Part shown: positions 1 through 64,000 of the stretch, piece after piece
Position numbering within the stretch: the first letter of the stretch is position 1
How the letters are laid out: each line of letters begins with the position of its first letter
Origin: Lachnospiraceae bacterium
GTDB lineage: Bacteria > Bacillota > Clostridia > Lachnospirales > Lachnospiraceae
DNA: 64,000 bases
Direction: 5' to 3'
NCBI GenBank assembly: GCA_017934175.1
Contig: JAGBKB010000002.1
Location: 11,060 to 75,059 of the forward strand
Notes under the pieces: generated by a model
Told to the model about the DNA's origin: nothing
What the model saw: only the letters and a program-made list of their open reading frames with translations
Database searches by the model: none
Made by a program: the position numbers and the translations under genes

Positions 1-100
1 AACTATTAGCTAATTATAGAGTATTGACATTAAAAAATAAAATACTTATAATTTAAGTATTATGATACCTTTTAGGTATGATAAAAATTAGGGGGATTTT

Positions 101-979
101 ATGGATTTAAGACAAATAAAATACTTTTTGGCTGTGGCTGAAGAAAGAAACATCACAAAGGCAGCAAAAAAACTGCACCTATCTCAGCCACCACTTAGCA
201 GGGCACTTATAGACCTTGAAAATGAATTTAATTGTAAACTTTTAATTAGAGGTAAAAGAAATATAACCTTGACTCCTGAAGGGCTTGCACTTAAAAGGCG
301 TGGTGAACAACTAATCACATTAACTGATATGACTAAAACAGAAATACTTAATATGGAACAAGGGCTAAGCGGAACTCTTTACATTGGTCATGTAGATAGC
401 GATGGTCCTACACTTATAGCAGAATGGATATCTTCATTCAAAAAAATTTATCCAAATGTCACTTACAATTTATGGTGTGGGACTGTAGATGACTTAACTG
501 ATCGTTTGAAATCCGGCCTGATAGATTTAGCTATAACTATGTCTCCGTCGTCAAGTGATATGATAGAAGGAATCAAAGTTTTTTCGGAAGATTGGGTTAC
601 TATAATTCCATCAAAGCATCCGCTAGCTAAAAGTAAAAAGCCAAATGTAAATGTCAAGGAATTAGTAAATGAAGATTTAATTATCTCATCAAGAAAAATA
701 AGAGAAAATGAAATTAGAGAGTGGTTTAAACCAACTAATATTGAGCCACATTTTATAGTTAAAACTGCTCACTCTTCAAATGCAGCAAAACTAGTTGCAA
801 AAAATATTGGTATAGCATTATTCCCAGCATCAGTTGCCAAAAATATTTCTGGTGATACAGATGTAATTATAAAAAAAGTAACTCCTACGATGAAAGTTGA
901 CTATCTATTATCTTGGAATAAAGAGAAAGAATTAAAGGCATTAGCAACAAAATTTATAGATCATGTGAAAAGTTTATAA
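101..979 (+). CDS. LysR-family transcriptional regulator
   Basis: 292-aa ORF. N-terminal HTH MDLRQIKYFLAVAEERNITKAAKKLHLSQPPLSR is typical of LysR regulators, with a C-terminal effector domain. GGGGGA RBS upstream. Confidence 0.9.
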   Translation: MDLRQIKYFLAVAEERNITKAAKKLHLSQPPLSRALIDLENEFNCKLLIRGKRNITLTPEGLALKRRGEQLITLTDMTKTEILNMEQGLSGTLYIGHVDSDGPTLIAEWISSFKKIYPNVTYNLWCGTVDDLTDRLKSGLIDLAITMSPSSSDMIEGIKVFSEDWVTIIPSKHPLAKSKKPNVNVKELVNEDLIISSRKIRENEIREWFKPTNIEPHFIVKTAHSSNAAKLVAKNIGIALFPASVAKNISGDTDVIIKKVTPTMKVDYLLSWNKEKELKALATKFIDHVKSL

Positions 980-980
980 T

Positions 981-1012
981 AAAAAAACTCTCCATAGCGG
1001 AGAGTATTTCAT
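981..1012. terminator. Bidirectional hairpin between convergent lysR-like and mnmA genes
   Basis: CTCTCC(988-993)/GGAGAG(999-1004) stem, with an A-run upstream and T-rich sequence downstream. Confidence 0.55.
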
Positions 1013-1041
1013 TTATATAATATATTTGTTACTATAAAACT

Positions 1042-2130
1042 CTATGCAATTATCCCGCCACCAAGAACTATATCACCATCATAAAATACTGCTGATTGAC
1101 CTTTTGTTATTGCCTTTTGTTTCTCTTTAAATGTAACTTTTGCATTTTTATCATCAAGCATATGTATCTCTGCTTCTGATTCTTCTTTTCTATATCTTGG
1201 TTTTACTTTACATTTAAAAGCATTCTTAGGCACGACTTCACTTACAAAACTAACATCCGTCACAAACATTTCATCGCTATATAAATCTTCTTCTTTGCCG
1301 AGGGTAACTTCATTTTTATTCGCATCAATTTTTGTCACAAAATATTTTCCATCAAGTTCTATGCCAAGTTTTCTATGCTGACCTATGGTATAATTTATAA
1401 TTCCCTTATGTCTGCCAAGTACTTTCCCATCTTCGTTTACTATATTACCATCTTTAATCTCTTCAGTTGCATTGATTTTAATTACTTTTACATAATCGCC
1501 ATCTGGTACAAAACAAATATCTTGACTATCTTTTTTATCGGCATTTGTAAATCCATTTTCTTTTGCAATGTTTCTAATATTTACTTTTTCATAATCGCCA
1601 AGTGGAAAAAGCAAATGACTTAATTGATCTTGATTTAAAAAATACAAAACATAACTTTGGTCTTTTGTTTTGTCAATCGCTTTCTTCAACATATATTTTC
1701 CATTTACAAATTCAATCCTTGCATAATGACCTGTGACCACATAATCACAATTTAGTATTTTCATTCTCTCAAATAATTTGTCAAACTTCATATACTTGTT
1801 GCAATCTATACACGGATTTGGCGTGGCACCATTCATGTACTCACTTACAAATTTATTGATAACTTTTTCTTTAAATAAATCTTTAAAGTTAAATGTATAA
1901 TGCTTTACATTGTACTTATTACAAATACTTCTTGCATCAAGTACATCATCTACACTACAGCAAGTACGACTGTTACTCACACCTGCAGTTTCGTTATCAT
2001 ATAAATTCATAGTACAAGCAAGGCATTCAAAGCCATCATCAATAAGTAATTTTAATGCCACGCTTGAATCTATGCCACCACTCATCGCTACAAGAACTCT
2101 TTTGTTATTATTTACACTATCCATACACAT
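1042..2130 (-). CDS. mnmA: tRNA-specific 2-thiouridylase MnmA
   Basis: 362-aa ORF with PP-loop SGGIDSS and the conserved MnmA layout. The real start is probably the second ATG at 2124, 8 nt after TGgTATAAT (2141-2133). Confidence 0.93.
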   Translation of the reverse strand: MCMDSVNNNKRVLVAMSGGIDSSVALKLLIDDGFECLACTMNLYDNETAGVSNSRTCCSVDDVLDARSICNKYNVKHYTFNFKDLFKEKVINKFVSEYMNGATPNPCIDCNKYMKFDKLFERMKILNCDYVVTGHYARIEFVNGKYMLKKAIDKTKDQSYVLYFLNQDQLSHLLFPLGDYEKVNIRNIAKENGFTNADKKDSQDICFVPDGDYVKVIKINATEEIKDGNIVNEDGKVLGRHKGIINYTIGQHRKLGIELDGKYFVTKIDANKNEVTLGKEEDLYSDEMFVTDVSFVSEVVPKNAFKCKVKPRYRKEESEAEIHMLDDKNAKVTFKEKQKAITKGQSAVFYDGDIVLGGGIIA

Positions 2131-2178
2131 TTATTATACCATATTTGTAATAGTTTTAATAAGTAACAAGTATTATAT

Positions 2179-3069
2179 CTACTTTATTACCCCGCCCTCT
2201 ACCACAAGACTATTCTCATATTCAAGTCCATAAGTATCTACAAGTGTTGCTTCATAATCTTTATGGAAGAAGTTTTCTTGTCCAAGGCTCTTTATTTCAT
2301 TATTCAGCCAATTGAGTAAAGTTGTATTCCCTTTTGTAACTGCTGGTGCGATTGTATCATTGCTTCCAAGTGATGGTATACCTACAGTATAACCTTCATT
2401 TTGAAGAGAATATGCGATAACTTCGGTATTGTCATTTGCCCATGCAACAGCATTTCCATTTTCAAGTGCATTTTTTGCATTGGCATAAGTATCATATTTT
2501 TGTAGTTTGATTTCAGGATTATTTTGCATTAAGTATAGTTCTGCAGTTGTTCCTGAAATAACTATCACCTGTTCGTCTTTTCCAATTTGAGATAAATCTG
2601 TGATAACTTTGCTATTCGGAGATACAACACCAAGAGCAACATTCATATATGGTAATGCAAAATCAACTTTTTTCGCTCTGTCTTCCGTAACTGTAAAATT
2701 TGCAAGAATAATATCTACTTTTCCAGTTTCAAGATACTCAACTCTATTGGCTGCTTCTGTAGATACATAATTGATTCTAACACCTAAATCTTTTCCTATT
2801 CTCTCAGCAAAATAAACATCATAACCTTGGTATTTACCATATTCATCAACATACCCAAATGGATTTTTATCAGAAAATACTCCAATATTAATAGTTCCAC
2901 TTTCTTTAATTTGATCAAGAGTTCTATAAATTGTTGATGAGCTATTTGTAGAAGAATTTGCTTTGCTACTATTACCAGATGCCTTTCCTCCACAAGCAAT
3001 TAAAGATGTTCCCAATAAAATACTTAACCCTACTACGATACTTTTCTTAAAAAAAATTTCCTTTTTCAT
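2179..3069 (-). CDS. Polar amino-acid ABC transporter substrate-binding lipoprotein (cystine/cysteine-type suspected)
   Basis: 296-aa ORF with a lipoprotein signal (LIACGG) and SBP_bac_3-like sequence. Last gene of the ABC operon, which lies behind a Cys-rich leader. Confidence 0.85.
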   Translation of the reverse strand: MKKEIFFKKSIVVGLSILLGTSLIACGGKASGNSSKANSSTNSSSTIYRTLDQIKESGTINIGVFSDKNPFGYVDEYGKYQGYDVYFAERIGKDLGVRINYVSTEAANRVEYLETGKVDIILANFTVTEDRAKKVDFALPYMNVALGVVSPNSKVITDLSQIGKDEQVIVISGTTAELYLMQNNPEIKLQKYDTYANAKNALENGNAVAWANDNTEVIAYSLQNEGYTVGIPSLGSNDTIAPAVTKGNTTLLNWLNNEIKSLGQENFFHKDYEATLVDTYGLEYENSLVVEGGVIK

Positions 3070-3083
3070 AATTATTTTCTCCT

Positions 3084-3860
3084 TTATTTTCTTTTTTGTT
3101 TATAAGTAAAAGTGTCTAAAAATGCTTTAACTTTTTCCGACTTTGGTGATTCAAAAAAATCTTCTGGGCTTGTTGCTTCAATAATTGATCCTTCATCCAT
3201 AAACACAATTCTATCAGCAACCGCTCTAGCAAATAGCATTTCATGTGTCACTACAAGCATTGTCTTTCCCATATCAGCAAGCTCTAATATTACCTCTAAA
3301 ACTTCTCTTGTCATCTCAGGATCTAGAGAAGCTGTAACCTCATCAAAGAGTAGTATTTCTGGATTCATACATAATGCACGCACTATAGCAACTCTTTGTT
3401 TCTGGCCACCTGACAATTGACTTGGCATACTATATGCTTTCCCTTCTAAACCTACCCTCTTAAGCAATACCTTTGCATCTTCAATTACTTCCTTCTTTTT
3501 TCTTTTTTGAACTTTTATTGGTGCTAGAATAATATTATCTAACACATTTTTATGTGGAAATAATTCATAATTTTGAAATACCATTCCTATTTTTTGTCTT
3601 ATCTCTGACAAATTACTTTTCCTATTGGAAATTGTCTCTCCACACAATTTTATTTCTCCACCTTGGACATCTTCCAATAGGTTAATACATCGTAGAAGTG
3701 TGCTCTTCCCACACCCACTTGATCCAACTAATACCACAACTTCTCTTTTATGTAATTTTAAACTTAAATCTTTTATTGCAAAATTCTCATCATATTTCTT
3801 ATGTAAATGGGAAATTTCCAATATCACATCTTTTTTATTCTCATCTAACATTATTTCCAC
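3084..3860 (-). CDS. Polar amino-acid ABC transporter ATP-binding protein
   Basis: Walker A GSSGCGKST, signature LSGGQKQR, Walker B LLFDE. Confidence 0.92.
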   Translation of the reverse strand: MEIMLDENKKDVILEISHLHKKYDENFAIKDLSLKLHKREVVVLVGSSGCGKSTLLRCINLLEDVQGGEIKLCGETISNRKSNLSEIRQKIGMVFQNYELFPHKNVLDNIILAPIKVQKRKKKEVIEDAKVLLKRVGLEGKAYSMPSQLSGGQKQRVAIVRALCMNPEILLFDEVTASLDPEMTREVLEVILELADMGKTMLVVTHEMLFARAVADRIVFMDEGSIIEATSPEDFFESPKSEKVKAFLDTFTYKQKRK

Positions 3861-4555
3861 CTCTTTTCAAGTTTCATTGATAAAACACTTATAGGCCAAC
3901 ATATTAAAAAGTATAGAATAAAGACTACCAAATAAACACCAAATGCTGCATTCTTACTTAACATACGATTAGCCTCTATAATTTGCTGTGCCACTTTTAT
4001 CATTTCAACAACTCCAATCATAAGTACTAAACTTGTAGTTTTTATCATTCTTGTGATTAGATTTATTGATATCGGTATAATTCTTCTTAGCGATTGTGGT
4101 AAAATTACATAAATGAATGTCTGTAATCTACTTAAACCAAGTGCCTCGGCACTTTCATATTGATGATTTGAAACACTTGAAAGAGAGCCTCGAACGATTT
4201 CACCCATTTCTGCTATACCCCAAAGTGAGAAAACAATTATAGCTGATAGTTCTCCAGTCAAGTTAATTCTAAATACTCTTGTACTACCGAAATACACAAT
4301 AAACAATAATACTAATTGTGGCATGATTCTTATAAAGTCAATATAGATTCTTGACACAACTCTAACCGCTATGTTTTTCTTTTGTATCAATATTCCAAAA
4401 GCTAACCCTAATGCAACACTAATTGCTATAGAAATTAAACTTATTTTAAGTGTCACTAAAAGCCCGCCCATTAGTCTTAAGAAATTATGGCCTTTAAATA
4501 AAACATCAATTCCTAAGTCTTTCACATAACTAAACATACTTGATTTTCCTTTCAA
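3851..4555 (-). CDS. Amino-acid ABC transporter permease
   Basis: 234-aa multi-TM ORF of the His/Glu/Gln/Arg-type permease family. Overlaps its neighbours, consistent with an operon. Confidence 0.85.
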   Translation of the reverse strand: MKGKSSMFSYVKDLGIDVLFKGHNFLRLMGGLLVTLKISLISIAISVALGLAFGILIQKKNIAVRVVSRIYIDFIRIMPQLVLLFIVYFGSTRVFRINLTGELSAIIVFSLWGIAEMGEIVRGSLSSVSNHQYESAEALGLSRLQTFIYVILPQSLRRIIPISINLITRMIKTTSLVLMIGVVEMIKVAQQIIEANRMLSKNAAFGVYLVVFILYFLICWPISVLSMKLEKRWK

Positions 4556-5192
4556 TCAAAATTCCTATAATCGATACAGGTAATAATATAATTAAATAGA
4601 AAAGCACTAACATCAACAAAGCTTCAATGGTATTATAATATATTCCAATTAAATCTTTTGCAGTAAACATCAAATCCATTATACTAATTGCCGAAAATAC
4701 TGATGTCTCCTTTAATAAAAATATAATGTTGGCAATTATTCCATGTAGACTTACTCTTATTGCTTGTGGCATAATTATATATATTATTGTTTGTAACTTA
4801 CTAAATCCTAAACTGTAAGCACTCTCTTTTTGGATTACATCTATAGCCTCTATTCCGCTTCTGAAGGTCTCTGCCATATAACTACCTCCCAAAAATGCGA
4901 GTCCTAAAATTGCGCACATTTCTGCCTTAATCGAAATGCCAACTTTAGGAAGTCCATAATAAATAAAGAATAATTGAATAATTAGTGGTGTATTTCTACT
5001 TAATTCTATATAGAACTTGGTAATATTTCTAAGCACTGGCACTTGATAAAAAGTAATTATAGTTAATGCTAAGCCAATAATAATTGCAAATATTATCCCT
5101 ATAATTCCTATTTTAAGTGTTAATATTGCTGCCTCCTTATAGAGTGGAAGAAATTTTATAATAAATTCATAATCCATGCTACATTTACACAC
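4530..5192 (-). CDS. Amino-acid ABC transporter permease
   Basis: 220-aa multi-TM ORF, paralog of the adjacent permease. The likely true start is ATG at 5177 (MDYEF...). Confidence 0.85.
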   Translation of the reverse strand: MCKCSMDYEFIIKFLPLYKEAAILTLKIGIIGIIFAIIIGLALTIITFYQVPVLRNITKFYIELSRNTPLIIQLFFIYYGLPKVGISIKAEMCAILGLAFLGGSYMAETFRSGIEAIDVIQKESAYSLGFSKLQTIIYIIMPQAIRVSLHGIIANIIFLLKETSVFSAISIMDLMFTAKDLIGIYYNTIEALLMLVLFYLIILLPVSIIGILIERKIKYV

Positions 5193-5202
5193 CCTTTCAC
5201 AA

Positions 5203-5233
5203 TAAAAAATGCTACGGACTCATTTTCCGTAGC
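5203..5233 (-). terminator. Intrinsic terminator inside the 5' leader of the ABC operon (attenuator)
   Basis: Minus strand GCTACGG-AAAATGAGT-CCGTAGC followed by ATTTTTTATT. It lies between the promoter or leader ORF and the operon start. Confidence 0.75.
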
Positions 5234-5262
5234 ATTTAACAAATATTATTTATTACTTCTAA

Positions 5263-5346
5263 CTATTTTTTGTATGCACACGAAAAATGAATTGCTTTCA
5301 TGCAACATACACAACAACTATTTAAATTTGCATATACTTTTTTCAT
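5263..5346 (-). CDS. Putative Cys-rich leader peptide (27 aa) MKKVYANLNSCCVCCMKAIHFSCAYKK
   Basis: My own translation of the minus strand, ATG 5346 to TAG 5263. Cys codons at positions 11, 12, 14, 15 and 23. The 3' codons overlap the antiterminator strand. Confidence 0.6.
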   Translation of the reverse strand: MKKVYANLNSCCVCCMKAIHFSCAYKK

Positions 5347-5363
5347 GTGAATTACCTACAATT

Positions 5364-5391
5364 ATTATATCATTATATAAAATAATGGCAA
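5364..5391 (-). promoter_or_regulatory. SigA-type promoter of the Cys leader / ABC operon
   Basis: TTGCCA(5391-5386)-16 nt-TGaTATAAT(5372-5364), 17 nt upstream of the leader ATG. Confidence 0.55.
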
Positions 5392-5433
5392 TACTTTTTT
5401 TCTCATTTAGGTTATATGTTTTATAACAACTTA

Positions 5434-5462
5434 TTGGAAATTTATATAAACTATAGTATAAT
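5434..5462 (+). promoter_or_regulatory. SigA-type promoter abutting the ttcA-like start (leaderless candidate)
   Basis: TTGGAA(5434-5439)-17 nt-TATAAT(5457-5462), then 6 nt to ATG 5469. No SD sequence. Confidence 0.55.
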
Positions 5463-6635
5463 TTGTATATGATAAAAAACATTCAAAATATAGAGATATG
5501 TATAAATGACTTTATGAATATCAAAGACAACAATGATGTTGTGGTTATTGATATGCGAAGTGATATTGAAAGGTCATACGGCAATATAAAAAATAGCATT
5601 CATCTTGATGGTGAAAATCTCAAAAATGACCCACCTCACGATGCAAATAAAAACTACATTATCTGTTGCTCTCGCGGAAAAACAAGCTATGAAATAGCAA
5701 AAGAACTTAGAGACAGCGGATTTTCAAACTATTATAGTCTAAAAGGTGGATACTCATCTTATGTACTTTATTTGATTAGAAATGATAAACAAAATGAATC
5801 TAATACTATTCTTTTAGACAAAGTTGAAAAATCAATACAAACTAAATTTAGAACAAATCTTATGTCTAATTTTCTAAAAGCAATAAAAACCTATAAGTTA
5901 ATAAATGAAAATGATAAAATTGCTATCTGCATATCAGGTGGCAAGGATAGTTTTCTTATGGCTATGCTATTTAGAGAATTAAAAAAATGGTCTAAGATTA
6001 ATTTTGATGTAGAGTATATATCTATGGACCCAGGATATAACGAAACTAATAGAAAATTAATTGAAGAAAATGCTAAGGCACTTGATATACCAATTAAAAT
6101 ATTTGAATCTGATATATTTGATATTGTGTACAATGAAGAAAAATCCCCTTGCTATCTATGTGCAAGAATGAGAAGAGGGCACCTATATGCATATGCTAAA
6201 AAAATATCATGCAATAAAATAGCACTTGCACACCACTATGATGATGTTATAGAAACAATTCTTATGGGTATGCTCTATGGCGGGCAAATGCAGTCTATGC
6301 TTCCTAGATTAAAAAGCACTAACTTTCAAGGAATGGAACTCATACGTCCACTATATCTTATAAGGGAAGATGACATAATAAATTGGCGAGATTATAATGA
6401 TTTACATTTTTTGCAATGTGCTTGTAAATTTATAGACACTTGCACAACTTGTAATAACAATGAAAATGCATCTAAAAGACTTGAAGTAAAAAAGATTATA
6501 AAAACTCTTAAAGAGAAAAATCCATATATAGAAAGCAACATCTTTAGGAGTGCTGAAAATGCACAAGTTGATACTCTTCTTTCTTACAAAATAAAAGGAG
6601 TGAAACACTCCTTTCTTGAAAATTTTGATGATTAA
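5463..6635 (+). CDS. ttcA: Rhodanese domain fused to a TtcA-family PP-loop tRNA thiolation ATPase
   Basis: The N-terminal ~100 aa are rhodanese-like (active-site-like CCSRGKTS). The rest has PP-loop SGGKDS and the TtcA-type CYLCARMRRG motif. The probable start is ATG 5469. Confidence 0.75.
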   Translation: MYMIKNIQNIEICINDFMNIKDNNDVVVIDMRSDIERSYGNIKNSIHLDGENLKNDPPHDANKNYIICCSRGKTSYEIAKELRDSGFSNYYSLKGGYSSYVLYLIRNDKQNESNTILLDKVEKSIQTKFRTNLMSNFLKAIKTYKLINENDKIAICISGGKDSFLMAMLFRELKKWSKINFDVEYISMDPGYNETNRKLIEENAKALDIPIKIFESDIFDIVYNEEKSPCYLCARMRRGHLYAYAKKISCNKIALAHHYDDVIETILMGMLYGGQMQSMLPRLKSTNFQGMELIRPLYLIREDDIINWRDYNDLHFLQCACKFIDTCTTCNNNENASKRLEVKKIIKTLKEKNPYIESNIFRSAENAQVDTLLSYKIKGVKHSFLENFDD

Positions 6636-6763
6636 TTAATATTATTTAAATTTTATCATTAATTCTTTTCCAGCATTCCATGCTTGTCTGGCTCTTTTAC
6701 CAGTAATATACCACTTTAAAATTAGTCAAATATAGGTACATTAAATTCAAAGAAAGTGTCAAT

Positions 6764-6903
6764 AATGACATAAATTCACTGCAACGAAGGTATTGATACA
6801 ACAAAAAAAACGCTAATATAAAGTATATTAGCGATTTTGATTTTATTTTTATTTCTCATACTGCTACTTTTTTAAAAGATTTTGCATAAAATAATTTAAA
6901 ATT
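6764..6903. repeat. Direct repeat copy A (left flank of island 1)
   Basis: AATGACATAAATTCACTGCAAC plus a 71-nt block GATTTTGATTTTATTTTT...TTTGCATAAA...TTTAAAATT, repeated at 12659-12754. Copy A has a 47-nt insertion carrying a hairpin. Confidence 0.8.
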
Positions 6904-6940
6904 ACATATTTTTCAAAAAGGTGTAAAAAAAAGTGTATAC

Positions 6941-6960
6941 TTTCTCTTGACTGATGCAAT
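6941..6960. repeat. Conserved 20-24 bp motif TTTCTCTTGACT(A/G)ATGCAAT, copy 1
   Basis: Near-identical copies at 43798-43818 and 45868-45892. Confidence 0.8.
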
Positions 6961-7001
6961 ACAGAACTATACTATATACTATATACTTTTTCGAGGCGCC
7001 T

Positions 7002-8066
7002 TTATTTTAGCGCAACCCATATTATAGGTCTAACCCCTTTATTACCATCAACAGATGACGAGCAAACCTTACCGTCTTCATTAATATAATTATATACATT
7101 GGTTCCATTTGTAAATTTTAACCAATACTCACAAAACTCATTTGCGTCAATATGTTCTTTTACTTTAGGAGATTCAATCATTAGCTTATTAAAGAGTGCA
7201 TGCATGCTACATCTTGCTTTTAAATACAAAATGTTTCTATTATTAAAATATTTGTCTATATCATCAGTAGTTAATAACGAGCAATATTCTCCATGTTCAT
7301 TAGAAATAATTGCAGTTTTTTCTTTTGATGAAAATATCTTATTATAATAATTGTCGTTAATAAAATGTTGCAAGTCACTATCATTCCAATTCAAATTTGT
7401 GTCTACACTATCAATTTTTTTCCAATCTAGTATTTTGCTACTTAACAATAGTGCTTTTGAGTTCTCTTTATATAATACTCTCCACTCAAGACGAGTGTCT
7501 ATAGACATAATTTGATTATATTTTCCAAAAAGAATTGTATCATTCTTATCATCATCGTCTTGTATTAAGTGTTTAGGAATTGTTTTTTTGCTATTAATTA
7601 TTAACCTTAATCCTCTTTTACTATCAACATCTAACTCATTATACTCCGAAAATATATCTAATACTTCTTCTTCACTTGTTTCTTCATCATTTCCTTCTTC
7701 GTATTTATCGTACCAATTACCTCCTTCGTCGCCTCCATTTGTTGTAAAAGTATGTACATAATCAATTCTATTACCTTTGGTGTCATAAATAGTCATCACT
7801 TTTCGACCATCACCTATTTGCAAACACCATAATTTGCCCTCTTTATCAAAATTAACCTCTTTAATTCTAACATTAGCATAAACAATATCTAATTCTTCTT
7901 CACTTAACTTATCATAATCAGCATAAGTCCCATATTCCTGCATTTCTAACTGCTGATATAATTCTAAAAACTTATTATTCAAAAAATCAGAGTTTTTATT
8001 ATTACATGATATTATTAACAAAAATACAATTATCATAACTGCTATGATTTTAAATCTTTTTATCAT
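7002..8066 (-). CDS. Lipoprotein with DUF6273-like C-terminal domain
   Basis: 354-aa ORF with a signal peptide and Cys (LIISCNN). The C-terminus ...NKGVRPIIWVALK is paralogous to the ORF at 43829-44668 (...CGVRPAMWVSLE). Confidence 0.7.
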   Translation of the reverse strand: MIKRFKIIAVMIIVFLLIISCNNKNSDFLNNKFLELYQQLEMQEYGTYADYDKLSEEELDIVYANVRIKEVNFDKEGKLWCLQIGDGRKVMTIYDTKGNRIDYVHTFTTNGGDEGGNWYDKYEEGNDEETSEEEVLDIFSEYNELDVDSKRGLRLIINSKKTIPKHLIQDDDDKNDTILFGKYNQIMSIDTRLEWRVLYKENSKALLLSSKILDWKKIDSVDTNLNWNDSDLQHFINDNYYNKIFSSKEKTAIISNEHGEYCSLLTTDDIDKYFNNRNILYLKARCSMHALFNKLMIESPKVKEHIDANEFCEYWLKFTNGTNVYNYINEDGKVCSSSVDGNKGVRPIIWVALK

Positions 8067-8227
8067 TTTAATTCCTCTTTTAATAAAAAATAATAACTAA
8101 TTTAATTATTCTAAATGCTAATTTTTTACACAATGAAATATTATGTATTTTTATATTTATATCACTAAGTGTTTAACAATTAAACAGAGTAGAATGCGAC
8201 TCTATTAAATCATTTTTTTTAATTCTT

Positions 8228-8965
8228 TTATTGTATATTAACCGAATAATCAGAATTAATATCTAAGCTACATTCTAATACCTTTCTTTCGTTAGTAGTA
8301 ATTGAATCATACTGCTGTAATATTTTTCTTTCATCATCAAAATCTACCTCTCTTTCAACCCCATCTTTTGTATGAATAATCTTCCTTTCCCAGTTATCTT
8401 TCTCAACTTTTATATACCCATCAAAAACCTTATCTATTAAAACTAATTTATTATCTTTCATTAAATAATAAGCATATTCATCAAAATCTATATTCCCTTT
8501 TGAGTGTTTGCATATGATGGAGTCACCAATTAATGTATAATAAGTATAATAACCTATTTCATGGTCACCAACACTATTAATTAAACAAAATGGTTTATCA
8601 TTATACATAGTAAACATATATAAAATAGTACCTTTATCTTTGTGTGTATATAAAATAATTTCATCAACCCCATTATTATCAATATCAAAAATGCTATAAT
8701 AACATTTATCAATACTTGATATCAAATTAGTCCAACCAGTATCATAATCACGATTAACATATTCATAATACTCATTTTTTAATAATTTAATTACATCATC
8801 ATAATTATTTATATTTTCAGGATTGCCACCATATATATTAATTGGTTCAATGGGATTTATTGAAGTGTCATTTAAAACTTTAGTAGTATTTAGCTTAGCA
8901 ACTTGAATTGTTCCACATGATGATAAACTCAAAACCATAAAAAGTATTAACATTTTTTTATACAT
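8228..8965 (-). CDS. Hypothetical lipoprotein
   Basis: 245-aa ORF with lipobox LSLSSCGT and a GAGGT RBS. No recognisable catalytic motif. Confidence 0.65.
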   Translation of the reverse strand: MYKKMLILFMVLSLSSCGTIQVAKLNTTKVLNDTSINPIEPINIYGGNPENINNYDDVIKLLKNEYYEYVNRDYDTGWTNLISSIDKCYYSIFDIDNNGVDEIILYTHKDKGTILYMFTMYNDKPFCLINSVGDHEIGYYTYYTLIGDSIICKHSKGNIDFDEYAYYLMKDNKLVLIDKVFDGYIKVEKDNWERKIIHTKDGVEREVDFDDERKILQQYDSITTNERKVLECSLDINSDYSVNIQ

Positions 8966-9183
8966 TATTTCTACCTCGCAAAATTAGACAAATATATATA
9001 CTATTGTTTAATTATATTATATCATAATATAAAAGATTACAATACTATTGTTTAAGATTTAGTCTATTAATAAAATAATATATAATATATACTAATAGTA
9101 TAATAATACCAACAATCAAATATAGCAATTCAGTTCTAAATCCAGCAATACACAAAAAACCATCAACACCATGAATTAATAAA

Positions 9184-9411
9184 TTAAACCATATTAATCT
9201 TAAGTGTCTTCCCAAGTGCACCAGATAACCTAATCAAAAAATCCACTGTATGATTATAATCGCCACTTTCAAATTTTGATATGCTTGACTTTGTTGTTCC
9301 CATTTTTTGAGCTACTTTTTCTTGGGTCATTTTCTTTTTAAGTCGTACATCAATAGCCTTTGATATCAATTCATATCTTGGCGCAAGTTCACCATACTTG
9401 GATTTCAACAT
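9184..9411 (-). CDS. XRE-family helix-turn-helix protein (antitoxin-like)
   Basis: 75-aa ORF with HTH KKKMTQEKVAQKMGTTKSSISKFESG. A 20-codon ORF remnant lies directly upstream. Confidence 0.75.
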   Translation of the reverse strand: MLKSKYGELAPRYELISKAIDVRLKKKMTQEKVAQKMGTTKSSISKFESGDYNHTVDFLIRLSGALGKTLKINMV

Positions 9412-9488
9412 CTAACTATTATTAAACAATTCTCTTTTAACACTTGCATGACTTTCGAAGCATCTATTTATCATTTTCTTTACTTTAA

Positions 9489-10334
9489 TTAATAATAATA
9501 GTCAAATATCTTTGCTTGCAAAAATGATATTACTTTTCTATGTAAGTTCTTTATTCTATTATATGTTTCTATCATCTTGTTGTAATTCGCATTGGTTTTA
9601 ACATTATTAATTATCAAGTTGTTAATTTCCATTTTCTTTTTAATCTCTATATTATTATGTAATAAATTATCAACTAATTTATCATTGTTTTTATCAACAC
9701 AATCATACAATATACTTCCACAATTACAAGGAATGAGAATACCTATATGCTTTTCATTTAATATTTTCGTTATTTCAATATATAACTCATTTTCACTAGT
9801 TTCATAAAAATTAAAATACTCATCATAACTATCAAATATTTCATTCATATAATTATTCAATAAACTATCAACAAGCAGACTTCTGTAATCATGTTGTATA
9901 TCATGCCATAATTTATATATTGGATGTTTAATTATCGTTTGCCTTTCTGTCTCTTTTTCTATATAAGAAACAAAATGCTCATTTATAATTTCATTGTTAA
10001 TATAAAACATCCGTAATACTTCATTGTATATTTCTATTTTAACTTTATCATACTCTCGTTTTTTATCTTTATGCCTGAAATATAATAACGTAATAAAAGA
10101 AAAAGATGATGACATGACCAAAGTAAAAATTGATATTTTAACTGTTAGATCTATGCTATACATTAATCCTTTCTTTGAAAACAACAACAATATCGCAAAA
10201 ATATCCGCTAAAAATATAATAAAAAAACCAATTATAAAACCCATTGAATTACCCAAATATGTTAATGAGCATATTTTATTAATAGTTTCATCTATAAGTA
10301 TAAATCTTTTTCTCAATAATCTTTTATTCATCAA
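9489..10334 (-). CDS. Hypothetical membrane protein (2-3 N-terminal TM helices plus a helical cytoplasmic domain)
   Basis: 281-aa ORF starting 4-7 nt after the stop of the AlbA_2 gene with no RBS of its own, so probably coupled. The likely start is ATG 10331. Confidence 0.65.
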   Translation of the reverse strand: MMNKRLLRKRFILIDETINKICSLTYLGNSMGFIIGFFIIFLADIFAILLLFSKKGLMYSIDLTVKISIFTLVMSSSFSFITLLYFRHKDKKREYDKVKIEIYNEVLRMFYINNEIINEHFVSYIEKETERQTIIKHPIYKLWHDIQHDYRSLLVDSLLNNYMNEIFDSYDEYFNFYETSENELYIEITKILNEKHIGILIPCNCGSILYDCVDKNNDKLVDNLLHNNIEIKKKMEINNLIINNVKTNANYNKMIETYNRIKNLHRKVISFLQAKIFDYYY

Positions 10335-10338
10335 TACT

Positions 10339-11790
10339 TTATCCTACCCCACCACTAATATATCTCTGCTTCGCACTTCTAGGCTTATCTGGAATTGTCA
10401 ACTCTATTTTGCCCTTTTCAATCAATCCTTTTAACAATACATTTATAATATAAAAATACGATAAATTCATATAGTCTACTATTTCTTGTCTTGTTCTCGG
10501 CTTTACACAATAGTTTATAATTTTCTCTTCTAAATCTTTCCTCTTTGATCGTCTAAACTCATCCTTCGTTTCACCACTATTATAAAATATAACTACAAAC
10601 TCTCCATTTTCAACTTTAAACACTGGCATTTTTAATTTTGCTTCTTCAAATAATTGCCTTATCCTTGGTATGCCAGAATATCTATTCTCTGTAATCCCTA
10701 ATATTTCCAATGCATTTGCAAGAGCTTCATTTCTCGTATTAATATTCACTCGCCCAAGATTCTCAATTGGCTCATTTCCATATATTCCACCTGGATTTTT
10801 AATTTCCATTCTATCCGAATACATTTCTAATGATATAGGAGTACCTTCAGTATAAATACTATAATCACGATGCACCAATGTGTTTAATATTGCCTCTCTA
10901 ACTGCTTCCATAGGATATTCTGTTCTTGTTATACGTCTCCCATCTGAATTAATAACTATAGGTTTCTTTGAATTTTTTTCGACAAATGCTATTGCCTCAT
11001 CTAACATTTCTTGAATTGGACCCATAATTCTTTTATCATCTAAAAATCTTTCGTTAATTTCATTTGACATGCCCTTTACAATTCCAGGAATAGCCATTGC
11101 TATGATTGAGAACTGTTTAAATTTTTCTTGTGGAAAATTTGAGAATAGTAATAACCCAGCAATCGTCCAATGATTATCATGTTTTAATCCCATTACTTCT
11201 AAAACTTTTTCATCTGTCATAGTTTTCTGAAAATTCGGTCTATCTTTTTTTACTTTATTCAAATATTCTTCAACTAATGCTTTATTAATTAATGTCTCAT
11301 CTACCCCCTCAACTATTCTTTCATCATCTTTAATTCGCTTTTTATATGCTTCATAACTATAGACTTCATATGGGGACATTTTTTCATCTCGATCCCCAAC
11401 TCTTTTATATGAACCATTTATCACACCACTACCCTTATAATATACTGGTCTCTCATATATATCTACACCAGGAACCTCAGCACAAACAACTGTTTTCCCG
11501 TCTATTACCGCACTTGAAATAATGGCATTTACATTGGGATACATTTCTTTACATTGCTTTTGAATATTCAATCGTAAAGAAGTTGCATCCTTTACTCCGC
11601 AGATATCAAAGTTATCTGTTTCGTTTATACCAAAAACAATTATTCCACCACCATCTTGATTCGAAAACGACGACAATGTATTATAAATATTTGGAATTCC
11701 ACCTTTAGCAGATTTTAACTCCAAATAATTATCCTCTGTTTTAGAGGCCTTTACATTATTTATTAACTTTATTAAATCTTGCTCAACCAT
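10339..11790 (-). CDS. AlbA_2 (Schlafen-like) / HATPase_c_4 / wHTH protein (COG2865-type putative DNA-binding ATPase)
   Basis: 483-aa ORF. N-terminus has ...LELKSAKGG...GGGIIVFGI. The central region REAILNTLVHRDYSIYTEGTPISLEMYSDRMEIKNPGG matches the family signature. C-terminal wHTH-like tail. Confidence 0.8.
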   Translation of the reverse strand: MVEQDLIKLINNVKASKTEDNYLELKSAKGGIPNIYNTLSSFSNQDGGGIIVFGINETDNFDICGVKDATSLRLNIQKQCKEMYPNVNAIISSAVIDGKTVVCAEVPGVDIYERPVYYKGSGVINGSYKRVGDRDEKMSPYEVYSYEAYKKRIKDDERIVEGVDETLINKALVEEYLNKVKKDRPNFQKTMTDEKVLEVMGLKHDNHWTIAGLLLFSNFPQEKFKQFSIIAMAIPGIVKGMSNEINERFLDDKRIMGPIQEMLDEAIAFVEKNSKKPIVINSDGRRITRTEYPMEAVREAILNTLVHRDYSIYTEGTPISLEMYSDRMEIKNPGGIYGNEPIENLGRVNINTRNEALANALEILGITENRYSGIPRIRQLFEEAKLKMPVFKVENGEFVVIFYNSGETKDEFRRSKRKDLEEKIINYCVKPRTRQEIVDYMNLSYFYIINVLLKGLIEKGKIELTIPDKPRSAKQRYISGGVG

Positions 11791-11796
11791 AGCTTA

Positions 11797-11824
11797 ATTA
11801 TACCACAATTTCATAATATGTCAA
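11797..11824 (-). promoter_or_regulatory. Near-consensus promoter abutting the AlbA_2 gene start (leaderless candidate)
   Basis: TTGACA(11824-11819)-16 nt-TGgTATAAT(11805-11797), then 6 nt (TAAGCT) to ATG 11790. No SD. Confidence 0.65.
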
Positions 11825-11827
11825 TAT

Positions 11828-11910
11828 ATATCTTGATATAATTTATATTATCTTGATATAATTTATATTATCTTGATATAATATCTTGACAAGATAATAT
11901 ACCAAGATAT
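11828..11910. repeat. Tandem 20-bp repeats / ATCTTG-CAAGAT motif array
   Basis: ATCTTGATATAATTTATATT x2, then ATCTTGATATAAT, the palindrome ATCTTGaCAAGAT (11882-11894), and CCAAGAT. Confidence 0.85.
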
Positions 11911-11957
11911 TTAATTATGGTACTCAATCCTTAGATCAATAGTAGGATACTGCTGTT

Positions 11958-12569
11958 TCATATTTGCATAATTTTTTTAATTACATCTCGTATCCATATA
12001 GTTGTATTCTTTGATTCTTCTAAAATGACTTGCTTCTCTTTTCTCTTATAATGCTTTTTTAATTTAGTAATTATATCACCATTTATATTATCTCTTCCTA
12101 TTGCCTTTAATGCTTGAATAAGTATTTTTGTATTCTCCGACATACCAACCAATTCTTTGCTTGCCCTATGGTTAAATTCTATCGTAACATTATTAATATT
12201 ATACTTTTTATATGGGCCAGTGCTAACATAAGACCAATTTGCTGGTACTTGAGTTGACAATGACAATATATTTAATGCTGCATTACCATCAGGAGCAATT
12301 CCCCATTTTAAACCTCTCGCAATTGCCTTTGCTATCTCATTTGGATAAGGAACTGCATACTCATTTATAGCCTTACTATATTTTGGCTTATCGTACACTC
12401 CTCTTAACACTCTTCTAATAACGCCTCTTTTTTCTAGCGTTTGTGCATTCTTTTTAACATTTTCATAATCTAAATCATCAGTAAAATCCGACAACATAAA
12501 TGCAGAGCCATAAGGCATACTTTCAATATATTTATTCATTTTTTCAATTTTAATAGTATCTATATTCAC
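11958..12569 (-). CDS. DUF6088 / AbiEi-like antitoxin-domain protein (orphan)
   Basis: 203-aa ORF resembling AbiEi_4/DUF6088 proteins (...VIRRVLRGVYDKP...). No AbiEii nucleotidyltransferase is adjacent. The probable start is an internal ATG (MNKYIESMPYG). TGA stop. Confidence 0.6.
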   Translation of the reverse strand: MNIDTIKIEKMNKYIESMPYGSAFMLSDFTDDLDYENVKKNAQTLEKRGVIRRVLRGVYDKPKYSKAINEYAVPYPNEIAKAIARGLKWGIAPDGNAALNILSLSTQVPANWSYVSTGPYKKYNINNVTIEFNHRASKELVGMSENTKILIQALKAIGRDNINGDIITKLKKHYKRKEKQVILEESKNTTIWIRDVIKKIMQI

Positions 12570-12658
12570 TAATATTATATATAATTAGGGAATGATTGTC
12601 GACCATCAATTCTCTTAGGATCGAGTTAAACATTTGTTATATTTCACATATTTCCCAC

Positions 12659-12754
12659 AATGACACAAATTCACTGCAACATAGATTTTGATTTTATTTT
12701 TGATTTCTTAACTTATACTTTTTTGAAAGATTTTGCATAAACATATTTAAAATT
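12659..12754. repeat. Direct repeat copy B (right flank of island 1)
   Basis: By eye, roughly 85% identical to 6764-6785 plus 6833-6903. Confidence 0.8.
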
Positions 12755-12780
12755 TGTGAACAACTAAAGGGTCTAATTTT

Positions 12781-12823
12781 GTAAAAATTTACGCTGTAAA
12801 AATTTACGCTGTAAAAATTTACT
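12781..12823 (+). repeat. Tandem 15-bp repeat GTAAAAATTTACGCT x2.8
   Basis: Perfect copies at 12781-12795 and 12796-12810, and a partial copy at 12811-12823, ending 1 nt (A12824) before the hydG -35 box. Confidence 0.85.
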
Positions 12824-12824
12824 A

Positions 12825-12852
12825 TTGAAAAGTTACTTGTTTTTGATATAAT
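12825..12852 (+). promoter_or_regulatory. hydG promoter
   Basis: TTGAAA(12825-12830)-16 nt-TGaTATAAT(12844-12852). Confidence 0.55.
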
Positions 12853-12972
12853 AATATACAATAAAATCGTTACTCTGATTCCGAAGATTTTTCTAAGGGA
12901 AAAGGTACAAATTATTTACCCAAAATTTTATTCTATATACTATTAATTATTAGTATATGCTTTTTATAATTT

Positions 12973-12996
12973 GTTACCTCCCAAGGTAACTTTTTT
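12973..12996 (+). terminator. Promoter-proximal hairpin plus T-run in the hydG leader (attenuator / anti-SD)
   Basis: GTTACC-TCCCAA-GGTAAC followed by TTTTTT, 30 nt upstream of ATG 13026. CCTCCCA within it is complementary to the hydG RBS TGGGAGG. Confidence 0.5.
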
Positions 12997-13025
12997 ATTT
13001 TAAGAAAAAATCTGGGAGGAAAAAT

Positions 13026-14441
13026 ATGTATAATCCAAAGTCATTGAAAGCTGAAGAGTTTATATCTGATGAAGAAATTAAAGAAACACTAGAATATGCT
13101 GAAAAGAACAAAAACAATTTGCAACTAGTAGACGAGATACTTGAAAAAGCAAAATTAAGGAAAGGGCTAAGTCATAGAGAAGCATCTGTGTTACTTGCTT
13201 GTGAAGACACAGAAAAAGTAAAACTTATGTATGACCTAGCTGAACAAATCAAAAAAGATTTTTATGGCAATCGTATAGTTATGTTTGCACCACTTTACCT
13301 ATCAAACTATTGTGTAAATGGTTGTCTCTACTGCCCATATCACCAAAAAAATAAAACTATTCCAAGAAAAAAATTAACACAAGAAGAAATCAAGAAAGAA
13401 GTTATAGCCCTTCAAGATATGGGACACAAAAGGCTAGCAATTGAGTCAGGCGAAGACCCAGTTAATAATCCAATAGAATATATATTAGAAAGTATAAAAA
13501 CCATTTATTCTATTAAACATAAAAATGGTGCTATCCGCCGTGTAAATGTAAATATAGCTGCTACAACAGTTGAAAATTATAGAAAATTAAAAGAAGTTGG
13601 CATTGGTACTTACATTTTATTCCAAGAAACTTACGACAAAAAAGCTTATGAATATTTACATCCAACTGGTCCAAAACATGATTACTGCTACCATACTGAA
13701 GCTATGGATAGAGCAATGGATGGTGGTATAGATGATGTCGGTATAGGTGTACTTTTTGGACTTGATAAATACAAATATGAATTTGCAGGACTTCTTATGC
13801 ATGCAGAACATCTTGAGGCAGTCCACGGAGTTGGTCCTCATACTATTTCTGTACCAAGAGTTAAACCTGCAGATGACATTGATCCAAACGACTTTGATAA
13901 TTCACTTAGTGATGAAATGTTTTGCAAAATTGCAGCACTCATAAGAATTGCCGTGCCATATACTGGCATGATAATATCAACTCGTGAAACTCCTGCGGTT
14001 CGTGAAAAAATTATAAGACTTGGCATTAGTCAAATTAGTGGTGGTTCAAGAACATCTGTCGGAGGATATGCTGAAGAAGAAAGGCCTCATGATACAGAGC
14101 AATTTGATGTATCAGATAATAGAACTCTTGATGAAGTTGTTAATTGGCTTATGACGGCTGGGTACATACCTTCATTTTGTACTGCATGTTATAGGCAAGG
14201 AAGAACTGGTGATAGATTTATGTCACTATGTAAGTCAGGACAAATTCAAAACTGTTGTCACCCAAATGCACTCATGACACTTAAAGAATATCTTATAGAC
14301 TATGCTAGTCCTGAAACACGAAAAATTGGTGAAGCTCTTATAGAAAAAGAAATTGACAATATTGGTAAACCAGAACTTCGTCCAAAAGTTAGAGAAGAAC
14401 TTAAAAAAATAGAAGGTGGCACTAGAGATTTATACTTCTAA
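13026..14441 (+). CDS. hydG: [FeFe]-hydrogenase maturase HydG (radical SAM tyrosine lyase)
   Basis: 471-aa ORF with the radical-SAM motif CVNGCLYCPY and the C-terminal Cys cluster CTACYRQGRTGDRFMSLCKSGQIQNCCHPN typical of HydG rather than ThiH. Confidence 0.85.
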   Translation: MYNPKSLKAEEFISDEEIKETLEYAEKNKNNLQLVDEILEKAKLRKGLSHREASVLLACEDTEKVKLMYDLAEQIKKDFYGNRIVMFAPLYLSNYCVNGCLYCPYHQKNKTIPRKKLTQEEIKKEVIALQDMGHKRLAIESGEDPVNNPIEYILESIKTIYSIKHKNGAIRRVNVNIAATTVENYRKLKEVGIGTYILFQETYDKKAYEYLHPTGPKHDYCYHTEAMDRAMDGGIDDVGIGVLFGLDKYKYEFAGLLMHAEHLEAVHGVGPHTISVPRVKPADDIDPNDFDNSLSDEMFCKIAALIRIAVPYTGMIISTRETPAVREKIIRLGISQISGGSRTSVGGYAEEERPHDTEQFDVSDNRTLDEVVNWLMTAGYIPSFCTACYRQGRTGDRFMSLCKSGQIQNCCHPNALMTLKEYLIDYASPETRKIGEALIEKEIDNIGKPELRPKVREELKKIEGGTRDLYF

Positions 14442-14446
14442 TAAAA

Positions 14447-14473
14447 AGGGGTTGCTTATAAAAAAGCAACCCC
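14447..14473. terminator. Hairpin between convergent hydG and metA
   Basis: GGGGTTGCTT / AAGCAACCCC 10-bp stem. The T-run is on the minus-strand side. Confidence 0.6.
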
Positions 14474-14506
14474 GTCACTAAATCTCCAAATTTTATTTTC
14501 TATCAC

Positions 14507-15430
14507 TTATGTGAGCCCTATACTCTCTATGTTATAAGGCGTCTCTTGATATACTATGTAATTTAACCAATTTGAATAAAATAGATTTGCATGAGCTCTC
14601 CATTTAACTATTATGTCATTTTTAGGATCGTCATTCACAAAATAGTTTTCAGGTACTTTTATAGGGAGGCCTTTACTTACATCTCTGTCATACTCATTTT
14701 TTAAGGTGTCTATATCATACTCCGAATGTCCAAATACAAATATCTTCTTGCCATTTTTTGTAAATACTATATTTACACCTGCCTTATCTGATTCTGCAAG
14801 TATTTTAAGTTCTGAAATTTTTTCTATGTCACTTTTCTTTACTGTAGTGTGCCTTGAATGAGGCACATAAAAAGCGTCATCAAAACCTCTAAGTAAGATT
14901 GCATTTTTATAAATTACTTTATGCTCAAAAATTCCAAATAATTTTTCATCAAGTTTATATTTTTTTATTCCATAATGATGATACAAACCGGCCTGAGCAC
15001 CCCAACAAATATGTAAAGTACTATATACATTTTTATTAGTCCAGTCCATTATCTCACACAGTTCATCCCAATAATCTACATCTTCAAATTCTAAATGCTC
15101 AACTGGTGCACCAGTGATTATGCATCCGTCATATTTATTATTTTTTATCTCATCAAATGACTTGTAAAAATTTTGAAGATGCTCTATACCTGTATTATGT
15201 GGGATATGACTCTTCGGAGCAAGTAATTCTAAATCTATTTGAAGAGGAGTATTGCCAAGAACTCTTGCAAACTGAGTTTCTGTTTGTATCTTGGTAGGCA
15301 TAAGATTTACGAGTAAAATTTTTAGCGGTCTTATGTCTTGAGTCTCAGCTCTTAATTTTGTCATTACAAATATATTTTCATTTTCAAGAATCTTTTTAGC
15401 TGGTAAATTATCTGGAATTTTAATTGGCAT
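14507..15430 (-). CDS. metA: Homoserine O-acyltransferase MetA
   Basis: 307-aa ORF with N-terminus [11 protein letters not shown]...[10 protein letters not shown], characteristic of MetA (HTS family). Confidence 0.92.
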
Positions 15431-15515
15431 AAATTTCTCCTAACTACATATATCTATTTTAAGGGCTCGCATAGCTCGCCCCTACAATTAGGCGGATGGT
15501 ATCTGCCCCCTACGA

Positions 15516-16790
15516 TTAAATGCTATCAAGCGCATTTTTTACATCTTCAAGTAAGTCGTCGCCATTTTCAATACCTACACTAAGTCTAACCATACCTGCT
15601 GATACACCTGCAGCAACTAATTGCTCATCAGTTAATTGTCTGTGAGTAGTTATAGATGGTGCGAGGCAACAACTTCTCGCATCAGCTACATGAGTTTCAA
15701 TAGCTATGAGTTTAAGTGTCTTCATAAATTTCTCTGCTGCTTCTCTTCCACCATTTAAATCAAAACTTATAACTCCACAAGTTCCATTTGGCAAATATTT
15801 CTCAATCAAATCATGATGTTCAAAACTCTTCAAGCCTGGATATTTAATTGATTTTACCTTATCACTCTTTTCAAGATACTCTGCCACCTTTTGTGCGTTT
15901 TTACAATGAGCTGGTATTCTCACATGTAAACTTTCTATGCCGAGGTTTAAATAAAAAGCATTTTGTGGGCTTTGGATAGAACCTAAGTCTCTCATAAGCT
16001 GCGCAGTAGCCTTAGTTATAAATGCACCCTCTTTTCCAAATGCTTCTGCATATACTAAACCATGATAACTATCATCTGGAGTTGTAAGTCCTGGAAATTT
16101 ATCCTTATGTGCCATCCAGTCAAATTTTCCAGAATCAACTATAGCACCACCAACTCCCACTCCGTGTCCATCAAGATATTTAGTAGTTGAATGAGTTACT
16201 ATATCTACACCAAATTCAATTGGTCTACAATTTATAGGAGTAGGGAAAGTATTGTCAACTATTACTGGAATTCCTGCTTCATGAGCTACCTTTACAAATT
16301 TTTCAAAATCAAATACGTCAAGAGATGGATTTGCAATGGTTTCACCAAATATTAATTTTGTATTTGGCCTAATGGCTTTTCTAATTGTATCTTCATCACT
16401 ATAAGGTGGTATAAATGTAGTTTCTATACCCATCTTTTTTAAAGTAACGGCAAATAAATTAAATGTACCACCATAGATAGCACTTGTACTTATCAAATGG
16501 TCTCCTGCATTACAGAGATTAAATACAGCGAAGAAGTTTGCTGCTTGACCTGATGATGTTAACATTCCTGCTACTCCACCTTCAAGTTCAGTTATTTTTT
16601 TTGCTACATAATCATTAGTTGGATTAGAAAGCCTTGTATAAAAATAGCCTGCGGCCTCTAAATTAAATAATTTCCCCATAAACTCACAAGTGTCAAACTT
16701 AAATGTAGTTGACTGAACTATAGGCACCTGCCTTGGCTCAGCATTTCCTGGTTTGTAACCACCCTGAATACAAATTGTTTCTTTTTTCAT
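15516..16790 (-). CDS. metY: O-acetylhomoserine sulfhydrylase (aminocarboxypropyltransferase) MetY
   Basis: 424-aa Cys/Met-metabolism PLP enzyme with the STTKYLDGHG PLP-lysine motif. AAGGAGG RBS. Confidence 0.9.
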   Translation of the reverse strand: MKKETICIQGGYKPGNAEPRQVPIVQSTTFKFDTCEFMGKLFNLEAAGYFYTRLSNPTNDYVAKKITELEGGVAGMLTSSGQAANFFAVFNLCNAGDHLISTSAIYGGTFNLFAVTLKKMGIETTFIPPYSDEDTIRKAIRPNTKLIFGETIANPSLDVFDFEKFVKVAHEAGIPVIVDNTFPTPINCRPIEFGVDIVTHSTTKYLDGHGVGVGGAIVDSGKFDWMAHKDKFPGLTTPDDSYHGLVYAEAFGKEGAFITKATAQLMRDLGSIQSPQNAFYLNLGIESLHVRIPAHCKNAQKVAEYLEKSDKVKSIKYPGLKSFEHHDLIEKYLPNGTCGVISFDLNGGREAAEKFMKTLKLIAIETHVADARSCCLAPSITTHRQLTDEQLVAAGVSAGMVRLSVGIENGDDLLEDVKNALDSI

Positions 16791-16810
16791 AAGTTTCCTC
16801 CTTAAGAATT

Positions 16811-16841
16811 AAAAAATGCTACGGGTTTAATTTCCCGTAGC
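16811..16841 (-). terminator. Intrinsic terminator inside the metY-metA leader (attenuator)
   Basis: Minus strand GCTACGGG-AAATTAAA-CCCGTAGC followed by ATTTTTTAATT, about 20 nt upstream of the metY ATG. Confidence 0.75.
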
Positions 16842-16870
16842 ATTTTCAAAATAAGATTAATTTACCATTT

Positions 16871-16954
16871 TTATTTGCACACGGAAAATAGAGATGAATA
16901 ACACATCCCCATCATCATAGCTGCAAATTCATTTGTTTTATAAACGCTTTTCAT
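16871..16954 (-). CDS. Putative Met-rich leader peptide (27 aa) MKSVYKTNEFAAMMMGMCYSSLFSVCK
   Basis: My own translation of the minus strand, ATG 16954 to TAA 16871. ATG ATG ATG GGG ATG TGT at 16918-16901. The 3' codons overlap the antiterminator strand. Confidence 0.6.
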   Translation of the reverse strand: MKSVYKTNEFAAMMMGMCYSSLFSVCK

Positions 16955-16961
16955 ATTTAGA

Positions 16962-16990
16962 ATTATACCCTTTTTTACCATCTAATTCAA
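16962..16990 (-). promoter_or_regulatory. Promoter of the Met leader / metY-metA operon
   Basis: TTGAAT(16990-16985)-17 nt-TATAAT(16967-16962), then 7 nt to the leader ATG. No SD. Confidence 0.6.
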
Positions 16991-17045
16991 TAACTTATAT
17001 TTTATATGTTATATACTATATAAACTGAAAACGCGGCTATAGTCA

Positions 17046-17795
17046 TTATTGTTCAAATTTCATCTCTATAAGTTTCTCTGTATCTTTTCTAATTTTTACA
17101 TGAATTACTATTTGTAATATAAATGCTAATAACATAGTAACAAGTGCTATTAATACTGCTATTTCTTGTACATTTTCAGGAACTCCTTCTTCAAGTCCTG
17201 CATTTTTTACATTCGTAGCATCATAAATTGTGTGAATCAAAATAGGAATTAATAGTGCTTTCACATATAACATTGTTATATTTTTATTTTCAGCTTTGTT
17301 TAATTTATAATATTTTGCCTTACCGATGTAGCTCGCCATTATAGACCCAAGCAACGAATGAAATGTAACTACAACTATTCTTATCACTATAGCTATCAAA
17401 TTTGACCCGTACAAGAATTCTTCAAATATTGTAAATCCCATTCCAACTCCAAATCCAGTAAGCAAATACTCATAAACATTTTTTGGCTTAAATATTTTTA
17501 TGCACAATAAGATAAATAAGCACTTTACAATTTCTTCTGGTAATCCTGCAGCAAAAAATGAAGATAGAATTGAATGCAATGCTAAGTTACTAATGTTATT
17601 TTTGTCATAACCAAGTTTTGAAAGTCCTATTGCAATTAAAATTGTAAGTGCTACAGAAACCACAAGTGATACTACACCAAGTATAACTGGTACAACTGCT
17701 TGAGCCTTACCTATTGATGGTGTTTCCCTTTTTTGCATTTTAAAGTAAATTATGCCAAGTATTATACTAGAAAGTACAAATTGTATTATAGCCAT
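17046..17795 (-). CDS. PrsW-family intramembrane protease
   Basis: 249-aa multi-TM ORF with EEIVK and HTIYD motifs typical of PrsW-like proteases. Confidence 0.7.
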   Translation of the reverse strand: MAIIQFVLSSIILGIIYFKMQKRETPSIGKAQAVVPVILGVVSLVVSVALTILIAIGLSKLGYDKNNISNLALHSILSSFFAAGLPEEIVKCLFILLCIKIFKPKNVYEYLLTGFGVGMGFTIFEEFLYGSNLIAIVIRIVVVTFHSLLGSIMASYIGKAKYYKLNKAENKNITMLYVKALLIPILIHTIYDATNVKNAGLEEGVPENVQEIAVLIALVTMLLAFILQIVIHVKIRKDTEKLIEMKFEQ

Positions 17796-17813
17796 ATAAA
17801 AACCTCCTTATTT

Positions 17814-18482
17814 TTACAACTCATTACTACCATAATTTGTCACCTCGCAAAACTTTTTCTTTTCCGTATCATACATCAATACTGGCACATATCCATTTCT
17901 TTCTGTGTTTCCATCTATGAAATAATGACTTTCGCCATCATAATATATCCCTTTATGTTTGGGGTTGCCAGCCACAGTTGATGCTGCGATATGACCAGCC
18001 ACTATATTTATACAAAACTTACCTGTTTCCGCAGGGAACTTCCCAGTATAAAAATAATCAGAAGTCCCCGCTTCCCAATATTCGCCTGCCTCTTCATCAA
18101 CTCCAGCATGACAAAATACTACTTCATCTTTATAATTATAATACAAATCAAGATGCGAAATAAAATCAAGACATTTTTTATCTCTCTTTTCATCATATTC
18201 TTCATTTACACTAAATTCATCAACAATCACACCACTATCTATTGCACTCTCTTCATGATTTCCCATAAGCATAATAATTCTTGATTTGTATTTCTTTTTT
18301 AGCTCCATAATCTTTTCTACTACACCATAACTATCACCTCCACCATGGATATAGTCTCCACAAAGAACAAGTTTATTATTCTTATCTTCTAAATCAACGA
18401 ATGAAAGTGCATTAAGAAATGCATCAAGACAGCCGTGGATGTCAGACATAGCAAAAATTTTCAAATTATTACTCCTTATCAT
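17814..18482 (-). CDS. Metallophosphoesterase (PPP-family Ser/Thr phosphatase-like)
   Basis: Motifs DIHG, GDYIHGG and GNHE. Confidence 0.85.
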   Translation of the reverse strand: MIRSNNLKIFAMSDIHGCLDAFLNALSFVDLEDKNNKLVLCGDYIHGGGDSYGVVEKIMELKKKYKSRIIMLMGNHEESAIDSGVIVDEFSVNEEYDEKRDKKCLDFISHLDLYYNYKDEVVFCHAGVDEEAGEYWEAGTSDYFYTGKFPAETGKFCINIVAGHIAASTVAGNPKHKGIYYDGESHYFIDGNTERNGYVPVLMYDTEKKKFCEVTNYGSNEL

Positions 18483-18824
18483 CTATTTTTGATTGCTTCT
18501 GTAAATACAATATAGTTAGCAAAGTCTCCAATTGTCTTTCTATCTTGCTCTATTAATTTATTTAACGAAAGTTCTATCCCAATTTGTTTCAAATATCTAA
18601 CATACATTTTTAAACTGTTTATGAACGAATTATGACAGGCTGTTCTATGTGCGTCATTTTTAATTATTTCTGTTCATCAATGACCACTTGGCTCTTATAC
18701 TTGTGTACTCAATAGCTTTATTTAACATATCTTGCCACATCTCAAAAACTTCATCATTTTTATGACAATTATCTACAATTTCATTATAATATTTTTCATT
18801 TTTTTCACAATATATATTTGACAT
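18479..18824 (-). pseudogene. Frameshifted small gene (DUF3232-like), two pieces
   Basis: ORF A (18824-18670) reads MSNIYCEKNEKYYNEIVDNCHKNDEVFEMWQDMLNKAIEYTSIRAKWSLMNRNN. It continues in another frame as ...IIKNDAHRTACHNSFINSLKMYVRYLKQIGIELSLNKLIEQDRKTIGDFANYIVFTEAIKNR, ending in an ATGA overlap with the phosphatase start. The family call is from memory only. Confidence 0.4.
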
Positions 18825-19322
18825 AATTATGGCTCCTAATCATAAATTACTTTATTGACTCATATTTAATTGACAATGGATAATGATCTGATAATTCTAA
18901 AAAATATGTAACAATTATTAACTTTTGCTTTTCTATACTCATTTTTTAGTTTTATAATAGCACATCACTAATATAATTTGTACAAGCATTCATATCAGAA
19001 ACATATCTAAGTGATATTTCAACTTTATGCATATATTTCATTATTTATTGGCATAAGATTATCCGCTTCTTCTCTAGTAAGCCATTTAACACCATTGGCA
19101 TCATCTTTTTCTACTTCTAATAATTTTTTATCAATTATGCTTATCATTTTTTCATCAATTTCATCATATTTGTTTACCATATTATCCTACTTCCAAATAT
19201 CGTTATATACCAATAAAAACATATTTTTAATTGATTTTATTATTAAATTATACAAAAAAATAGCAAATTATTGCAATACTGTATTTAAAACTTGATAATG
19301 TCTAATAAAGTCAAGTTTTTTA

Positions 19323-21770
19323 CTATTTAGCAATTCTTTCTTTTGGCTCTTCTTTATATTTATAACACTCTATTTCTTTTTTATCAAAATAAATATCTAT
19401 CTGCCCGCTCTCACCAGTTTTTAATATTTTAGAACCTGTGTTTAATATAGAATCAATAGTTTCTTGATTTGGGTGTCCATAGTTATTATTTTTCCCATAT
19501 GAAAATACTGAATACTTTGGGGATGCAATGCTAAAAAATTCTGGTAGATTAGAATTCTTCGAGCCGTGATGTGGAACTTTTAATACATCTACATCCATAT
19601 TGCATATTGCAAAATTATCTTTAAGCATTCTATTCATAGTTTTAAATCCTATGTCTCCTGTAAATAATGCCGAATGATTTTTATAGTCAAGTCTAAATGT
19701 AAGTGACATCTCATTTTGGTCTATCTTTTTTGACTTTAACTGTTCTTCGTTTGGACTTAATACTGTTATTGACAAGTTTTCTTTAAATGCTTTCACATCT
19801 TCTTCTTTCATATAATAAACATTTGTAGTAGCAGTATCAGCAGCAAGTCTTAACTTATCAAATTTCTTATCATTAATTGCAGTAATTGGCAAAATAAGAT
19901 TTCGTATTTTTAAATCTTCTTCATTTTCAAGCAAATAAATAATTCCATTAGTATGGTCTGCATCTGCATGAGTAATGTAGGCATAGTCTATATGGTCTAT
20001 AGCACGAGATTTTAAATGTGGAGACAAAATATATTGTCCATTACTTTTATTTGAAGTAGAGCCACCATCTATAGTTAGAATCAAATCTTTTGACTCTATT
20101 AAAATACTGTCACCTTGACCTATAGATAAAAAAGTCATACGCATATCACTGTGAATGCGAACTGAAACTATTAAAACCGAAAGTGCAAGTAAAATTATAC
20201 ATATGAAAATGCGAATAATATTTTGCAATATCAACAACATTGTTCTATTTTTTCTTAAAATAACAATATTATTTACTGCCCAGAAAATCAAAAATAATGC
20301 CACATAAAAATATAATATCTCATAAACTGTCGGGCGACCAAGTATCATAAGATGATGTGGCAACATCTCTACAAACTCACACAGTTTATCATAAATTAAA
20401 AATATTATATGAACAATAAAAACAATAATTTTACCAAGTTGTATATTTATAAAAGAAAATCCGAGGCCCACAAGACCAAAGCCAAGCACAAATGACATAA
20501 GTGGTATCACTATTAGATTTAACAATATGCTATAGAGTGGATAGGTAAAGTAATGATAAATTGTTATAGGAAATAAGAACAATGTGAGAATAATTACTGC
20601 AGGGACACGAGGGTTTTTAAAGTTTACCCCTCTTGCTTGCTTTTTAAACTTCTCTCCTGGCATTGATTTTGCATGAGTAATATCCAAAAGAGAAACATTT
20701 GCCCCAATACTAACTTTATGATTAAGTGCAAATATCGCAACATAAGAAAACTGAAATCCTGCATTAAATATTAGATATGGTCTCATCATTAAAAATATAA
20801 ATGCAATTATATAAAGTGTATTTTTTGAATCGTAAGTTCTACCAATAGACAGTGACAAAAATCTCACAAAAAGCATAGTTATTGCTCTAAGACTCGCGGC
20901 ACTTGCATCTATAAATATACCATACAGCATAATAAAAATTGTCACTAAACTTGCAGAGACATTGACAGATAATTTTTTTCTTAACAATTCAAAAAGTGCT
21001 ACACCAAGAATAGATAAATGAAGACCTGAAATAGCAAGTATATGTGCTATCCCATTATCAGAAAATTGTTTTCTTTGTTCTTTGTCTATGGTTGATTTAT
21101 CACCTGTAACCATAGCAGAAAATAATCCAGCATCTTTTTCATTAAATATTTTTTGTATTTGTGAATTAATAATTACTTTTATTTCATAAATCTTTTGGCG
21201 AAGTTTGTCATAGTTTGCATTTACTACTGTTATATCATTTGCATAAGTCATAAATGTAATGCCATCTGACCTATAAAATAATTTTTGATTGAACTCTCCC
21301 TCATTTGAAGGCTCATCTAAAATAGACACCCCACCGTGAACTTTTATATAATTACCAATCTTAACATCACTTGCAACATCATCACTAAAATAACATCTAC
21401 ATTTCCCTACTGTTAATCCATTTGCTATACAATCATTTAAAATAAAAAAATTGCTATTGGTACTTCGCCCCCTACTCTCTACTTTTCCTGTGATTGTTTT
21501 ATCGCCTCTTCCAAGACTTTCGATATTACTATTCCATGTGTCAAATGTTTTTTCCACATATTTAAATCTCAAAAAACCTAAAGCACCAATTACAATTATC
21601 AAAACAATGGTTCTTACATAAAGTTTGTTTTCAAAAAATAATTTTCCGTATAAAAAAATAGCAATAGTTAAAAGTATCAATAAAAACAATCTTGATACAA
21701 TCCCTGTTGCTATCAAAATGCCAATTATTTCTGCACATAAGAATAAAAATGCAGGTCGCCTAATTTTCAT
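19323..21770 (-). CDS. comEC: DNA internalization competence protein ComEC/Rec2
   Basis: 815-aa ORF with a multi-TM competence domain plus a C-terminal metallo-beta-lactamase fold (HADADH). Confidence 0.9.
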   Translation of the reverse strand: MKIRRPAFLFLCAEIIGILIATGIVSRLFLLILLTIAIFLYGKLFFENKLYVRTIVLIIVIGALGFLRFKYVEKTFDTWNSNIESLGRGDKTITGKVESRGRSTNSNFFILNDCIANGLTVGKCRCYFSDDVASDVKIGNYIKVHGGVSILDEPSNEGEFNQKLFYRSDGITFMTYANDITVVNANYDKLRQKIYEIKVIINSQIQKIFNEKDAGLFSAMVTGDKSTIDKEQRKQFSDNGIAHILAISGLHLSILGVALFELLRKKLSVNVSASLVTIFIMLYGIFIDASAASLRAITMLFVRFLSLSIGRTYDSKNTLYIIAFIFLMMRPYLIFNAGFQFSYVAIFALNHKVSIGANVSLLDITHAKSMPGEKFKKQARGVNFKNPRVPAVIILTLFLFPITIYHYFTYPLYSILLNLIVIPLMSFVLGFGLVGLGFSFINIQLGKIIVFIVHIIFLIYDKLCEFVEMLPHHLMILGRPTVYEILYFYVALFLIFWAVNNIVILRKNRTMLLILQNIIRIFICIILLALSVLIVSVRIHSDMRMTFLSIGQGDSILIESKDLILTIDGGSTSNKSNGQYILSPHLKSRAIDHIDYAYITHADADHTNGIIYLLENEEDLKIRNLILPITAINDKKFDKLRLAADTATTNVYYMKEEDVKAFKENLSITVLSPNEEQLKSKKIDQNEMSLTFRLDYKNHSALFTGDIGFKTMNRMLKDNFAICNMDVDVLKVPHHGSKNSNLPEFFSIASPKYSVFSYGKNNNYGHPNQETIDSILNTGSKILKTGESGQIDIYFDKKEIECYKYKEEPKERIAK

Positions 21771-22629
21771 CCACCTTTTTGTAAATTGCTGCTGCTACTG
21801 CCCCAGCACCGATATGGCAACCGATAACTGTAGACAATTCATCCATCACGACATTAGTGTCAAACACATCTGAAACTTCTGCTTTAAACTTTTCTGCTTC
21901 ATCTACGCACTCTGTATATGCTACCCCTATAACAAAATTATCAATGGGTTCACCTGGGAACATTGAGTTCATATCATTTAATACAAAGTTTAAAATAGAT
22001 TCTTCAGCCGCTTTAAGTCCTCTTGCCTTTTTAACCACTTCAAATTTATTTCCATTACTAAATAGAACTGGTTTTATATTTAAAATACTTCCAACAGTTG
22101 CTGAAAGTGCACTAACTCTTCCACCTTTTTTCAAATAATCAAGTGTATCAACTGCTATGTAGATACGATTATTTTTTGCATTTGCTTCAACTAATTCTTT
22201 GATTCTTTTTAAATCAATTCCTTTGTCAATAAGTCTTTTAACATCAGCAAGCATTCCACATTGCAAAACTGATATTGTTTTATGGTCGATTACTATTACT
22301 CTCTCTTTATATTTTTCATTATTATCTATAACTGGCAAAATACTTTCATAAGAACTTGATAAGCCACTTGTTATAGGAAGATAAACCACATAGTCATTTT
22401 CATTTAAAAGTCTATCAAATGCTTCTGTCACCAGTGGTATAGGTGCTTGAGATGTATGAATATCGCTACTCACTTTCAATTTTTCATAAAACTCTTTTTT
22501 AGTAAGTTTATCTTCATCATACTCTACTTCATCAAGCAAAAACGGAAGAGCAACCATTTCATACCCTAAAGTACTTGCCTCTTCTCTTGATAAACCACTA
22601 CTTGTATCTGTAAGTATCTTAATTTTCAT
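21760..22629 (-). CDS. DegV-family fatty-acid-binding protein
   Basis: 289-aa ORF with typical DegV sequence (MKIKILTDTSSGLS...). TTGTAA-17-TAATAT lies 7 nt upstream of the ATG. Confidence 0.88.
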   Translation of the reverse strand: MKIKILTDTSSGLSREEASTLGYEMVALPFLLDEVEYDEDKLTKKEFYEKLKVSSDIHTSQAPIPLVTEAFDRLLNENDYVVYLPITSGLSSSYESILPVIDNNEKYKERVIVIDHKTISVLQCGMLADVKRLIDKGIDLKRIKELVEANAKNNRIYIAVDTLDYLKKGGRVSALSATVGSILNIKPVLFSNGNKFEVVKKARGLKAAEESILNFVLNDMNSMFPGEPIDNFVIGVAYTECVDEAEKFKAEVSDVFDTNVVMDELSTVIGCHIGAGAVAAAIYKKVDEN

Positions 22630-22666
22630 GAATATAATATTATCATAAAATTATATTTTTTACAAC

Positions 22667-22694
22667 AAAAAAAGAGCGGATAATCTATCCACTC
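22667..22694 (-). terminator. Terminator after ferritin gene
   Basis: Minus strand GAGTGGATA-GAT-TATCCGCTC followed by TTTTTTT. Confidence 0.7.
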
Positions 22695-22730
22695 TACACA
22701 TTTATTTATTAATCATAGATTATAAAGCAA

Positions 22731-23219
22731 TTAATCTCTCTTCCCCATAGCCTTATCTAATTCATAAAGGGCTGCTGGGTCTTTTCCATATTTTTCAAAT
22801 TTGTCAATTAACTCTTGTGCATTTTCTTCTTCTTCGCACTGTTCTTTTATGAACCAATCCATAAATTGCATAGTACGATAATCTTTTTCCTCCATAGCCA
22901 CTTTATAAATGTTGTGAATTAAACTTGTCACATATTGCTCATGCTTTAACCCTTCTTTTAATACTTGAAGTTCATCAGTAAGTGCTACACCTGGCTTTGC
23001 GATAGCAAGAAGTTCTACTGCTTCATTATTTGCATGAATGTAATCGTAAATCTTAAATGCATGCTCCATTTCTTCTTCTGCTTGTTTTTTATACCATGCT
23101 GCAAAACCACCTAAACCTTTTCCTCCCATAAAACCTGAAAAGTCAAGATAAAGATATGCTGAATACATCTCCTTATTTACTTGGTCATTTAATAATGCCT
23201 TTACTTTTTCATTTAACAT
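22731..23219 (-). CDS. Non-heme ferritin
   Basis: 162-aa ferritin-like ORF (LNDQVNKEMYSAYLYL..., EEMEHA). Confidence 0.85.
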   Translation of the reverse strand: MLNEKVKALLNDQVNKEMYSAYLYLDFSGFMGGKGLGGFAAWYKKQAEEEMEHAFKIYDYIHANNEAVELLAIAKPGVALTDELQVLKEGLKHEQYVTSLIHNIYKVAMEEKDYRTMQFMDWFIKEQCEEEENAQELIDKFEKYGKDPAALYELDKAMGKRD

Positions 23220-23240
23220 AATTTTTTCCTCCTATTTTTT

Positions 23241-24278
23241 TTATATAAATAATTCCAGTATTTGTACTGCATTAGTTGCGGCGCCTTTTCTAATCTGGTC
23301 GCCACAGCACCATAGACTTATGCCATTTTCAAATACTAAATCTTTTCTTATTCTTCCAACTTCTACTATATCTTTGTCAGTAGTATTAAGTGGCATAGGA
23401 TATAAATGATTTTGTTTATCATCTACTAATTTAACACCAGCAATTCCTGTAAGTGCCTTTTTAACTTCGTCTACTGTAAGTTTCTTTTCCAAATCAAGAG
23501 TTACTGATATACTATGTGACCTCATAACTGGCACTCTTATACAAGTGCAAGTTACTTTTAAATCTGGTAAATGCATAATTTTTCTTGATTCATTTTGCAT
23601 TTTCATTTCTTCTGTAGTGAAATCATTATCAGTAAATGAACCTATACAAGGAATTAAGTTGTATGCTATCTGATATTTAAATGATTTTGATTCAAAATTG
23701 CAATCAGCCATATTTTCTATTTTATGATTTGGTATATCTTTGTGATTTGCAAGATATTCAACCTGCTCATCAAGAGCCTTCATGCCACCAACTCCTGCTC
23801 CTGAAACTGCTTGATATGTTGAGGCTACTATGCTTTTAATTTTAGAAACCTTATTTATACCATAGATTGCCATATCAGTTATTATAGTAGAACAATTTGG
23901 ATTTGCAATTATTCCTTTGTTGTTCTTTGCATCTTCACCATTTATTTCTGGCACTACAAGTGGAACTTCAGGGTCCATACGAAATGCTGAAGAATTATCT
24001 ATAAATACTGCTCCAGCCTTAACTATTGCAGGTGCATATTGTTTCGCAAAATCTGCTTCTACTGCACCCAAAACAAAATCCATTCCTTCAAATGATTGCT
24101 CAGTAGTTTCTTCTATAGTTATTTCCTTTTCATTACCTGCTATATTAACTTTTATTTTCTTACCAGCAGAATTATTTGATGCAAGAAGTTTCAAATCACA
24201 ATTAATTTTTCTCTCTTCTATGCATTTTATCATTTGCATTCCTACTGCACCTGTTGCTCCTAAAATTGCCAATTTCAT
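23241..24278 (-). CDS. asd: Aspartate-semialdehyde dehydrogenase
   Basis: 345-aa ORF with GATGAVG and the NPNCSTI active-site motif. Confidence 0.93.
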   Translation of the reverse strand: MKLAILGATGAVGMQMIKCIEERKINCDLKLLASNNSAGKKIKVNIAGNEKEITIEETTEQSFEGMDFVLGAVEADFAKQYAPAIVKAGAVFIDNSSAFRMDPEVPLVVPEINGEDAKNNKGIIANPNCSTIITDMAIYGINKVSKIKSIVASTYQAVSGAGVGGMKALDEQVEYLANHKDIPNHKIENMADCNFESKSFKYQIAYNLIPCIGSFTDNDFTTEEMKMQNESRKIMHLPDLKVTCTCIRVPVMRSHSISVTLDLEKKLTVDEVKKALTGIAGVKLVDDKQNHLYPMPLNTTDKDIVEVGRIRKDLVFENGISLWCCGDQIRKGAATNAVQILELFI

Positions 24279-24290
24279 AATTTTGTCTCC

Positions 24291-25613
24291 TTAATCTATA
24301 AATTTTTTATAAATACATTGTATTGCTTTTTCAAACTCACTTCCATCAACTCCAAGCACTATACAAATCTCATCCGAACCCTGTGATATAGTTTTTATGT
24401 TGATGTCATTCGCACCAAGTTCTGCAAAAATCTGACCTGACATACCTCTTTTATTTGCCATTGCACGACCTACTACTGCTATAAGTGCAAGATTTTCATA
24501 TACATGGACATCATCACATTTGAGATTATCTTTAAGTTCTGCAAGTATCTCATATAAAACTTTTTTTACTTTATTGCTCTCTACCACTACACTTACACTG
24601 TCTATACTCGTAGGAACTGACTCAATGCTTATATTAAACTTTTCAAAAATTGATAATACCCTTCTTAAAAATCCGACTTCACTTGCACTGTGATTTTTTA
24701 TGCAAGTAATAACCATAAATCCTTTTTTGCCGGTAATACCTGTTATTGGATATGGAGGATTCTCTTTATCTACTTCTTCACAAGAGAACATAATCATAGT
24801 TCCCGGATTATCAGGGCTATTTGTATTTTTTATATTTATAGGTATCTTCTTTTCTACAACTGGAAATACTGCATCTTCATGAAGCACATTTGCTCCCATA
24901 TAACTCATCTCTCTAAGTTCATTATAAGTAATGGCTCTTATCCTATGTGGGTCGTTTACTATTCGAGGGTCGCAAACTAATATTCCAGACACATCAGTCC
25001 AATTTTCATAGATATCAGCATTTAAAAGATTGGCAAGAATTGAGCCAGTGATGTCAGAACCACCCCTACTCATAACCTTTATTTTGCCATCTGCCATAGA
25101 ACCATAGAAACCTGGGAATACTATTTTTTTATCTGTCTTTATAACTTTTTGCAATGCTTCATTTGTTTTCTCCATATTGATACTTAAATCATAATTAAAC
25201 TTAAAAATGTCTTTTGCATCAACAAACTCTGCATTGAGATATTCCGCAAGCATCCTTGCAGTTAAATATTCCCCTCTTGACACAAGATAGTCTACATCAT
25301 TATCATACTCTATATCTTCTTTTATTTTTTTAAACTCAGCATCTAAATCTATCTTTATTCCAAGAGAATCTTTTATACTGTGATATTTCTTTTCAATCAT
25401 ATCAAAGATATCATCAACAGACACTTTATATTTTATATGAGTGTGAGCAATATAAAGGAGGTCTGTTATTTTATAATCTTCTTTACTCTCTTTACCACAT
25501 GCAGATGTGACAATATACTTTCTTGCAGAATCTGCATCCACTATACCTTTTACTTTTTTAAATTGTTCGGCATTTGCTACTGATGAACCACCGAATTTTA
25601 CAATTTTTACCAT
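24291..25613 (-). CDS. lysC: Aspartate kinase
   Basis: 440-aa ORF with KFGGSSV at the N-terminus and C-terminal ACT domains. Confidence 0.9.
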   Translation of the reverse strand: MVKIVKFGGSSVANAEQFKKVKGIVDADSARKYIVTSACGKESKEDYKITDLLYIAHTHIKYKVSVDDIFDMIEKKYHSIKDSLGIKIDLDAEFKKIKEDIEYDNDVDYLVSRGEYLTARMLAEYLNAEFVDAKDIFKFNYDLSINMEKTNEALQKVIKTDKKIVFPGFYGSMADGKIKVMSRGGSDITGSILANLLNADIYENWTDVSGILVCDPRIVNDPHRIRAITYNELREMSYMGANVLHEDAVFPVVEKKIPINIKNTNSPDNPGTMIMFSCEEVDKENPPYPITGITGKKGFMVITCIKNHSASEVGFLRRVLSIFEKFNISIESVPTSIDSVSVVVESNKVKKVLYEILAELKDNLKCDDVHVYENLALIAVVGRAMANKRGMSGQIFAELGANDINIKTISQGSDEICIVLGVDGSEFEKAIQCIYKKFID

Positions 25614-25664
25614 AATTCTCTCCTATATGTGCCCTTGATATTCTTCCTTATGATTTATATACAA

Positions 25665-26738
25665 TTAATTAATTTTTGCGATAAATGCTATATTATCATT
25701 TCTCATTTCTTTTTCTGTCATACCATCTACAATTTCTACTTTATCATTTTTATATCTTACATAAAACTTATTTTCAAATGCTCCATATTTGACCTGAACT
25801 TTTTCTGTAGTAAGTATAGGTACAACTGCACCTTGCTCTATTCTAATCAAATCTTCTACTACTGAAAAACCGGTTGGAAGTTTTCCTGCACCTTGTCCCT
25901 CAAATGATAACCTTCCTGATGAATCGCAGTATAACTCTACATAGTTAAAATTGAGTGCTACATTTGAAATAGATTGTTCCTTACCAAAGAGTTCTGGCAT
26001 AACTAAAATTATATTAGTACTTCTATCATACTCTGCTATAAGTTTGCAAACCAAATCATGCTCTTTAAAATAATCTATATCTCGCTTTAAAATATTTCTA
26101 ATACCAAATTTTAGAACTCCATCCATAGAAAAGGATTTTTTACTTGCTACATTTGCAGAAATAATTGTTTTATACAGTACATCATCACCATCTATATCAC
26201 TTGATGGGTCTTTTTCTGCATAGCCAAGTTCTTGCACCTGCAAAAGTGCTTCATCAAACTCTAAACTTTCATTGATCATTCTATCTAAAATATAATTAGT
26301 TGAGCCATTGAGTATACCTTTAAATCCTTTCACATCATCTACAAATCCAACTCGAGATAAATTTTCTATCCAAGGGACACCACCACCTACTGATGCTTCA
26401 AATAAGAAATATACATTTCTATCATTTGAAAGATTCATAAGTTCATCATAAAAAGTTGCAACAAGCATCTTATTTGCAGTCACAACATTTTTACCTTTTT
26501 TCATAGCCTCGGTTACAAAATCATATGCTGGTGTAAGTCCACCCATACACTCAACTATTGTATCTATACTATCATCATTTAAAATGCTTTCAATATCATC
26601 TGTCTCAATAGGTAAAGTCATCTGACTTCCTTTTCGCCTATATATTTTTGTTACATTCAAAAAATCAAGACCATTATTTTTTATGATCTCATAAACTCCT
26701 TTTCCTACTGTTCCAAAGCCTAATATCGCAATATTCAT
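25665..26738 (-). CDS. hom: Homoserine dehydrogenase
   Basis: 357-aa ORF with GFGTVGKGV and the homoserine-DH catalytic domain. TGaTATAAT lies 8 nt upstream of the ATG, with no SD. Confidence 0.88.
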   Translation of the reverse strand: MNIAILGFGTVGKGVYEIIKNNGLDFLNVTKIYRRKGSQMTLPIETDDIESILNDDSIDTIVECMGGLTPAYDFVTEAMKKGKNVVTANKMLVATFYDELMNLSNDRNVYFLFEASVGGGVPWIENLSRVGFVDDVKGFKGILNGSTNYILDRMINESLEFDEALLQVQELGYAEKDPSSDIDGDDVLYKTIISANVASKKSFSMDGVLKFGIRNILKRDIDYFKEHDLVCKLIAEYDRSTNIILVMPELFGKEQSISNVALNFNYVELYCDSSGRLSFEGQGAGKLPTGFSVVEDLIRIEQGAVVPILTTEKVQVKYGAFENKFYVRYKNDKVEIVDGMTEKEMRNDNIAFIAKIN

Positions 26739-26810
26739 AGATTTTAATTATATCATAATTTAATAATATATGCCATCTAATTTTATTTTAATTCATATCT
26801 ACTATAATAT

Positions 26811-26842
26811 AATAAAAGCAGGGTTTACATAACAAACCCTGC
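26811..26842 (-). terminator. Terminator after the sugar-locus kinase gene
   Basis: Minus strand GCAGGGTTT-GTTATGT-AAACCCTGC followed by TTTTATTAT. Confidence 0.7.
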
Positions 26843-26862
26843 CCCAATGAAAAAGTTTTTAC

Positions 26863-28368
26863 CTAATCTAATTTATCTATGTCACTCCAAACTGAATCAA
26901 GTGCATCAAGTATTTTCTTATAAACTCTATATTTTTCATTATAATACTTATTCTTTTCAGCATCTGGCTTAAAAGTATTTTTTTGCCTTACCCATTTGCC
27001 TACTATTTCTTTCATATCTTTATATGCACCTGTGCCAACTGCTGCTTCCATGGCTACACCAAGGCACCCAAGTTCAAAAGCCTCTGATGTCTCTACAGTA
27101 TAGCCCAGTATATCTGAAAACATTTGCATCCACTCACTTGATTTAGCACCACCACCAGCCATTCTCACACTACTAACCTTATCTACATAAGGCATCAATT
27201 TTTCCACATGATATTTATGACTAAATATAATTCCCTCATGAACTGCTCTTGCAATCTCCGCTCTTGTATGACTTCCTTTAAGACCGATGAATGAGGCTTT
27301 TGCATTTATGTTTACATTTGTCCCATATAAAAATGGTAAAAATATAATTGAATCTTTATAATCAGTTTTTTCAATCATATTTGAACATTCATTATAAACT
27401 ATTTTGTGGTCTATATCTGAAAGTATTGTATCTACAAACCATTCATTGTTGGTTGCAGAAGTTGAACTTCCTTCCATATAACAATACATTCCTTTTATAC
27501 AGTATTCATAGACCATAAATATATTTGGATCTATTACCGGTTTATTTTTTACTATACTATTGATACTCCAACTTCCAACTATCATACCCATCTGGTCTTC
27601 ATTTAAAACACCAGCAGACACTGTGCATGCACCTGTATCCATTTGTCCACCAACTACAGGTGTTCCAACTTTTAGACCTGTTAATTCTGCACATTTCTTT
27701 GTTACAGTTCCTACTATGTCAGTGCACTCAACTATTCTATTTGGCACTTTTTCATGGCAATCACCGATGCCATATATATCATATATTTCTTTAGTGATTT
27801 GTCTTTTATCTTGGTCCATCTGTGCAGTTCCAGATGCTTCAGTATACTCAAGACAAAACTCTCCAGTAAGTAAATACCTTATATAATCTTTTGCAGTAAC
27901 TAAATATTTTGCCTTTTTTATAACTTCTGGTTTATTGTCTTTAAACCATCTAATAAGTGTAGGTGTATTACCAGCCCAGATTTGTTGATGGATTTTAGGC
28001 AATAGTTTATCTTTCCATGTACCATCATTTAGCCAATTCACGATATACTCTTTGGCTCTCATATCGCTACTCATTATACCATTATAAACTGGTTCCCCAT
28101 TTTCATCAAACATATAAAGTCCATTTGCTTGACCTGTCACACCGATACCTTTTACATCTTCGCCTTTTATCCCACTCTCTTTTAGCACTGTCGCTATAAC
28201 ATCATAGCACATCTTTTTCGCTTCATCTGAACTTCTCTCATACATATCTGGTGCTGGGTATAATATAGTAAGTTTTTTTCCACATGTTTTTACTTCTTTG
28301 CCATTTTCATCAAATAGAGCAGCCTTAATCACAGTTCCGCCCATATCTATACCAAGATAATAATTCAT
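26863..28368 (-). CDS. FGGY-family carbohydrate kinase
   Basis: 501-aa ORF with N-terminus YYLGIDMGGT and the FGGY N and C domains. Confidence 0.88.
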   Translation of the reverse strand: MNYYLGIDMGGTVIKAALFDENGKEVKTCGKKLTILYPAPDMYERSSDEAKKMCYDVIATVLKESGIKGEDVKGIGVTGQANGLYMFDENGEPVYNGIMSSDMRAKEYIVNWLNDGTWKDKLLPKIHQQIWAGNTPTLIRWFKDNKPEVIKKAKYLVTAKDYIRYLLTGEFCLEYTEASGTAQMDQDKRQITKEIYDIYGIGDCHEKVPNRIVECTDIVGTVTKKCAELTGLKVGTPVVGGQMDTGACTVSAGVLNEDQMGMIVGSWSINSIVKNKPVIDPNIFMVYEYCIKGMYCYMEGSSTSATNNEWFVDTILSDIDHKIVYNECSNMIEKTDYKDSIIFLPFLYGTNVNINAKASFIGLKGSHTRAEIARAVHEGIIFSHKYHVEKLMPYVDKVSSVRMAGGGAKSSEWMQMFSDILGYTVETSEAFELGCLGVAMEAAVGTGAYKDMKEIVGKWVRQKNTFKPDAEKNKYYNEKYRVYKKILDALDSVWSDIDKLD

Positions 28369-28407
28369 CTGCTACCTCCTATTATATGTCGCCTTTATAA
28401 TCAATAA

Positions 28408-29463
28408 TTATTTTTTCTTCGCATTTGCACGATAAAGTGATATGCCATCTAAAGAAACTGCAAGAAGCACTATCATATATTTTACAAATTCTTGATAGTA
28501 TGGTTGCACATTTGAAAGTGTCATCGCATCTTGTATAAGTATTATAAATAGAAGCCCTAATATAGAACCTATGATAGTTCCTCTACCACCATTCATACTC
28601 GCTCCACCTATAACTGCTGCAGAAAGTGCTGTCATTTCTTTTCCTGTACCAGCCGATGTTGCGGCTCCCATAAATCTTATCATATGTATAATACCTGCTA
28701 TGCCTGACAAAACTGCACAAGCAACACAAGCAAATATTTTTACTTTATCTATTTTTATACCACTATATCTTGCTGCATTTTCATTTGAACCAGTATAATA
28801 TACTTTTCTCATACCAGCACTATTACGAACATATATCTCAGTTATTATTGCTATAATTATAAATGTCACTGGAGCCATAGGGAATTGTATACTACCTATG
28901 TTAATATTTCCCTGTCCAAGAAATGCGAATGCCTTATTACTTCCAAGAACAGATACAAGTGATATGTTTTGTCCCTGTGTAATTATTTGAACTAAACCTC
29001 TTGATATTCCCATAAAACAAAGGGATACTATAAAATGTGTTAAATGCAGTTTTGTAACTAATACACCTAAAATCACACCATAAAGTGCAGCAACACCTAT
29101 TCCTACTATACTTGCAAGCCATGGATTTGCACCTGCATACTTCATAAGCCAACCTGCTACAGTTATACATAAACAAAGTGTTGAGCCAACTGCCAAATCT
29201 ATACCACCAGATATAAGTATAATAGTCATACCTATTACAACTATTCCATCTATTGCAAGGCTGGTTATTATAGTACTAATATTTGTCCACTTTAAAAAAT
29301 TCTTATTTGTCAAACCCATAATTATAAAAATCATAGCAACCAAAATTATAAGAAATGCTTCTCTCTGTTTTAATATTCCAAATAAGAAGTCTAATGCATT
29401 TTTAGATTTTTGCTTTCCTTCTATTACTTCCACTTTACTGTTATCCATTTTTATTACCCCCAC
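28408..29463 (-). CDS. Sugar ABC transporter permease (RbsC/AraH type)
   Basis: 351-aa multi-TM ORF of the BPD_transp_2 type. Confidence 0.85.
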   Translation of the reverse strand: MGVIKMDNSKVEVIEGKQKSKNALDFLFGILKQREAFLIILVAMIFIIMGLTNKNFLKWTNISTIITSLAIDGIVVIGMTIILISGGIDLAVGSTLCLCITVAGWLMKYAGANPWLASIVGIGVAALYGVILGVLVTKLHLTHFIVSLCFMGISRGLVQIITQGQNISLVSVLGSNKAFAFLGQGNINIGSIQFPMAPVTFIIIAIITEIYVRNSAGMRKVYYTGSNENAARYSGIKIDKVKIFACVACAVLSGIAGIIHMIRFMGAATSAGTGKEMTALSAAVIGGASMNGGRGTIIGSILGLLFIILIQDAMTLSNVQPYYQEFVKYMIVLLAVSLDGISLYRANAKKK

Positions 29464-30982
29464 TCATTTTGTATGCACCTGAGATATAATATACTACAGT
29501 GTCTGAATTAAACTCTTTTGAATGTAATACTTTAGGAACTTGCTCACCATCTATGTCTATCATAATTATTCTATCGCAAAGTCCTAATAACTCATTCATT
29601 TCTGATGAAATAATAACTACTCCTATCCCATCATTTGCAAGATTTCTTATGTGATTTCCTATATCGGCTTTTGCACCTACATCAACACCTCTTGTTGGCT
29701 CATCTAATATTACAACCTTAGGTTTTTTTGCTAAAAGTTTTGCAAGAAGAGTTTTCTGTTGATTACCTCCACTAAGAGATTTTACTGCTTGCTTATATCC
29801 ATTTCCTCTTATCCCAAGTTCCTTATACATACCTTCAGCCAACTTTACTGCTTTTTTCTTATTGACAAACATTCCTGTCATAACTTCTTCTAAGTATGTG
29901 GATATGATATTGCTACCTATTGAATACTCAAGATAAAGTCCACTTTTTTTTCTATCTTCTGACAAAAGTATAAGCCCACTTTTATATATTTTCTCTGTAT
30001 CATATTTATCAAGATTTTCACCCATAAGAGTAACACTTCCAGTTCTTCGCTTCCGCAAATTAACTATGTTTTGCATGATTTCAGTTCTTCCAGCACCGAC
30101 AAGTCCAGCAACTCCTAAAATCTCACCTTTATACAATTCAAAATTTATATTTCTAAAACGGTCTTTTGCATCCGTTAAATTTTCAACTTTCAACATTACA
30201 TTCTTTTCACTGTAATCAATATTAGTTGCTTTCGGTGGATATATATCACTTATTTCTCTTCCAGCCATATCTTTTATAAGTTCTTGCATTGTTGCATCTT
30301 TAGATTTTCGTGTTGATATAATAAATCCATCTCTCAAAACTGTAACTCTATCACTATGGTTAAATATTTCCTCCATTCTGTGACTAATAAATATAATTCC
30401 TATTCCTTCTTTTTTTAATTGCTCCATTATCTTAAAAAGTGCTTCTGTCTCTTTTTCTGATAATGCTGCTGTAGGTTCATCAAGTAACAATATCCTACAT
30501 TTAAGAGAAAGTGCCTTTGCAATCTCTACAACTTGTTGCTCTGATATAGATAAGTCTTCCACTTTATCTTCCGGATTAATTGTATCACCAACAAGTGGCT
30601 CCAAAATCTTTTTTGAATCTTCAATCAACTTTTTAAAATCAAGAATTATTGCACTGCTATCAGTAATATTTGACATCATTATGTTTTCTGTTACTGTAAC
30701 ATCTTGACAAAGTTCTATTTCTTGATGCACAAAACCTATTCCCAAGTTTTTAGCATCTTGAACACTATTTATAATAACTTTTTTTCCATCTATCAATATC
30801 TCTCCACCATCTGCTTTGGCAATCCCACCAAGTATATTTAACATAGTGGATTTTCCTGCGCCATTTTCTCCAAGTAAAGCATGAACTTCACCTGCTTCAA
30901 GTGTGAAATTTACATCTGAAAGAACTTTCTGTGCATAACTTTTAGATAAGTGCTTTATTTCTAATAAGGCCACTTTTAACAC
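29441..30982 (-). CDS. Sugar ABC transporter ATP-binding protein (duplicated ATPase, RbsA type)
   Basis: 513-aa ORF with two nucleotide-binding domains (GENGAGKST; LSGGNQQK). Confidence 0.9.
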   Translation of the reverse strand: MLKVALLEIKHLSKSYAQKVLSDVNFTLEAGEVHALLGENGAGKSTMLNILGGIAKADGGEILIDGKKVIINSVQDAKNLGIGFVHQEIELCQDVTVTENIMMSNITDSSAIILDFKKLIEDSKKILEPLVGDTINPEDKVEDLSISEQQVVEIAKALSLKCRILLLDEPTAALSEKETEALFKIMEQLKKEGIGIIFISHRMEEIFNHSDRVTVLRDGFIISTRKSKDATMQELIKDMAGREISDIYPPKATNIDYSEKNVMLKVENLTDAKDRFRNINFELYKGEILGVAGLVGAGRTEIMQNIVNLRKRRTGSVTLMGENLDKYDTEKIYKSGLILLSEDRKKSGLYLEYSIGSNIISTYLEEVMTGMFVNKKKAVKLAEGMYKELGIRGNGYKQAVKSLSGGNQQKTLLAKLLAKKPKVVILDEPTRGVDVGAKADIGNHIRNLANDGIGVVIISSEMNELLGLCDRIIMIDIDGEQVPKVLHSKEFNSDTVVYYISGAYKMSGGNKNG

Positions 30983-31127
30983 CCCTCTTTCAAATCATAC
31001 ATTTTAACTCACTAATTTTTACTTTGCAGAGGCGGATAATATCCACCTCTACAAACTAAAAATTTTATTTTATATTACTTGCGAATGCAAAACCATTTGC
31101 ATTCTTAACATTCTATCTTTTATTAAA

Positions 31128-32243
31128 CTATTCTGCTATATAAGGAGCAATAAGTTCATCTCTTGTGCATCCAATTACATTCTTTGCATAATTGTCAAGA
31201 TAGAAGAAATCTGCATTTTCTTTTGTAACTATAGATAATCCATTATCCATATAAGGAATTTGCCAGAAGTTTTCTCCTGCTGCTTTACGACCATTCATAG
31301 GACGAAGAACTTCATTGTGTTTTGCAAAATACAGATTAAGCATACCAAGATATCCTTGTAAGTATTGGTCTGGTGCTATAGCAAAGAAGAATTTATCTTC
31401 TTTTAATAAATCAAGAACTGTATCAGATGTATCACAGCAAGCAACTAATAATTTTTGCTCACCATTACCAAGTTCTATACCGGCTTGGGCTGCACCAGCC
31501 GCTGATGTTGCTTCAGGAGTAAATACTGCTGCTAAATCTGGATGTGCTTGTGCTACAGTTTTAACTGCTGCATTTGTCTTATCCTCATTTTGTCCAGAAA
31601 CTTCTTCTGCAACTACTTTTATATCAGGATAGTTGGCTTTTAAATATGCTATGAAAGAATCACATCTAATTTCGTGATTGCTTTGTCCTGGATTTCTCAT
31701 AACCATAACTTCGCCTTTGCCACCGAGTTTCTTAGCGATTTCTTCAGCCGCTCTATTTCCTTCTTTTGTATTATCAGAAGTTACATAGGCTCTTCTTACT
31801 GAATCAGGACTATCTGCTGCAAATGTTGCAATTTGAATACCCTTATCTGTTGCTCTCTTAATAGGGTCAACAAACACTTCTGCAACTGCAGGGTGAACTA
31901 AAATACCTGTTGGGTTAAGAGCGATTGTTTGCTCAAATGTCTCTGCTTGAGTTGTAGCATCATATGTTGGAGACCCATTGTAGTAAGCCGAAACTCCAAG
32001 TGCTCTTGCAGCATCTTTAAATCCTTGGAAGCATGGATACCAATACTCAATACCTACACCAGGAACATTCATGTAGTAAACTTCACCCTTAGCACCTTGT
32101 AATAAATAAGGGTTTGTTGAAGTTGCTGCAACTTGCTCTGTACTTGTTGCAGTTGTTTCAGTTGGTGCAACAACTTGACTTGTACAAGCAACCACATAGG
32201 CTGTTAAAACAATTGTTGCAATTAAGATTAATTTCTTTTTCAT
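31128..32243 (-). CDS. Sugar ABC transporter substrate-binding lipoprotein
   Basis: 371-aa ORF with a signal peptide and Cys (VVACTS), periplasmic-binding-protein type I-like. Confidence 0.8.
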   Translation of the reverse strand: MKKKLILIATIVLTAYVVACTSQVVAPTETTATSTEQVAATSTNPYLLQGAKGEVYYMNVPGVGIEYWYPCFQGFKDAARALGVSAYYNGSPTYDATTQAETFEQTIALNPTGILVHPAVAEVFVDPIKRATDKGIQIATFAADSPDSVRRAYVTSDNTKEGNRAAEEIAKKLGGKGEVMVMRNPGQSNHEIRCDSFIAYLKANYPDIKVVAEEVSGQNEDKTNAAVKTVAQAHPDLAAVFTPEATSAAGAAQAGIELGNGEQKLLVACCDTSDTVLDLLKEDKFFFAIAPDQYLQGYLGMLNLYFAKHNEVLRPMNGRKAAGENFWQIPYMDNGLSIVTKENADFFYLDNYAKNVIGCTRDELIAPYIAE

Positions 32244-32284
32244 AATTTCCTCCTAAATTATTATTTATTTTATTTTTTTTAAAA

Positions 32285-33160
32285 CTAATTTTTTCCTACA
32301 CAACCAAAAAGTTCATATTTTTCTTTTATAACTTTTTTCATTTCTTCTATTGCATCTTTATATGCAAGTGATGGCCATAAAGATAAATTGTCTGTGTTAT
32401 TTAAGAATGTCTTCATGCCAGTAAAGAAACCTTTTAATATATCTGAAAAAATATTTATCTTACACATACCAAGTTCTATAGATTTAAGTAAGTCTTTCTC
32501 AGGTGTTCCAGAGCCACCATGCATAACAAGTGGCACTTTTGAGTTTTTATTTAACTCATCCATAAGTTCAAGATTTAATTTTGGAACTCCCTTATAAACT
32601 CCATGTGAAGTACCTATAGCAACTGCAAGGCAATCAACTTTTGTCTCATCTATAAATTTTACTAACTCATCAACTTTCGTAAATGTTCCTTCATGTCCTT
32701 TGTCCCCAGAAAGATTAGTTTCTGACTTACCAACTATTCCATCTCCTACATGTCCAAGTTCTGCTTCAACAGTTACATTATATTTATGGGCATAATCAAC
32801 AACTTCTTTTGTAATGGCTACATTTTCTGCAAAAGGTTTTTGTGAAGCATCTATCATAACTGAAGTATAACCTTCAGAAATTGCTTTCTTAATCATTTCA
32901 AAATCTTGGCTATGGTCAAGATGTATTGCTACATCAACCTTTGCATTTTTAGCAAGTGTCACAAGTGTCATAGAAAGGCAATCAAACTCATCATCATTTA
33001 AATCACCTTTTAATCCCATAAAAATTACTGGGCTATTGATTTCTTCTGCTACATCAAGTACTGCTCTTGCCATTCTATAATCTGATACATCATATGCTGG
33101 TATAGCATATTTACCCTCACGTGCTTTTTTTAGCATATTAGTTAGATTTACAAGTGCCAT
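32285..33160 (-). CDS. Class II ketose-bisphosphate aldolase family protein
   Basis: 291-aa ORF with HLDHS, EAELGHVG and HGGSG motifs. Confidence 0.85.
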   Translation of the reverse strand: MALVNLTNMLKKAREGKYAIPAYDVSDYRMARAVLDVAEEINSPVIFMGLKGDLNDDEFDCLSMTLVTLAKNAKVDVAIHLDHSQDFEMIKKAISEGYTSVMIDASQKPFAENVAITKEVVDYAHKYNVTVEAELGHVGDGIVGKSETNLSGDKGHEGTFTKVDELVKFIDETKVDCLAVAIGTSHGVYKGVPKLNLELMDELNKNSKVPLVMHGGSGTPEKDLLKSIELGMCKINIFSDILKGFFTGMKTFLNNTDNLSLWPSLAYKDAIEEMKKVIKEKYELFGCVGKN

Positions 33161-33176
33161 AAATATTTCCTCCTTT

Positions 33177-33938
33177 TTATCTCATTAACATTCCACCAGT
33201 TAAATCAAGTGTAGTTCCTGTCATATAATCAGCCTGTGTAGAAAGTAAAAATACTACTGCCTTTGCTACATCATCTGTCTCTGCTATTCTTCTAACTGGT
33301 ATTCTTTCAAGATATGCATCTTTTCTCTTTGGGTCTTTTAACACTTCCTCTGTCATAGGGCTTCTCATGATACCTGGTGCTACAAGATTTACATTGATTC
33401 CATCTGGTGCAACTTCTCTTGCAAGCGAAATTGAAAATGTAACAAGTCCTGCCTTTGATGCAGCATAATGAGCATGTCCAGAAGTTGAACCATGAAATGC
33501 TGCTTGAGATGTGACATTTACAATTTTCCCTTTAATCTTATTTTTAAGCCAATATTTAACTAATTCTCTATTTAATATAAATGCACCAGTTAAATTAAGT
33601 TGCATTGTTTTATTCCAACTCTCTTCAGTAATCTCTATAACTTGTCCAGTTGGCCATATAGCAACTGAATTTGAAAATAATTCAACTGAACCTAGTTCTT
33701 TGATTGACTCTTCTACAAGATTTATATCACTCGCTTCATTTGATACATCCGTTTTAATAAATATTATTTTTTGATTTGGGAATTCTTTTTTCAGTGCATC
33801 AAATTTTTCCTCAGGTGCAACCATATCACCTATTGCTACATTTGCACCTTCTTGTAAAAGCATTTTGGCAATAGAATATCCAAGGCCACCAAAGCCTCCT
33901 ACAACTATCGCATTTTTCCCTTTTATACCGTAATCCAT
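33177..33938 (-). CDS. SDR-family oxidoreductase
   Basis: 253-aa ORF with the GGFGGLG cofactor motif and YAASK catalytic motif. Confidence 0.88.
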   Translation of the reverse strand: MDYGIKGKNAIVVGGFGGLGYSIAKMLLQEGANVAIGDMVAPEEKFDALKKEFPNQKIIFIKTDVSNEASDINLVEESIKELGSVELFSNSVAIWPTGQVIEITEESWNKTMQLNLTGAFILNRELVKYWLKNKIKGKIVNVTSQAAFHGSTSGHAHYAASKAGLVTFSISLAREVAPDGINVNLVAPGIMRSPMTEEVLKDPKRKDAYLERIPVRRIAETDDVAKAVVFLLSTQADYMTGTTLDLTGGMLMR

Positions 33939-33948
33939 TTTTCCTCCT

Positions 33949-34998
33949 TTATTTAATTAATGAGTTATTTGCACATGCATCTTTGTTCATAAGATATCCT
34001 GTTCTCTCACCTTTAAATGCTTTCTTCATTTCATTTGCAAGAAGAAGTGGTGAATTTAAGAATGCATCTTTTGTGCTACCAGCAAGGTGTGGTGTTATTG
34101 TTACATTATCACATTTTACTAATGGATAATCAGCCCCTGGTGGTTCTACATCAAATACATCAAGTGCTGCTCCAAAAATTTTATGATTGTTTAATGCATC
34201 TGCAAGCGCTTTCTCATCTACAAGACCAGAGCGTGCTGTATTGATAAGATATGCTGTTGGTTTCATCATGCCAATGAGTTCTCTGTTAATCATGTGCTTT
34301 GTCTCATCTGTAAGTCTATAGTGAACCAATACGAAATCTGATTCTTTCATAAGAGTAGGAAGGTCAACAAGTTTTACTTCATCTCCTTTATAATATGGGT
34401 CATATGCTATCACTTCTACTCCAAATGCTTTAAGCCTTTTAGCAACTTTTGCACCAATATTTCCATACCCAATAATTCCTGCTGTCTTTCCTTCTAAGTC
34501 CATCACATATGAAGCATTTGCAAAATCATGAACCCAGTTTCCCTTTTTCATCTCTGCATGAGCCTTTGCAATGTTTCTAACTTCTGATAAAAGCATACCT
34601 ACAGTAAAATCAGCAACGGCTGTAGCATTTCTACCTGGAGTATTGAAAACTAATATCCCTTTTTCACTTGCATAAGTTTTATTTATATTTTCTATGCCGC
34701 CTCTTAAAACTCCAATTGCCTTGAGGTTAGGACAACTATCTATAACTTTTTTTGACATCGGACAAAACTGTGTAATGATTATGTCTGCATCTTTTATCTT
34801 TTCAATAATTTCTTGTGGCACATCATAAACTTCAGAGCCACCTTGCTCAACCAGCAAATTAATATGTTGAAACTCTTCTACATCTTTTAGGTTCCAACTT
34901 ATAGTTGATACATCATATCCTTCATTTTTAAATGAAGCAAAACCTTTATCAATGTATTCTGCTGGAATGAAAAAATCACCTATTCCAATTATTTTCAT
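33949..34998 (-). CDS. D-isomer-specific 2-hydroxyacid dehydrogenase family protein
   Basis: 349-aa ORF with GIIGYGNIGAKVA, NTARSGLVDE and ALDVFDVEP. Confidence 0.85.
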   Translation of the reverse strand: MKIIGIGDFFIPAEYIDKGFASFKNEGYDVSTISWNLKDVEEFQHINLLVEQGGSEVYDVPQEIIEKIKDADIIITQFCPMSKKVIDSCPNLKAIGVLRGGIENINKTYASEKGILVFNTPGRNATAVADFTVGMLLSEVRNIAKAHAEMKKGNWVHDFANASYVMDLEGKTAGIIGYGNIGAKVAKRLKAFGVEVIAYDPYYKGDEVKLVDLPTLMKESDFVLVHYRLTDETKHMINRELIGMMKPTAYLINTARSGLVDEKALADALNNHKIFGAALDVFDVEPPGADYPLVKCDNVTITPHLAGSTKDAFLNSPLLLANEMKKAFKGERTGYLMNKDACANNSLIK

Positions 34999-35396
34999 TT
35001 ACCCCTCCTTATACTAAGAACGCATCTGCCAATTAGTTATGTTTTTATATAAAGTAAATTAGTCGATGTATTCTTAAATAATTATTTCATAATTTTTTCT
35101 TACTTTTTTATTATAGTAAAGTTATATAGGGTATGTCAATAAAATTTGATAAGTTTTGACAATTTTTTGATGTAATTTTGGCTAATTTATCAAATATTTT
35201 GAATAACTTTTGAGTATTTTTGCGATAATCTTAGCATACTACCATAAATATGACTAATTTTTGATAAAATTAGCCTTGTCATTATGCAAATATTGACTTT
35301 TTAGTGCATGATAACTATAATATTAAGTATATTTTGACTAAAATTTGGCAAAAGTATGATATATGCCCGAAGTATTATAGATTTTGGAGAATTGTT

Positions 35397-36164
35397 ATGA
35401 AAGCAAAGAGAGAATTAGAAATTTTAAACTACATTAATAAAGTTGAAGTGTGTAGTTATGATGACATTTGCAAAAAGTTTAATATATCTATAAGCACAGC
35501 AAGAAGAGATATTAATAGTCTTGCAAAAGAAAAGCACATAAAAAAAGTGCATGGTGGATTTGTTCCATACGCATACACTTCTTTACCGAAAAACAAAAAA
35601 TTACAAAAAAATATTCAAAGTGAAAATGCTGTGTCATCAAGTTTTGACCACATTGGGAAACTTGCTGCGACACTAATAAAAGCAGGTGATATAATTTACA
35701 TCGGTTCTGGCACTACTACTTCTACAATATTAAATCATTTAAATAATGTAAGTGACTTAATAATAGTCACTAATAATTTATTAATAGCCACCAGTATTTT
35801 AAAATTCTCAAATGAAATAATTTTAATTGGTGGCAGAATCAACTCTCACTCTATGTCAACAGTTGGTGTATCCGTAATTGATGATATAAGCAATATGAAT
35901 ATACTTAAAGCATTTATAGGTTGCAACGGCATATCTATAAAAAATGGTTTTTCTAATCTTGAAAATGATGAGGCTTATATCAAAAAAGCCATACTAAAAT
36001 CTACCAAAGAAATCTATATAATGGCAGACCAATCAAAATTTGATGCAATATCTCTCCACACTTTTGCAAACTTCCAAGATATAGATGGCATAATTACAGA
36101 TGTGGAGCCAAATGATACTTATAAAAAAATCTGTGAAGAAAACCACGTAAAACTTCTATATTAA
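35397..36164 (+). CDS. DeoR-family transcriptional regulator
   Basis: The track ORF starts at 35304, but GGAGAA-5 nt-ATG at 35397 (MKAKRELEILNYI...) fits DeoR N-terminal HTH proteins. C-terminal sugar-phosphate-binding domain. Confidence 0.82.
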   Translation: MKAKRELEILNYINKVEVCSYDDICKKFNISISTARRDINSLAKEKHIKKVHGGFVPYAYTSLPKNKKLQKNIQSENAVSSSFDHIGKLAATLIKAGDIIYIGSGTTTSTILNHLNNVSDLIIVTNNLLIATSILKFSNEIILIGGRINSHSMSTVGVSVIDDISNMNILKAFIGCNGISIKNGFSNLENDEAYIKKAILKSTKEIYIMADQSKFDAISLHTFANFQDIDGIITDVEPNDTYKKICEENHVKLLY

Positions 36165-36191
36165 AAAATAAAAGTTTATACATATTGCCTT

Positions 36192-36380
36192 ATGTCCAAT
36201 CACGTCCATTTAATAATTAAAGATGATAATGAAGTAATAGCATACTTATTAAAACTAACCAGTGTTAATAGAATAAATGATTTTAGGAATTCAGAAGAAC
36301 CAATAAAAATGTTGGCTGTATTGAAAATAATTGATAAAGGTGCATCAATGATGCAATTAAGTAGAATAACTAGTATATAG
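36192..36380 (+). pseudogene. Remnant of a Y1 (IS200/RAYT-like) tyrosine transposase
   Basis: The 62-aa fragment starts inside the conserved SNHVHLI motif, so the N-terminal half is missing. Confidence 0.55.
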
Positions 36381-36462
36381 TATATATCATAGTTACTATT
36401 TACATGACCAGTAGATAGAGAACCATCGTGTCCTATATTCATAGGTCGTGCTTTATGATACA

Positions 36463-36637
36463 ATTGAATTTTTAAGGTGCAGTTTTGAATTATTAAGACA
36501 GTTTTGAACGATTAACTAATGAACGATTAAGTTTTGAATTATTGAAAAATTTGAATTGCACTTTTGAATTTTTAACTTTTGAATTATTGCAGTTTTGAAT
36601 TATTAACTATTGAACGATTAAGTTTTGAATTATTAAA
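36463..36637. repeat. Degenerate array of about 11 TTTTGAA(T/C)(T/G)ATTAA-like units
   Basis: Units recur every 12-18 nt. A ~50-nt super-unit (GCAGTTTTGAATTATTAAC...GAACGATTAAGTTTTGAATTATT) occurs twice. No ORF. Confidence 0.8.
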
Positions 36638-36642
36638 GCAAT

Positions 36643-36669
36643 AAAAAAACGGAGCAACTCAGTGCTCCG
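36643..36669 (-). terminator. Minus-strand intrinsic terminator
   Basis: CGGAGCA-CTGAGT-TGCTCCG followed by TTTTTTT on the minus strand. Confidence 0.65.
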
Positions 36670-36989
36670 CTATCATATAAATGCTTACAGTTGGTCTTTT
36701 TATTTATTACTTCAAACCTAATTGTGCTTTTTCTTCTGCAGACATATTGGAAGTATCTAATTCCTTAATATTTGGTAAATATTCTGTATTTCATTTATTT
36801 AATATTTCTTGTCTAAATTCTGCTGCTGTTTTTATCCCTGAATTCTTCTCTCCCACTGGACTTATAAATGTTCCTTAGATTAAAGATTCTACATTTTGTT
36901 TTTTACTATTGAAATATTGGAACATAGTTTATTATTACCATAAACCCCCGTCCCTTTATTCTCTGATAAAACTTCTATTCTATGCCTAT

Positions 36990-37988
36990 TCAAAATAACT
37001 GATATTTCTTATTGTAAGCTGAGCAGATAGCATTTGTATTTTTAATTAATATATTTGTCCCAATAAATGTGCCTATCCCACATATTAATAGCCCAAAAAC
37101 TCTCCAAAGCAAGATACTACTTCCATTTTCTACAATTGTTATATCATATTTTACCGCATTTTTTTGAATTCTATTTCCTACTTTGTATTCCCAGTATAAA
37201 CTATATATTCCCAAAGTTAAAAACGATAATAGCAGATAGATTATTAATCCTGGAGTTTTTTCCTCATCATCTTTACACACTACATTCACATCTTTTGCTA
37301 CGGAATATATAAAATAATAACCATACAATCCAAAAGTTGCAATGGATAATAAAATATATAATATTAAGCTTCTTTCAGTCTTAAGTCTTCCATTATTCTT
37401 GACTTTAATTTGTTCTGGTATTATAACATAATATCCCAAGAATAACATAGCAAATACTAAAACCCATTCTTTTAGCCAATATAAAGAATATAAGCCAAAT
37501 GAATTCAATCCACGATACAAATATGTTATATAAATAGCATAAATAGCTTGAAATACTGCTGGTAAAAAATATAACTTATTAATCTTACTTCTTAAAAATT
37601 TTATGTTAATGGCTGTCAAAACAAATATTAGTAACCAAGAAGCTATTCGTAAATAATCAGTTATATTTATACTGAATACTGTACTGATTACTGTAATAAG
37701 CAGCAATACGAATGCCAAATATTGTTTACTTGATTTAGCAAATAACATAATAGCCAATATCAAATAACATATTTTACTTAAATTTAATGATAGGGATGAT
37801 AGAATAAAAGATAGAATAAAATATAAGAGTACTAAAAATCCGGCTATAACATTATAATTATCCCCTATTGCAACACTATCACTTGTTTTTAGTTCTTTTC
37901 TAAATATTATTTCTCTTCCACAATTTGGACAATATTTGTTATCACTACTTACTTGCGCCCCACATTTTTCACATTTCATATTTACCAT
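36990..37988 (-). CDS. Zinc-ribbon / multi-TM / DUF4234-like membrane protein
   Basis: 332-aa ORF with an N-terminal CxxC...CxxC ribbon (KCEKCG...YCPNCG), several TM helices and C-terminal DUF4234-like repeats (LYGYYFIY, LGIYSLYWEY). TGA stop. Confidence 0.7.
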   Translation of the reverse strand: MVNMKCEKCGAQVSSDNKYCPNCGREIIFRKELKTSDSVAIGDNYNVIAGFLVLLYFILSFILSSLSLNLSKICYLILAIMLFAKSSKQYLAFVLLLITVISTVFSINITDYLRIASWLLIFVLTAINIKFLRSKINKLYFLPAVFQAIYAIYITYLYRGLNSFGLYSLYWLKEWVLVFAMLFLGYYVIIPEQIKVKNNGRLKTERSLILYILLSIATFGLYGYYFIYSVAKDVNVVCKDDEEKTPGLIIYLLLSFLTLGIYSLYWEYKVGNRIQKNAVKYDITIVENGSSILLWRVFGLLICGIGTFIGTNILIKNTNAICSAYNKKYQLF

Positions 37989-38145
37989 GCTTCATTTTCC
38001 TTTCTTTTAGTAATTATTAATTTATAAAATGATGATATTAAAACTTTAGTTTAGCACCACCATCCCCTATAGTTTTTTGCTGCTCCGCTGCCTTTTCTAT
38101 TAATATGCTCTATTCTTTATTAATCATAATAATATAATTCACCAT

Positions 38146-38931
38146 TTATTTTTTTAGATTAAATCTTTTAATAGTTTTATACAATAATTTAATTTCATCA
38201 TCAGTTAAATAGTTATTTAATTCTTCTGTATTAACCTTCTGTATATTCGGTTTAATAGTTTCAGCAAAGTCAATCAAACTTTGTTTATAGTTTTCTTCAG
38301 GCAACTCGTTAATTAATTCTTGTAATTTTTCCTTCTTAACAGAATCTTGAGCTAAAAAACTCTTGCCAGCACCTGCAAAAAAGCCTATAACGCCTCCTCC
38401 AATCGCACCTGCTGTCCCACCTATTGCATTTCCAACACCTGGAGCAACAGTTCCAACGGCAGCACCAACTTTACCAACACCTGCAGCTCCAGATGCTGCT
38501 CCACCTGCCCCTTGAATTAATATATCGCCCCAATTTGTATTGATTTTTGCTATTTCGTCATTAAACTTATCTTTATATTTTACATATGGAATTTTGCAAG
38601 AATAATAAGTTGCATCACTATTCCCTTCTACTTTAGCCACAAGACATACCAAATATTCAGCAATAACATCAGTGTCATTCAATCCACTAAGTGCTTCTTT
38701 ACTCTCTTCTCTTTCACAAATTACATTAGAATACAAATATTGAATTTGCTCTGGAATAATTTTTGCTTTTTTTAGATCTTTATTAAGTTCGTTGATGGAA
38801 TAATTAATATAATGTAAATATTTACCATCATTTTTAATTGGATATTTCCTACTATTCATAAAAATAGTGGCACCTATTGTCACTATAGCAAGTACAAATA
38901 CAAAACCAAATAATATTTTCTTTTTCTTCAT
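38146..38931 (-). CDS. Hypothetical single-pass membrane protein with an internal glycine-zipper segment (paralog B)
   Basis: 261-aa ORF with an N-terminal TM and GAGGAASGAAGVGKVGAAVGTVAPGVGNAIGGTAGAIGGGVIGFFAGAG. Shares IAEYLVC and IPYVK(Y/W)K motifs with 38959-39786. Confidence 0.7.
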   Translation of the reverse strand: MKKKKILFGFVFVLAIVTIGATIFMNSRKYPIKNDGKYLHYINYSINELNKDLKKAKIIPEQIQYLYSNVICEREESKEALSGLNDTDVIAEYLVCLVAKVEGNSDATYYSCKIPYVKYKDKFNDEIAKINTNWGDILIQGAGGAASGAAGVGKVGAAVGTVAPGVGNAIGGTAGAIGGGVIGFFAGAGKSFLAQDSVKKEKLQELINELPEENYKQSLIDFAETIKPNIQKVNTEELNNYLTDDEIKLLYKTIKRFNLKK

Positions 38932-38958
38932 AAACCCCTCCTTCAGTCTACAATTATT

Positions 38959-39786
38959 TTACTTAACTATCTTATTTATTGTTTTATTTAATAAATTTAT
39001 ACTCCCTGATGTTATGTATTTATTTAAATCTATTTTATCAATACTTGAAATATTAGGTTTCATAATGCTTGCAAATTGCTCTAACGTTCCTTTGTAATCT
39101 TCTTCACTCATTAAACTAATAAACTCATTCAGTTTGATTTCATTCTCTTTATTTTGAGTAGTCACATTGGTCCATATATCTTTTACAGCATCAATTACCG
39201 AAGGAGCAATATCACCTACAAATTCCCCTACCTGTTCACCTGCTTTTTTTTGATCAAACAGTCCACCGATATATCCACCTACTACATTTCCTATTTTTGA
39301 TAATATGCCTTTCTCAGCTTTCTTATTTGATTTACTACTGCTATCAACTGCACCAGCAATATCAGTTCCGCCTTTAATTCCTTCAGCAATAATTGAATCC
39401 ATATCAAGTTTAGCTATGTTTAATTGGTCATTTAAAGTGCTTTTCCACTTTACATAAGGAATTTGACACATAAAATAATTCTCATTTTTATTCTCATCTA
39501 TTACACATACTAAATACTCAGCTATATCACTATTATCACTTAATTGTGATAATTTGTCTTTGTCAACTTCCATTTCATAAATGACGTTTGCGTAAATATA
39601 ATTCATTTTGTTAATTTTCTGTTTCTTTAATTGCTTGTTATTCTCTTCGACAGCATATTTTATATAATCGTTATATTTACCATTGACATTTAAAGGATAA
39701 GTTTCTGTGACTTTTCTAACAATAATTATACCAATAGTTACAATTAGAATTATTAGGACAAATAGAAATATTTTATTTTTCTTCAT
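38959..39786 (-). CDS. Hypothetical single-pass membrane protein (paralog A)
   Basis: 275-aa ORF, collinear homolog of 38146-38931 with a shorter Gly-rich segment (GNVVGGYIGGLF). Confidence 0.7.
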   Translation of the reverse strand: MKKNKIFLFVLIILIVTIGIIIVRKVTETYPLNVNGKYNDYIKYAVEENNKQLKKQKINKMNYIYANVIYEMEVDKDKLSQLSDNSDIAEYLVCVIDENKNENYFMCQIPYVKWKSTLNDQLNIAKLDMDSIIAEGIKGGTDIAGAVDSSSKSNKKAEKGILSKIGNVVGGYIGGLFDQKKAGEQVGEFVGDIAPSVIDAVKDIWTNVTTQNKENEIKLNEFISLMSEEDYKGTLEQFASIMKPNISSIDKIDLNKYITSGSINLLNKTINKIVK

Positions 39787-39872
39787 ATTGAAATGCTCCT
39801 CATCAATTTATAGTTTTAGCTTACAATTAATTTAGCAACGTATTTGTAAAAATAACTCTTCACCTTTTCAAT

Positions 39873-40529
39873 TCATCTGCCTTTATTAAATAGTGGTTCA
39901 ATAAAATAATTAACGACATCTTCTATTTTATCAAAAAAGCTAAAAACAATACTAAAGCAAACAATAAGACAACTTATGGTAACATTCAAGTCAAAATCTT
40001 TAATTTGTATCATATAAATGTAAATCATATAATTGATGTAAAATGTCACCAAAACTTTTATAGTACTATTAGCAAACGTATTATTTATATAACTTATCTT
40101 ACTTGTGAATAATAGAATAATATTCAATATACAACATATAATGATTACACATATACTTCTACTTACTAAAATATTTTGAATGCTAATACTCTTCTCTAAA
40201 AAACTTGTTAAATTTCCAAGAACTAAATGAATGAATATAACTAAAAATAAGAATCTACCTACAAATCTTACATAAAACATTATAATATCAAACCCATCTT
40301 TTGCTGCATACACTACAACCATATAAAATATAAACATCATTAATAGCCAAACAAAAGACTCTATATTTTGATTGTGAATTAAATATCTAATTCCAAAGCA
40401 AAAACTTGTTATAGCAATTATCATAGATGCTATAATAAAGCTATTCTCTTTATACTTTCCTTTGGATACTGAATACAATAAACCTATAATTACATATAGT
40501 AGCATTGTCACAATTACTATACATTTCAT
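39873..40529 (-). CDS. Hypothetical polytopic membrane protein (about 6 TM)
   Basis: 218-aa hydrophobic ORF with a GAGGT RBS. TGA stop. Confidence 0.6.
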   Translation of the reverse strand: MKCIVIVTMLLYVIIGLLYSVSKGKYKENSFIIASMIIAITSFCFGIRYLIHNQNIESFVWLLMMFIFYMVVVYAAKDGFDIIMFYVRFVGRFLFLVIFIHLVLGNLTSFLEKSISIQNILVSRSICVIIICCILNIILLFTSKISYINNTFANSTIKVLVTFYINYMIYIYMIQIKDFDLNVTISCLIVCFSIVFSFFDKIEDVVNYFIEPLFNKGR

Positions 40530-40596
40530 TTTGATACCTCACAATATTGCTTCCAAATTTTTTTATAATAGATTTTTTTTAATTTTAATTTAAATT

Positions 40597-40731
40597 AAAA
40601 AAGCCACTATGCCACTCGGCACAATGACTCATTATTTTTTATATTAAATTTTACTGTATCAAAACTACAGCAATTAAAATTACCAATTAAAAGAGATACT
40701 CTCTCTCTCTCTCTACTATAGGAAGAAACTC
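40597..40731 (-). repeat. Duplicated module: 3' end of a small gene plus terminator (truncated copy)
   Basis: Homologous to 48574-48708. Contains hairpin AGTCATTGTGCC-GAGT-GGCATAGTGGCT plus T-run (minus strand) and (CT)7 at 40699-40712. Confidence 0.75.
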
Positions 40732-40799
40732 TGAATTATTTATCCCCATAGGTGGTATTAAGTTGTTAGTTAAAAATTTTATCATAACAATTTTATAAC

Positions 40800-41375
40800 C
40801 TAAAATAATCTTAATAATTGTTTATACATAATATTTTCTTTATTTGAATATCTATTACCATAAATAATAAATCTGTTATTTTCATTTTCATAAAATTCTA
40901 ATAATTTATCATTATCTTCACATTCTAAAAATACAATGCCACCACCAATTTCTCTTTGAACTTTTGACAATACACTTAATGCCATATTCATCATTTCGTT
41001 CCCAGTAATTGCTTGTGGCAAAGAAGTATTTTTACCAAATTGTGCTATAAGAAATGCTGACACATCATATGTATTCGTTGCTTCATCCAATTTTGTAAAT
41101 CTTTCTATCTTCTTTTTGGTTGTATTTGTTAATAAATCTGCAGGAACTCTTATTGGCTTATGAGTTAAAGTAAAATATCCAAGCATATTAGCTTCATTAT
41201 CTAATACTAAATGTGTTACTGATATTTTCCTTTTAGCAAAATCAATCGCATCTTTATGAATAAATTCTTCTATCTCATTATTTTTCTCACATTTAAATTT
41301 TGAAACAAAATCATCCACCTCATTTTCAGAAGTATTATCTATCAAATCTAAAATATTTATAACGCTAAAGCCCAT
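40800..41375 (-). CDS. GNAT-fold acetyltransferase-like protein (possible toxin)
   Basis: 191-aa ORF. The fold assignment comes from overall pattern only (…FLIAQFGKN…GGGIVFLEC…). It starts 2 nt after the stop of a 57-aa ORF. Confidence 0.5.
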   Translation of the reverse strand: MGFSVINILDLIDNTSENEVDDFVSKFKCEKNNEIEEFIHKDAIDFAKRKISVTHLVLDNEANMLGYFTLTHKPIRVPADLLTNTTKKKIERFTKLDEATNTYDVSAFLIAQFGKNTSLPQAITGNEMMNMALSVLSKVQREIGGGIVFLECEDNDKLLEFYENENNRFIIYGNRYSNKENIMYKQLLRLF

Positions 41376-41377
41376 TA

Positions 41378-41551
41378 CTATTTCCTTTTAGCCCAAAGAG
41401 ATTTTATGGCATTTGAATCTTTTAGTTCATCATATTGTATTAAGTTTTTGTTAGTATTATAATCTAAAGACTTGTCTATTGCATTAACAAAATCTTCAGC
41501 TTCTTTTTTATTCTTTATATCAAAATTTGCAAAAATACTAGATGTAGCCAT
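41378..41551 (-). CDS. Small 57-aa protein (possible antitoxin)
   Basis: My own translation: MATSSIFANFDIKNKKEAEDFVNAIDKSLDYNTNKNLIQYDELKDSNAIKSLWAKRK. Strong AAGGAGG RBS 5 nt upstream. Confidence 0.5.
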   Translation of the reverse strand: MATSSIFANFDIKNKKEAEDFVNAIDKSLDYNTNKNLIQYDELKDSNAIKSLWAKRK

Positions 41552-41636
41552 ACAATCCTCCTTAATTATTAATATTTATTCTCATATTTTACCATAATTC
41601 CCCATATTTATCAATATAAAATCCGTATCTTTATTT

Positions 41637-41793
41637 TTAATTTTCACTCGCATCCCTCCACCTAATTTTTATCTCATTCTCATAAACTATGATTTTATCT
41701 ACAAGCATTGCAAATAACTCTTCACTAAACTCATTTATACTATGGCCCTTCTTTAATACCATTGCATATGCTCTTATCTCTTTAATTCTAATC
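41637..41793 (-). pseudogene. C-terminal remnant of a recombinase (serine-recombinase-like tail)
   Basis: Translates to ...IRIKEIRAYAMVLKKGHSINEFSEELFAMLVDKIIVYENEIKIRWRDASEN*. It is cut at the IS3 end, and no continuation is seen beyond the IS. Confidence 0.4.
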
Positions 41794-41863
41794 TATACCC
41801 CATGTCAAGGACTTTTAATCGTGTAATTTTATAATTATGTAAATGTTATATTTATATTTTTTA

Positions 41864-42883
41864 TTATATTAATATATCTGGTAATTTTGGTTTTTCTTTA
41901 TTACCAAATACTTTATACAATGCTATTGGATATTCTCCTGTTGTTATATATTTATAATATTCTACTGGAGATAATTTAGCTAAGTCCCATTGATATCTTT
42001 CGTTGTTGTAATAATCTATATATTCATCTATCACTTGTTTTAATTCTTCAAATGTATGACACTTTTTCATTTTATCTTTTATATCGTCTTTCATATGTCC
42101 AAAGAAACTTTCTTGTGGTGAATTATCCCAACAGTTGCCTTTTCTACTCATTGATTGCCTTAAATCTAAATCTTTAATAAGTGTTACAAATTTTATTGCT
42201 CTATAATGTATTCCTTGATCACTATGTAATAATGCATCTGTATGAAGTTCTTTGCCATGGTTTTTCATTAATTGATTAACTGTTTCTAAAACAAAATCAA
42301 GCTGTAAATTTGGACTTAATACATGCTATAAACATTCTTTTGTATATGCATCAAGTATGACAGACAAATATGCAAAACCATCATTAAGTCTTATATATGT
42401 GATATCAGTTAAAAGTATTGTTCTTTCTCCGCGATTTCTAAATTCTCTATTTAATGAATTGTTAAATGTTGTATTTGCTTTTATAGCTTTAATCATTTGC
42501 TTATATGGATTTGCTACTCTCATTTTGCAAAACAATCCATATTTCTTCATTAATCGTCTAATCTTTTTTATATTCATTACAACTGGTGGATTATGCCTTA
42601 AAAGTCGCATATATATTGATTTTGCACCCTTTTTTATGCCTTTATAATTATATGCTTCAAGTATTAGGTCAAAATCTTCCTTATCTTGTATTTCTCTACT
42701 TTCTCTTTTATCTGCATTATTTAACCAGTTATAATACCCACTCTTTGAAACTGATGCTATTTCACATAGCTCATAAACTGTAAATCTTATATTTCGTTTT
42801 TCAGATGTATCTTTTATAATTTTATATTTATCACTTGCTTTTAAATCAATCTCTATGTTTTGCATTTTTTTTCCCCACTGCAA
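41864..42883 (-). pseudogene. IS3 transposase OrfB (DDE) interrupted by an in-frame TAG
   Basis: The two track ORFs (42883-42326 and 42268-41864) are in the same frame, separated by TAG at 42326-42328 plus 19 sense codons (…TKECL*HVLSPNLQLDF…). Confidence 0.8.
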
Positions 42884-42928
42884 TTATTCTTTTTAGAAAT
42901 TGATTTTCTTGTTTAACATATTCAAGTT

Positions 42929-43273
42929 CTATGAAAATATTGTAACATACCCTTTCTTTAATTTCTCTTCGGTGCTGACAGAAGTCCTTGTAATACAATT
43001 TTTATTTGTATATCCTACAAATCCTCTACCACATCTTATATCATCCAGTAAATGATATACAAAACTTCTTACTCTATTATATCCAACTACATTTGGATCT
43101 ACTCCTAACTTATGAAAAATAGAAATATTTTTCATACCTTGTTGATATAGTTCATAGAACTTCTCTTTAAACTCTACAGTAAAGAAAATATTCTTTTCAG
43201 TAACTCCTGCTACATTATCATTTTGTAATAAATAGTCAATTTGAGCTTTGGTTAATTTCGTTGCTTTTTCCAT
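42929..43273 (-). CDS. IS3 OrfA (HTH), probably also frame-damaged at its 3' end
   Basis: 114-aa ORF. The expected leucine-zipper segment (ELEYVKQENQFLKRIIAVGKK) lies in a different frame just downstream. Confidence 0.6.
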   Translation of the reverse strand: MEKATKLTKAQIDYLLQNDNVAGVTEKNIFFTVEFKEKFYELYQQGMKNISIFHKLGVDPNVVGYNRVRSFVYHLLDDIRCGRGFVGYTNKNCITRTSVSTEEKLKKGYVTIFS

Positions 43274-43797
43274 ATTTTTTCCTCATAAAATTATTATACA
43301 CCATCTACATAATTTTCTGTCCATTTTATAGATTTCTAAAATATGAATGTCCATTACTTGGGTTTCTTGCACCTACTAAGTCCACTATTAGGGTTTCTAC
43401 AAAATGCAATGTCCATTTTTTGGGTTTTTACACGATTTGATTGTCCATTTTATGGGGTATAGTATATAATTAACTCCTTAAATTATACCAAATTTTCAAT
43501 TTTTTTGATACAAAATGTTACGATTTATTTTTTTAGATACGAAATGATATGTTATGATTTGATTAAAAGTTCCCAATGGAACTTTTTTATTCGCACCAAC
43601 ATCAAAAAAATAAAAATTTGAAATTATTTTTTTATAATTCAATAAAATGTAAAAATAAAAGGCTTAAATTCAAAGTATTTTTTCAATAAGTATCGGACAT
43701 TATCTCCGTTGCTTCATCGGCACATAGATTATAATACCAAAGAATTTTTACAAATAAAAATGGTTGCGATCAAGCACAACCATATTGATATAATTAA

Positions 43798-43818
43798 CAT
43801 TCTCTTGACTAATGCATT
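43798..43818. repeat. Conserved motif CATTCTCTTGACTAATGCATT, copy 2
   Basis: See 6941-6960 and 45868-45892. Confidence 0.8.
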
Positions 43819-43828
43819 ATATTGCATT

Positions 43829-44668
43829 TTATTCCAATGATACCCACATAGCAGGACGAACACCGCAATAAATACTTGTGTTAACCAAAAAATTAATTTC
43901 GCCATACGCCCCTATTGTTTTTGTAGAACCAAATTCAACCCCTTGCTCTTTCTTAATTATATCTTTATCTCTTAGCCAATAAACATATGTTTCATCTGGC
44001 TCAAAAAGATTATATATGTCATAACTTTGTGCTCTTTTATTTCTTTTAGTTGCTCCATTATAGTATATTTTAGTATTACCTATATCTCTTCCTTTTTCAT
44101 AATATCCACCATTATCAAAATACTTTACGTACTCTTCCTCATTCAAACAAAATATTTTGTCATCTGTATTAGTATCATGCAAATGAGTAAATAACACTTT
44201 ATCTTGCTCATCAGTTGAAAAAATATCATTTAAAAACTCATTATTTAACCATTTTCTAAGTGAAGATTTACTCCAATCACAGTATTTAAAATTATCTTTT
44301 ATATTCTCATCAATACTATCAATCTTTTCGGTATCAACATAATCAAATGCCTTACAATCTAATATATATTTAGAAATTAACAATGCAGAATTATCTTTTT
44401 TATCTAAAACGATCCATTCTATTGGCTTTTTAAACAATCCTAATTTATTATCGCTTTGTCTGCCAAAAGTTACTGTATCATACTTTTCATATATTTTATC
44501 AGAATAACTATCACCCATTAAACTATAATCATGACTACTTGCAGTCCTAACATTTTCAATTTGCTTTGAAATTGCTTCTCCTACATTTATTATGTTTCCA
44601 AACAATAAATAAAATAAAATCATTATAATGATAAATGAAACTGCAATTACAATATGCTTCTTTTTCAC
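43829..44668 (-). CDS. Membrane-anchored/secreted DUF6273-like protein
   Basis: 279-aa ORF with an N-terminal TM. The C-terminal domain is paralogous to 7002-8066. Confidence 0.7.
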   Translation of the reverse strand: MKKKHIVIAVSFIIIMILFYLLFGNIINVGEAISKQIENVRTASSHDYSLMGDSYSDKIYEKYDTVTFGRQSDNKLGLFKKPIEWIVLDKKDNSALLISKYILDCKAFDYVDTEKIDSIDENIKDNFKYCDWSKSSLRKWLNNEFLNDIFSTDEQDKVLFTHLHDTNTDDKIFCLNEEEYVKYFDNGGYYEKGRDIGNTKIYYNGATKRNKRAQSYDIYNLFEPDETYVYWLRDKDIIKKEQGVEFGSTKTIGAYGEINFLVNTSIYCGVRPAMWVSLE

Positions 44669-44683
44669 AAACTATTGCCTCCT

Positions 44684-45850
44684 TTAATACTCAGTATAAT
44701 TGTAATATTTATATGGTGTAAAAATTTGGTCACCATTAATTAAATGCGAAACAAAATTATCAAAATAATTCATACGATTAATATAATCTGTATCGCTTTT
44801 ATCATATTTAAAATTATTATTATTTAATAAAAATATTGAATATATATTTCGATATTCATTAATTTTCTCTAATGAAATGTTTTTTAAAAACACAGATGCT
44901 CTATTTATTTTGTTTTGCATTATACCTTGATAATAATCAATAAAAATTTTATACAGTGTCTTTTCATTACTTTCAATATAATTATTATATATGTTCACTG
45001 CATCCAAATCAGCAGCATAATCATCCTCATTCATAGATGGCTTAGTACCATTCGTTCCGCATATATCACCTATATAGCCACAATTTGCTTCCAAATCATA
45101 TATACCATTGAATTGACCTGCACGAAGAGATGCAGCTACTTTGAATATTGATTCATGTACATATACTGAAATCGTCGCACTCATATGTGCAAAGTCATTT
45201 TTGTTTCCACTTTTAATATCATGTTGTTTAATTACTTCATCATAAAGATTATTTATTGACATATTATCAAAATATGACTTATCATTTATCTTCAATTTTT
45301 TATAGTTTTCATTTAATTCTCTTATAACTTCTTCTTTAGAAGCATAATGTCCTGCTATCAGTGACCAAGTTAATCGATTTTGATATACTGTACTTGCTAA
45401 TAATCTGTGATATTCTTTATTTGAATTATAATTGTTATTCTTCCTTGCATTTATGCCTTCATATAAATTTGACAAAAGCCTTAACACTTTGTCTGTATAA
45501 TTCTTGCCAAAACCAAATTCATCATGTAAAATCTTCTCAAATTCGTTAATTTCTTCATTTACAATATACTTTGCATCTCTATCTGGTTTGCAGTCTTTGC
45601 AAGCAGCATATCCTTTCATCAAAATCTCTTCAATTGGTTCTTCGGAAACAATTTTGTTTTTAATGCTCATTTTGGGCACTGTTTGACAACTTGGTTTATG
45701 CACTATATTACTATTTAGATTAATTATATAACCTTTTTGTGAAATATCTATGTTTTCAGATTTTGAACACGACAGCAACATAATAGATACTATGCTAAGT
45801 AGTACTATAGACTTTTTGATTAACTTTTTCTTTTTAGTTAATATATTCAT
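44684..45850 (-). CDS. Hypothetical lipoprotein with an N-terminal Cys-containing metal-binding-like motif
   Basis: 388-aa ORF with lipobox LLSCSKS and the motif HKPSCQTV...GYAACKDCKP. Confidence 0.6.
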   Translation of the reverse strand: MNILTKKKKLIKKSIVLLSIVSIMLLSCSKSENIDISQKGYIINLNSNIVHKPSCQTVPKMSIKNKIVSEEPIEEILMKGYAACKDCKPDRDAKYIVNEEINEFEKILHDEFGFGKNYTDKVLRLLSNLYEGINARKNNNYNSNKEYHRLLASTVYQNRLTWSLIAGHYASKEEVIRELNENYKKLKINDKSYFDNMSINNLYDEVIKQHDIKSGNKNDFAHMSATISVYVHESIFKVAASLRAGQFNGIYDLEANCGYIGDICGTNGTKPSMNEDDYAADLDAVNIYNNYIESNEKTLYKIFIDYYQGIMQNKINRASVFLKNISLEKINEYRNIYSIFLLNNNNFKYDKSDTDYINRMNYFDNFVSHLINGDQIFTPYKYYNYTEY

Positions 45851-45867
45851 TTTCTACTAAACACCAA

Positions 45868-45892
45868 CATACTTTCTCTTGACTAATGCAAT
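45868..45892. repeat. Conserved motif CATACTTTCTCTTGACTAATGCAAT, copy 3
   Basis: See 6941-6960 and 43798-43818. Confidence 0.8.
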
Positions 45893-45905
45893 GCAATATG
45901 CGAAA

Positions 45906-46226
45906 CTATGCCTTCTTTAATTCCTTCTCTATAGGTACTACAGCTAATGTCTTCCCTACTGTTGCAAGTAATTTTAATAATGTATCAATTTGTGGACTTA
46001 CATTACCAGTCTCAAGTCTTGCTATAACTGGTTGTTTAACACCACTTAATTTTTCTAATTCTTTTTGGCTTATACCTTTTTCTTTCCTTGCTGATATAAA
46101 TTCGTTTATTACTGCTACTCTCATATTACTTGCATTTATTTCTTCGCTTGTGAATAATTCTTTTCTTACATCATCCCAACCACTACCCATACTTTTTTTC
46201 TTCATCTTTAAAACCTCCACTATCAA
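45906..46226 (-). CDS. XRE-family HTH protein (HigA-like antitoxin)
   Basis: 106-aa ORF with HTH GISQKELEKLSGVKQPVIARLETG. GGAGG RBS. Confidence 0.75.
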   Translation of the reverse strand: MIVEVLKMKKKSMGSGWDDVRKELFTSEEINASNMRVAVINEFISARKEKGISQKELEKLSGVKQPVIARLETGNVSPQIDTLLKLLATVGKTLAVVPIEKELKKA

Positions 46227-46390
46227 TTATCTCCTTAAATTCTCTTTTTGCTTTTTATATTTCTTTGGCATTTTTTGTGTTTTCTTTATAAAATGACGTT
46301 TTGTCCTGTTAACTTATTCAAATAGTCTAATACTGGTTGTTCTCCATTGCTATTTTTATAAAAATATATTTTATCAATATCTTCTTTCAT
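46227..46390 (-). pseudogene. Truncated Gp49/HigB-like toxin remnant
   Basis: ATG 46390 gives MKEDIDKIYFYKNSNGEQPVLDYLNKLTGQNVIL*. This N-terminus is typical of phage Gp49-like RelE/HigB toxins, but too little sequence remains before the antitoxin gene. Confidence 0.5.
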
Positions 46391-46584
46391 ATTTTGTATT
46401 ATAACTCAAAAGTTATATTTTATCAATATCTTAAAAGTTATTAAATTACTACTGTATATATTATAACCTCAATAATATAAAAATGGCGAGGAGTTATCCC
46501 CGCCTATTTTGATAAAAAAGTTTTAATATATACTTGATTACTAATTTCACATTTTAGTAAAATTAATAACAATTGTTATAATAA

Positions 46585-47798
46585 TCATTCAATTCTCAAA
46601 TACGCTGTTCTTTCAGTTCCAAATTTTTCTTTAGTATGTATTACAAAATTACCATCACATTCATTATGTATTACATATTTAAAGATTTTGCCAATATATT
46701 TTCTTGCCTGATCCCATGGATTCTTATGAGTTGTTTTATGCTTCTCTTTGAAATAATCATAAACAGTTTGATACTCTTTTCTCCATGAACCACTATTCTC
46801 ACTTAATATGCTTGATGGAAATATTTCTTTACCAACTCCAAAATTTAATACATCTTTTTTTATTTGAGCTATCAGTTTTTTGCAGCTTCTTTTAAAGCTT
46901 CTGCTTGTGCTCCAACTAGTGTTGCAGCTGCCATAGTAGTATCTTTTAACATTGCATTTCTTTGTGCTTCTTTTATTATATTTTGATCTTGTTCTGTCAA
47001 AGATACACTACTTAATGATATGCTTGATATTTTTACACCTCTTTTTTTATACCACATATTAGATAATTCTACATTTAACAATTCTTCTAATTCTTTACAA
47101 TGATTTACTATTTCATTTGGCCTAAGTCCTTGATTTGATAATTTCCCAAATGCTGATTGCATTGCACTCATCAATTCATTTCTCATTTGATTCTTTATTG
47201 TTTCTTTGTTATAAATATTATCGACATTACCACACACATTAGTATAAAATACTATTGGATCTTTTATTTTAAATGAATACACACCATTACACCTTATAGT
47301 TACATCTATATCTAAATTCAAACTTTTATCTACAATTCTAAATGGTATAGGTGTTGCTGTTCCAAATCTATTATCAACTATTTCTTTAACATTAAAATAA
47401 TATATTCGTTGGTCCATAGGCGCATTACCACCATATCCATATCGTTCACCGACATTATTAAATGTATTTTTTACTCCAGTCCCCAAGTCACCGCTAAATA
47501 TACTTGCTGTTTTTTCGCTATCATATATATATTCACCAGGTTCACTACAAAGTTCTCTTACTTTTCATTGCTCTACAATTAGCATACACTGACCATTGTT
47601 TACAATTAAATTGCTCCCTGAAGTTATAATGTTTTCTTCAGTTTGAGTATTTGATGTTCCGTTATTTATTCGCTTTTGTCCTTTTGAAACTAAAACATCA
47701 TTATTTAAACTATCACAATAAAAATATTCTTTCCACGAATCAGCTAATGTTCCTCCAACTGCACCAGCAAATGCTTTAATTAACCCCATATTTATCAA
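46585..47798 (-). pseudogene. SPFH-domain (YdjI/virion-core-like) gene with an in-frame TGA and a 3' frameshift
   Basis: 47798-47565 and 47486-46872 are in one frame, joined by TGA (47565-47567) plus 26 sense codons (…LIVEQ*KVRELCSEPGEYIYD…). A further start-less 94-codon ORF (46869-46588, TGA stop 46587-46585) follows in another frame. Confidence 0.65.
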
Positions 47799-47806
47799 TT
47801 CTCCTT

Positions 47807-48540
47807 TTAGTCATAATATGGTGCATCACTATAACCTAATAATAGCAATTTATTATAAAATTTATCTAGTCTACTCTTAAATAATTTATTAAACCATTTT
47901 GTCTTACCAAATATTTTAATAAACTTTGGACTAACTACATAATATATTTTTATAAATAATCTGCCACTAAACTTGTTTGCCAAATCATTATCTCTAAATC
48001 TCCTAAACGTCCAAACTTGCGGGCAATTATAGGAACCATAAACAGCTGTTGCAATATAACAACCTTCATTTATTGAATTCATTTTTGTAATTAATTCATC
48101 GATATAACGTTATGAACTTCTTTTATTTGGTTCAATTCTGTAACGAAAGCATTTTTTACAGATATTGACTTGTTTAAAACCTGAAACTTTTGTTATCTTT
48201 TATAATATTCGGAATCTGTCATCGACAACATAGCCTTACCAAATGAACTAAAAAAAACTGCTTCCATATTATTTGGAGAGTTTTGTTCTACAAGATTATA
48301 ATATTTTTCTACCTCTTCCCAATCTTCTTTATCTAATGCTCTCCGTGCATTCTGTAAATATTTTTCTACAAATGCAGTATTATCAACCTTTACTGTTCCC
48401 TTTACATCTACAGTCCCTTCAACCATCATTCTTTTTGCTTCTTCGACACTATATTTAGTTCCACAGCCTTGACACACAAAGCATCCATCCTCCTTAATTA
48501 AATCATTACTACCACACATTTCACAAATAAGTTTGTTCAT
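47807..48540 (-). pseudogene. Fragmented zinc-ribbon protein with a C-terminal CYIATAVYGS-type domain
   Basis: The 115-aa N-terminal piece (CEMCG...CQGCG) and the 91-aa C-terminal piece are separated by a 110-nt stop-containing, out-of-frame gap. Confidence 0.5.
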
Positions 48541-48573
48541 TTTTAATTTCCTCCAATTATTATTTTTTATATA

Positions 48574-48708
48574 GTAAAAAAGCCACTACACCCTTCGGTA
48601 TAATGACTCTAATATTAAATATTTTTTATATTAAAAATTTGAGCTTTTATTTCAGCCCATACAAAATTACCAATTAGAAGAGATACTCTCTCTACTATAG
48701 GAAGAAAC
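48574..48708 (-). repeat. Duplicated module (intact copy): 3' end of the 60-aa gene plus terminator
   Basis: Hairpin AGTCATTATACC-GAAG-GGTGTAGTGGCT plus T-run (minus strand). (CT)4 at 48686-48693. Confidence 0.75.
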
Positions 48709-48849
48709 TTCATCTATCATTTCATTCATATCATCAATGGTATACCATTTGCCCGTACCACTTTTATGATTATTTTCATATTCCAAAAGTTTAGCATCAA
48801 TTTCTGATGTCATTTTTTCAATTGTTTCATTATTCAATACTTGTTCCAT
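48667..48849 (-). CDS. Hypothetical 60-aa protein
   Basis: GGGAGGAG RBS, and a terminator downstream. Confidence 0.5.
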   Translation of the reverse strand: MEQVLNNETIEKMTSEIDAKLLEYENNHKSGTGKWYTIDDMNEMIDEVSSYSRESISSNW

Positions 48850-49099
48850 AATGCTCCTCCCAAGTAATAAATTTAATAACTATATTATACAAAAAAACCC
48901 CATTTTATCAATGAAAAATCCAAATCTTTCATATTTTGTTTGTGTGTTAAAAAATCAACTGAGAAGTATTTTTGAAGCAATGCATATCCTATATATTTTT
49001 CGTTTGATAGCATTCCAGCAATAACCCCTTGATGCTAACGAATAGCAGGGACGCAACAACAGGGAATAACAGGGAATAACAGAGACTTCGTCCCATTTT

Positions 49100-49762
49100 T
49101 TATACATAATCAAGTATCTCTATTGCATTATCCACATAAGCAACTATCTTTTCATAATTCTTTTCTTCTTCAGTAAGTCCTTTAAACTTTGCGCCATAAT
49201 TCACACCTATAAATGATATCCCCAAGTTTATAGCGCCCCTTAAGTCATGCTCTGTGTCTCCAATCATACATATCTTATCACAATCAGTTATTTTACAATC
49301 TTCTATAGCCCATCTCATTATATCAGTTTTACTCATACCAATTTCTGCCGTTGAGCCTCTCAAAGTGTCAAAATATTTTGCTACATCTTTATTTTCAAAT
49401 AATGGTATTACACACTTCATAAGTTTATATGTAGCAAGTGCTACTTTATAACCATTCTCTTTTAGTCCTTTCAAAACATCTAACATTCCTGGAAATAAAT
49501 TTGCTTTAAGCATTTCATTCTTCATATAATAATCTCTATACATTGTTGTAAGATTATCTATCTCATCATTAGTCAAATGAGGATAATATCCTTTAAGCGA
49601 AAATACAACTGGTGGTCCGATAAATGTATTAAGTTCATCTTCCGTTAATTCTCTAAGTCCTGCAAGTTTCACTGCACCTTTTATAGAATCTAAAAGAGTC
49701 TTTGCTGTATCAAACAAAGTTCCATCTAAATCAAAGAGAATTAAATCAAATTTTTTATTCAT
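49100..49762 (-). CDS. HAD-superfamily hydrolase (phosphatase)
   Basis: 220-aa ORF with the DLDGTLFD motif I and GDTEHD motif IV. Confidence 0.85.
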   Translation of the reverse strand: MNKKFDLILFDLDGTLFDTAKTLLDSIKGAVKLAGLRELTEDELNTFIGPPVVFSLKGYYPHLTNDEIDNLTTMYRDYYMKNEMLKANLFPGMLDVLKGLKENGYKVALATYKLMKCVIPLFENKDVAKYFDTLRGSTAEIGMSKTDIMRWAIEDCKITDCDKICMIGDTEHDLRGAINLGISFIGVNYGAKFKGLTEEEKNYEKIVAYVDNAIEILDYV

Positions 49763-49794
49763 ATTTCCTCACTTTTCTTTACAAGTCCTGTAAA

Positions 49795-50808
49795 TTATTT
49801 GAGCACTAATCTAAGAATTAAATAACTAATAAGCGACAAAACAACTATTATTATTACATTTACATTACCATTAAACCTTGCAAATAACAACGGTACAACT
49901 CCAACAAAAAGTCCTATTGTTGTTACTCCAAATGCAACCCCCGGATTATTTTTTATTATACTAAGGAGCATTGCATATGTAATACTCATAGTCATTGAAA
50001 ATAACATAATGCCTATAAGTGACAAAAGCATAAATCGGTTTCCCAAAATTATAAATGGTACACATATTACTGTAGAAATAAATGCTACTTTTCTATATCC
50101 TATTGTGTCGCAAAGATATCCACCCCAGGCCTTCCCTATTCCAAGAAATAATGATAATAAAACCACATGAAAAAAGTTTTCTTTCCAAGCAAGTGGTAAA
50201 ACAAAGCCCATAAAACTTCTAACTGCTAAAACAAAAAATGCAGAGATAAAAATAATTTTTTTACTTTTATCTACATTTACAATATTTACATCTATATAAG
50301 TAACATCTTCCCTACACCACACTTTATCTGTAAATGCCAAAATACTAAGAATTATAATTATAAAAACAAATAAATAATTTATAGATATATTATTAGAAGC
50401 GAAGTATCTTCCTATAACTATTCCAATCGTTCCTCCTGATACAAAAAGTGCCGATGGAAAAATATTTTTTTTTGATACTGTCGCCACTGCTATTGCACCA
50501 CACTCGTGCAGTATCGCATTTGCAAATGAGATAAGTAAAATTGCCAATAAATAAATCACATTGTTATCAGTTTTTATCAATAGTACTGATATAGTAAAAA
50601 ATATTACTGCTATAAATCCTAAATTGATTTTTTTATTCTTATTGTGTATATCTCCAAAAATTGCCTGTGGCACAAAAGCAAAAAAATCATAAATTAGTAT
50701 TATATATGCTGACACAGAAGTTCCAAATCGTAAATATAGTAGCATATAACTTATTACTTCTATTGACAAATGAAAAATGAAAAAAATTATGCCATATATA
50801 TTATGCAT
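49795..50808 (-). CDS. MFS-like polytopic membrane protein
   Basis: 337-aa ORF with about 10 TM helices and an MFS motif-A-like loop GKAWGGYLCDTIGYRKV. Confidence 0.55.
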   Translation of the reverse strand: MHNIYGIIFFIFHLSIEVISYMLLYLRFGTSVSAYIILIYDFFAFVPQAIFGDIHNKNKKINLGFIAVIFFTISVLLIKTDNNVIYLLAILLISFANAILHECGAIAVATVSKKNIFPSALFVSGGTIGIVIGRYFASNNISINYLFVFIIIILSILAFTDKVWCREDVTYIDVNIVNVDKSKKIIFISAFFVLAVRSFMGFVLPLAWKENFFHVVLLSLFLGIGKAWGGYLCDTIGYRKVAFISTVICVPFIILGNRFMLLSLIGIMLFSMTMSITYAMLLSIIKNNPGVAFGVTTIGLFVGVVPLLFARFNGNVNVIIIVVLSLISYLILRLVLK

Positions 50809-51010
50809 TTTTAAGTTCTCTATTTATAACTCTTGTGACATTTGCTATAACTACTACTGCTACTATAACTAAAAAAGCAATAATAAATGTGGTGGGTGCA
50901 ACTTTTGATGTTTGACTTGTAGCACCACTACCTCCACCAGTTGTTTTAACTGTTGTCTCTATTGTTGGAAACTCTCTTATGGGTTCCGCTGGTAAAATAT
51001 CCAAAAACAT
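50801..51010 (-). CDS. Small protein with a C-terminal TM helix
   Basis: 69-aa ORF with a GGAGG RBS. Overlaps the downstream gene by 8 nt. Confidence 0.45.
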   Translation of the reverse strand: MFLDILPAEPIREFPTIETTVKTTGGGSGATSQTSKVAPTTFIIAFLVIVAVVVIANVTRVINRELKNA

Positions 51011-51073
51011 ACTTCCTCCTTATAAGGTACTTTATTCTTCTAAAAATATAATGTGAATTTATCGTTACTAACA

Positions 51074-51496
51074 CTATCCTCTCATCGCAACTTTAAGTAA
51101 AATCGTTCCTAATGTAAATGATAAAACATTTGCAAAAATTGTTGTAAAGATAACTTTTGCATACATTTGCTTTTTTATAGTATTTACACTACTTGCACTT
51201 ATATTTTTATCATTTATAATTTTTTTATCAGTATATATGCAGTAAAGATATATTTCTACTATGCATATTATTATCTCTAATACTATAATTATCTGCCATC
51301 TATCCATAAGTAAATTATTTTCTATGTTTAAAATGTCATAAATTAAGAGTATGACATTTGCCACTACATTGGTCAAAACATTCACTGCTATAAAATAATT
51401 ATTTGAAATCTGCAAAAAAATTACTATTGGGATATATTCTATCACAATAGTAATTATTAAGCAAATCAACAATAATTTTATAATTAAATAAAGCAC
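51074..51496 (-). CDS. Hypothetical membrane protein
   Basis: 140-aa hydrophobic ORF with a GTG start directly after the upstream stop. Confidence 0.45.
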   Translation of the reverse strand: MLYLIIKLLLICLIITIVIEYIPIVIFLQISNNYFIAVNVLTNVVANVILLIYDILNIENNLLMDRWQIIIVLEIIICIVEIYLYCIYTDKKIINDKNISASSVNTIKKQMYAKVIFTTIFANVLSFTLGTILLKVAMRG

Positions 51497-52126
51497 TTAT
51501 ATCACATGATAATATATAGGTATTGCTGTGAAAGCAATGAGTAGTGCCGTACATATAATCATAAATACTTTTCTTCCAGTAGGAATCTTACTTAAAACTC
51601 CTGAATTTATACATTTAACTCCAAGTATAGCATAAAAAATCACTGGTATAAGCAAAAGTCCTATTGTAAATAAACCATCATATCCATATCTTGAACTTAC
51701 ATGGTATTCAAGTAATATTTCAAGTATACCTATTATCATTATGCATATAAACCATATAATTAATCCAACTGCAATTGTTATGGATGCACTGGTTGCAATT
51801 TGCGTTACAGCCTCATATCCAATACCACCAAGTGATGACAATGCAATAGACAAGATAACCACTCCTGCTGTAAGTATTGCAATAAATGCAATTATAAATG
51901 GAATTAAATGAAAATAGAAATAATTCTTATTCCAAAATATTTTAAACTTAGTATATAAATTATAAAATGGTATAATTAAATACCAGCACTTCGCATCATT
52001 ATCTTCATATACAAGACACATAGAAATGAAAACAATAATTGAAGCAACCATTGCAACAATAAAATATCCTCTTTGTATGCTTGCCACATATGGTGGCACC
52101 ACAATATTATTAATTCCGGTTGGCAT
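51497..52126 (-). CDS. Hypothetical membrane protein
   Basis: 209-aa ORF with about 5 TM helices. AGGAGGAA RBS. Confidence 0.55.
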   Translation of the reverse strand: MPTGINNIVVPPYVASIQRGYFIVAMVASIIVFISMCLVYEDNDAKCWYLIIPFYNLYTKFKIFWNKNYFYFHLIPFIIAFIAILTAGVVILSIALSSLGGIGYEAVTQIATSASITIAVGLIIWFICIMIIGILEILLEYHVSSRYGYDGLFTIGLLLIPVIFYAILGVKCINSGVLSKIPTGRKVFMIICTALLIAFTAIPIYYHVI

Positions 52127-52186
52127 AACATTCCTCCTAATTTTTTATGATTATTATACCATTATATAAAGTTATTTTCAATCATT

Positions 52187-52675
52187 TTATGATTTTACAT
52201 AGTGTCCTGACTTGCCACCATCTTTCTCAATAAGATTTATATCTTTTATAACCATTGTCTTGTCTATAGCCTTAACCATATCGTAAACTGTAAGAAGTGC
52301 AACTGATACACCAGTTAATGCCTCCATCTCAACACCTGTTTTCCCTTCACACTTCACTGTGCAAATACATTTGATTTCGTATAATCCTTCTTCATTTGCA
52401 GTGTCATTTATCTCCCACTCTATTTTTGCATTTGTAATATTTAAAATATGGCACATAGGTATTATTTCAAAATTCTTTTTGACCCCCATTATGCCTGCTG
52501 TCGTTGCTACTGTAAGCACATCTCCCTTTTTTATCTCTTTATTTTTTATAGCATCATATACATTTTTACAAACAACTATTTTCCCTTCTGCAACAGCGAT
52601 TCTTTTCGTAACTTCTTTTTCACCTACATCTACCATTCTGGCATTCCCATTTTCATCAAAATGTGTTAATTCCAT
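52187..52675 (-). CDS. moaC: Cyclic pyranopterin monophosphate synthase MoaC
   Basis: 162-aa ORF with LTHFDENGNARMVDV and typical MoaC sequence. Confidence 0.9.
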   Translation of the reverse strand: MELTHFDENGNARMVDVGEKEVTKRIAVAEGKIVVCKNVYDAIKNKEIKKGDVLTVATTAGIMGVKKNFEIIPMCHILNITNAKIEWEINDTANEEGLYEIKCICTVKCEGKTGVEMEALTGVSVALLTVYDMVKAIDKTMVIKDINLIEKDGGKSGHYVKS

Positions 52676-52684
52676 ATTTTCCTC

Positions 52685-53251
52685 CTAATCTTTTTTTAGT
52701 TTTCCTTCTTTGAAATGTTTTCTACATAGTGCCACATATCTATCATTTGCTCCAAGTTCAACTTGCTCTCCTTCACGAACAATTCCATTTTCATTGTATC
52801 TTGCATTGCAAGTTGCTTTTCTTCCGCACCAACACACTGTCTTAAGTTCTGTAATCACATCTGCTATAGCAAGAAGCCTTTCTGAACCTGGAAATAATTC
52901 ATTTCTAAAATCAGCACGAAGCCCATAACAAACGACTGGCACATCATATATGTCAACTATATCAGATAAAAAATCTACCTGTTCTTTAGTTGCAAACTGA
53001 ACTTCATCTACAATCACACAGTCATACTTCTGTATTTCTTCCTTTGACATTTTCATAAGGTCTTCAACAAAAATAGATTCATACTCAAGTCCTATACGAC
53101 TATGCACTTTGTCATTTCCAAATCGTATATCAATTTTTGGTTTACAAAGAAGTGCCTTTTGCCCCACTTCCTCATAATTAAATCTTGTCATAAGTGCATT
53201 TGCAGTCTTACTTGACCCCATCGCACCATAATAAAAATATAATTTCGCCAT
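52685..53251 (-). CDS. tdk: Thymidine kinase
   Basis: 188-aa ORF with P-loop GAMGSSKT and a C-terminal zinc motif (CWCG...LCRKH). Confidence 0.92.
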   Translation of the reverse strand: MAKLYFYYGAMGSSKTANALMTRFNYEEVGQKALLCKPKIDIRFGNDKVHSRIGLEYESIFVEDLMKMSKEEIQKYDCVIVDEVQFATKEQVDFLSDIVDIYDVPVVCYGLRADFRNELFPGSERLLAIADVITELKTVCWCGRKATCNARYNENGIVREGEQVELGANDRYVALCRKHFKEGKLKKD

Positions 53252-53259
53252 ATCCCCTC

Positions 53260-53823
53260 CTACACACTGATAACTAAATCACTAATATCTTTTATTTTCA
53301 ACTCTTGAAAATATCTATTTTCAAATGGCACCCACATAGATAAAAATTTATCAACAACTTTTGGATTTCTTTTTGTTAATCTCTTTATTTGCTCATCTTT
53401 ATCTATATCTACAAATATTTTTGCATTTACATACTTATCAAGTAGTGGATTAGAAGTATATGAACCTTCTATAATAAGTATCTTGTCTAAGTCTATAGGT
53501 ATCTCCTGCAAATATTTATCGCTATGACAATCATAAGAAACATAATTAGTTTTCACTCTTTCTTTATATGGCTTTAATACATTTTCTATAAGTCGTTCAT
53601 AATCCATATGTGAAGCAGTAATGTTCATCCAGTTTTTGTCTCTTTTATCAAATGGCAAATAAAAATCATCCATATGCAAAATGTTAAATCCAAGTTCTTT
53701 TTCTATTATATCAGCGATTGTAGTTTTGCCACCACCACATGGTCCATCAATAGATATAATAATTTGCCCAACAAGATTTTTATCTTTTATTAGTTTTTTA
53801 ATTTTTTCAACATTCTCATTCAT
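53260..53823 (-). CDS. Uridine-kinase-like P-loop NTPase
   Basis: 187-aa ORF with P-loop GPCGGGKTT and HMDDFYLP. Confidence 0.65.
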   Translation of the reverse strand: MNENVEKIKKLIKDKNLVGQIIISIDGPCGGGKTTIADIIEKELGFNILHMDDFYLPFDKRDKNWMNITASHMDYERLIENVLKPYKERVKTNYVSYDCHSDKYLQEIPIDLDKILIIEGSYTSNPLLDKYVNAKIFVDIDKDEQIKRLTKRNPKVVDKFLSMWVPFENRYFQELKIKDISDLVISV

Positions 53824-54013
53824 TTATCAACATTTCCTTTTTAAAACAATGTTTTAGAAGTTATTTTATAAAAATAGTTTTTTCAATTCTTATTTTATTG
53901 ATTTTCTCTTAAATAATATATCAAATACTATACTTATATGTCAATTCTATTACCCAAAATTTCGTTTAAATTCAGTAACTTTGCTATTTTCTTATTTATT
54001 TTTTCATAATTTC

Positions 54014-54042
54014 TTAACAAATATATTATAATGTGATATAAT
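54014..54042 (+). promoter_or_regulatory. tupA-like gene promoter
   Basis: TTAACA(54014-54019)-17 nt-TGaTATAAT(54034-54042). Confidence 0.5.
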
Positions 54043-54072
54043 ATACCATATATTAAATTCTTGGGAGGAAAT

Positions 54073-55107
54073 ATGTTTAAAAAAGTTATAGCAAATTTAT
54101 TATTTGCTACTATGGTATTAAGTTTATTTGCATGTAGCAGCAATGCTACTACTCAAAGCACAACTGCTGCTACAACAGTTTCAGAAACAACTATTGCTGA
54201 AACTACAACTGAAACAAAACCAAATGAATTAACTCTTGACATCTTAATGGAGCAAGATGACTCAATGAGAAACATCTATACACTTCTTGCAGTAAATGAC
54301 CAAGCACCATTTGCTGATGTAGATGGAAATGCTATCAAAGATGTTAAAATCAACACAAAGGGTGCTGATGCATTTATCAACTGGCTTCTTGGAGAAGGTG
54401 CAGATATTGCAGACAATTATAAATACGATGAGTATAAGATGCATCTATTCAACAAACTCGATGGTGCACCAAAACCAGCATCAACTATTGAACCAGCCAC
54501 AGATGAAACAAGAGTTATAAGGTTATCTACTACTACATCTGTTAACGACACTGGACTTCTTGCTGAGTGGCAAAAGAAATTTAAAGAAGAATATGGCTAC
54601 GAGATAGAAGTATATTCTGCAGGAACTGGAAAGTCAATCGCTAATTCTAAACTCGGAAATGCTGACCTTATATTAGTTCATGCAAAGGCTCAAGAAGATA
54701 AATTTGTTGAAGAAGGTTTTGCAAGAAAAGTTGATGGATTTGACCAAGAGAGATTATCATTCTTGTATAATTATTTTGTACTTTGCGGACCAAAAGATGA
54801 CCCAGCACATGTAAGAGAGGCTGCTACAGTTCAAGATGCATTTAAGGCTATAGCAGATGGTAAATTCCTATTTGTATCTCGTGGTGATAATTCAGGAACT
54901 CATTCAAAAGAACTTAGTTTATGGCCAAAAGAACTTGGAATAACTATTGAGCCATCATCATTTGAAAAATATAGCGACTGGTATATTTCATCAAATGCAG
55001 GAATGGGAATTTGCTTAACTCAAGCAGCAGAAAAAGGTGCATATATCTTATCTGATAAGGCTACCATGTCAGCATTTATTGCTGGTGGTGGAGTCATTAA
55101 AAAATAA
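54073..55107 (+). CDS. tupA: Tungstate/molybdate-type substrate-binding lipoprotein (TupA-like)
   Basis: The track start (54061) is TTG. GGGAGG-5 nt-ATG at 54073 is preferred. Lipobox LFACSS. Motifs STTTSVNDTGLL, GTGKSI and FVSRGDNSGTH are typical of TupA. Confidence 0.75.
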   Translation: MFKKVIANLLFATMVLSLFACSSNATTQSTTAATTVSETTIAETTTETKPNELTLDILMEQDDSMRNIYTLLAVNDQAPFADVDGNAIKDVKINTKGADAFINWLLGEGADIADNYKYDEYKMHLFNKLDGAPKPASTIEPATDETRVIRLSTTTSVNDTGLLAEWQKKFKEEYGYEIEVYSAGTGKSIANSKLGNADLILVHAKAQEDKFVEEGFARKVDGFDQERLSFLYNYFVLCGPKDDPAHVREAATVQDAFKAIADGKFLFVSRGDNSGTHSKELSLWPKELGITIEPSSFEKYSDWYISSNAGMGICLTQAAEKGAYILSDKATMSAFIAGGGVIKK

Positions 55108-55130
55108 TTTTTATAAACATTTTAATACCA

Positions 55131-55161
55131 AAAAAAAACATCTCTTAGGAGATGTTTTTTT
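55131..55161. terminator. Bidirectional intrinsic terminator
   Basis: A9-ACATCTC-TTAG-GAGATGT-T7. Confidence 0.8.
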
Positions 55162-55164
55162 GGT

Positions 55165-55431
55165 GTGGCAGTCATACCAATTTGAGTTGCCGTGTTAAAA
55201 TATTCTAATATCTTTCTCCAATTACTGTCTTTTTTTGCAGACCCCCTATGACACTCATCAACTATTATTAAATCAAAATAATTTGGTTTAAATAGTGCTG
55301 AAAGTTTTGAAACAATATCATTTTCTCCATCATCATTTTCTATCTCTTCATCTCCAACAAGTTGCTGGTGTGATAAAATTATATTTTATATCTTCTTCTG
55401 ACATTTCTTTTTTATTAAGTATAGTATCCAT
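55165..55431 (-). pseudogene. Remnants of a restriction-enzyme helicase subunit (HsdR/Res-like)
   Basis: The minus strand gives [23 protein letters not shown]... and, out of frame, ...[39 protein letters not shown] (helicase motifs II and III). Only about 270 nt is left. Confidence 0.6.
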
Positions 55432-55451
55432 ATTTTTATTATACCACTTTA

Positions 55452-56216
55452 TTATAATATTTTGTAAAATTTATTATTTTCATCTATTTTATAACTTGAA
55501 ACATTTAAAAAGTTTTTTACATATTCATTTTCTTCATTCTTAAAAATATCTATTGGCTTTCCTATTGCGAGTATTTTACCACTATGCATAATCATTATTC
55601 TATCTGCTATTGATATTGCTTCTTCTATATCGTGAGTTACAAATACCATAGTTATGTTAAGTTTCTCTTGTATAGATTTTATTTCTTTTCTCATCTTTAT
55701 TCTTAAATTAAAATCAAGATTAGATAATGGCTCATCAAGTAGACAAACTTTTGGATTTACTATAAGAGCCCTCGCAAGTGCAACCCTTTGTTTTTGTCCA
55801 CCACTTATAGATTCTACATTTTTATCTGCGATTTCTGAAAGCGAAACTATATCTAAAAACTTTTTACCTTCTTCAACACGCATTCTTTTGTTTATCCCTC
55901 TTATTTTTAAACCATAAGTTACATTCTCAATCACTGTCATATTAGGGAAAAGTCCATACGACTGAAACACTGTGCTCGTAGGTCTATCACTTGGAGGTAG
56001 ATTTGATATGTCTTCATCATCAATAAATATTTTACCACTGTCTATATCTATAAACCCACCTATAGCATTAAGTGTAGTTGTTTTTCCACAACCTGATTCA
56101 CCAAGTATACATAAAAGTTCGCCCTTTTTCACTGCAAATGAAATATCATTTATGACAAGATTCTTGCCATAAGAAACTTTTAAGTTTTTTACATCTAAAT
56201 AACTATTATACAACAT
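55452..56216 (-). CDS. ABC transporter ATP-binding protein (Fe3+/polyamine type)
   Basis: Walker A GESGCGKTT, signature ISGGQKQR, Walker B LLDEP. Confidence 0.88.
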   Translation of the reverse strand: MLYNSYLDVKNLKVSYGKNLVINDISFAVKKGELLCILGESGCGKTTTLNAIGGFIDIDSGKIFIDDEDISNLPPSDRPTSTVFQSYGLFPNMTVIENVTYGLKIRGINKRMRVEEGKKFLDIVSLSEIADKNVESISGGQKQRVALARALIVNPKVCLLDEPLSNLDFNLRIKMRKEIKSIQEKLNITMVFVTHDIEEAISIADRIMIMHSGKILAIGKPIDIFKNEENEYVKNFLNVSSYKIDENNKFYKIL

Positions 56217-57846
56217 TTACTTTCTCTCTTTCAATCAATCTCATTATCAAACTAAATACGATAACTACCAATATAATCATACTCGCAAACACACACGCTT
56301 CGTGATACTCTCCTATATAAATGCTATCAAACAAATCAAATACGGCAAGATTCTTACCAGGTGTGATTAAAAATAAAATACTTCCAGCAGTAGTCATAGC
56401 ACCATTAAAATTATATAAGACAACACTTGATAAAACATTCTTAATTTTAGGAATAATTACATCTATAAGTACATTGTGATTTTTACCTCCCAAATCAAGA
56501 CAACTATTTATAAGTTCATTTGGTATCTGTGCAAATGCTCCTTCACACATTTTCGTTGTAATTGGAAGTTGTTTAAAAATAATATTTGTTATAACTATAA
56601 TCGCTGTCCCTGTGAGTTTCATCGGACTTTTATTAAATGCAAGTATATACGAAAGTCCAAAATAAGTTCCAGGTATCATAAATGGAATCATAATAATTAT
56701 ACTCAAAATATTAGTAAGTTTGTACTTCTTTTTTAGCATGCTATTCATATAACTAAATATAATAGCAAAAGTTACACATACAAATGACACTATTACTGCA
56801 TAAACTATACTTCTTATCAAACTTGAAAAATCATACTTATAAAATTTTTCTATATATTCAGATGTAAAAACATATACTCCTTCTGACCTTTTAAATAGTG
56901 CATAAAAGAAAATAGCAATATACTGCATCAAAATTATCAACAAATATAATAAAGAAATTAAACTTATTATAAACCCTTCTATTCCAAGTTTTTTTAAATA
57001 TAATTTATTTATAATATTTGTTCTACTTATAGTTGTATTCTCATATTTATTTATCATTTTTATATATATTATAAATATTAAAAATGATGGCACCATTAAA
57101 ACTACATTCATAGCAGCGGCAATATCTATATTACTGAAACCAACTATTTGCATATATATTTCGCTTGAAAATGTGGAATACCTTCCACCAACAATAGTTG
57201 GAGTAGCAAAGTCACAAATAGACCTAACAAATGTGAGTACAAAAGTAATAAGTATCCCATTTTTCATAAATGGCAACACTACATCATTTAACACTGAAGA
57301 ACCTTTAGCCCCTAAGTCTATGGCAGAATTAATTATGCTTTTATCTATTTTTTTTATTAAACTTATAAGATAAATAATATTGAGTGGTGCAAAACTAATT
57401 ATTTGCATAAGAATAATGCCATACTTATTATACGGATTAAGTGATAATCCCAAAAGTCCATATGATATAATACCTCTTCTCCCATATAGTATGAGATATG
57501 AAAGTGATGATACAAATGGCGGCGAAACAAATGCAAGTAGAATAATAAGTGTTAAAAGTTCTTTTAATATTTTACCTCTCATAGAAATAAATATTGATAC
57601 TATAACCGATAAAATACTTGTTAATATAGAAGCGATAATTCCAACATATATACTATTTAGCATTTGAGACTTATATTTTGCTATGACATTTACATAATTA
57701 TCAAAACTAAAAAATCCGTTTATGTGAAAACTCCTTACGAGCATACACATAAACGGATACAAAACAAATATTAAAACTGATGCAACGAGTGCACCTGCAA
57801 TTAAACAATTAATAAAATTGTTTTTAATCTTTTGCAGCCTTGTCAC
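56206..57846 (-). CDS. ABC transporter permease, duplicated (FbpB-like)
   Basis: 546-aa ORF with two 6-TM halves. Confidence 0.8.
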   Translation of the reverse strand: MTRLQKIKNNFINCLIAGALVASVLIFVLYPFMCMLVRSFHINGFFSFDNYVNVIAKYKSQMLNSIYVGIIASILTSILSVIVSIFISMRGKILKELLTLIILLAFVSPPFVSSLSYLILYGRRGIISYGLLGLSLNPYNKYGIILMQIISFAPLNIIYLISLIKKIDKSIINSAIDLGAKGSSVLNDVVLPFMKNGILITFVLTFVRSICDFATPTIVGGRYSTFSSEIYMQIVGFSNIDIAAAMNVVLMVPSFLIFIIYIKMINKYENTTISRTNIINKLYLKKLGIEGFIISLISLLYLLIILMQYIAIFFYALFKRSEGVYVFTSEYIEKFYKYDFSSLIRSIVYAVIVSFVCVTFAIIFSYMNSMLKKKYKLTNILSIIIMIPFMIPGTYFGLSYILAFNKSPMKLTGTAIIVITNIIFKQLPITTKMCEGAFAQIPNELINSCLDLGGKNHNVLIDVIIPKIKNVLSSVVLYNFNGAMTTAGSILFLITPGKNLAVFDLFDSIYIGEYHEACVFASMIILVVIVFSLIMRLIEREKVNVV

Positions 57847-58930
57847 CCATCATAGGTTCAAATCTTTCTAATATCTCTTTTCTCATTGAACCAAAAAGTG
57901 ATAAATCTTCTTCCATAAGTTTAGTTGAATCAAAAGAAAGTGTAAGCCCTTCTATGCTTGGCTTAATTACTTTTACACCTGTCTTTTTATCAATCTCTGC
58001 AAGATATTTTAAATTATCATCATTACTATATAGCCACTCAATAAACATTTTAGCATTTTCTACATTTGCTGAATTTTTAAATACTGCTACACCTTCTGGT
58101 ACCCAAGGAACACCATCCTCTGGATATACAGTTGATAAATTATTTTCTTTTAATATAGCCTCTATTGTACCATCAAGATAAGTTATGCCAATAGGATATT
58201 CACCTGCCATAACTTTATTTTTTGGGTCTGAACCTCTCTTGCCATAGTAAGCAATATTGTCATTGAGTTTTGTTAAATAGTCCCAACCATCTTTTTTAGT
58301 TTGAATGAGTGCATTAACTACTGCATAGTTTGTACCAGAGATTGCAGGGTTTGACATTATTATCTCACCTTTATATTCAGGTTTTAGTAAGTCATCCCAA
58401 GTTTTTGGATATTCAAAATTCTTTTCTTTCATCAAGTCATCATTAAATAAAAATCCTACAACTGTTATGCCTTTTGAGAAATAATAGTTATCTGCATCTT
58501 TAAACTGTGGGTCAAGAAGTTTGCTTGCTTCAAAGTCTACTTTTTCTAAAAGCCCATCATCTTTTGCTGCCATAAATGCATCTATACCACCACCAAACCA
58601 TACATCAGCACCTGGTGTACCACCTTCGGCACGAAGTTTTGATAATACATCCCCTGATGACATAGATAAGATTTCTGATTTAATTCCAGTTTCTTTTTCA
58701 AATTTAGCAAATAAATCTACATAATCTTTACTTGTGGCAACTACTTTTAATTCGCCACTTGATGTTTTTGTTGTTGCAACTGCTTCAGTTGCTGTTGTTT
58801 CTTCTGGTTGTGCATTTGTAGTGTTGTTATTTGCACCACTTGCACAAGCAAAAAGTGAAAATGTCATTAACATAACAAGTAAAATAGATACTAACTTTTT
58901 CATGTTCCCTCTCCTTAAAATTACCTTCAC
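57824..58930 (-). CDS. ABC transporter substrate-binding lipoprotein (iron(III)-type family 1 SBP)
   Basis: 368-aa ORF with lipobox LFACAS. First gene of the three-gene operon. Confidence 0.78.
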   Translation of the reverse strand: MKVILRRGNMKKLVSILLVMLMTFSLFACASGANNNTTNAQPEETTATEAVATTKTSSGELKVVATSKDYVDLFAKFEKETGIKSEILSMSSGDVLSKLRAEGGTPGADVWFGGGIDAFMAAKDDGLLEKVDFEASKLLDPQFKDADNYYFSKGITVVGFLFNDDLMKEKNFEYPKTWDDLLKPEYKGEIIMSNPAISGTNYAVVNALIQTKKDGWDYLTKLNDNIAYYGKRGSDPKNKVMAGEYPIGITYLDGTIEAILKENNLSTVYPEDGVPWVPEGVAVFKNSANVENAKMFIEWLYSNDDNLKYLAEIDKKTGVKVIKPSIEGLTLSFDSTKLMEEDLSLFGSMRKEILERFEPMMGDKAAKD

Positions 58931-58993
58931 TTTATTATATTATAGTATTTTTTGTATAAAATCACAATACTTAAGGCATCTTAATATTATATT

Positions 58994-59752
58994 TTATTTT
59001 GGGTAGGCTATAACGAATGGCTGCTCATAAGGCACTTGCTTTTTAACACAAGGTCCCTCTCTCCACATATCAAAAAATCTTCCAAGTGGGAATATATAAT
59101 ACCCATCTTGATAATGGTCTGTTACATCATATGAATCTGCAAATATAAGCACATCATCATAAGGGTCTATACCATTACAAATATCTATACCAATTATAGT
59201 TTGCCAGTGACCATTCCAATCCACCCAATCAACCATTATAGGAACACCATTATCAATTTTTTCAATTACAAACTTTTCAAATGCACTGACATCATCAAAA
59301 TAACCTTTTTCACTTGCATTATACTCTACATTATATCCTTGACTCTTAAAAAAGTTAGCCAACTCCTCTACAAATGTGCCTTTTTCAGTATCTACTTTTA
59401 CAAGTTCGCCTATTTGCATCTCATCAAAATCTCTATTTCCATAATGATTTAATACCATAAGGGCAGAGGAACAGCCACAAGTATGCTCTTCAGTCTGTTG
59501 ATAAGTCTCAAACTCTGAAATGATATGCAAAGTTCCACTACTTTTCATATTATAATAATCATTTATCACATAATACTTACTATTAAAATTGTCACTCATA
59601 TGATTAAATGCATCCGCACCATAGTCATCATTTAGAGTCTTTAAATTTGAACTATATGGTATTGTATGAAACGAAATTTGTGACTTGCTTGCACAAGCAA
59701 AAAATAAAAATGCAAATAACAAAGTAAATGACAATAATATTTTTTTCTTCAT
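58994..59752 (-). CDS. Lipoprotein with a C39-like papain-fold peptidase domain
   Basis: 252-aa ORF with lipobox FFACAS. EEHTCGCSSALMVLNHYG resembles the catalytic-Cys region of C39_2-type domains. Confidence 0.5.
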   Translation of the reverse strand: MKKKILLSFTLLFAFLFFACASKSQISFHTIPYSSNLKTLNDDYGADAFNHMSDNFNSKYYVINDYYNMKSSGTLHIISEFETYQQTEEHTCGCSSALMVLNHYGNRDFDEMQIGELVKVDTEKGTFVEELANFFKSQGYNVEYNASEKGYFDDVSAFEKFVIEKIDNGVPIMVDWVDWNGHWQTIIGIDICNGIDPYDDVLIFADSYDVTDHYQDGYYIFPLGRFFDMWREGPCVKKQVPYEQPFVIAYPK

Positions 59753-59895
59753 TTTCCCTACCCTCTTATATTATATTTGTAATATTATACATATAAATAG
59801 CAAATATATCAATGCAGATATTCCCCATAAAAAGTGTTGACTTATTACACTTTTTTGGGTGAAATATAGTAATAAATCACATTTTTTCACTAAAA

Positions 59896-60318
59896 ATGCC
59901 ACTCAGAGCTTACTGCGAATTAGATGCTTTTAAAGTTTATTTTCTTGATATCGGTTTACTCTCTTGTATGAGCGGTTTAACATCTAATATCTTAACTACA
60001 AACGATGATATATTTGTTGAATTTAAAGGCATACTAACAGAACAATTTGTTTTGCAAGAAATTAAAAGTGCTATAGACTACTTTGGCTACTATTATACCA
60101 ATAAGACATCAACCAGTGAAATCGATTTTTTAATTAATAATTCTGATGGCATTATTCCAATAGAAGTCAAGGCTGGAATCAATTTAAAAGCAAAAAGTTT
60201 AAAAACATATATAGATAAATACAATCCTCCTTATGCAATAAAAACAAGTTTACTTAACTATGCTGTTAATGAAAAGATTAAAAATTTTCCACTATATTGT
60301 ATTAGAGACATAGTATAA
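59896..60318 (+). pseudogene. C-terminal fragment of a DUF4143-containing AAA ATPase
   Basis: 140 aa with KVYFLDIGLL ... EIDFLI ... IPIEVKAG. The N-terminal AAA domain is absent. Confidence 0.6.
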
Positions 60319-60370
60319 AAGTTTGCCTTCAATATTTTCTTTATACAAAAACTAAATATAGAATATTAGG

Positions 60371-62062
60371 TTAATTTATAATTTCCCCTGCTTCTTTCAT
60401 TTCTTGTATTACTGTTGTGATTACCCTTTCATTAAATCTTTCTTCATTTAAATAATTAATAATAACAAACTCTTGCTTTATATTATTAGCAATCAACTCT
60501 TTAACTCTTTTTTTAGTCATTTCTTTCCAATCTATCCCCATATCTCTGCATATCTTTTGAAAATCTTCCATACTAATATTGTGTTCATTTTGTAATTTTA
60601 TTTGCAGTTTTTCTTCAGAATAAGTTTGCTGTGCCAGATAATTATTGATTAAATCTTTTATTTCCGTCAACTTTTGATTAGTTTCTGCAGATACCACATT
60701 ATGTTGTATCATATTACTACTTTGAATATTTTGAGTTGGTTGAGTTTGCATCACAACTTTTTCATTCATTACACTATTTATATTAGAAAGAATTTTTTCT
60801 GCTTCTGCCCTTTCAAATCCTGCCATCACTAGTTTTTGTATTTTTTCTTCATCAGTTATATTTTCTATATATCCACCAGGATAAGCATCAAACACTCGTT
60901 GAACAGCAGATTTTGCTTCTCCCTCAGTAAACTCATAATTTTCTAATTCATCAATAAAACCTTCTTTTTGAATATCTGGTGTTTTTATTTTTATTACCAT
61001 GGCTGTCTTAAATGCTTGAGCAGCCCAACTAATTCCACTACTATTTGATGCATACATGGCATCCTCACCATTAAAACCATAATTTTTCATTTTATCAATT
61101 AATGCTTTTTTTGATATATACCATTTTTCAGAACATTGTTTTTTTTCATATTCTATTCCCTTTTGCTTTCTTTTTTCTATCATAACTCTATCATAATCTT
61201 TTAATTGATTATCATTTCCGTCATCATAACATAATCCATATTTTTCATTATGCCCTTGTAGAACACTTTCACCTATCCCATACACTTCATATATCATTTC
61301 ATTTTCATAAGCCAACTTTAATTCTGCAAACTCATCAGGCAATGCTCCACGTAATTCTGCTATATCTCTTGAATTAGTAATAAGATATGCTCTTTCAGCT
61401 GCATATTTTGCTTCTTGTTCTTCAAATAACTCGTATTCTAATATTTCTATTATATTTTTTTTATTTGCAGGATTTCCTATTGCATTTCTAATTTTTAAAT
61501 ACTCTGTTGCACATTTTATTGCTTGTTCTCTGTAACTTACTTGAGCATTTGCCATAGCCCAATCAACTTTATCAGTTGTCAAATTCTCTTGTCCCACTTT
61601 AATCTCTATCATTTTTCTTAGCATACGCTTTGACAATGGATATTTATTTAATAAATTATTTGCAATATCAAGATTCCATGTTAATTCTGTACTTGCATTG
61701 TCAGTATTACTTGCAAACACATTATCTTTTAAAGCTTCAAACTGATTTTCTGATATGTCGATAATCATTCCTCTTGGGTTCACTTTATAAGTTGATCCAT
61801 TAAATACAAATGTTTCTGTTTTTGGAGTCCCGTCATCATTAAAATAATAATAACGATTTTTTATTTTTTGTAGTCCTGTAAGCAAATTACCATTTTCATC
61901 AAAAAAATATAATTTCCCATCTATATTTTTTTGCGTATCCGTCACGAAATCTCCATTTTCATCTTTATACATCCAAGCATCACCATTTTGTACCCACTCA
62001 CCTGCAAAAATTGTGCTTGCAGTCCAAAAAACTAACAATGTAGTTAATAGAATTTTTTTCAT
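60371..62062 (-). CDS. Secreted protein: cell-wall-binding repeats plus multiple Ltp-like helical repeats
   Basis: 563-aa ORF with a signal peptide and CW_binding_1-type repeats (GEWVQNGDAWMYKDENG..., GKLYFFDENG). It also has several segments of the pattern ...GF(s/n)xE(e/d)Ax(y/k)A... that resemble Ltp repeats. Confidence 0.6.
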   Translation of the reverse strand: MKKILLTTLLVFWTASTIFAGEWVQNGDAWMYKDENGDFVTDTQKNIDGKLYFFDENGNLLTGLQKIKNRYYYFNDDGTPKTETFVFNGSTYKVNPRGMIIDISENQFEALKDNVFASNTDNASTELTWNLDIANNLLNKYPLSKRMLRKMIEIKVGQENLTTDKVDWAMANAQVSYREQAIKCATEYLKIRNAIGNPANKKNIIEILEYELFEEQEAKYAAERAYLITNSRDIAELRGALPDEFAELKLAYENEMIYEVYGIGESVLQGHNEKYGLCYDDGNDNQLKDYDRVMIEKRKQKGIEYEKKQCSEKWYISKKALIDKMKNYGFNGEDAMYASNSSGISWAAQAFKTAMVIKIKTPDIQKEGFIDELENYEFTEGEAKSAVQRVFDAYPGGYIENITDEEKIQKLVMAGFERAEAEKILSNINSVMNEKVVMQTQPTQNIQSSNMIQHNVVSAETNQKLTEIKDLINNYLAQQTYSEEKLQIKLQNEHNISMEDFQKICRDMGIDWKEMTKKRVKELIANNIKQEFVIINYLNEERFNERVITTVIQEMKEAGEIIN

Positions 62063-62087
62063 AACATTCCTTTCTATTTAAAATATT

Positions 62088-64000
62088 TTATTCTATATAT
62101 TTTCCATCTTTGTCCACTTTATACCCATCTGGGGTTGTTGTATCTTTAAGCATTTTACCTTCTTTATCAACATAATACTCATTGTCAATCCATTTGTTCT
62201 TAACTATATTACCATCAGACCCAAGATAATACCAGTCTCCATTATATTCTTGCCATTGATTTATTACTTTCACATTATTTACATAATACGAATCTCCTCT
62301 CCAGCCATTTTTAATTGCAAATGTATCATCATATATTTGTGGATAATTAAAAGTATCAATCCAAAATGTATACGTTTTGTTATATCCACCACCATTCTTT
62401 CTTAGCCTTAATAAAAATGGTTGTCCAGTTATTAAATGATTTCTTATTGTAATTACGGCTTGATGATTATCAACATATATTCTATCACTCTTACTATTCA
62501 TCGTTCCAGTAAATATATAATTTTTATTTACCCGACTACTAAGAGCCAGAGTATAATTATCATCTATATACCTATAATCGTTCTCTATTTTATCATATTT
62601 ATCATCATACACACAGAAAAATATATCTGACTTGTCAAGATATAAATCTAAATAAGCATCTTCTTCATTCTTAGAATTATAATAACTCACTCCTATAATC
62701 TTTTTACTATTAGCTATATATTTTTCAGCACTATTATTATATTGATTTTGTAACCAGAGTTTTCTTGTTCCTTTACCTTCATTGTCAAAAGTCCACTCCG
62801 TACCACCAATTTCTTTCGTAATACTTTTAGCCATATTTCCATACGAATCTACATAATAATATGAATTATTAAAATTTAAGTTAAATCCTGCTTGTTCAAA
62901 TGCATCTTCAAGATATAGTATAGCTATTGCATCTGTAAAATTTGCATTTTCATTATATACATGATATTGCTTAATTCCTATGCTTGAACCAGTTTCAACT
63001 ATTATCTTATCCTTTTGCTTAACCCCGGTTTCGTCGTAAAAACTATATTTTCCAGTTTGTTCATCTTTTAACCAGTCACTAATAATCAATTCTCCTGTTT
63101 TAGCATCTTTAATGTATATATCTTGACCAACACTATTAAGCCACGGCCCTTGAACATCTTTTACAACGACTCCAGAGCTACTTACATATGCAGTATAACT
63201 TGGTGTTGAATTTTCCCACAATTTGTTTTTTAAATTCTTGCCATCATCATCAAATGCATATGTCTTTCCATTTATCTCAACTAATTCGTTTCTTGCAAAA
63301 AACCCATTATTTTTTAGATAGTATGTATCTTCACCATCATTGACAAAATAATTCTTTCTTTTTTCACCTTTATCATCTACATAATAAACTCCAATCCATG
63401 CATTCTTTTGCATTTTGCCTGAACTATCAAAATGATATTCTTTCCCATTATGTGTTACCCATTCATTCTTTGCAAATGTTCCATCTCTAAACTTGTATTG
63501 TCGGTCACCATACATATTTTTTACAAATTTTCCTGGATTTCGTAATGATAAGCCGAAAATAATCGCAACTACTAATAAGACAACTCCCACACAGCCTACT
63601 ATTACTTTTTTTGCTTTTGGACTTTTTAAATCAACTCTTTTTATTTTATCACTTACACTTGTTGTTAAAGAACTTAATTTATTTTTTACTTTTTCAACAC
63701 TAATTGTCTCATTATGTACTTTTAGTTTATTATAAATTCCAGCTACCACAAGTCCTATTGATGCAATATATAATAAATAATATCCAGGTCCTTTTATTAT
63801 CATACTTGACACAATTTCATTGGTCGCCTCATTTTGCCCAGCAAAACTCGTAATATTAAATGTATCATATATCAAAATAGATAAATTTATAATCGCACAT
63901 ATTATAACTGCTGTTTTCTTTTTTAAAAATGAAAAAATAATAGCAATAATTGCAATTATTACTATTATCTTTCCGTCTCCATCAAAGTATGATTTTTGGA
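62088..64000 (-). CDS. Membrane-anchored cell-wall-binding repeat protein (5' end outside window)
   Basis: The frame stays open upstream of the track start (63875, TTG) to the window edge. TM helices, then many CW_binding_1-type repeats (GKEYHFDSSG, GKTYAFDDDG, DWYYLGSDG). Confidence 0.75.
   Translation of the reverse strand, partial: QKSYFDGDGKIIVIIAIIAIIFSFLKKKTAVIICAIINLSILIYDTFNITSFAGQNEATNEIVSSMIIKGPGYYLLYIASIGLVVAGIYNKLKVHNETISVEKVKNKLSSLTTSVSDKIKRVDLKSPKAKKVIVGCVGVVLLVVAIIFGLSLRNPGKFVKNMYGDRQYKFRDGTFAKNEWVTHNGKEYHFDSSGKMQKNAWIGVYYVDDKGEKRKNYFVNDGEDTYYLKNNGFFARNELVEINGKTYAFDDDGKNLKNKLWENSTPSYTAYVSSSGVVVKDVQGPWLNSVGQDIYIKDAKTGELIISDWLKDEQTGKYSFYDETGVKQKDKIIVETGSSIGIKQYHVYNENANFTDAIAILYLEDAFEQAGFNLNFNNSYYYVDSYGNMAKSITKEIGGTEWTFDNEGKGTRKLWLQNQYNNSAEKYIANSKKIIGVSYYNSKNEEDAYLDLYLDKSDIFFCVYDDKYDKIENDYRYIDDNYTLALSSRVNKNYIFTGTMNSKSDRIYVDNHQAVITIRNHLITGQPFLLRLRKNGGGYNKTYTFWIDTFNYPQIYDDTFAIKNGWRGDSYYVNNVKVINQWQEYNGDWYYLGSDGNIVKNKWIDNEYYVDKEGKMLKDTTTPDGYKVDKDGKYIE

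Follow-up and report, generated by a model that had tools for sequence, protein, structure and literature searches.

We find that the leader of an amino-acid ABC transporter operon in a Lachnospiraceae genome is very probably a transcription attenuator of the ribosome-mediated, leader-peptide type, responding to the charging of tRNA-Cys. The leader lies in a 64,000-nucleotide stretch of contig JAGBKB010000002.1 (hereafter the window), and its codon run matches the pathway of the genes behind it. All of its elements are read on the minus strand of the window:

5391–5364, minus strand: promoter, with −35 TTGCCA (5391–5386), a 16-nt spacer and extended −10 TGATATAAT (5372–5364)
5357–5354, minus strand: weak Shine-Dalgarno-like AGGU, 7 nt upstream of the leader ATG
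5346–5263, minus strand: leader ORF, 27 codons plus TAG (5265–5263), peptide MKKVYANLNSCCVCCMKAIHFSCAYKK
5316–5302, minus strand: putative regulatory Cys codons 11, 12, 14 and 15 (UGU UGU GUA UGU UGC; CCVCC)
5311–5295, minus strand: region 1, the 5′ strand of the 1:2 (anti-antiterminator) hairpin, overlapping Cys codons 12, 14 and 15
5291–5268, minus strand: region 2, the switching strand, which partners region 1 or region 3
5244–5219, minus strand: region 3, the antiterminator partner of region 2, comprising the whole terminator 5′ arm and part of the loop
5237–5201 (stem 5237–5207), minus strand: intrinsic terminator (regions 3:4), with a 12-bp stem AAAUGCUACGG/CCGUAGCAUUU, a 7-nt loop and a U-run

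The promoter proposed in a preliminary description of this DNA (TTGCCA-16-TGaTATAAT) was recovered in place on the minus strand, matches 11/12 consensus positions in addition to its TG motif, and is the top promoter-like site in 4900–5800. The 27-codon ORF with four Cys codons at positions 11–15, also reported there, holds base for base; a fifth Cys is codon 23. The ORF starts 17 nt past the −10 box and is kept, with variation, in loci L001, L002, L091, L092, L081 and L083, with AGGUGA occupying the place of the Shine-Dalgarno-like element in L092. The hairpin GCTACGG-N9-CCGTAGC with its following T-run, previously noted just before the operon, turns out to be the core of the longer, 12-bp terminator stem. 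It is the sole terminator-like site in 4900–5800, where shuffles give 0.1 expected.

The leader can form mutually exclusive helices. In the 1:2 hairpin, 5311–5295 pairs with 5286–5271 (16 pairs, −14.4 kcal/mol), holding Cys codons 12, 14 and 15 in its stem; in the comparison with relatives, 89% of the cells of this pairing are paired. The antiterminator core suggested earlier, CATTTTTCGTG (5289–5279) with TACGGAAAATG (5231–5221), was confirmed as 11 bp including two G-U pairs, and the real helix is longer: the full antiterminator spans ~21 bp, 5291–5268 with 5244–5219, and sequesters 12/12 nucleotides of the terminator 5′ arm. The 2:3 duplex is predicted at −20.2 kcal/mol vs. −15.9 kcal/mol for the terminator (z = −5.6, 0/200 shuffles), and the fold of the whole leader reaches −39.6 kcal/mol (z = −3.7), a stability attained by 0/200 shuffles. 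In folds of the nascent transcript, 10/12 terminator-arm nucleotides are paired upstream. When a ribosome mask is applied in full-length thermodynamic folds, the terminator remains preferred in the window leader, and several GC-rich leaders of related loci flip to the antiterminator. Since the masked full-length folds keep the terminator, the switch must be kinetic, as in classical attenuators, and we rely on the nascent-transcript folds. The masked folds also indicate that, if stalling occurs at the first two Cys codons, some of region 1 stays available to compete.

These helices suggest the following mechanism. Transcription would begin ~10 nt ahead of the 27-codon leader ORF, giving an expected 5′ UTR of only ~10 nt, with the start site deduced from the position of the −10 box. 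When Cys-tRNA is ample, a translating ribosome would pass the four Cys codons and reach the stop codon, where it would block region 2 in its 3′ half, or else region 2 would fold back onto region 1 in the ribosome's wake; the terminator would then form from regions 3 and 4, and RNA polymerase would halt at the U-run before the operon. With zero translation the 1:2 and 3:4 hairpins would form, so that transcription would terminate too. When Cys-tRNA is scarce, the ribosome would stall on the Cys codons and melt region 1, leaving region 2 free because region 2 begins 13 nt past the last Cys codon (counted from its first base). Region 2 would capture region 3 once this is transcribed, the terminator 5′ arm would be fully sequestered, and polymerase would read into the genes of a CjaA-type cysteine ABC importer and perhaps mnmA. 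This spacing suits an assumed ribosome footprint of ~13 nt. In the preliminary description a terminating ribosome covered the 11-nt antiterminator core; that step needs correction, because the antiterminator strand continues until 3 nt ahead of the stop codon, and the ribosome would cover no more than roughly the 3′ half of region 2 instead. The enterobacterial-type logic proposed there is nonetheless supported, now with the full four-region design, the 1:2 hairpin having been missing from the earlier account.

AT-rich DNA often contains short ORFs, and three more Cys-run short ORFs lie elsewhere in the window, so we considered whether the leader might combine a chance ORF with a constitutive partial terminator. 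Comparison with 80 related loci, all with the orthologous four-gene operon, leaves this reading a vanishingly small probability. Under a strict definition of the Cys run, 20 loci carry one at the homologous position vs. 1.19 expected (P = 4e-18, the shuffle and Poisson statistics for leaders treating loci as unrelated). The arrangement is also kept in operons of two gene orders and in leaders of two unrelated sequence types, and the shuffle controls on the leader fold and the 2:3 duplex argue in the same direction. Altogether, 27/80 orthologous operons, whichever way their genes are ordered, have a leader with a Shine-Dalgarno sequence, a Cys-run short ORF, an antiterminator and a terminator. 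In 25 of these 27 the ORF is directly ahead of the first operon gene, whichever gene leads, and the terminator is present in 24/25 (it has decayed in L040); in L030 and L039 the Cys-run ORF precedes a metY-like gene heading the operon. By record name, leader carriers include Lachnospiraceae, Faecalibacterium, Roseburia, Hungatella and Oscillospiraceae. One copy, at 2405–2590 of L039, belongs to Hungatella hathewayi DSM 13479, which makes the hypothesis testable in a cultured strain. A near-identical leader stands ahead of cysK in the metagenome contig L092. This contig and L091 are the two true leaders among six stretches returned by a metagenome scan for the pattern ATTTTTCGTGTGC-N25-55-AATGCTAC; the other four were rejected as coding or repeat sequence.

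Conservation follows the codon run and the helices. As the preliminary reading would lead one to expect, the Cys run (2 to 7 Cys) is kept in orthologous leaders while the remaining peptide and nucleotide sequence diverge. The Cys residues persist while UGU and UGC alternate, with UGU:UGC at 72:34 in leaders vs. 54:101 in adjacent genes (P = 2e-7). Every member retains the start codon, the frame and the stop, and distant loci have a strong AAGGAGG-type Shine-Dalgarno before the leader ORF. Covariation in the stems, the other comparison proposed earlier, is likewise found: stems are kept with compensatory changes. Within the AT-rich clade the antiterminator core is 92–94% paired vs. 39–56% with the partner slid, and shows one C-G to U-A change; the terminator has 96–97% of cells paired in relatives, with one G-C to A-U change. 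This AT-rich scaffold is so conserved that 2–3 pairs alone covary. GC-rich leaders build the same helices from other sequence (CUCCCGGGCA..AUGGC with GCCAUUUGCCCGGGAG), with double changes in 5/15 antiterminator pairs. We compared leaders with nhmmer profiles, and the profile of the GC-rich (type-A) leaders did not detect the window leader; the two sequence types share a common architecture, and homology between them cannot be demonstrated.

Approximately one-third of orthologous operons have the leader and others adjoin Rrf2 or LysR genes, which indicates that the leader is dispensable. No Cys-run ORF was found before the operon in 53/80 related loci, two of which have too little upstream sequence, and an Rfam scan of 17 leader-free loci yielded no T-box or S-box. 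Three further leader-free relatives likewise lack a T-box or S-box: L084 has a LysR gene upstream, L085 has Rrf2 in a Suf/NifU neighbourhood, and L098 has nothing. Leader-free operons are probably under protein regulators.

The genes behind the leader point to cysteine as the substrate:

5177–2179, minus strand: predicted regulated operon, with permease (5177–4530), permease (4555–3851), ATPase (3860–3084) and substrate-binding protein (3069–2179)
2130–1042, minus strand: mnmA, tRNA 2-thiouridylase
1005–987, minus strand: first terminator-like site downstream of the attenuator

The binding protein is of the CjaA/NGO2014 type: its best PDB relatives are 2YJP (NGO2014, 1e-69) and 1XT8 (CjaA, 1.5e-65), with the next match ~30 orders of magnitude behind (1e-36). 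Both are L-cysteine receptors, and CjaA binds cysteine with a Kd of 0.5 µM. The four-gene operon is thus a probable L-cysteine ABC importer. Transporter specificity had previously been read from the leader alone; the relationship to 2YJP and 1XT8 and the presence of cysK behind the L092 leader now support it independently. On the minus strand there is no terminator-like site between 5207 and 1005, and mnmA is possibly co-transcribed with the importer genes, while a TGgTATAAT motif upstream of mnmA would allow it a promoter of its own. Cysteine is the amino acid with the least understood transport, according to one recent paper, and the leader would provide regulatory evidence for the CjaA/NGO2014-type ABC system as a cysteine-starvation-induced importer in anaerobes.

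The window also contains a paralogous Met-codon attenuator, absent from the preliminary description, 11 kb from the Cys leader and detected by the Cys-leader profile (nhmmer E 9e-11):

16990–16812, minus strand: predicted Met-codon attenuator
16990–16962, minus strand: Met-leader promoter
16954–16871, minus strand: Met-leader ORF, peptide MKSVYKTNEFAAMMMGMCYSSLFSVCK, with the run MMMGM (Met codons 16918–16904)
16890–16865, minus strand: Met-leader region 2
16853–16829, minus strand: Met-leader region 3
16847–16812, minus strand: Met-leader terminator
16790–14448, minus strand: operon after the Met attenuator, with metY (16790–15516), metA (15430–14507) and a terminator (14473–14448)

The assignments of metY (TIGR01326, 563 bits, cut-off 495) and metA (NF047918, 501 bits, cut-off 460.5) are above cut-off, and three relatives (L095–L097) conserve a Met-run leader ahead of metY-metA. 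The Met codons of the twin pair with region 2, as the Cys codons do in the Cys leader, and regions 2–4 are almost invariant across Cys and Met leaders, with host proteins differing by 10–20%. In the Met leaders and in those of L081 and L083 the ORF starts 6–9 nt after the −10 box, and all of these leaders are probably leaderless, i.e., translated from the very start of the transcript. From these comparisons we lean, somewhat guardedly, toward a single undescribed and widespread family of sulfur-amino-acid leader attenuators in gut Clostridia, whose scaffold would have been reused with the codon run exchanged (Cys for the CjaA-type importer and cysK, Met for metY-metA). In that case many copies would be leaderless, the less-used UGU would be preferred, and the Met kind would be the first Met-codon transcription attenuator as far as we have searched. 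By swapping Cys and Met codons on a single scaffold, nature has set up an experiment on how an attenuator gains new specificity.

The pair bears on what the codon run reads. A leader responding jointly to Cys and Met, or to general translation speed, rather than to Cys alone, would account for several features: in GC-rich leaders Met makes up 28% of non-Cys residues within three codons of the Cys run vs. 6% elsewhere, some runs are mixed (e.g., MCMCCCMC and CMNMCMC), and in the window Met directly follows the Cys run and Cys directly follows the Met run. We consider joint readout rather unlikely, as the window clade is cleanly split into a Cys kind (4–7 Cys, ≤1 Met) and a Met kind (4 Met, 0–2 Cys), and the flanking AUGs may serve RNA pairing or act as spare start codons.

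The twin also weighs against a gene for a Cys-rich micropeptide with a function of its own, as a metal or redox binder or as a precursor peptide, followed by an ordinary terminator or stability element, a reading that we regard as highly improbable. Cys-rich small proteins exist, and the ORF is conserved with its translation signals. However, the Met-run twin has no Cys cluster, and the peptides, 23 to 45 residues long, are unconserved apart from the Cys run and the residues encoding region 2. Neither a terminator between such a gene and the operon nor a competing helix from inside the ORF would be expected of a peptide gene, and no Pfam or NCBIfam family matched the leader peptides.

The textbook regulators of sulfur-amino-acid genes in Firmicutes are T-box and S-box RNAs; amino-acid leader peptides are rare there. 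The hallmarks of both RNA classes had already been found missing from this leader, and covariance models agree: at gathering score, Rfam returned no riboswitch, T-box or SAM match across the whole window and 34 related loci, the matches obtained overall being tRNAs and one TwoAYGGAY RNA. The T-box model (RF00230) left the leader unmatched both at gathering score and at E ≤ 10 in 5100–5500, where noise alone appeared (e.g., PyrG_leader at 19 bits vs. a cut-off of 65), and so did SAM (S-box) and all other Rfam 15 riboswitch models. The conserved RNA might still flip antiterminator and terminator by binding a ligand, as a hitherto undescribed riboswitch, or by binding a protein, with the short ORF incidental or modulatory. 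The near invariance of regions 2–4 in Cys and Met leaders could reflect binding of some factor, and the GC-rich type carries an additional conserved internal hairpin (GGUGC...GCGCC). Such a switch is nevertheless very unlikely: the codon run alone changes with the downstream pathway while the scaffold stays constant, so a shared aptamer could not yield two specificities. The universally kept start, frame and stop, the strong Shine-Dalgarno elements of distant loci and the want of an Rfam match also speak against it, and the window leader has just ~55 nt beyond its ORF and terminator. We therefore retain the leader-peptide attenuator as our reading; with its Met twin, it would add two models missing from Rfam.

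This is a known kind of attenuator, and the Cys leader is new for Clostridia as far as we searched the literature. In full-text literature outside subscription journals, Cys leaders were found for Actinobacteria and Rhodobacterales only, none was described for Clostridia, and Met-codon leaders were not found. One close parallel in design is with the enterobacterial trp, his, leu, thr, pheA and ilv attenuators, which share the promoter-proximal short ORF, the clustered codons for the amino acid that regulates, the 1:2, 2:3 and 3:4 helices, an intrinsic terminator before the operon, and stalling that leads to read-through (here predicted). The window leader differs from these in its amino acid (Cys), its host (Lachnospiraceae, Clostridia) and its target, an importer (cysK or metY in relatives) rather than a whole biosynthetic operon, and it has no sequence similarity to them and no match to an Rfam leader family.

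Short upstream ORFs with Cys codons are described or predicted in other groups too. Mycobacterial polycysteine leaderless sORFs sense cysteine by ribosome stalling, which opens a structure hiding the next gene's ribosome-binding site, with no intrinsic terminator (Canestrari et al. 2020, bioRxiv 10.1101/834739); such elements had been predicted earlier (Seliverstov et al. 2005, PMC1262725). These sORFs resemble our leaders in the Cys-codon run of a short upstream ORF, in the sharing of the device by several cysteine loci and in the probable leaderless state of L081, L083 and all Met leaders. Unlike them, the window leader has a canonical terminator and antiterminator and an ORF whose start lies 17 nt past the −10 box, and it is unrelated in sequence and phylum. 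In Rhodobacterales, the uORFC-8-2 motif ahead of cysS is also predicted to be a ribosome-mediated attenuator (Brewer et al. 2021, PMC8632094). It likewise has tandem Cys codons inside the first stem and a terminator stem with a U-run; it differs in belonging to Alphaproteobacteria, in its cysteinyl-tRNA synthetase target, in having two Cys codons only and in its sequence, and it too is a prediction.

Within Firmicutes, a His leader upstream of a hisS paralogue/hisZ replaces a T-box in bacilli and was called the first in the phylum, leader peptides being otherwise unknown outside Proteobacteria and Actinobacteria in that 2010 survey (Naville and Gautheret 2010, PMC2965389). It is similarly a regular amino-acid leader peptide in place of a T-box, although it serves another amino acid and other genes, and belongs to class Bacilli. 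T-boxes with a tRNA-Cys specifier and S-boxes also choose between terminator and antiterminator in leaders of Cys and Met genes, and T-boxes read tRNA charging, as proposed for the window leader; unlike it, they bind tRNA or SAM directly through large conserved folds, with no translation involved. If a Cys leader and its Met twin are common in Clostridia that abound in the human gut, this T-box/S-box picture would change.

The element ahead of the amino-acid ABC operon is very probably a transcription attenuator in which a leader peptide senses Cys-tRNA. Its parts are as follows.

5386-5391, minus strand: promoter -35 element TTGCCA, with a 16-nt spacer to the -10
5364-5372, minus strand: promoter -10 element, TGATATAAT
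5346-5263, minus strand: leader ORF of 27 codons, ATG (5346) to TAG (5265-5263), product MKKVYANLNSCCVCCMKAIHFSCAYKK
5316-5302, minus strand: Cys codons 11, 12, 14 and 15
5237-5207, minus strand: terminator hairpin of 12 bp, then a T-run

The promoter is near-consensus (11/12 positions) and is the top promoter-like site within 4900-5800, while the terminator, 29 nt ahead of the first permease ATG (5177), is the sole terminator-like site in 900 bases scanned (shuffles expect 0.1). The preliminary description had claimed a promoter, a Cys-rich ORF, an antiterminator and a terminator here; all of its coordinates are correct on reading the minus strand, and its antiterminator pairing of 5289-5279 with 5231-5221 is exact.

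Folding adds a hairpin absent from that description, 5311-5295 with 5286-5271 (-14.4 kcal/mol), whose 5′ strand includes Cys codons 12, 14 and 15 as well as the two codons after them. The switching strand (region 2, 5291-5268) alternatively pairs with region 3 (5244-5219) over ~21 bp, and this duplex (-20.2 kcal/mol, z = -5.6; 0/200 shuffles) occupies 12/12 nt of the terminator 5′ arm. The leader thus contains the classical regions 1:2 (Cys-codon strand with switching strand), 2:3 (antiterminator) and 3:4 (terminator), and its minimum-energy fold is -39.6 kcal/mol (z = -3.7; 0/200 shuffles equally stable). Counted from the first base of the run's last Cys codon, region 2 begins 13 nt on, and it ends 3 nt short of the stop codon. 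In folds of the nascent transcript, with the terminator 3′ arm not yet made, 10/12 arm nucleotides are paired upstream; full-length folds masked for a stalled ribosome still favour the terminator, so any switch must be kinetic, as it is in classical attenuators.

Downstream on the minus strand are two BPD_transp_1 permeases, an ABC ATPase, an SBP_bac_3 binding protein and then mnmA. No terminator-like site was found on this strand past the attenuator before 1005-987, and mnmA may be co-transcribed with the importer operon. The binding protein's nearest PDB relatives are 2YJP (1e-69) and 1XT8 (1.5e-65), the next best match being 1e-36; we take 1XT8, whose sequence is that of a receptor from Campylobacter jejuni, to be CjaA (2005 structure paper). 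This homology supports, independently of the leader, the cysteine specificity that had been proposed for the transporter. 2YJP corresponds to NGO2014, which Neisseria gonorrhoeae uses as its L-cysteine receptor (PMC7170509), and CjaA is a cysteine-binding protein of high affinity (Kd 0.5 uM; PMC9040844). The first permease ATG lies unusually far, 13-14 nt, past an AAAGGG(G/A) Shine-Dalgarno-like motif (window 5177-5197), a spacing kept in the relatives L081 (1848-1874) and L083 (1669-1695). Genes for tRNA thiolation, whose enzymes use up cysteine-derived sulfur, repeatedly adjoin the importer operon (window 1042-2130 and 5463-6635; L030, L061, L086, L024/L045, L044/L049/L062), as mnmA, downstream or divergent, or as a rhodanese-TtcA fusion close by.

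Orthologues of the four genes are present in 80/80 loci (one genome per species; binding protein identity 64-100%), in permease-first or binding-protein-first order. In 25 of them a short ORF with a Cys run stands immediately before the first gene, whichever that is, encoding for example MCCCCRLL, MMCCCCCCNAK, MCCRMLYSRAY, KCCCCTIFF or NMCCCRMLF. A GC-rich terminator follows the leader ORF in 24/25, having decayed in L040, and loci of only 61-70% identity have an AAGGAGG-type Shine-Dalgarno ahead of it. Under strict criteria (an ATG start, <=60 codons, 3 Cys in a stretch of 5 residues, position in the 350 nt before the operon), 20 loci carry such an ORF vs. 1.19 expected from the rate elsewhere in the same loci (Poisson P = 4e-18, which overstates independence because several loci are closely related). 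Names in the records include Lachnospiraceae, Roseburia, Faecalibacterium, Lawsonibacter, Anaerotignum, Saccharofermentans and various metagenome-assembled Clostridia. In two further loci, L030 and L039, the leader precedes a metY-like gene heading the same operon. L039 comes from the chromosome of Hungatella hathewayi DSM 13479 (NZ_CP102274.1), where a leader of the GC-rich type at 2405-2590 (MTGFYTLKVNTVMCCRMRNSRAYYMAG...) precedes the metY-like gene and cysteine ABC operon; since this type strain is in culture and completely sequenced, it is a candidate for experiments. About two-thirds of orthologous operons have no leader, and Rrf2 or LysR genes adjoin some, including L084 (LysR, 821-1747) and L085 (Rrf2, 605-1048, with NifU, cysteine desulfurase and SufBD at 4481-7870), which suggests that protein regulators stand in for the attenuator at these two operons. 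L059 also has a TwoAYGGAY RNA (RF01731, 95 bits; 140-302, minus strand) ~2.5 kb upstream of its Cys leader. The Cys-run filter also caught three short ORFs on the window's plus strand (21718-21873, 31542-31643 and 33492-33563); these do not match the scaffold profile and probably sit in alternative frames of genes.

The secondary structure is conserved along with the codon run. The GC-rich leaders of distant relatives form the same helices from different sequences: CUCCCGGGCA..AUGGC within the ORF is the reverse complement of GCCAUUUGCCCGGGAG, the terminator 5′ arm. RNAalifold on ten such leaders trimmed before the terminator 3′ arm predicts exactly this antiterminator (15 bp), with two-sided changes at five pairs, and the duplex is better than shuffles in most GC-rich loci. 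Among closer relatives, found through binding-protein homologues, L081 (85% identical, peptide MKNSFAKFNACCCCCSCAVYFSCAD) and L083 (82%, MKNSFAKVCFCCCCCCMSAIYFSCANK) have UAUUUUUCGUG as region 2 and UACGAAAAAUA as region 3, a C-G to U-A change relative to the window. Across six AT-rich leaders, the type of the window's clade, 93.5% of cells are paired in the antiterminator core (vs. 39-49%, all 23 pairs, with the partner slid), 97% in the terminator and 89% in region 1:2; with so little variation in the scaffold, covariation here is thin (2-3 pairs). Comparison of orthologous leaders, proposed as a check at the outset, finds Cys runs kept and compensatory antiterminator changes in both sequence types.

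Of the peptide's features, both types share only the Cys run, inside which UGU and UGC interchange freely. Leader Cys codons favour UGU (UGU:UGC 72:34 in leaders of L003-L079) vs. adjacent operon genes (UGC:UGU 101:54; odds ratio 4, P = 2e-7), a bias that persists in ~60% G+C genomes. Use of the less-used, wobble-read UGU would sharpen stalling; alternatively, the bias could come from the conserved AUGUGUUGU motif. Among non-Cys residues <=3 codons from the run in GC-rich leaders, 28% are Met, vs. 6% elsewhere in the leader. These leaders may sense Cys and Met alike; alternatively, pairing or initiation may be what the AUGs serve. Mixed Met/Cys leaders occur in L030 (1261-1450, MMNTVEMCMCCCMC), before metY, a metE-like gene and the ABC operon, and in L055 (8219-8390, LCMNMCMCRM), before a gene starting MEIKMAKNILFKHYDAEDY.

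The scaffold also occurs with other genes and another codon run. One metagenome scan recovered, besides the species of the window itself (L091), a single further leader, L092 (1369-1511, minus strand), near-identical to the window Cys leader with the same helices and encoding MKDVYTKFNTCCVCCMKAIHFSCAYKK; the gene downstream (379-1320), in place of the ABC operon, is cysK (TIGR01139, 435 bits vs. cut-off 351), and the element appears modular. Searched with a profile built from the six AT-rich Cys leaders, the window gives a second match at 16892-16811 (minus strand, E = 9e-11), part of a paralogous element with Met codons.

16990-16962, minus strand: promoter
16954-16871, minus strand: leader ORF of 27 codons, product MKSVYKTNEFAAMMMGMCYSSLFSVCK, Met at codons 13, 14, 15 and 17
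16847-16812, minus strand: terminator, 14 bp

This ORF equals the Cys leader in length and has the identical MK.VY start. Its Met codons pair with region 2 in the 1:2 hairpin (fold z = -4.9), the 2:3 duplex is -16.0 kcal/mol (z = -3.2), and the genes downstream (14448-16790) are metY (TIGR01326, 563 bits, cut-off 495) and metA (NF047918, 501 bits, cut-off 460.5). Upstream of MetY homologues of 92, 87 and 80% identity (L095-L097) we found MNNRFATILFELAHMMMWMKHHYFSCANLS, MMKIFGTSLFADMMMEMCCHLFFPCADKY and MKNLFETIAKMLYYMYMMMQPRPHYFSCAIVK, respectively. Each keeps region 2 and the terminator and is followed by metY plus a gene of the HTS family (metA-type). With four Cys and four Met leaders aligned, pairing reaches 92.5% in the antiterminator core and 95.8% in the terminator. 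One scaffold carrying a Cys or a Met run according to the downstream pathway indicates that ribosome-read codons carry the specificity and argues against a shared ligand-binding RNA. This is the strongest of the arguments for the attenuator.

The leader matches no known RNA or peptide family: Rfam 15, with a riboswitch or T-box as the possibility to check, gave no match at gathering score in the 64-kb window, only noise at E<=10 in 5100-5500, and no match on leaders of 17 related loci; nor did leader peptides match Pfam or NCBIfam models.

The window Cys leader and L092 share an AGGU(A/G)A motif and 17 nt from the -10 box to the ATG. In L081 (1679-1694), L083 (1501-1515) and the four Met leaders (the window's own at 16952-16967) the ATG is 6-9 nt past the -10 hexamer, so these ORFs are probably leaderless. 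The ATG (5469) of the rhodanese/TtcA-like gene is likewise 6-7 nt past a TATAAT box (window 5457-5471, plus strand), and leaderless mRNAs are suggested to be frequent in the window's clade.

The initial interpretation as a cysteine attenuator is supported by the leader's anatomy, by its conservation and covariation, by the function of the genes and by a natural codon-swap control; that the ORF is translated, that termination is regulated and where transcription starts are inferred. Searches of Rfam, NCBIfam and the literature, covering few subscription journals, turned up no account of Cys or Met leaders from Clostridia; the literature searched contained no published Met-codon transcription attenuator, and full-text search no paper combining methionine codons, leader peptide, attenuation and terminator. 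Cys-codon leaders are already known in mycobacteria, where they are leaderless, act at the level of translation and have no terminator (predicted in PMC1262725), and one is predicted upstream of cysS in Rhodobacterales (uORFC-8-2 motif, PMC8632094). Among Firmicutes, bacilli have a His leader that PMC2965389 reported as unusual. For the window Cys leader, the proposed mechanism is the one by which the trp, his and leu attenuators work.

Follow-up and report, generated by a model that had tools for sequence, protein, structure and literature searches.

The classical leaders of Proteobacteria (trpL, hisL, leuL, thrL, pheL and ilv) combine a short ORF carrying a cluster of cognate codons with a terminator and an antiterminator that exclude each other, the position of the ribosome deciding between the two. 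To our knowledge, they are not homologous to one another and have no common expression platform. In Firmicutes, where leader peptides are used beside T-boxes and riboswitches, the leu/phe leader of Lactococcus constitutes Rfam family RF01743. Further examples are the His leader of the hisZ/hisS paralogues in bacilli (PMC2965389) and, in Staphylococcus aureus, a Leu-rich attenuator peptide for ilvBNC (PMC5794164). Cysteine is sensed through runs of Cys codons in short upstream ORFs, at several loci, by the leaderless polycysteine ORFs of mycobacteria (the 'Cys ribulon'; Canestrari et al., bioRxiv 10.1101/834739) and by actinobacterial Cys leader peptides (PMC1262725). In Rhodobacterales, cysS is preceded by the uORFC-8-2 motif, whose tandem Cys codons and terminator stem belong to a predicted ribosome-mediated attenuator (PMC8632094). 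The T-box (RF00230) has the same signal (tRNA charging), terminator/antiterminator output and gene targets, but reads uncharged tRNA directly through a structured RNA of ~200 nt, without translation.

Two elements, cysL (5346..5263) and metL (16954..16871), were found on the minus strand of the window (the whole 64 kb stretch of DNA analyzed), upstream of an amino-acid ABC transporter operon and of metY-metA, respectively (Table 1). We estimate a probability of about 0.8 that they are paralogous members of one family of ribosome-mediated (leader-peptide) transcription attenuators, belonging to one clade of uncultured rumen Lachnospiraceae/Clostridia. The sequence comparisons support the interpretation of the first-pass annotation, which had described them as one scaffold with swapped regulatory codons. 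With respect to the proteobacterial leaders, the family shows no sequence or Rfam similarity, belongs to a Firmicute clade, would sense amino acids outside the classical set (Cys, Met and Asn), and contains leaders of different specificity that are clearly homologous and built on one expression platform. Some members are apparently leaderless, as the mycobacterial elements are, but here canonical intrinsic terminators are combined with an antiterminator, and the specificities include Met and Asn beside Cys. The uORFC-8-2 motif differs in its host (Alphaproteobacteria), its target (a tRNA synthetase gene), its single specificity and its unrelated sequence. The Firmicutes leader peptides concern other amino acids and sequences, none being described as one platform re-coded for several, and, unlike T-boxes, the elements found here contain neither a specifier nor a T-box sequence. 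At gathering score no Rfam family matched the window or 14 related loci. In the cysL leader region, scanning at a permissive threshold gave only chance-level matches (best E ~1) and no T-box. Rfam 15 holds no family matching these attenuators, and no description of them was found in the literature searched.

Table 1. Coordinates of the features of the cysL and metL loci in the window.
Feature	Position	Strand	Basis or remark
cysL upstream inverted repeat, GTTATAAAACATATAAC	5411..5427	-	ATAAC end 19 nt before -35 hexamer
cysL promoter, TTGCCA-16-TATAAT	5364..5391	-	11/12 matches, TG before -10
cysL leader ORF, 27 codons + stop, MKKVYANLNSCCVCCMKAIHFSCAYKK	5263..5346	-	ORF reading
cysL regulatory block, TGT TGT GTA TGT TGC	5302..5316	-	Cys codons 11, 12, 14, 15
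cysL region 2 (antiterminator strand), CAUUUUUCGUGUGCAU	5274..5289	-	within ORF, codons 20-25
cysL regions 3 + 4, predicted intrinsic terminator, AAAUGCUACGGA-loop-UCCGUAGCAUUU + U tract	5202..5237	-	
Putative cysL-controlled operon: 2 permeases, ATPase, substrate-binding protein (polar-amino-acid ABC transporter)	2179..5192	-	
metL upstream motif, TTATATAGTATATAAC	17008..17023	-	ATAAC end 17 nt before -35 hexamer
metL promoter, TTGAAT-17-TATAAT	16962..16990	-	promoter scoring
metL leader ORF, 27 codons + stop, MKSVYKTNEFAAMMMGMCYSSLFSVCK	16871..16954	-	ORF reading
metL regulatory block, ATG ATG ATG GGG ATG	16904..16918	-	Met codons 13-15, 17
metL region 2, UAUUUUCCGUGUGCA	16876..16890	-	frame differs: F S V C (metL) vs F S C A (cysL)
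metL regions 3 + 4, predicted intrinsic terminator, GAAAAUGCUACGGG-loop-CCCGUAGCAUUUUU + U tract	16809..16847	-	
Putative metL-controlled operon, metY + metA	14507..16790	-	
metY, O-acetylhomoserine sulfhydrylase	16790..15516	-	TIGR01326, 563 bits
metA, homoserine O-acetyltransferase	15430..14507	-	NF047918, 501 bits

Both loci contain a promoter, an ORF of 27 codons that includes a run of Cys or Met codons, the segment UUUU(U/C)CGUGUGC and an intrinsic terminator GCUACGG/CCGUAGC, so that the leaders, conserved segment and terminators of the first-pass annotation are all present. The interval that it gave (5203-16990) holds both elements, but ~9 kb of unrelated genes lie between them. The conserved segment has only two exact matches in the window, TTTTTCGTGTGCA (5275-5287) and TTTTCCGTGTGCA (16876-16888). 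The near-identical terminator stems were likewise confirmed, the pattern GCTACGG-loop-CCGTAGC occurring exactly twice in 64 kb (5211-5233 and 16818-16841) with 0 occurrences expected from 100 shuffles. The two copies have an identical 9-bp core, and both hairpins were called terminators by scoring, with 12 (cysL) and 14 (metL) pairs and a T tract. A sigma-70-type promoter of good quality precedes each leader, and both leaders fold much more strongly than shuffled sequences (z = -4.96 and -4.64). When the window was scanned with a covariance model of the family, only the cysL and metL sites scored (98.7 and 81.2 bits); the next matches (29 and 23 bits) were the antisense of the metL terminator or a generic terminator. 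In cysL, 17 nt with a weak AGGT Shine-Dalgarno separate the promoter from the ATG. In metL, only 7 nt lie between the -10 and the ATG, with no Shine-Dalgarno; its mRNA is therefore probably leaderless. The transporter is predicted, by reading of the leader, to carry cystine or cysteine. Cystine-transporter models were among the top matches to its proteins, but with scores under their cut-offs. The next gene after this operon is mnmA (1042-2130).

In the mechanism that we propose, a constitutive-looking promoter would produce a transcript with an ORF of 23–32 codons. With plentiful cognate aminoacyl-tRNA, the ribosome would pass the codon block and reach region 2 (the segment UUUU(U/C)CGUGUGC within the ORF) and the stop codon. 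Region 2 would then either lie under the ribosome or be taken back by a partner upstream of it, which according to the class is the 5' AUGAAAAAUG or the segment of the codon run (both are alternative partners in cysL). Region 3 would consequently pair with region 4 (GCUACGG/CCGUAGC plus the U tract) and transcription would end before the operon. With scarce Cys-tRNA (cysL) or elongator Met-tRNA (metL), the ribosome would stall on the run, 13–20 nt upstream of region 2, the Cys block being the proposed stall site in cysL. The stalled ribosome would mask the upstream partner and leave region 2 naked to pair with the newly made region 3; no terminator would form and RNA polymerase would enter the ABC transporter operon or metY-metA. 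Met starvation should also reduce the charging of initiator tRNA, which could blunt a Met-sensing leader. Folding of the free RNA gave an upstream hairpin and the terminator in all 14 members tested, and the Met block of metL pairs in it with CAUCUCUAU downstream. If the nucleotides under a run-stalled ribosome are masked, the antiterminator between regions 2 and 3 forms before region 4 is made (about -9 to -23 kcal/mol). Once region 4 exists the terminator usually beats the antiterminator thermodynamically, and the model therefore requires kinetic trapping, as in the trp operon. The computational analysis shows the sequence parts and their conservation, the covariation of the two alternative helices and the fit of codon class to pathway; that ribosomes stall, that the helices compete kinetically, that transcription does terminate and where it starts are inferred.

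Control could instead act mainly on translation of the first gene or on mRNA stability, as with the mycobacterial polycysteine ORFs, rather than on termination. Several members look leaderless as those elements do, and the terminators of the window end close to the first start codon: ~10 nt (GTG start) to 25 nt (ATG start) from the first permease for cysL, and ~19 nt from the metY ATG for metL. However, all members carry an intrinsic terminator of the canonical kind (a G+C-containing stem of 9–14 bp followed by 5–7 U), the hairpin does not include the Shine-Dalgarno of the downstream gene, and at the metQ loci 71–90 nt separate the terminator from the gene, which makes this reading very improbable.

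A lineage-specific modular family with more members elsewhere had been anticipated, and 24 complete members (11 Cys, 10 Met and 3 Asn) were found among rumen Lachnospiraceae/Clostridia MAGs and in metagenomes. Pattern scans, run on genomes as well as metagenomes, accounted for 17 further loci, including new operon types (cysK-cysE and metQ) and the Asn specificity. The Cys-run leaders precede the ABC transporter or cysK-cysE, the Met-run leaders metY-metA or metQ, and the third, Asn-run class asnB (asnB-dapF) or glutamine synthetase-asnB. The codon class of the run fits the pathway in 24/24 members. The identical length of 27 codons is true of cysL and metL but coincidental, the family ranging from 23 to 32 codons. 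The cysL leader has orthologues or paralogues at L016-L018, L021, L023, L024, L028, L029, L041 and L042. A metagenome search with the terminator alone returned eight matches, all in an attenuator context upstream of a fitting gene and seven with a complete leader ORF, the other (L025) being cut by the contig end. MetY orthologues located by protein alone, without leader patterns (L011, L012 and L014; 92, 87 and 80% identity), all keep the Met-run leader, region 2 and terminator; the Cys-run leader is kept at two permease orthologues (L041 and L042; 88 and 79%) and the leader at one AsnB orthologue (L033), likewise independently of the search patterns. At the asnB of a relative with 75% identity (L037), a T-box occupies the same place (91.5 bits, E = 6e-21), which suggests replacement of another mechanism.

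The identical terminator core of the two window copies and the restriction of the family to one narrow clade, among the genomes and metagenomes scanned, would also be expected of a recently duplicated or hitch-hiking promoter-terminator cassette without regulatory role, its Cys and Met runs arising by chance. That explanation is hardly credible and effectively refuted by the conservation data, as leaders are kept at orthologous positions (79–92% protein identity) with compensatory changes. Moreover, Cys makes up 1.37% of residues in the long ORFs of the window, so that four Cys in five codons have a probability of ~2e-7 per 5-codon window, and the agreement between class and pathway would be left to chance.

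Covariation was analyzed in an alignment of 23 sequences. In the terminator 95.7% of alignment cells are paired, and in the antiterminator (regions 2 and 3) 97.6%, each with three pairs changed on both sides; 29–58% of cells pair when the partner is slid by 1–3 columns. Two of the three doubly changed antiterminator pairs use terminator-loop positions outside any search pattern. A G-to-A change in region 3 of L042 is matched by C to U in region 4 and improves the pair with region 2. Compensatory changes keep both terminator and antiterminator. The members are closely related, and for this reason these counts represent few independent events. As to the co-ordinated antiterminator differences noted earlier between cysL and metL, pairing is indeed preserved, but different base pairs are changed (U.G to C-G and U-A to U.G), and true double compensatory changes are visible only when more members are compared. 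The helix of the 5' AUGAAAAAUG with region 2 pairs in 93.6% of cells (40–69% when slid). The anti-antiterminator differs between classes, as does the segment that partners the run, and for the metY class the anti-antiterminator consensus has five pairs only.

The ORFs are conserved, with an N-terminus (MK.V[YF]) and a C-terminal motif (FSCA) that are partly shared, and might therefore encode small peptides with a function of their own, expressed together with the operons, such as RiPP precursors or Cys-rich peptides with metal or redox activity. Against this, region 2 is read in two frames, which give FSCA in some members and F(V/S)VC-type sequences in others, and is therefore constrained as RNA. 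The common MK-VY start, present as MK-V(Y/F), is best explained by pairing between AUGAAAAAUG and region 2 and not by the peptide, since substitutions there alter the amino acid and keep the pairing. A strong terminator between ORF and operon and the free variation of length and sequence outside the run likewise make a peptide function extremely improbable.

Conservation of GCUACGG and UCGUGUG exceeds what base pairing requires, the two being invariant in the three amino-acid classes down to 79–80% identity of the neighboring proteins, and a motif with consensus TTATAT-N4-5-TATAAC stands at a fixed position upstream. Of the 17 promoters detected, 11 have the ATAAC end of this motif at exactly 17 nt from the -35, on its upstream side, and three more have it at 18–19 nt, among them cysL (19), where the repeat GTTATAAAACATATAAC is a candidate operator or activator site common to the family. 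Such inputs common to the loci would suit a trans-acting factor (an RNA-binding protein or small ligand) switching the module of regions 2, 3 and 4, with the short ORFs secondary or incidental. Part of the invariance is an ascertainment effect, because the patterns used to find most members fixed the core of these regions. One common factor would leave unexplained both the run/pathway agreement and the constant location of region 2 within the ORF at ribosome-footprint distance from the run, and the Rfam scans given above yielded no known element; we regard a trans-acting switch as improbable.

For ribosome-mediated attenuation, regions 2, 3 and 4 appear to be re-used with a Cys, Met or Asn block at at least six operon types. 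The idea of reprogramming by the codon block alone holds in part: the block is swapped between classes, but the partner segment of the run is also class-specific. Refutation had been expected from a lack of further members or of conservation, or from a functionless local duplication; further members were found, relatives retain the leaders, and such a duplication does not account for the similarity. As far as sequence can tell, the mechanism is classical ribosome-mediated attenuation; the apparent novelty lies in the re-coding of a single platform for three amino acids, including versions that would sense Met and Asn.

The first-pass annotation had described cysL and metL, the two minus-strand leader ORFs with a run of Cys or Met codons, as paralogous attenuators built on one scaffold with swapped regulatory codons. 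Both elements are real, since the ORF, a promoter-like site, a terminator and the shared segments were found at each of the two sites (see the table). The terminators, said to be nearly identical, do share GCTACGG-loop-CCGTAGC, which occurs twice in the window (0 expected), and the exact segment TTTTYCGTGTGCA was seen in the window at the cysL and metL sites only. Both leaders fold into structures far more stable than those of shuffled sequence (z = -4.96 for cysL and -4.64 for metL). A search of the window with a covariance model made from 20 cores (model R1, filters off) scored cysL at 98.7 bits and metL at 81.2 bits and revealed no further family member; a 23-bit match at 59828-59904 corresponds to an ordinary terminator. 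A generic script for a short ORF with an amino-acid run, followed by a terminator, recovered cysL and metL together with two extra matches in the window, one at 22862..22731 and the other at 46588..46547, the latter being a false positive made of the 3' end of a gene and its terminator.

Features of the cysL and metL loci in the window
Feature	Coordinates	Strand	Remarks
cysL leader ORF	5346..5263	minus	encodes MKKVYANLNSCCVCCMKAIHFSCAYKK
cysL promoter-like site	5391..5364	minus	TTGCCA-16-TATAAT
cysL terminator	5237..5202	minus	12-pair stem and U tract
cysL-controlled operon	5192..2179	minus	two permeases, ATPase, binding protein (polar-amino-acid ABC transporter)
mnmA	1042-2130	minus	tRNA-thiolation gene at end of cysL operon
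metL leader ORF	16954..16871	minus	encodes MKSVYKTNEFAAMMMGMCYSSLFSVCK
metL promoter-like site	16990..16962	minus	TTGAAT-17-TATAAT
metL terminator	16847..16809	minus	14-pair stem, then U tract
metY	16790..15516	minus	downstream of metL
metA	15430..14507	minus	downstream of metY

Cystine-transporter models are among the top matches of the transporter encoded in the cysL operon, with scores below their cut-offs. This operon is flanked by two tRNA-thiolation genes, mnmA and a rhodanese-TtcA-like fusion (5463-6635, plus strand) that is divergent from cysL, so that sulfur use is a theme of the locus. In L041 (1-840), a close relative, metA ends about 150 nt before the promoter region of cysL, which makes metY-metA and the cysL-ABC operon neighbours there. 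In the window the two are separated by about 9 kb (5463-14441) containing the rhodanese-TtcA-like gene, lipoprotein-like ORFs, an AAA/HTH-type protein, a DUF6088 protein and hydG; by comparison with L041, this stretch has the appearance of an insertion or rearrangement specific to the lineage.

The source of the window is an uncultured organism of the rumen, and sequences identical to its MetY were found in ruminant metagenome assemblies only. Three MetY orthologues (92, 87 and 80% identity) were fetched by protein alone, independently of the RNA. All of them show a Met-run leader at the same place (MNNRFATILFELAHMMMWMKHHYFSCANLS, MMKIFGTSLFADMMMEMCCHLFFPCADKY and MKNLFETIAKMLYYMYMMMQPRPHYFSCAIVK) and keep both the segment TTTTYCGTGTGC and the GCTACGG/CCGTAGC terminator. 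The permease orthologues carry the leaders MRNVYANLNSCCVCCMKAIHFSCAYKK (88% identity) and MKNSFAKFNACCCCCSCAVYFSCAD (79% identity), in both cases with an altered terminator in which pairing is intact. Therefore, neither cysL nor metL is a private accident of this genome, and the leaders are conserved in these relatives. No leader was seen at L038 (MetY relative, 73% identity), which is also devoid of Rfam elements, or at L034 (AsnB relative, 85% identity), where the gene lies behind a glutamine synthetase-ANTAR pair. At L040 (1-2475; MetY 83% identity) metY directly follows cysK-cysE in a single cluster, cysK-cysE-metY-metA, with no intergenic leader before metY (the DNA fetched stops short of the region upstream of cysK).

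The modular family with further members that had been suspected now comprises 24 complete members in Cys, Met and Asn classes, each with a short ORF between a promoter-like site and the first structural gene. The Cys class (11 members, run pattern CC.CC) precedes genes for an ABC transporter or cysK-cysE, the Met class (10 members, MMM.M) precedes metY-metA or metQ, and the Asn class (3 members, N5-6) precedes asnB-dapF or glutamine synthetase-asnB; codon run and downstream pathway match in 24 of 24. Given that Cys, Met and Asn represent 1.37%, 2.72% and 6.6% of the residues in the long ORFs of the window, these runs are far from chance. The leader ORFs, with 23-32 codons, are shorter than what gene callers usually accept, and the contigs inspected carry no gene call for any of them.

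Most members were found by patterns fixing the conserved core. A scan of 185,579 species genomes, in which CGTGTGC and the exact terminator core were required, gave 9 loci, distributed over 8 rumen MAGs with the labels Lachnospiraceae, Clostridia or Clostridiales, with Cys-run leaders upstream of cysK-cysE or an ABC permease gene and Met-run leaders upstream of the gene for the MetQ lipoprotein; as a consequence of the fixed elements, the Asn class and diverged loci such as L041 and L042 were missed. A metagenome scan with the terminator alone returned 8 loci, all 8 in attenuator context before a matching gene, which argues that the terminator sequence is not a generic repeat; the leader ORF is complete in 7 of them and L025 is cut by the contig end. 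The Asn-run leaders are MKRLFKKNNNNNNFNCRTAIHFSCET, upstream of asnB-dapF-LL-DAP aminotransferase, MRKMYQKQNNNNNVNCKFAIHFSCET, upstream of the gene for a 699-residue glutamine synthetase followed by asnB, and a third one, MKIFFNKKNNNNNNINNNCRHAIHFSYET, found with an AsnB orthologue of 89% identity. The clade holding the family is narrow, with neighbouring proteins at least 79% identical.

Covariation was analysed on 23 aligned cores. In the terminator helix, whose arms are regions 3 and 4, 95.7% of the cells are paired and three pairs are changed on both sides, for example with compensation from A-U to G-C at the outer stem in nine sequences and from G-C to A-U in L042. The antiterminator is a proposed 15-pair helix between region 2 (CAUUUUUCGUG-U-GCAU), placed inside the leader ORF, and region 3 (AUGC-UACGGAAAAUG). 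Here 97.6% of the cells are paired and three pairs are changed on both sides; slid-partner controls (1-3 columns) gave 29-58%. Two of the compensatory antiterminator pairs fall on terminator-loop nucleotides that lie outside all search patterns and are not needed by the terminator. In L042 the change of GG to GA in region 3 is compensated by CC to UU in region 4 (one A-U and one G.U pair), and the earlier U.G pair of region 3 with region 2 becomes U-A. Region 2 reads F-S-C-A in the Cys class, the Asn class and some Met members, and, with the frame shifted by one base, F-V-C or S-V-C in metL and the leaders of metQ; this use of two frames places the constraint on the RNA and not on the peptide.

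As a result of this RNA conservation, one Cys codon is present in region 2 of every leader, Met and Asn classes included (5277-5279 and 16877-16879 in the window). A Cys-starved ribosome stalled at this point would cover region 2 and favour termination, and the codon may thus link the Met and Asn operons to cysteine supply as a form of built-in cross-talk.

On the sensor side, region 2 or the codon run has a pairing partner in every class, although the partners differ and show little independent covariation. The AAU/AAC run of the Asn leaders pairs with AUUAUU(A/G)UUA directly after the stop codon, with one U-A to C-G compensation that matches an AAC codon. In the metY leaders GAUG, part of the run, pairs with CAUC immediately before region 2; the partner of the run in the metQ leaders is UCGUGUGCA itself. 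The ORFs of the Cys class and of most other members begin with ten nucleotides (AUGAAAAAUG) complementary to region 2 (CAUUUUUCGU); 93.6% of the cells of this helix are paired versus 40-69% when slid, and substitutions in the 5' segment (AAAAAU to AAAGGU, and G to A opposite C to U) alter the residue and keep the pairing. Judged from the sequences, this segment appears to be an RNA mimic of region 3 and not a conserved peptide. The complementarity and the pairing-preserving substitutions explain the MK-VY start noticed in the first-pass annotation: the segment is indeed common to the leaders, but the reason is its pairing with region 2. The class-specific partners in turn amend the proposal that re-coding took place by the codon block alone, as regions 2-4 did stay fixed but the complementary partner was swapped together with the codon block.

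The family most likely works by classical ribosome-mediated attenuation, a textbook mechanism, in which we infer ribosome stalling, the kinetics of the switch and termination as follows. With charged tRNA available, the ribosome would pass region 2 and reach the stop codon, 3-15 nt further, and region 2 would be either covered or re-captured by its upstream partner; with region 2 unavailable the terminator would form and the operon would be off. When Cys-, Met- or Asn-tRNA is limiting, the ribosome would stall on the run, whose last codon is placed 13-20 nt before region 2, and would mask the upstream partner. Region 2 could then pair with the emerging region 3, and the polymerase would read through. 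Folding of the free RNA gave the upstream hairpin plus the terminator in 14 of the 14 members tested. When the stretch under a run-stalled ribosome was masked, the region 2:3 helix was the minimum-free-energy nascent fold before region 4 (about -9 to -23 kcal/mol). With region 4 included, the terminator is in most cases more stable than the antiterminator, so that the proposed switch would have to be kinetic, as in the trp operon.

Inspection of the upstream DNA showed an imperfect inverted repeat, TTATAT-N4-5-TATAAC, at 5411-5427 and 17008-17023 (minus strand) in the window and at the same position in L011, L012, L014, L018-L020, L022-L024, L026 and L029-L031. Of the 17 promoters detected by the script, 11 have the end of ATAAC exactly 17 nt, and three others 18-19 nt, upstream of the -35 hexamer; a spacing of 17 nt was also read by eye for L020, L023 and L030. 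At the Asn loci the ATAAC position is occupied by ATA(C/T)C. Being common to Cys, Met and Asn members, the repeat is not amino-acid specific, and it is tempting to speculate that it is an activator site centred near -61, e.g. for a LysR-type regulator. In the metY-type leaders, two metQ leaders and the Cys leader of L042, just 6-9 nt lie between the end of the -10 hexamer and the ATG of the leader, without a Shine-Dalgarno sequence (window 16954-16967 for metL; L011, L012, L014, L020, L030 and L042), and these ORFs are therefore probably on leaderless mRNAs. The other members have 17-20 nt from the -10 to the ATG and an AGGT or AAGGAG Shine-Dalgarno. Several leader promoters in these genomes, which are A+T-rich, are closely preceded by G+C-rich palindromes, such as GTAGGGGCGAGC..GCGAGCCC and GGGGCGGAT..ATCCGCCC (L014 270-365; L019 and L022, at about 60-100 nt before the leader ATG; L023; L034 1115-1165); these palindromes resemble REP-like repeats or terminators of the upstream genes.

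Leader peptides are rare in Firmicutes. No Rfam 15 family was matched at gathering score in the window or in 14 related loci, which holds for SAM (S-box) and other sulfur-metabolism riboswitches, and no covariance-model match was obtained in the window for the Rfam Trp, His, Leu, Thr and Phe leaders or the leu/phe leader. The T-box (RF00230) had no match at gathering score in the window, nor was it found when the cysL region (5100-5500) was scanned permissively (E up to 10); the matches there were at chance level, the best being PyrG_leader with 19 bits against a gathering score of 65. A T-box is present before asnB at L037 939-1166 (75% AsnB identity; RF00230, 91.5 bits, E = 6e-21, just under the gathering score of 93) and served as positive control; its position suggests that a T-box was replaced by an Asn leader peptide, or the reverse. 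Leader peptides with a Cys run have been described in Actinobacteria, without terminators, and in mycobacteria act on the translation of the next gene (PMC1262725; bioRxiv 10.1101/834739). The leaders described here do not belong to this polycysteine short-ORF type, as canonical terminators are present and the downstream Shine-Dalgarno is outside the hairpin; the leaderless geometry of the mycobacterial ORFs is common only to some members. A Cys attenuator has been predicted before cysS in Rhodobacterales (PMC8632094), and a His leader peptide in bacilli (PMC2965389) and a Leu-rich ilv attenuator in S. aureus (PMC5794164) are documented. Our full-text literature search on Cys, Met and Asn leader peptides in Firmicutes, Clostridia and Lachnospiraceae returned related systems; this family was not described in any of the results, and neither a leader-peptide attenuator with a Met or Asn run nor a family with one platform across specificities turned up. 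The lack of earlier reports on leader peptides that sense Met or Asn, in Rfam 15 and in the literature searched, is only absence of evidence.

The computational evidence supports a paralogous, re-codable family of leader-peptide attenuators sensing Cys, Met and Asn. With a probability of roughly 0.6, we read it as one recently diversified cassette (fixed-position upstream operator, promoter, leader ORF and invariant antiterminator/terminator) that was re-coded for Cys, Met or Asn at no fewer than six operon types, displacing T-box or riboswitch control in one clade of rumen Lachnospiraceae. These would then be the first Met-codon and Asn-codon leader-peptide transcription attenuators, some of them on leaderless transcripts, and a natural demonstration that swapping the codon block and its partner switches the specificity of an attenuator. 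The compact platform (about 145 nt) could serve synthetic biology as a programmable amino-acid sensor. Since translation initiation also needs Met-tRNA, a Met sensor is conceptually awkward and thus a useful test case. From their leaders, the ABC transporter after cysL is predicted to be a cysteine or cystine importer, and glutamine synthetase is predicted to be co-regulated with asnB by Asn. To our knowledge, no relationship can be seen among the known attenuators for different amino acids. In this family the paralogues are recognizable, and the evolutionary route between specificities can therefore be read directly: the expression platform was kept, and the codon run and its pairing partner were swapped. 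The family also points to an exchange between T-box or riboswitch control and leader peptides inside Firmicutes, for which the asnB case allows either direction.

Follow-up and report, generated by a model that had tools for sequence, protein, structure and literature searches.

A candidate methionine-codon attenuator upstream of metY-metA in an uncultured rumen Clostridia-type bacterium, with a cysteine-codon paralogue on the same RNA backbone

Introduction

The classical attenuators of amino-acid operons are those of Escherichia coli trpL, hisL, pheL, thrL, leuL and ilvL. Known control of met genes involves SAM riboswitches, T-boxes or proteins such as MetJ and MetR, and a common argument holds that lack of methionine cripples initiation as well: a shortage of this amino acid restricts initiator fMet-tRNA too. 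In low-GC Gram-positive bacteria, amino-acid sensing is normally done by T-boxes and riboswitches. Transcription and translation are reportedly uncoupled in Firmicutes, RNA polymerase reportedly runs ahead of the ribosomes in Bacillus subtilis, and leaderless translation is uncommon in the phylum. The scarcity of leaderless starts, the limit on fMet-tRNA and the speed of the B. subtilis polymerase thus make ribosome-dependent attenuation a less obvious mechanism in these organisms.

According to Rodionov et al. (2004), as relayed in PMC6230763, Firmicutes sulfur amino-acid genes are usually under the control of an S-box, SMK-box or T-box. Naville & Gautheret (2010, PMC2965389) reported a histidine leader peptide upstream of hisZ/hisS in Bacilli, and Brewer et al. 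(2021, PMC8632094) a phenylalanine upstream ORF, uORFC-13-1, that precedes aroF in Acholeplasma. Mycobacteria have been described as having leaderless polycysteine short ORFs upstream of sulfur amino-acid genes (Canestrari et al. 2020, bioRxiv 10.1101/834739), and Cys leader peptides have been described in Actinobacteria (Seliverstov et al. 2005, PMC1262725). The literature searched yielded no described methionine leader peptide; the met 5'UTR of Xanthomonas was considered as one and rejected as SAM-I-like.

Here we analyse a 64 kb stretch of DNA (64,000 nucleotides, referred to as the window) from an uncultured rumen bacterium, with a leader upstream of metY-metA and a paralogous leader elsewhere in the window. 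Judging from the sequence, and with a probability that we put at roughly 0.8, the metY-metA leader would be a trp/his-type ribosome-mediated transcription attenuator that senses methionine via charged elongator tRNA-Met. A preliminary description, made from the DNA alone, had already read it as a methionine attenuator, and this reading is supported by a leader, codon run, antiterminator and terminator that are conserved among relatives. The same description had noted that such attenuation is known in Firmicutes for antibiotic-responsive leaders but is not known to be established there for Met biosynthesis. Given the His and Phe leader peptides cited above, the new aspects are a specificity for Met and a backbone common to several leaders; the phylum is not one of them.

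Organization of the leader

All features described in this section lie on the minus strand. The promoter consists of a -35 hexamer TTGAAT (16985-16990), whose TTGA is invariant across an alignment of eight orthologous leaders, and a -10 hexamer TATAAT (16962-16967), separated by a 17-nt spacer. It was found base for base as previously described, 7 nt 5' of ATG 16954, and has 10 of 12 consensus matches in a consensus scan. Transcription would be expected to start on the A of this ATG or on a nucleotide beside it, 7 nt 3' of the -10 hexamer. The leader ORF, MKSVYKTNEFAAMMMGMCYSSLFSVCK (16871-16954), comprises 27 codons and the stop codon TAA (16873-16871). Its regulatory codon run, AUG AUG AUG GGG AUG (MMMGM, codons 13-17), occupies 16904-16918, and both the ORF and the string ATG ATG ATG GGG ATG TGT at 16918-16901 have the coordinates that the preliminary description gave them.

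An intrinsic terminator with the core GCUACGGG/CCCGUAGC, an 8-nt loop and U6 spans 16811-16847. It had been drawn as GCTACGGG-N8-CCCGTAGC plus ATTTTTT at 16841-16811; these elements are present, and the stem is longer, with 14 pairs (16847-16812) by consensus scan. The antiterminator had been drawn with TTTTCCGTG at 16888-16880 in a helix of 9 bp; the strand is there, but the helix is one of 10 + 3 bp. Its 5' strand, AUUUUCCGUG-U-GCA (16876-16889), lies within the ORF, 3-16 nt 5' of the stop codon, and its 3' strand, UGC-UACGGGAAAU (16830-16842), is the 5' arm of the terminator together with part of the loop. Minimum-energy folds add an anti-antiterminator hairpin that is absent from the earlier account, in which the Met codons pair with CAUCUCUAUU. 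The 5' strand of its outer helix is AUUUGCA (16922-16928); the inner helix has the 5' strand GA.GAUGGGGAUG (16904-16916), that is, the Met codons themselves, and the 3' strand CAUCUCUAUU.UC (16884-16896). The antiterminator 5' strand shares positions with the 3' strands of both of these helices. As modelled, the layout is that of a full three-helix attenuator of the trp type.

The metY Shine-Dalgarno sequence, AAGGAGG (16797-16803), lies outside the terminator hairpin and is not sequestered. It is followed by metY (15516-16790, ATG at 16790), encoding O-acetylhomoserine sulfhydrylase (TIGR01326, 563.5 bits), by metA (14507-15430), encoding an acetyl-type homoserine O-acetyltransferase (NF047918, 501.3 bits), and by a terminator-like hairpin that closes the operon (14448-14473). 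From the predicted transcript start to the U-run is only about 145 nt, and no more than 20 nt separate the U-run from the metY start codon; because of this last distance, a transcription start 3' of the leader ORF is unlikely. Several elements of an attenuator are in place: a codon run for the pathway, a terminator before the first gene and an antiterminator whose 5' strand a ribosome at the stop codon would cover.

The metY-type leaders, together with the leader at locus L098, have no Shine-Dalgarno sequence, and their ATG stands 6-9 nt past the -10 hexamer. The remaining leaders have a Shine-Dalgarno sequence (AAGGAG or AGGT(G)) and an ATG 17-19 nt past the -10 hexamer. Because of the missing Shine-Dalgarno sequence and the short distance, translation of the metY leader ORF probably starts on an mRNA that has no 5' leader of its own. 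A short ORF with a credible predicted start was found in 15 unique leaders.

Comparison with described systems

Like the E. coli trpL-type attenuators, this leader has a short ORF, a pathway-specific codon run in strand 1, a 2:3 antiterminator, a 3:4 terminator with a U-run, and a stop codon placed so that a terminating ribosome would cover strand 2. The terminator is also stabler than the antiterminator, so that the decision between them would be kinetic. Unlike them, it would sense methionine, and it belongs to an uncultured Clostridia-type bacterium of the rumen with low GC content; its metY versions lack a Shine-Dalgarno sequence and are apparently leaderless, and one backbone serves two specificities. 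Its sequence does not resemble those of the proteobacterial leaders, and no Rfam leader family matches it.

The mycobacterial polycysteine ORFs resemble the present system in being leaderless, with runs of sulfur amino-acid codons upstream of sulfur amino-acid genes, and in occurring at several loci per genome where one amino acid is proposed to make the ribosome pause; the concept fits the Cys paralogue in our window. The present system has a canonical terminator and antiterminator and leaves the metY Shine-Dalgarno sequence free, which places it outside that class, and here it is the Cys leaders that have a Shine-Dalgarno sequence and the Met leaders that are probably leaderless.

The His leaders of Bacilli and the Phe leader of Acholeplasma, from Firmicutes and Tenericutes, are among the few low-GC Gram-positive examples of a regular leader peptide that senses an amino acid and is followed by a terminator. 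They differ in the amino acids concerned, their sequences are unrelated, they have no shared backbone with alternative runs, and none is of the Met type. The S-box and Met T-box leaders of Firmicutes act on the same genes (metY, metA, metQ and cysK) and also choose between a terminator and an antiterminator in the 5' leader. In contrast to these, the present leader contains no aptamer or tRNA-binding RNA, and the proposed signal is charged Met-tRNA as read by the ribosome, in place of SAM or uncharged tRNA.

Alternative folds and proposed mechanism

When a ribosome footprint was placed on the codon run, the 13-bp antiterminator formed in 14 of 14 constrained folds, at -8 to -24 kcal/mol; with the footprint at the stop codon it was blocked. 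For full-length transcripts at equilibrium, the terminator wins in most folds, as in trp. The leader fold beats 200 of 200 shuffles (z = -4.2). Since the RNAalifold consensus on the full alignment is the terminator only, the alternative helices were evaluated as named structures.

The anti-antiterminator is the weakest part of the model. Related leaders keep outer-helix pairs (UUUGCA/UGCAAA, UUUGCA/UGCAGA and UAUGCA/UGCAUA), and against shuffled upstream sequence the hairpin scores z = -2.3 in this leader, -1.2 to -3.9 in the Met leaders and about 0 in the Cys leaders. A shortened transcript free of ribosomes prefers the antiterminator at equilibrium in 9 of the 14 sequences, so basal termination without translation would depend on the order of co-transcriptional folding.

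In the mechanism that we propose, transcription would begin on the A of AUG 16954 or on a neighbouring nucleotide and the 27-codon ORF would be read from the leaderless 5' end. With plentiful Met-tRNA, the ribosome would pass the run, reach the UAA and cover the strand AUUUUCCGUGUGCA; the terminator (16847-16811) would then fold, and transcription would stop 20 nt 5' of metY. When Met-tRNA is scarce, the ribosome would stall on the Met run and melt the hairpin, formed by the Met codons and AUUUGCA, that holds AUUUUCCGUGUGCA. The released strand could then pair with the nascent UGCUACGGGAAAU in the terminator 5' arm and loop, and polymerase would read through into metY-metA. On transcripts that carry no ribosome, such as those reading through from upstream, the anti-antiterminator hairpin would favour termination.

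Conservation of the leader among relatives

Taken singly, the parts of the leader are not beyond chance. The window holds 24 promoter-like sites where 23.6 are expected in shuffles, and two further short ORFs with four Met in six codons. A scan of the window for short ORFs with His, Trp, Cys or Met runs returned many chance ORFs inside genes and no other with a terminator. For the terminator motif GCTACGG-loop-CCGTAGC, the window has two copies where 0.00 would be expected.

As we read these sequences, the real evidence is that the whole arrangement is kept in independent relatives. Orthologous leaders were obtained from closer MetY relatives, by protein search and exact look-ups, and not from the species-representative collection. 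All fetched relatives (MetY 80-98% identical) in which metY heads the operon carry the same leader, which has a promoter with -35 and -10 hexamers, a distance of 6-9 nt from the -10 to the ATG, and an ORF of 27-32 codons. Their in-frame runs are MMMGM, MMMEM, MMMWM, MMMEMGM and M..MYMMM. The preliminary description had named absence of the run from orthologous leaders as grounds for abandoning its reading; the run is present in 12 of 12 distinct Met leaders, with 4-6 Met codons within 5-9 positions, and is the best-conserved stretch of the peptide. From the ATG to the backbone, the leader ORF is open in 15 unique leaders, for which the chance is 0.08-0.14 per lineage over about eight diverged lineages.

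Among species-representative genomes ranked by MetY (best 67-72% identical, mixed taxa), 0 of 80 loci had a short ORF with a Met run in the 450 nt before the gene, and none of the same 80 metY loci matched the family profile in nhmmer. At L087 and L100, metY-metA lies inside a longer operon, after luxS-like, Cys/Met PLP enzyme, cysK-like and cysE-like genes; the start of this operon lies beyond the end of the contig, and the statement on leader conservation covers the other relatives.

A short ORF could also encode a functional small peptide and have its own terminator, in which case readthrough or a different promoter would drive metY-metA and no amino-acid sensing would be involved. The N-terminal motif MK(N/K)V(Y/F), seen repeatedly among the leaders, would suit such a peptide, and an AT-rich window yields short Met-rich ORFs by chance, as the two others show. 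Yet outside the Met run the peptide diverges, its N-terminal residues and the ORF length being variable, and conservation of the C-terminal half is at the nucleotide level: the invariant UUUYCGURUGC after the run is the same string translated in two frames, so that past the run it is the RNA that is conserved and not the peptide. The 20 nt after the U-run leave no space for a metY promoter, the codon run changes with the downstream pathway, and the antiterminator pairing is conserved. We therefore consider a functional peptide very improbable.

A shared backbone with Met or Cys codons

The RNA backbone TTTTYCGTRTGCA...GCTACGG-loop-CCGTAGC-T6 recurs across Met and Cys leaders. A paralogous Cys leader lies in the window at 5204-5391 on the minus strand (nhmmer E = 7e-23 against the family profile). 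It has a promoter TTGCCA-16-TATAAT and a Shine-Dalgarno-like AGGT, an ORF MKKVYANLNSCCVCCMKAIHFSCAYKK (5346-5263) with the Cys run CCVCC at 5316-5302, and the backbone UUUUUCGUGUGCA, then the terminator GCUACGG-9-CCGUAGC-U6 (5233-5204). On the same strand, 3' of this leader, are genes for a polar amino-acid (cystine-type) ABC transporter (5192-2179), likely a cysteine transporter, and then mnmA. By motif scan and profile, these Met and Cys copies are the only codon-run copies in the window.

A pattern scan using only the backbone recovered leaders of three kinds. Genes for MetQ lipoproteins are preceded by Met runs, MMMYMMM in one case and MMMCMM in two; cysK-cysE is preceded by the Cys run CCVCC; and the third kind is a near-copy of the Cys leader in the window, before a cystine-type ABC transporter. 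The codon run tracks the pathway, with Met before metY-metA and metQ and Cys before cysK-cysE and the cystine-type transporter; all three Cys leaders have four Cys codons in five positions. The strongest support for an attenuator comes, in our reading of the alignments, from this combination of one backbone with Met codons at Met genes and Cys codons at Cys genes, which the preliminary description had not foreseen.

Pairing in the backbone is kept. Over 14 sequences, paired cells make up 99.5% of the antiterminator, a share that drops to 47-54% if its partner strand is slid along; for the terminator the corresponding values are 90.8% and 33-58%. Each helix has one covarying pair: a compensatory one in the antiterminator (AU 11, UA 3), where 7 of 13 pairs never vary, and one in the terminator (AU 8, GC 4, GU 2), where 8 of 14 never vary. 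Covariation is thin because the backbone is near-invariant; GCUACGG, CCGUAGC and CGU.UGC are identical in 14 of 14 sequences, Met and Cys paralogues included.

Such invariance could reflect recognition by a trans-acting factor, an RNA-binding protein or small RNA that would read UUUUYCGUGUGCA/GCUACGG and choose between antiterminator and terminator, the ORF being secondary or modulating. Conservation far beyond the needs of base pairing across these 14 sequences speaks for this, as does the weak support for an anti-antiterminator in the Cys leaders. A single shared factor, however, leaves unexplained why Met or Cys codons are used according to the pathway, why every run shares its frame with a start codon, one either served by a Shine-Dalgarno sequence or standing at the predicted transcript 5' end, and why the stop codon keeps its position 3-15 nt past the antiterminator 5' strand in all leaders. 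The invariance can also be obtained from triple constraints, as each strand must pair with two partners, together with recent duplication. We regard a trans-acting factor as improbable.

Searches for known RNA families

The preliminary description had seen no S-box, SMK-box or T-box, and this is borne out by Rfam covariance models, which give no match at the gathering score in the whole 64 kb window and none at 14 related loci; a hit to a SAM riboswitch or T-box was a result that it had named as speaking against its reading. At E<=10, the region 16700-17150 returned 23 matches, all noise and none to a SAM family. For T-box leaders in particular, there was no covariance-model match, and the alignment shows no conserved stem I. 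At 20 loci with distant metY genes, the search for an S-box or T-box before the gene returned neither, only tmRNA, tRNA and one TPP riboswitch, so we do not claim that the leader has replaced an S-box.

These searches bear on whether the leader might instead be an unrecognised SAM or methionine riboswitch, or a T-box-like RNA whose AUG run consists of specifier codons read by tRNA. Such elements are usual for Firmicutes sulfur amino-acid genes, and the exchange of Met for Cys codons is also compatible with an RNA that reads tRNA. Besides the lack of any relevant family, the leader of about 145 nt has no conserved aptamer, its RNAalifold consensus being the terminator only, and a metabolite-binding pocket would not tolerate Cys codons in place of its core. 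A T-box has a single specifier codon, whereas 4-6 tandem in-frame codons with a well-placed stop are the mark of a sensor read by the ribosome. We give a riboswitch or T-box-like RNA hardly any credence.

Reach and significance of the proposed attenuator

If a conserved Met-codon attenuator operates here, stalled elongation at AUG would be shown to work as a sensor of methionine, the quantity sensed would be charged tRNA-Met and not SAM, and a Firmicute would be using ribosome-dependent attenuation for biosynthetic genes. In the leaderless metY version, the charging of initiator and elongator Met-tRNA would both enter the decision. The finding also suggests that regulators may be sought among the short ORFs left without annotation in rumen metagenome genomes.

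We lean slightly towards a broader reading, in which one modular cassette controls sulfur amino-acid genes in this uncultured rumen Clostridia-type lineage, covering metY-metA and metQ (Met) and cysK-cysE and the cystine-type transporter (Cys). The codon run alone would set the specificity, and the set would include the first methionine-sensing leader peptide. A portable terminator/antiterminator backbone with a short ORF would then stand where S-box or T-box elements usually act, and would amount to a natural codon-swap experiment for leader-peptide attenuation working in a Firmicute. The Met/Cys pair on one backbone comes ready-made as a specificity-swap experiment, and it could serve as a compact template for building synthetic sensors of amino acids.

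Two of the related loci, L094 and L099, have a promoter-like site between the terminator and metQ, and control of metQ there may be partial.

Elements of the Met leader

Comparative evidence supports the reading of the minus-strand element in front of metY-metA as a Met-codon attenuator, and we put the probability of ribosome-mediated attenuation at this operon at about 0.8. The original interpretation is extended in that the start is probably leaderless, the layout has three helices, and the RNA backbone is common to the Met leader and a Cys leader.

In a direct reading of the minus strand, every element of the Met leader is present as the preliminary description had it. The -35 box TTGAAT (16990-16985) is separated by 17 nt from the -10 box TATAAT (16967-16962), and 7 nt further on the ATG at 16954 opens a leader ORF of 27 codons, MKSVYKTNEFAAMMMGMCYSSLFSVCK, that ends with UAA at 16873-16871. 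Within the ORF lie the Met-codon run AUG AUG AUG GGG AUG (16918-16904) and UUUUCCGUG (16888-16880, ‘strand 2’ below); the hairpin GCUACGGG-N8-CCCGUAGC with AUUUUUU ends at 16811. A consensus scan ranks the promoter second-best in the region and outlines a terminator of 14 pairs (16847-16812, minus). An in-frame ATG at 16981-16979 (minus), which lengthens the ORF to 36 codons, is probably not used as a start, since it sits between -35 and -10 and has no counterpart in the orthologous leaders.

The metY start codon (minus) lies 20 nt past the terminator. The gene encodes an O-acetylhomoserine sulfhydrylase of 424 aa (TIGR01326, 563 bits) and is followed on the same strand by an acetyl-type MetA (NF047918, 501 bits); the consensus scan finds a second terminator-like hairpin (14473-14448, minus) that closes the operon.

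Taken singly, the parts of the Met leader are not rare, and the case is made by their combination and conservation. In the window (29.6% G+C), promoter-like sites are about as common as in shuffled sequence (24 seen versus 23.6 expected), and a short-ORF scan finds two other short ORFs with four Met in six codons. The proteins of the window match at full identity those of an NCBI MAG that carries the label ‘Lachnospiraceae bacterium’, MBP3200046.1 being one example.

Known RNA families

Methionine control by a riboswitch or T-box would be another explanation. The absence of S-box, SMK-box and T-box motifs, claimed earlier by inspection, is borne out by Rfam covariance searches. Across all 64 kb of the window, every family stays below its gathering score, including those for tRNAs, riboswitches, T-boxes and sRNAs. 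Permissive filters applied to 16700-17150 return no SAM, SMK or T-box match, and what they do return is noise (snoRNA and miRNA models far below threshold). The related leader loci likewise have no Rfam match. These results, the small size of the element and the codon swap described below contradict a riboswitch or T-box.

Orthologous Met leaders

In a species-representative genome collection, MetY relatives are only 67-72% identical, and no Met-run ORF was found upstream of their metY genes. A protein search provided a graded series of closer relatives, from 98% down to 80% identical, whose contigs were fetched; these are metagenome assemblies, with one sample record carrying the study code PRJEB21624. 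The leader is found in each fetched contig that has metY first in its operon, and the Met run emphasized in the preliminary description is kept in all of these. The orthologous leaders have TTGAnn as -35, TATAAT as -10 and an ATG 6-9 nt on, then an ORF of 27-32 codons with the Met run in frame, the strand UUUYCGURUGC, an AU-rich spacer of 30-43 nt and a terminator, GCUACGG-loop-CCGUAGC-U5-7. Across the leader peptides MINYLVINEFASMMMEMYCSSLFSVCK (locus L081), MKNSFVTSKFAVMMMGMYRSSLFSVCK (L101), MNNRFATILFELAHMMMWMKHHYFSCANLS (L082), MMKIFGTSLFADMMMEMCCHLFFPCADKY (L083), MKKVFVKSSYVDMMMEMGMCCHLLFPYANKN (L086) and MKNLFETIAKMLYYMYMMMQPRPHYFSCAIVK (L088), the Met run is constant and the flanking residues are variable.

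The element is missing from one MetY relative at 73% identity and from 80 distant metY loci. Within 3 kb of metY, none of 20 distant loci (range L001-L052; MetY ~70% identical) has an S-box, T-box or Met-run ORF; most of the 20 are MAGs from rumen or gut. One relative, whose MetY is 83% identical (whole contig L100, 1-5533), has metY-metA as the tail of a longer operon in the order luxS-like, Cys/Met PLP enzyme, cysK-like, cysE-like, metY-metA. There is no leader directly before this metY, and the contig stops short of the operon start.

A Cys leader and a common backbone

When the window was scanned for codon runs in short ORFs, MKKVYANLNSCCVCCMKAIHFSCAYKK came up at 5346-5263. It belongs to a paralogous Cys-codon leader (5204-5391, minus) with the same terminator/antiterminator backbone, probably the ‘Cys leader’ mentioned in the preliminary description. 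Downstream of the ORF, the sequence is almost as in the Met leader: UUUUUCGUGUGCA, a spacer and GCUACGG-9-CCGUAGC-U6. Two polar amino-acid ABC permeases follow, with an ATPase (its best match, below the equivalog cut-off, is the L-cystine transporter TcyN), a substrate-binding protein and, as the last gene of the operon, mnmA.

We also searched the metagenome collection with only the backbone as pattern, leaving the ORF unconstrained. There are five true matches; a sixth (L095), GC-rich and inside a coding region, is a false positive. Three of the leaders precede a gene for a MetQ lipoprotein: MKNVFVKSMMMYMMMSKSFFVCTK (L094) and MKNVCRKSMMMCMMKDSFFVCTK (L099), each with the Shine-Dalgarno sequence AAGGAG, and MTSVNGKLNTMMMCMMNEYFSCAHKS (L098), with its ATG 6 nt after TAGTAT. 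Upstream of cysK-cysE lies MKDVYTKFNTCCVCCMKAIHFSCAYKK (L097; Shine-Dalgarno-like AGGTG), and a near-copy of the window's Cys leader (L096; AGGT) precedes ABC transporter permeases. Together with the window leaders, these matches show that the codon run tracks the downstream pathway: four operon types are covered, all with a single RNA backbone. Such a swap is predicted if a ribosome reads the codons; neither an aptamer for a metabolite nor one trans-acting factor predicts it.

Reading frame and translation start

Two reading frames pass through the invariant UUUYCGURUGC: it is read as ..F S V C K in the window Met leader, L081, L101, L094 and L099 and as ..F (S/P) C A .. in all remaining leaders. 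Despite the two frames, a stop codon lies 3-15 nt past this strand in every leader. It is the RNA that is conserved, not the leader peptide. A functional micropeptide encoded by the ORF is contradicted by the double reading of the backbone, and by the fact that a promoter for metY would not fit in. The backbone is unusually invariant, which allows for binding by a trans-acting factor, but such a factor leaves the codon swap, the reading frame and the placement of the stop codon unexplained.

The reading frame is open from ATG to backbone in about eight well-diverged lineages (by chance, 0.08-0.14 per sequence), and the start codon lies 24, 30, 36 or 42 nt from the codon run. In the metY leaders and L098, the ATG is 6-9 nt after the -10, where transcription would be expected to start, and there is no Shine-Dalgarno-like sequence within 20 nt. 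In L094, L099 and the Cys leaders, AAGGAG or AGGT(G) is present, and the -10 and the ATG are 17-19 nt apart. That leaders have one arrangement or the other supports the promoter assignment as well as the view that the ORF is translated, and implies that the window Met leader is probably a leaderless message.

Alternative structures and proposed mechanism

The unconstrained fold of the window leader (z = -4.2 versus shuffles) is a compound hairpin plus the terminator. In the outer part of the hairpin AUUUGCA (16928-16922) pairs with UGCAAAU (16879-16873), and in the inner part the Met codons GAUGGGGAUG pair with CAUCUCUAUU. We then folded 14 leaders under an imposed 33-nt ribosome footprint. 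With the footprint on the codon run and the RNA cut before the terminator 3' arm, the antiterminator, AUUUUCCGUG-U-GCA with UGC-UACGGGAAAU, forms in 14/14 (-8 to -24 kcal/mol); a footprint at the stop codon excludes this helix. Because most folds favour the terminator at full-length equilibrium, the choice between the two must, according to these models, be kinetic, as in trp.

In an alignment of 14 leader sequences, 99.5% of antiterminator cells are paired, versus 47-54% with the 3' partner slid, and one pair is compensatory (AU 11, UA 3). For the terminator the values are 90.8% versus 33-58%, with one pair AU 8, GC 4, GU 2. In L101, outside this alignment, GGGAAA becomes GGAGAG and, by eye, G-U pairs retain the pairing. 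The RNAalifold consensus structure contains the terminator only. The weakest part is the anti-antiterminator, the hairpin of the Met codons with the strand 2 region. Its 5' strand differs in position between leaders. Compared with shuffles, it is better in the Met leaders, at z -1.2 to -3.9, while the Cys leaders show no such gain, and in the ribosome-free cut transcript the antiterminator is already preferred at equilibrium in 9/14 sequences.

The three helices are laid out as in the trp attenuator. From the elements present, their conservation, the agreement of codon run with pathway and the computed folds, we infer the following response to methionine supply. With plentiful Met-tRNA, the ribosome would arrive at the stop codon and cover strand 2, the terminator would form and transcription would stop before metY. 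With scarce Met-tRNA, it would stall at AUG13-17 and leave strand 2 free to form the antiterminator as the terminator 5' arm emerges, and the polymerase would read through.

Relation to known leaders

The general principle is classical. Specialists would be surprised by the specificity for Met, by a codon swap found in nature and by the occurrence in a Firmicute. Leader-peptide attenuators are textbook material in Proteobacteria. They are also known in Actinobacteria (PMC1262725), and one study reported a His leader of Bacilli as the first regular leader peptide in Firmicutes (PMC2965389). For Rhodobacterales, Cys uORFs upstream of cysS have been described, and for Acholeplasma a Phe uORF upstream of aroF (PMC8632094); in mycobacteria, leaderless polycysteine ORFs act on translation (10.1101/834739). 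A literature search found no Met-codon leader peptide controlling met genes; since its coverage is incomplete, the negative result does not prove novelty.

Further features of the leaders

In most Met leaders the run contains, or is immediately followed by, one or two Cys codons, as in MMMGMC, MMMEMCC and MMMCMM (window 16901-16903; L081, L083, L085, L086, L098 and L099), and in both frames the backbone contributes one Cys codon of its own; a Cys input is possible for the Met leaders. Met and Cys leaders begin with a common motif, MK(N/K/S)V(Y/F) (window 16954-16940 and 5346-5332, and related leaders), which points to common descent or to a need for efficient start and early elongation. In the ~80 nt between terminator and metQ, L094 (minus) has a strong promoter-like site, TTGCAA-17-TATAAT, and L099 has one in the same place, suggesting that metQ may have a constitutive promoter besides attenuated readthrough. 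Sulfur-handling tRNA-modification genes lie on both sides of the window's Cys-leader operon: mnmA at its end (1042-2130, minus) and, divergent from the leader, a gene for a rhodanese and PP-loop ATPase protein (5463-6635, plus).
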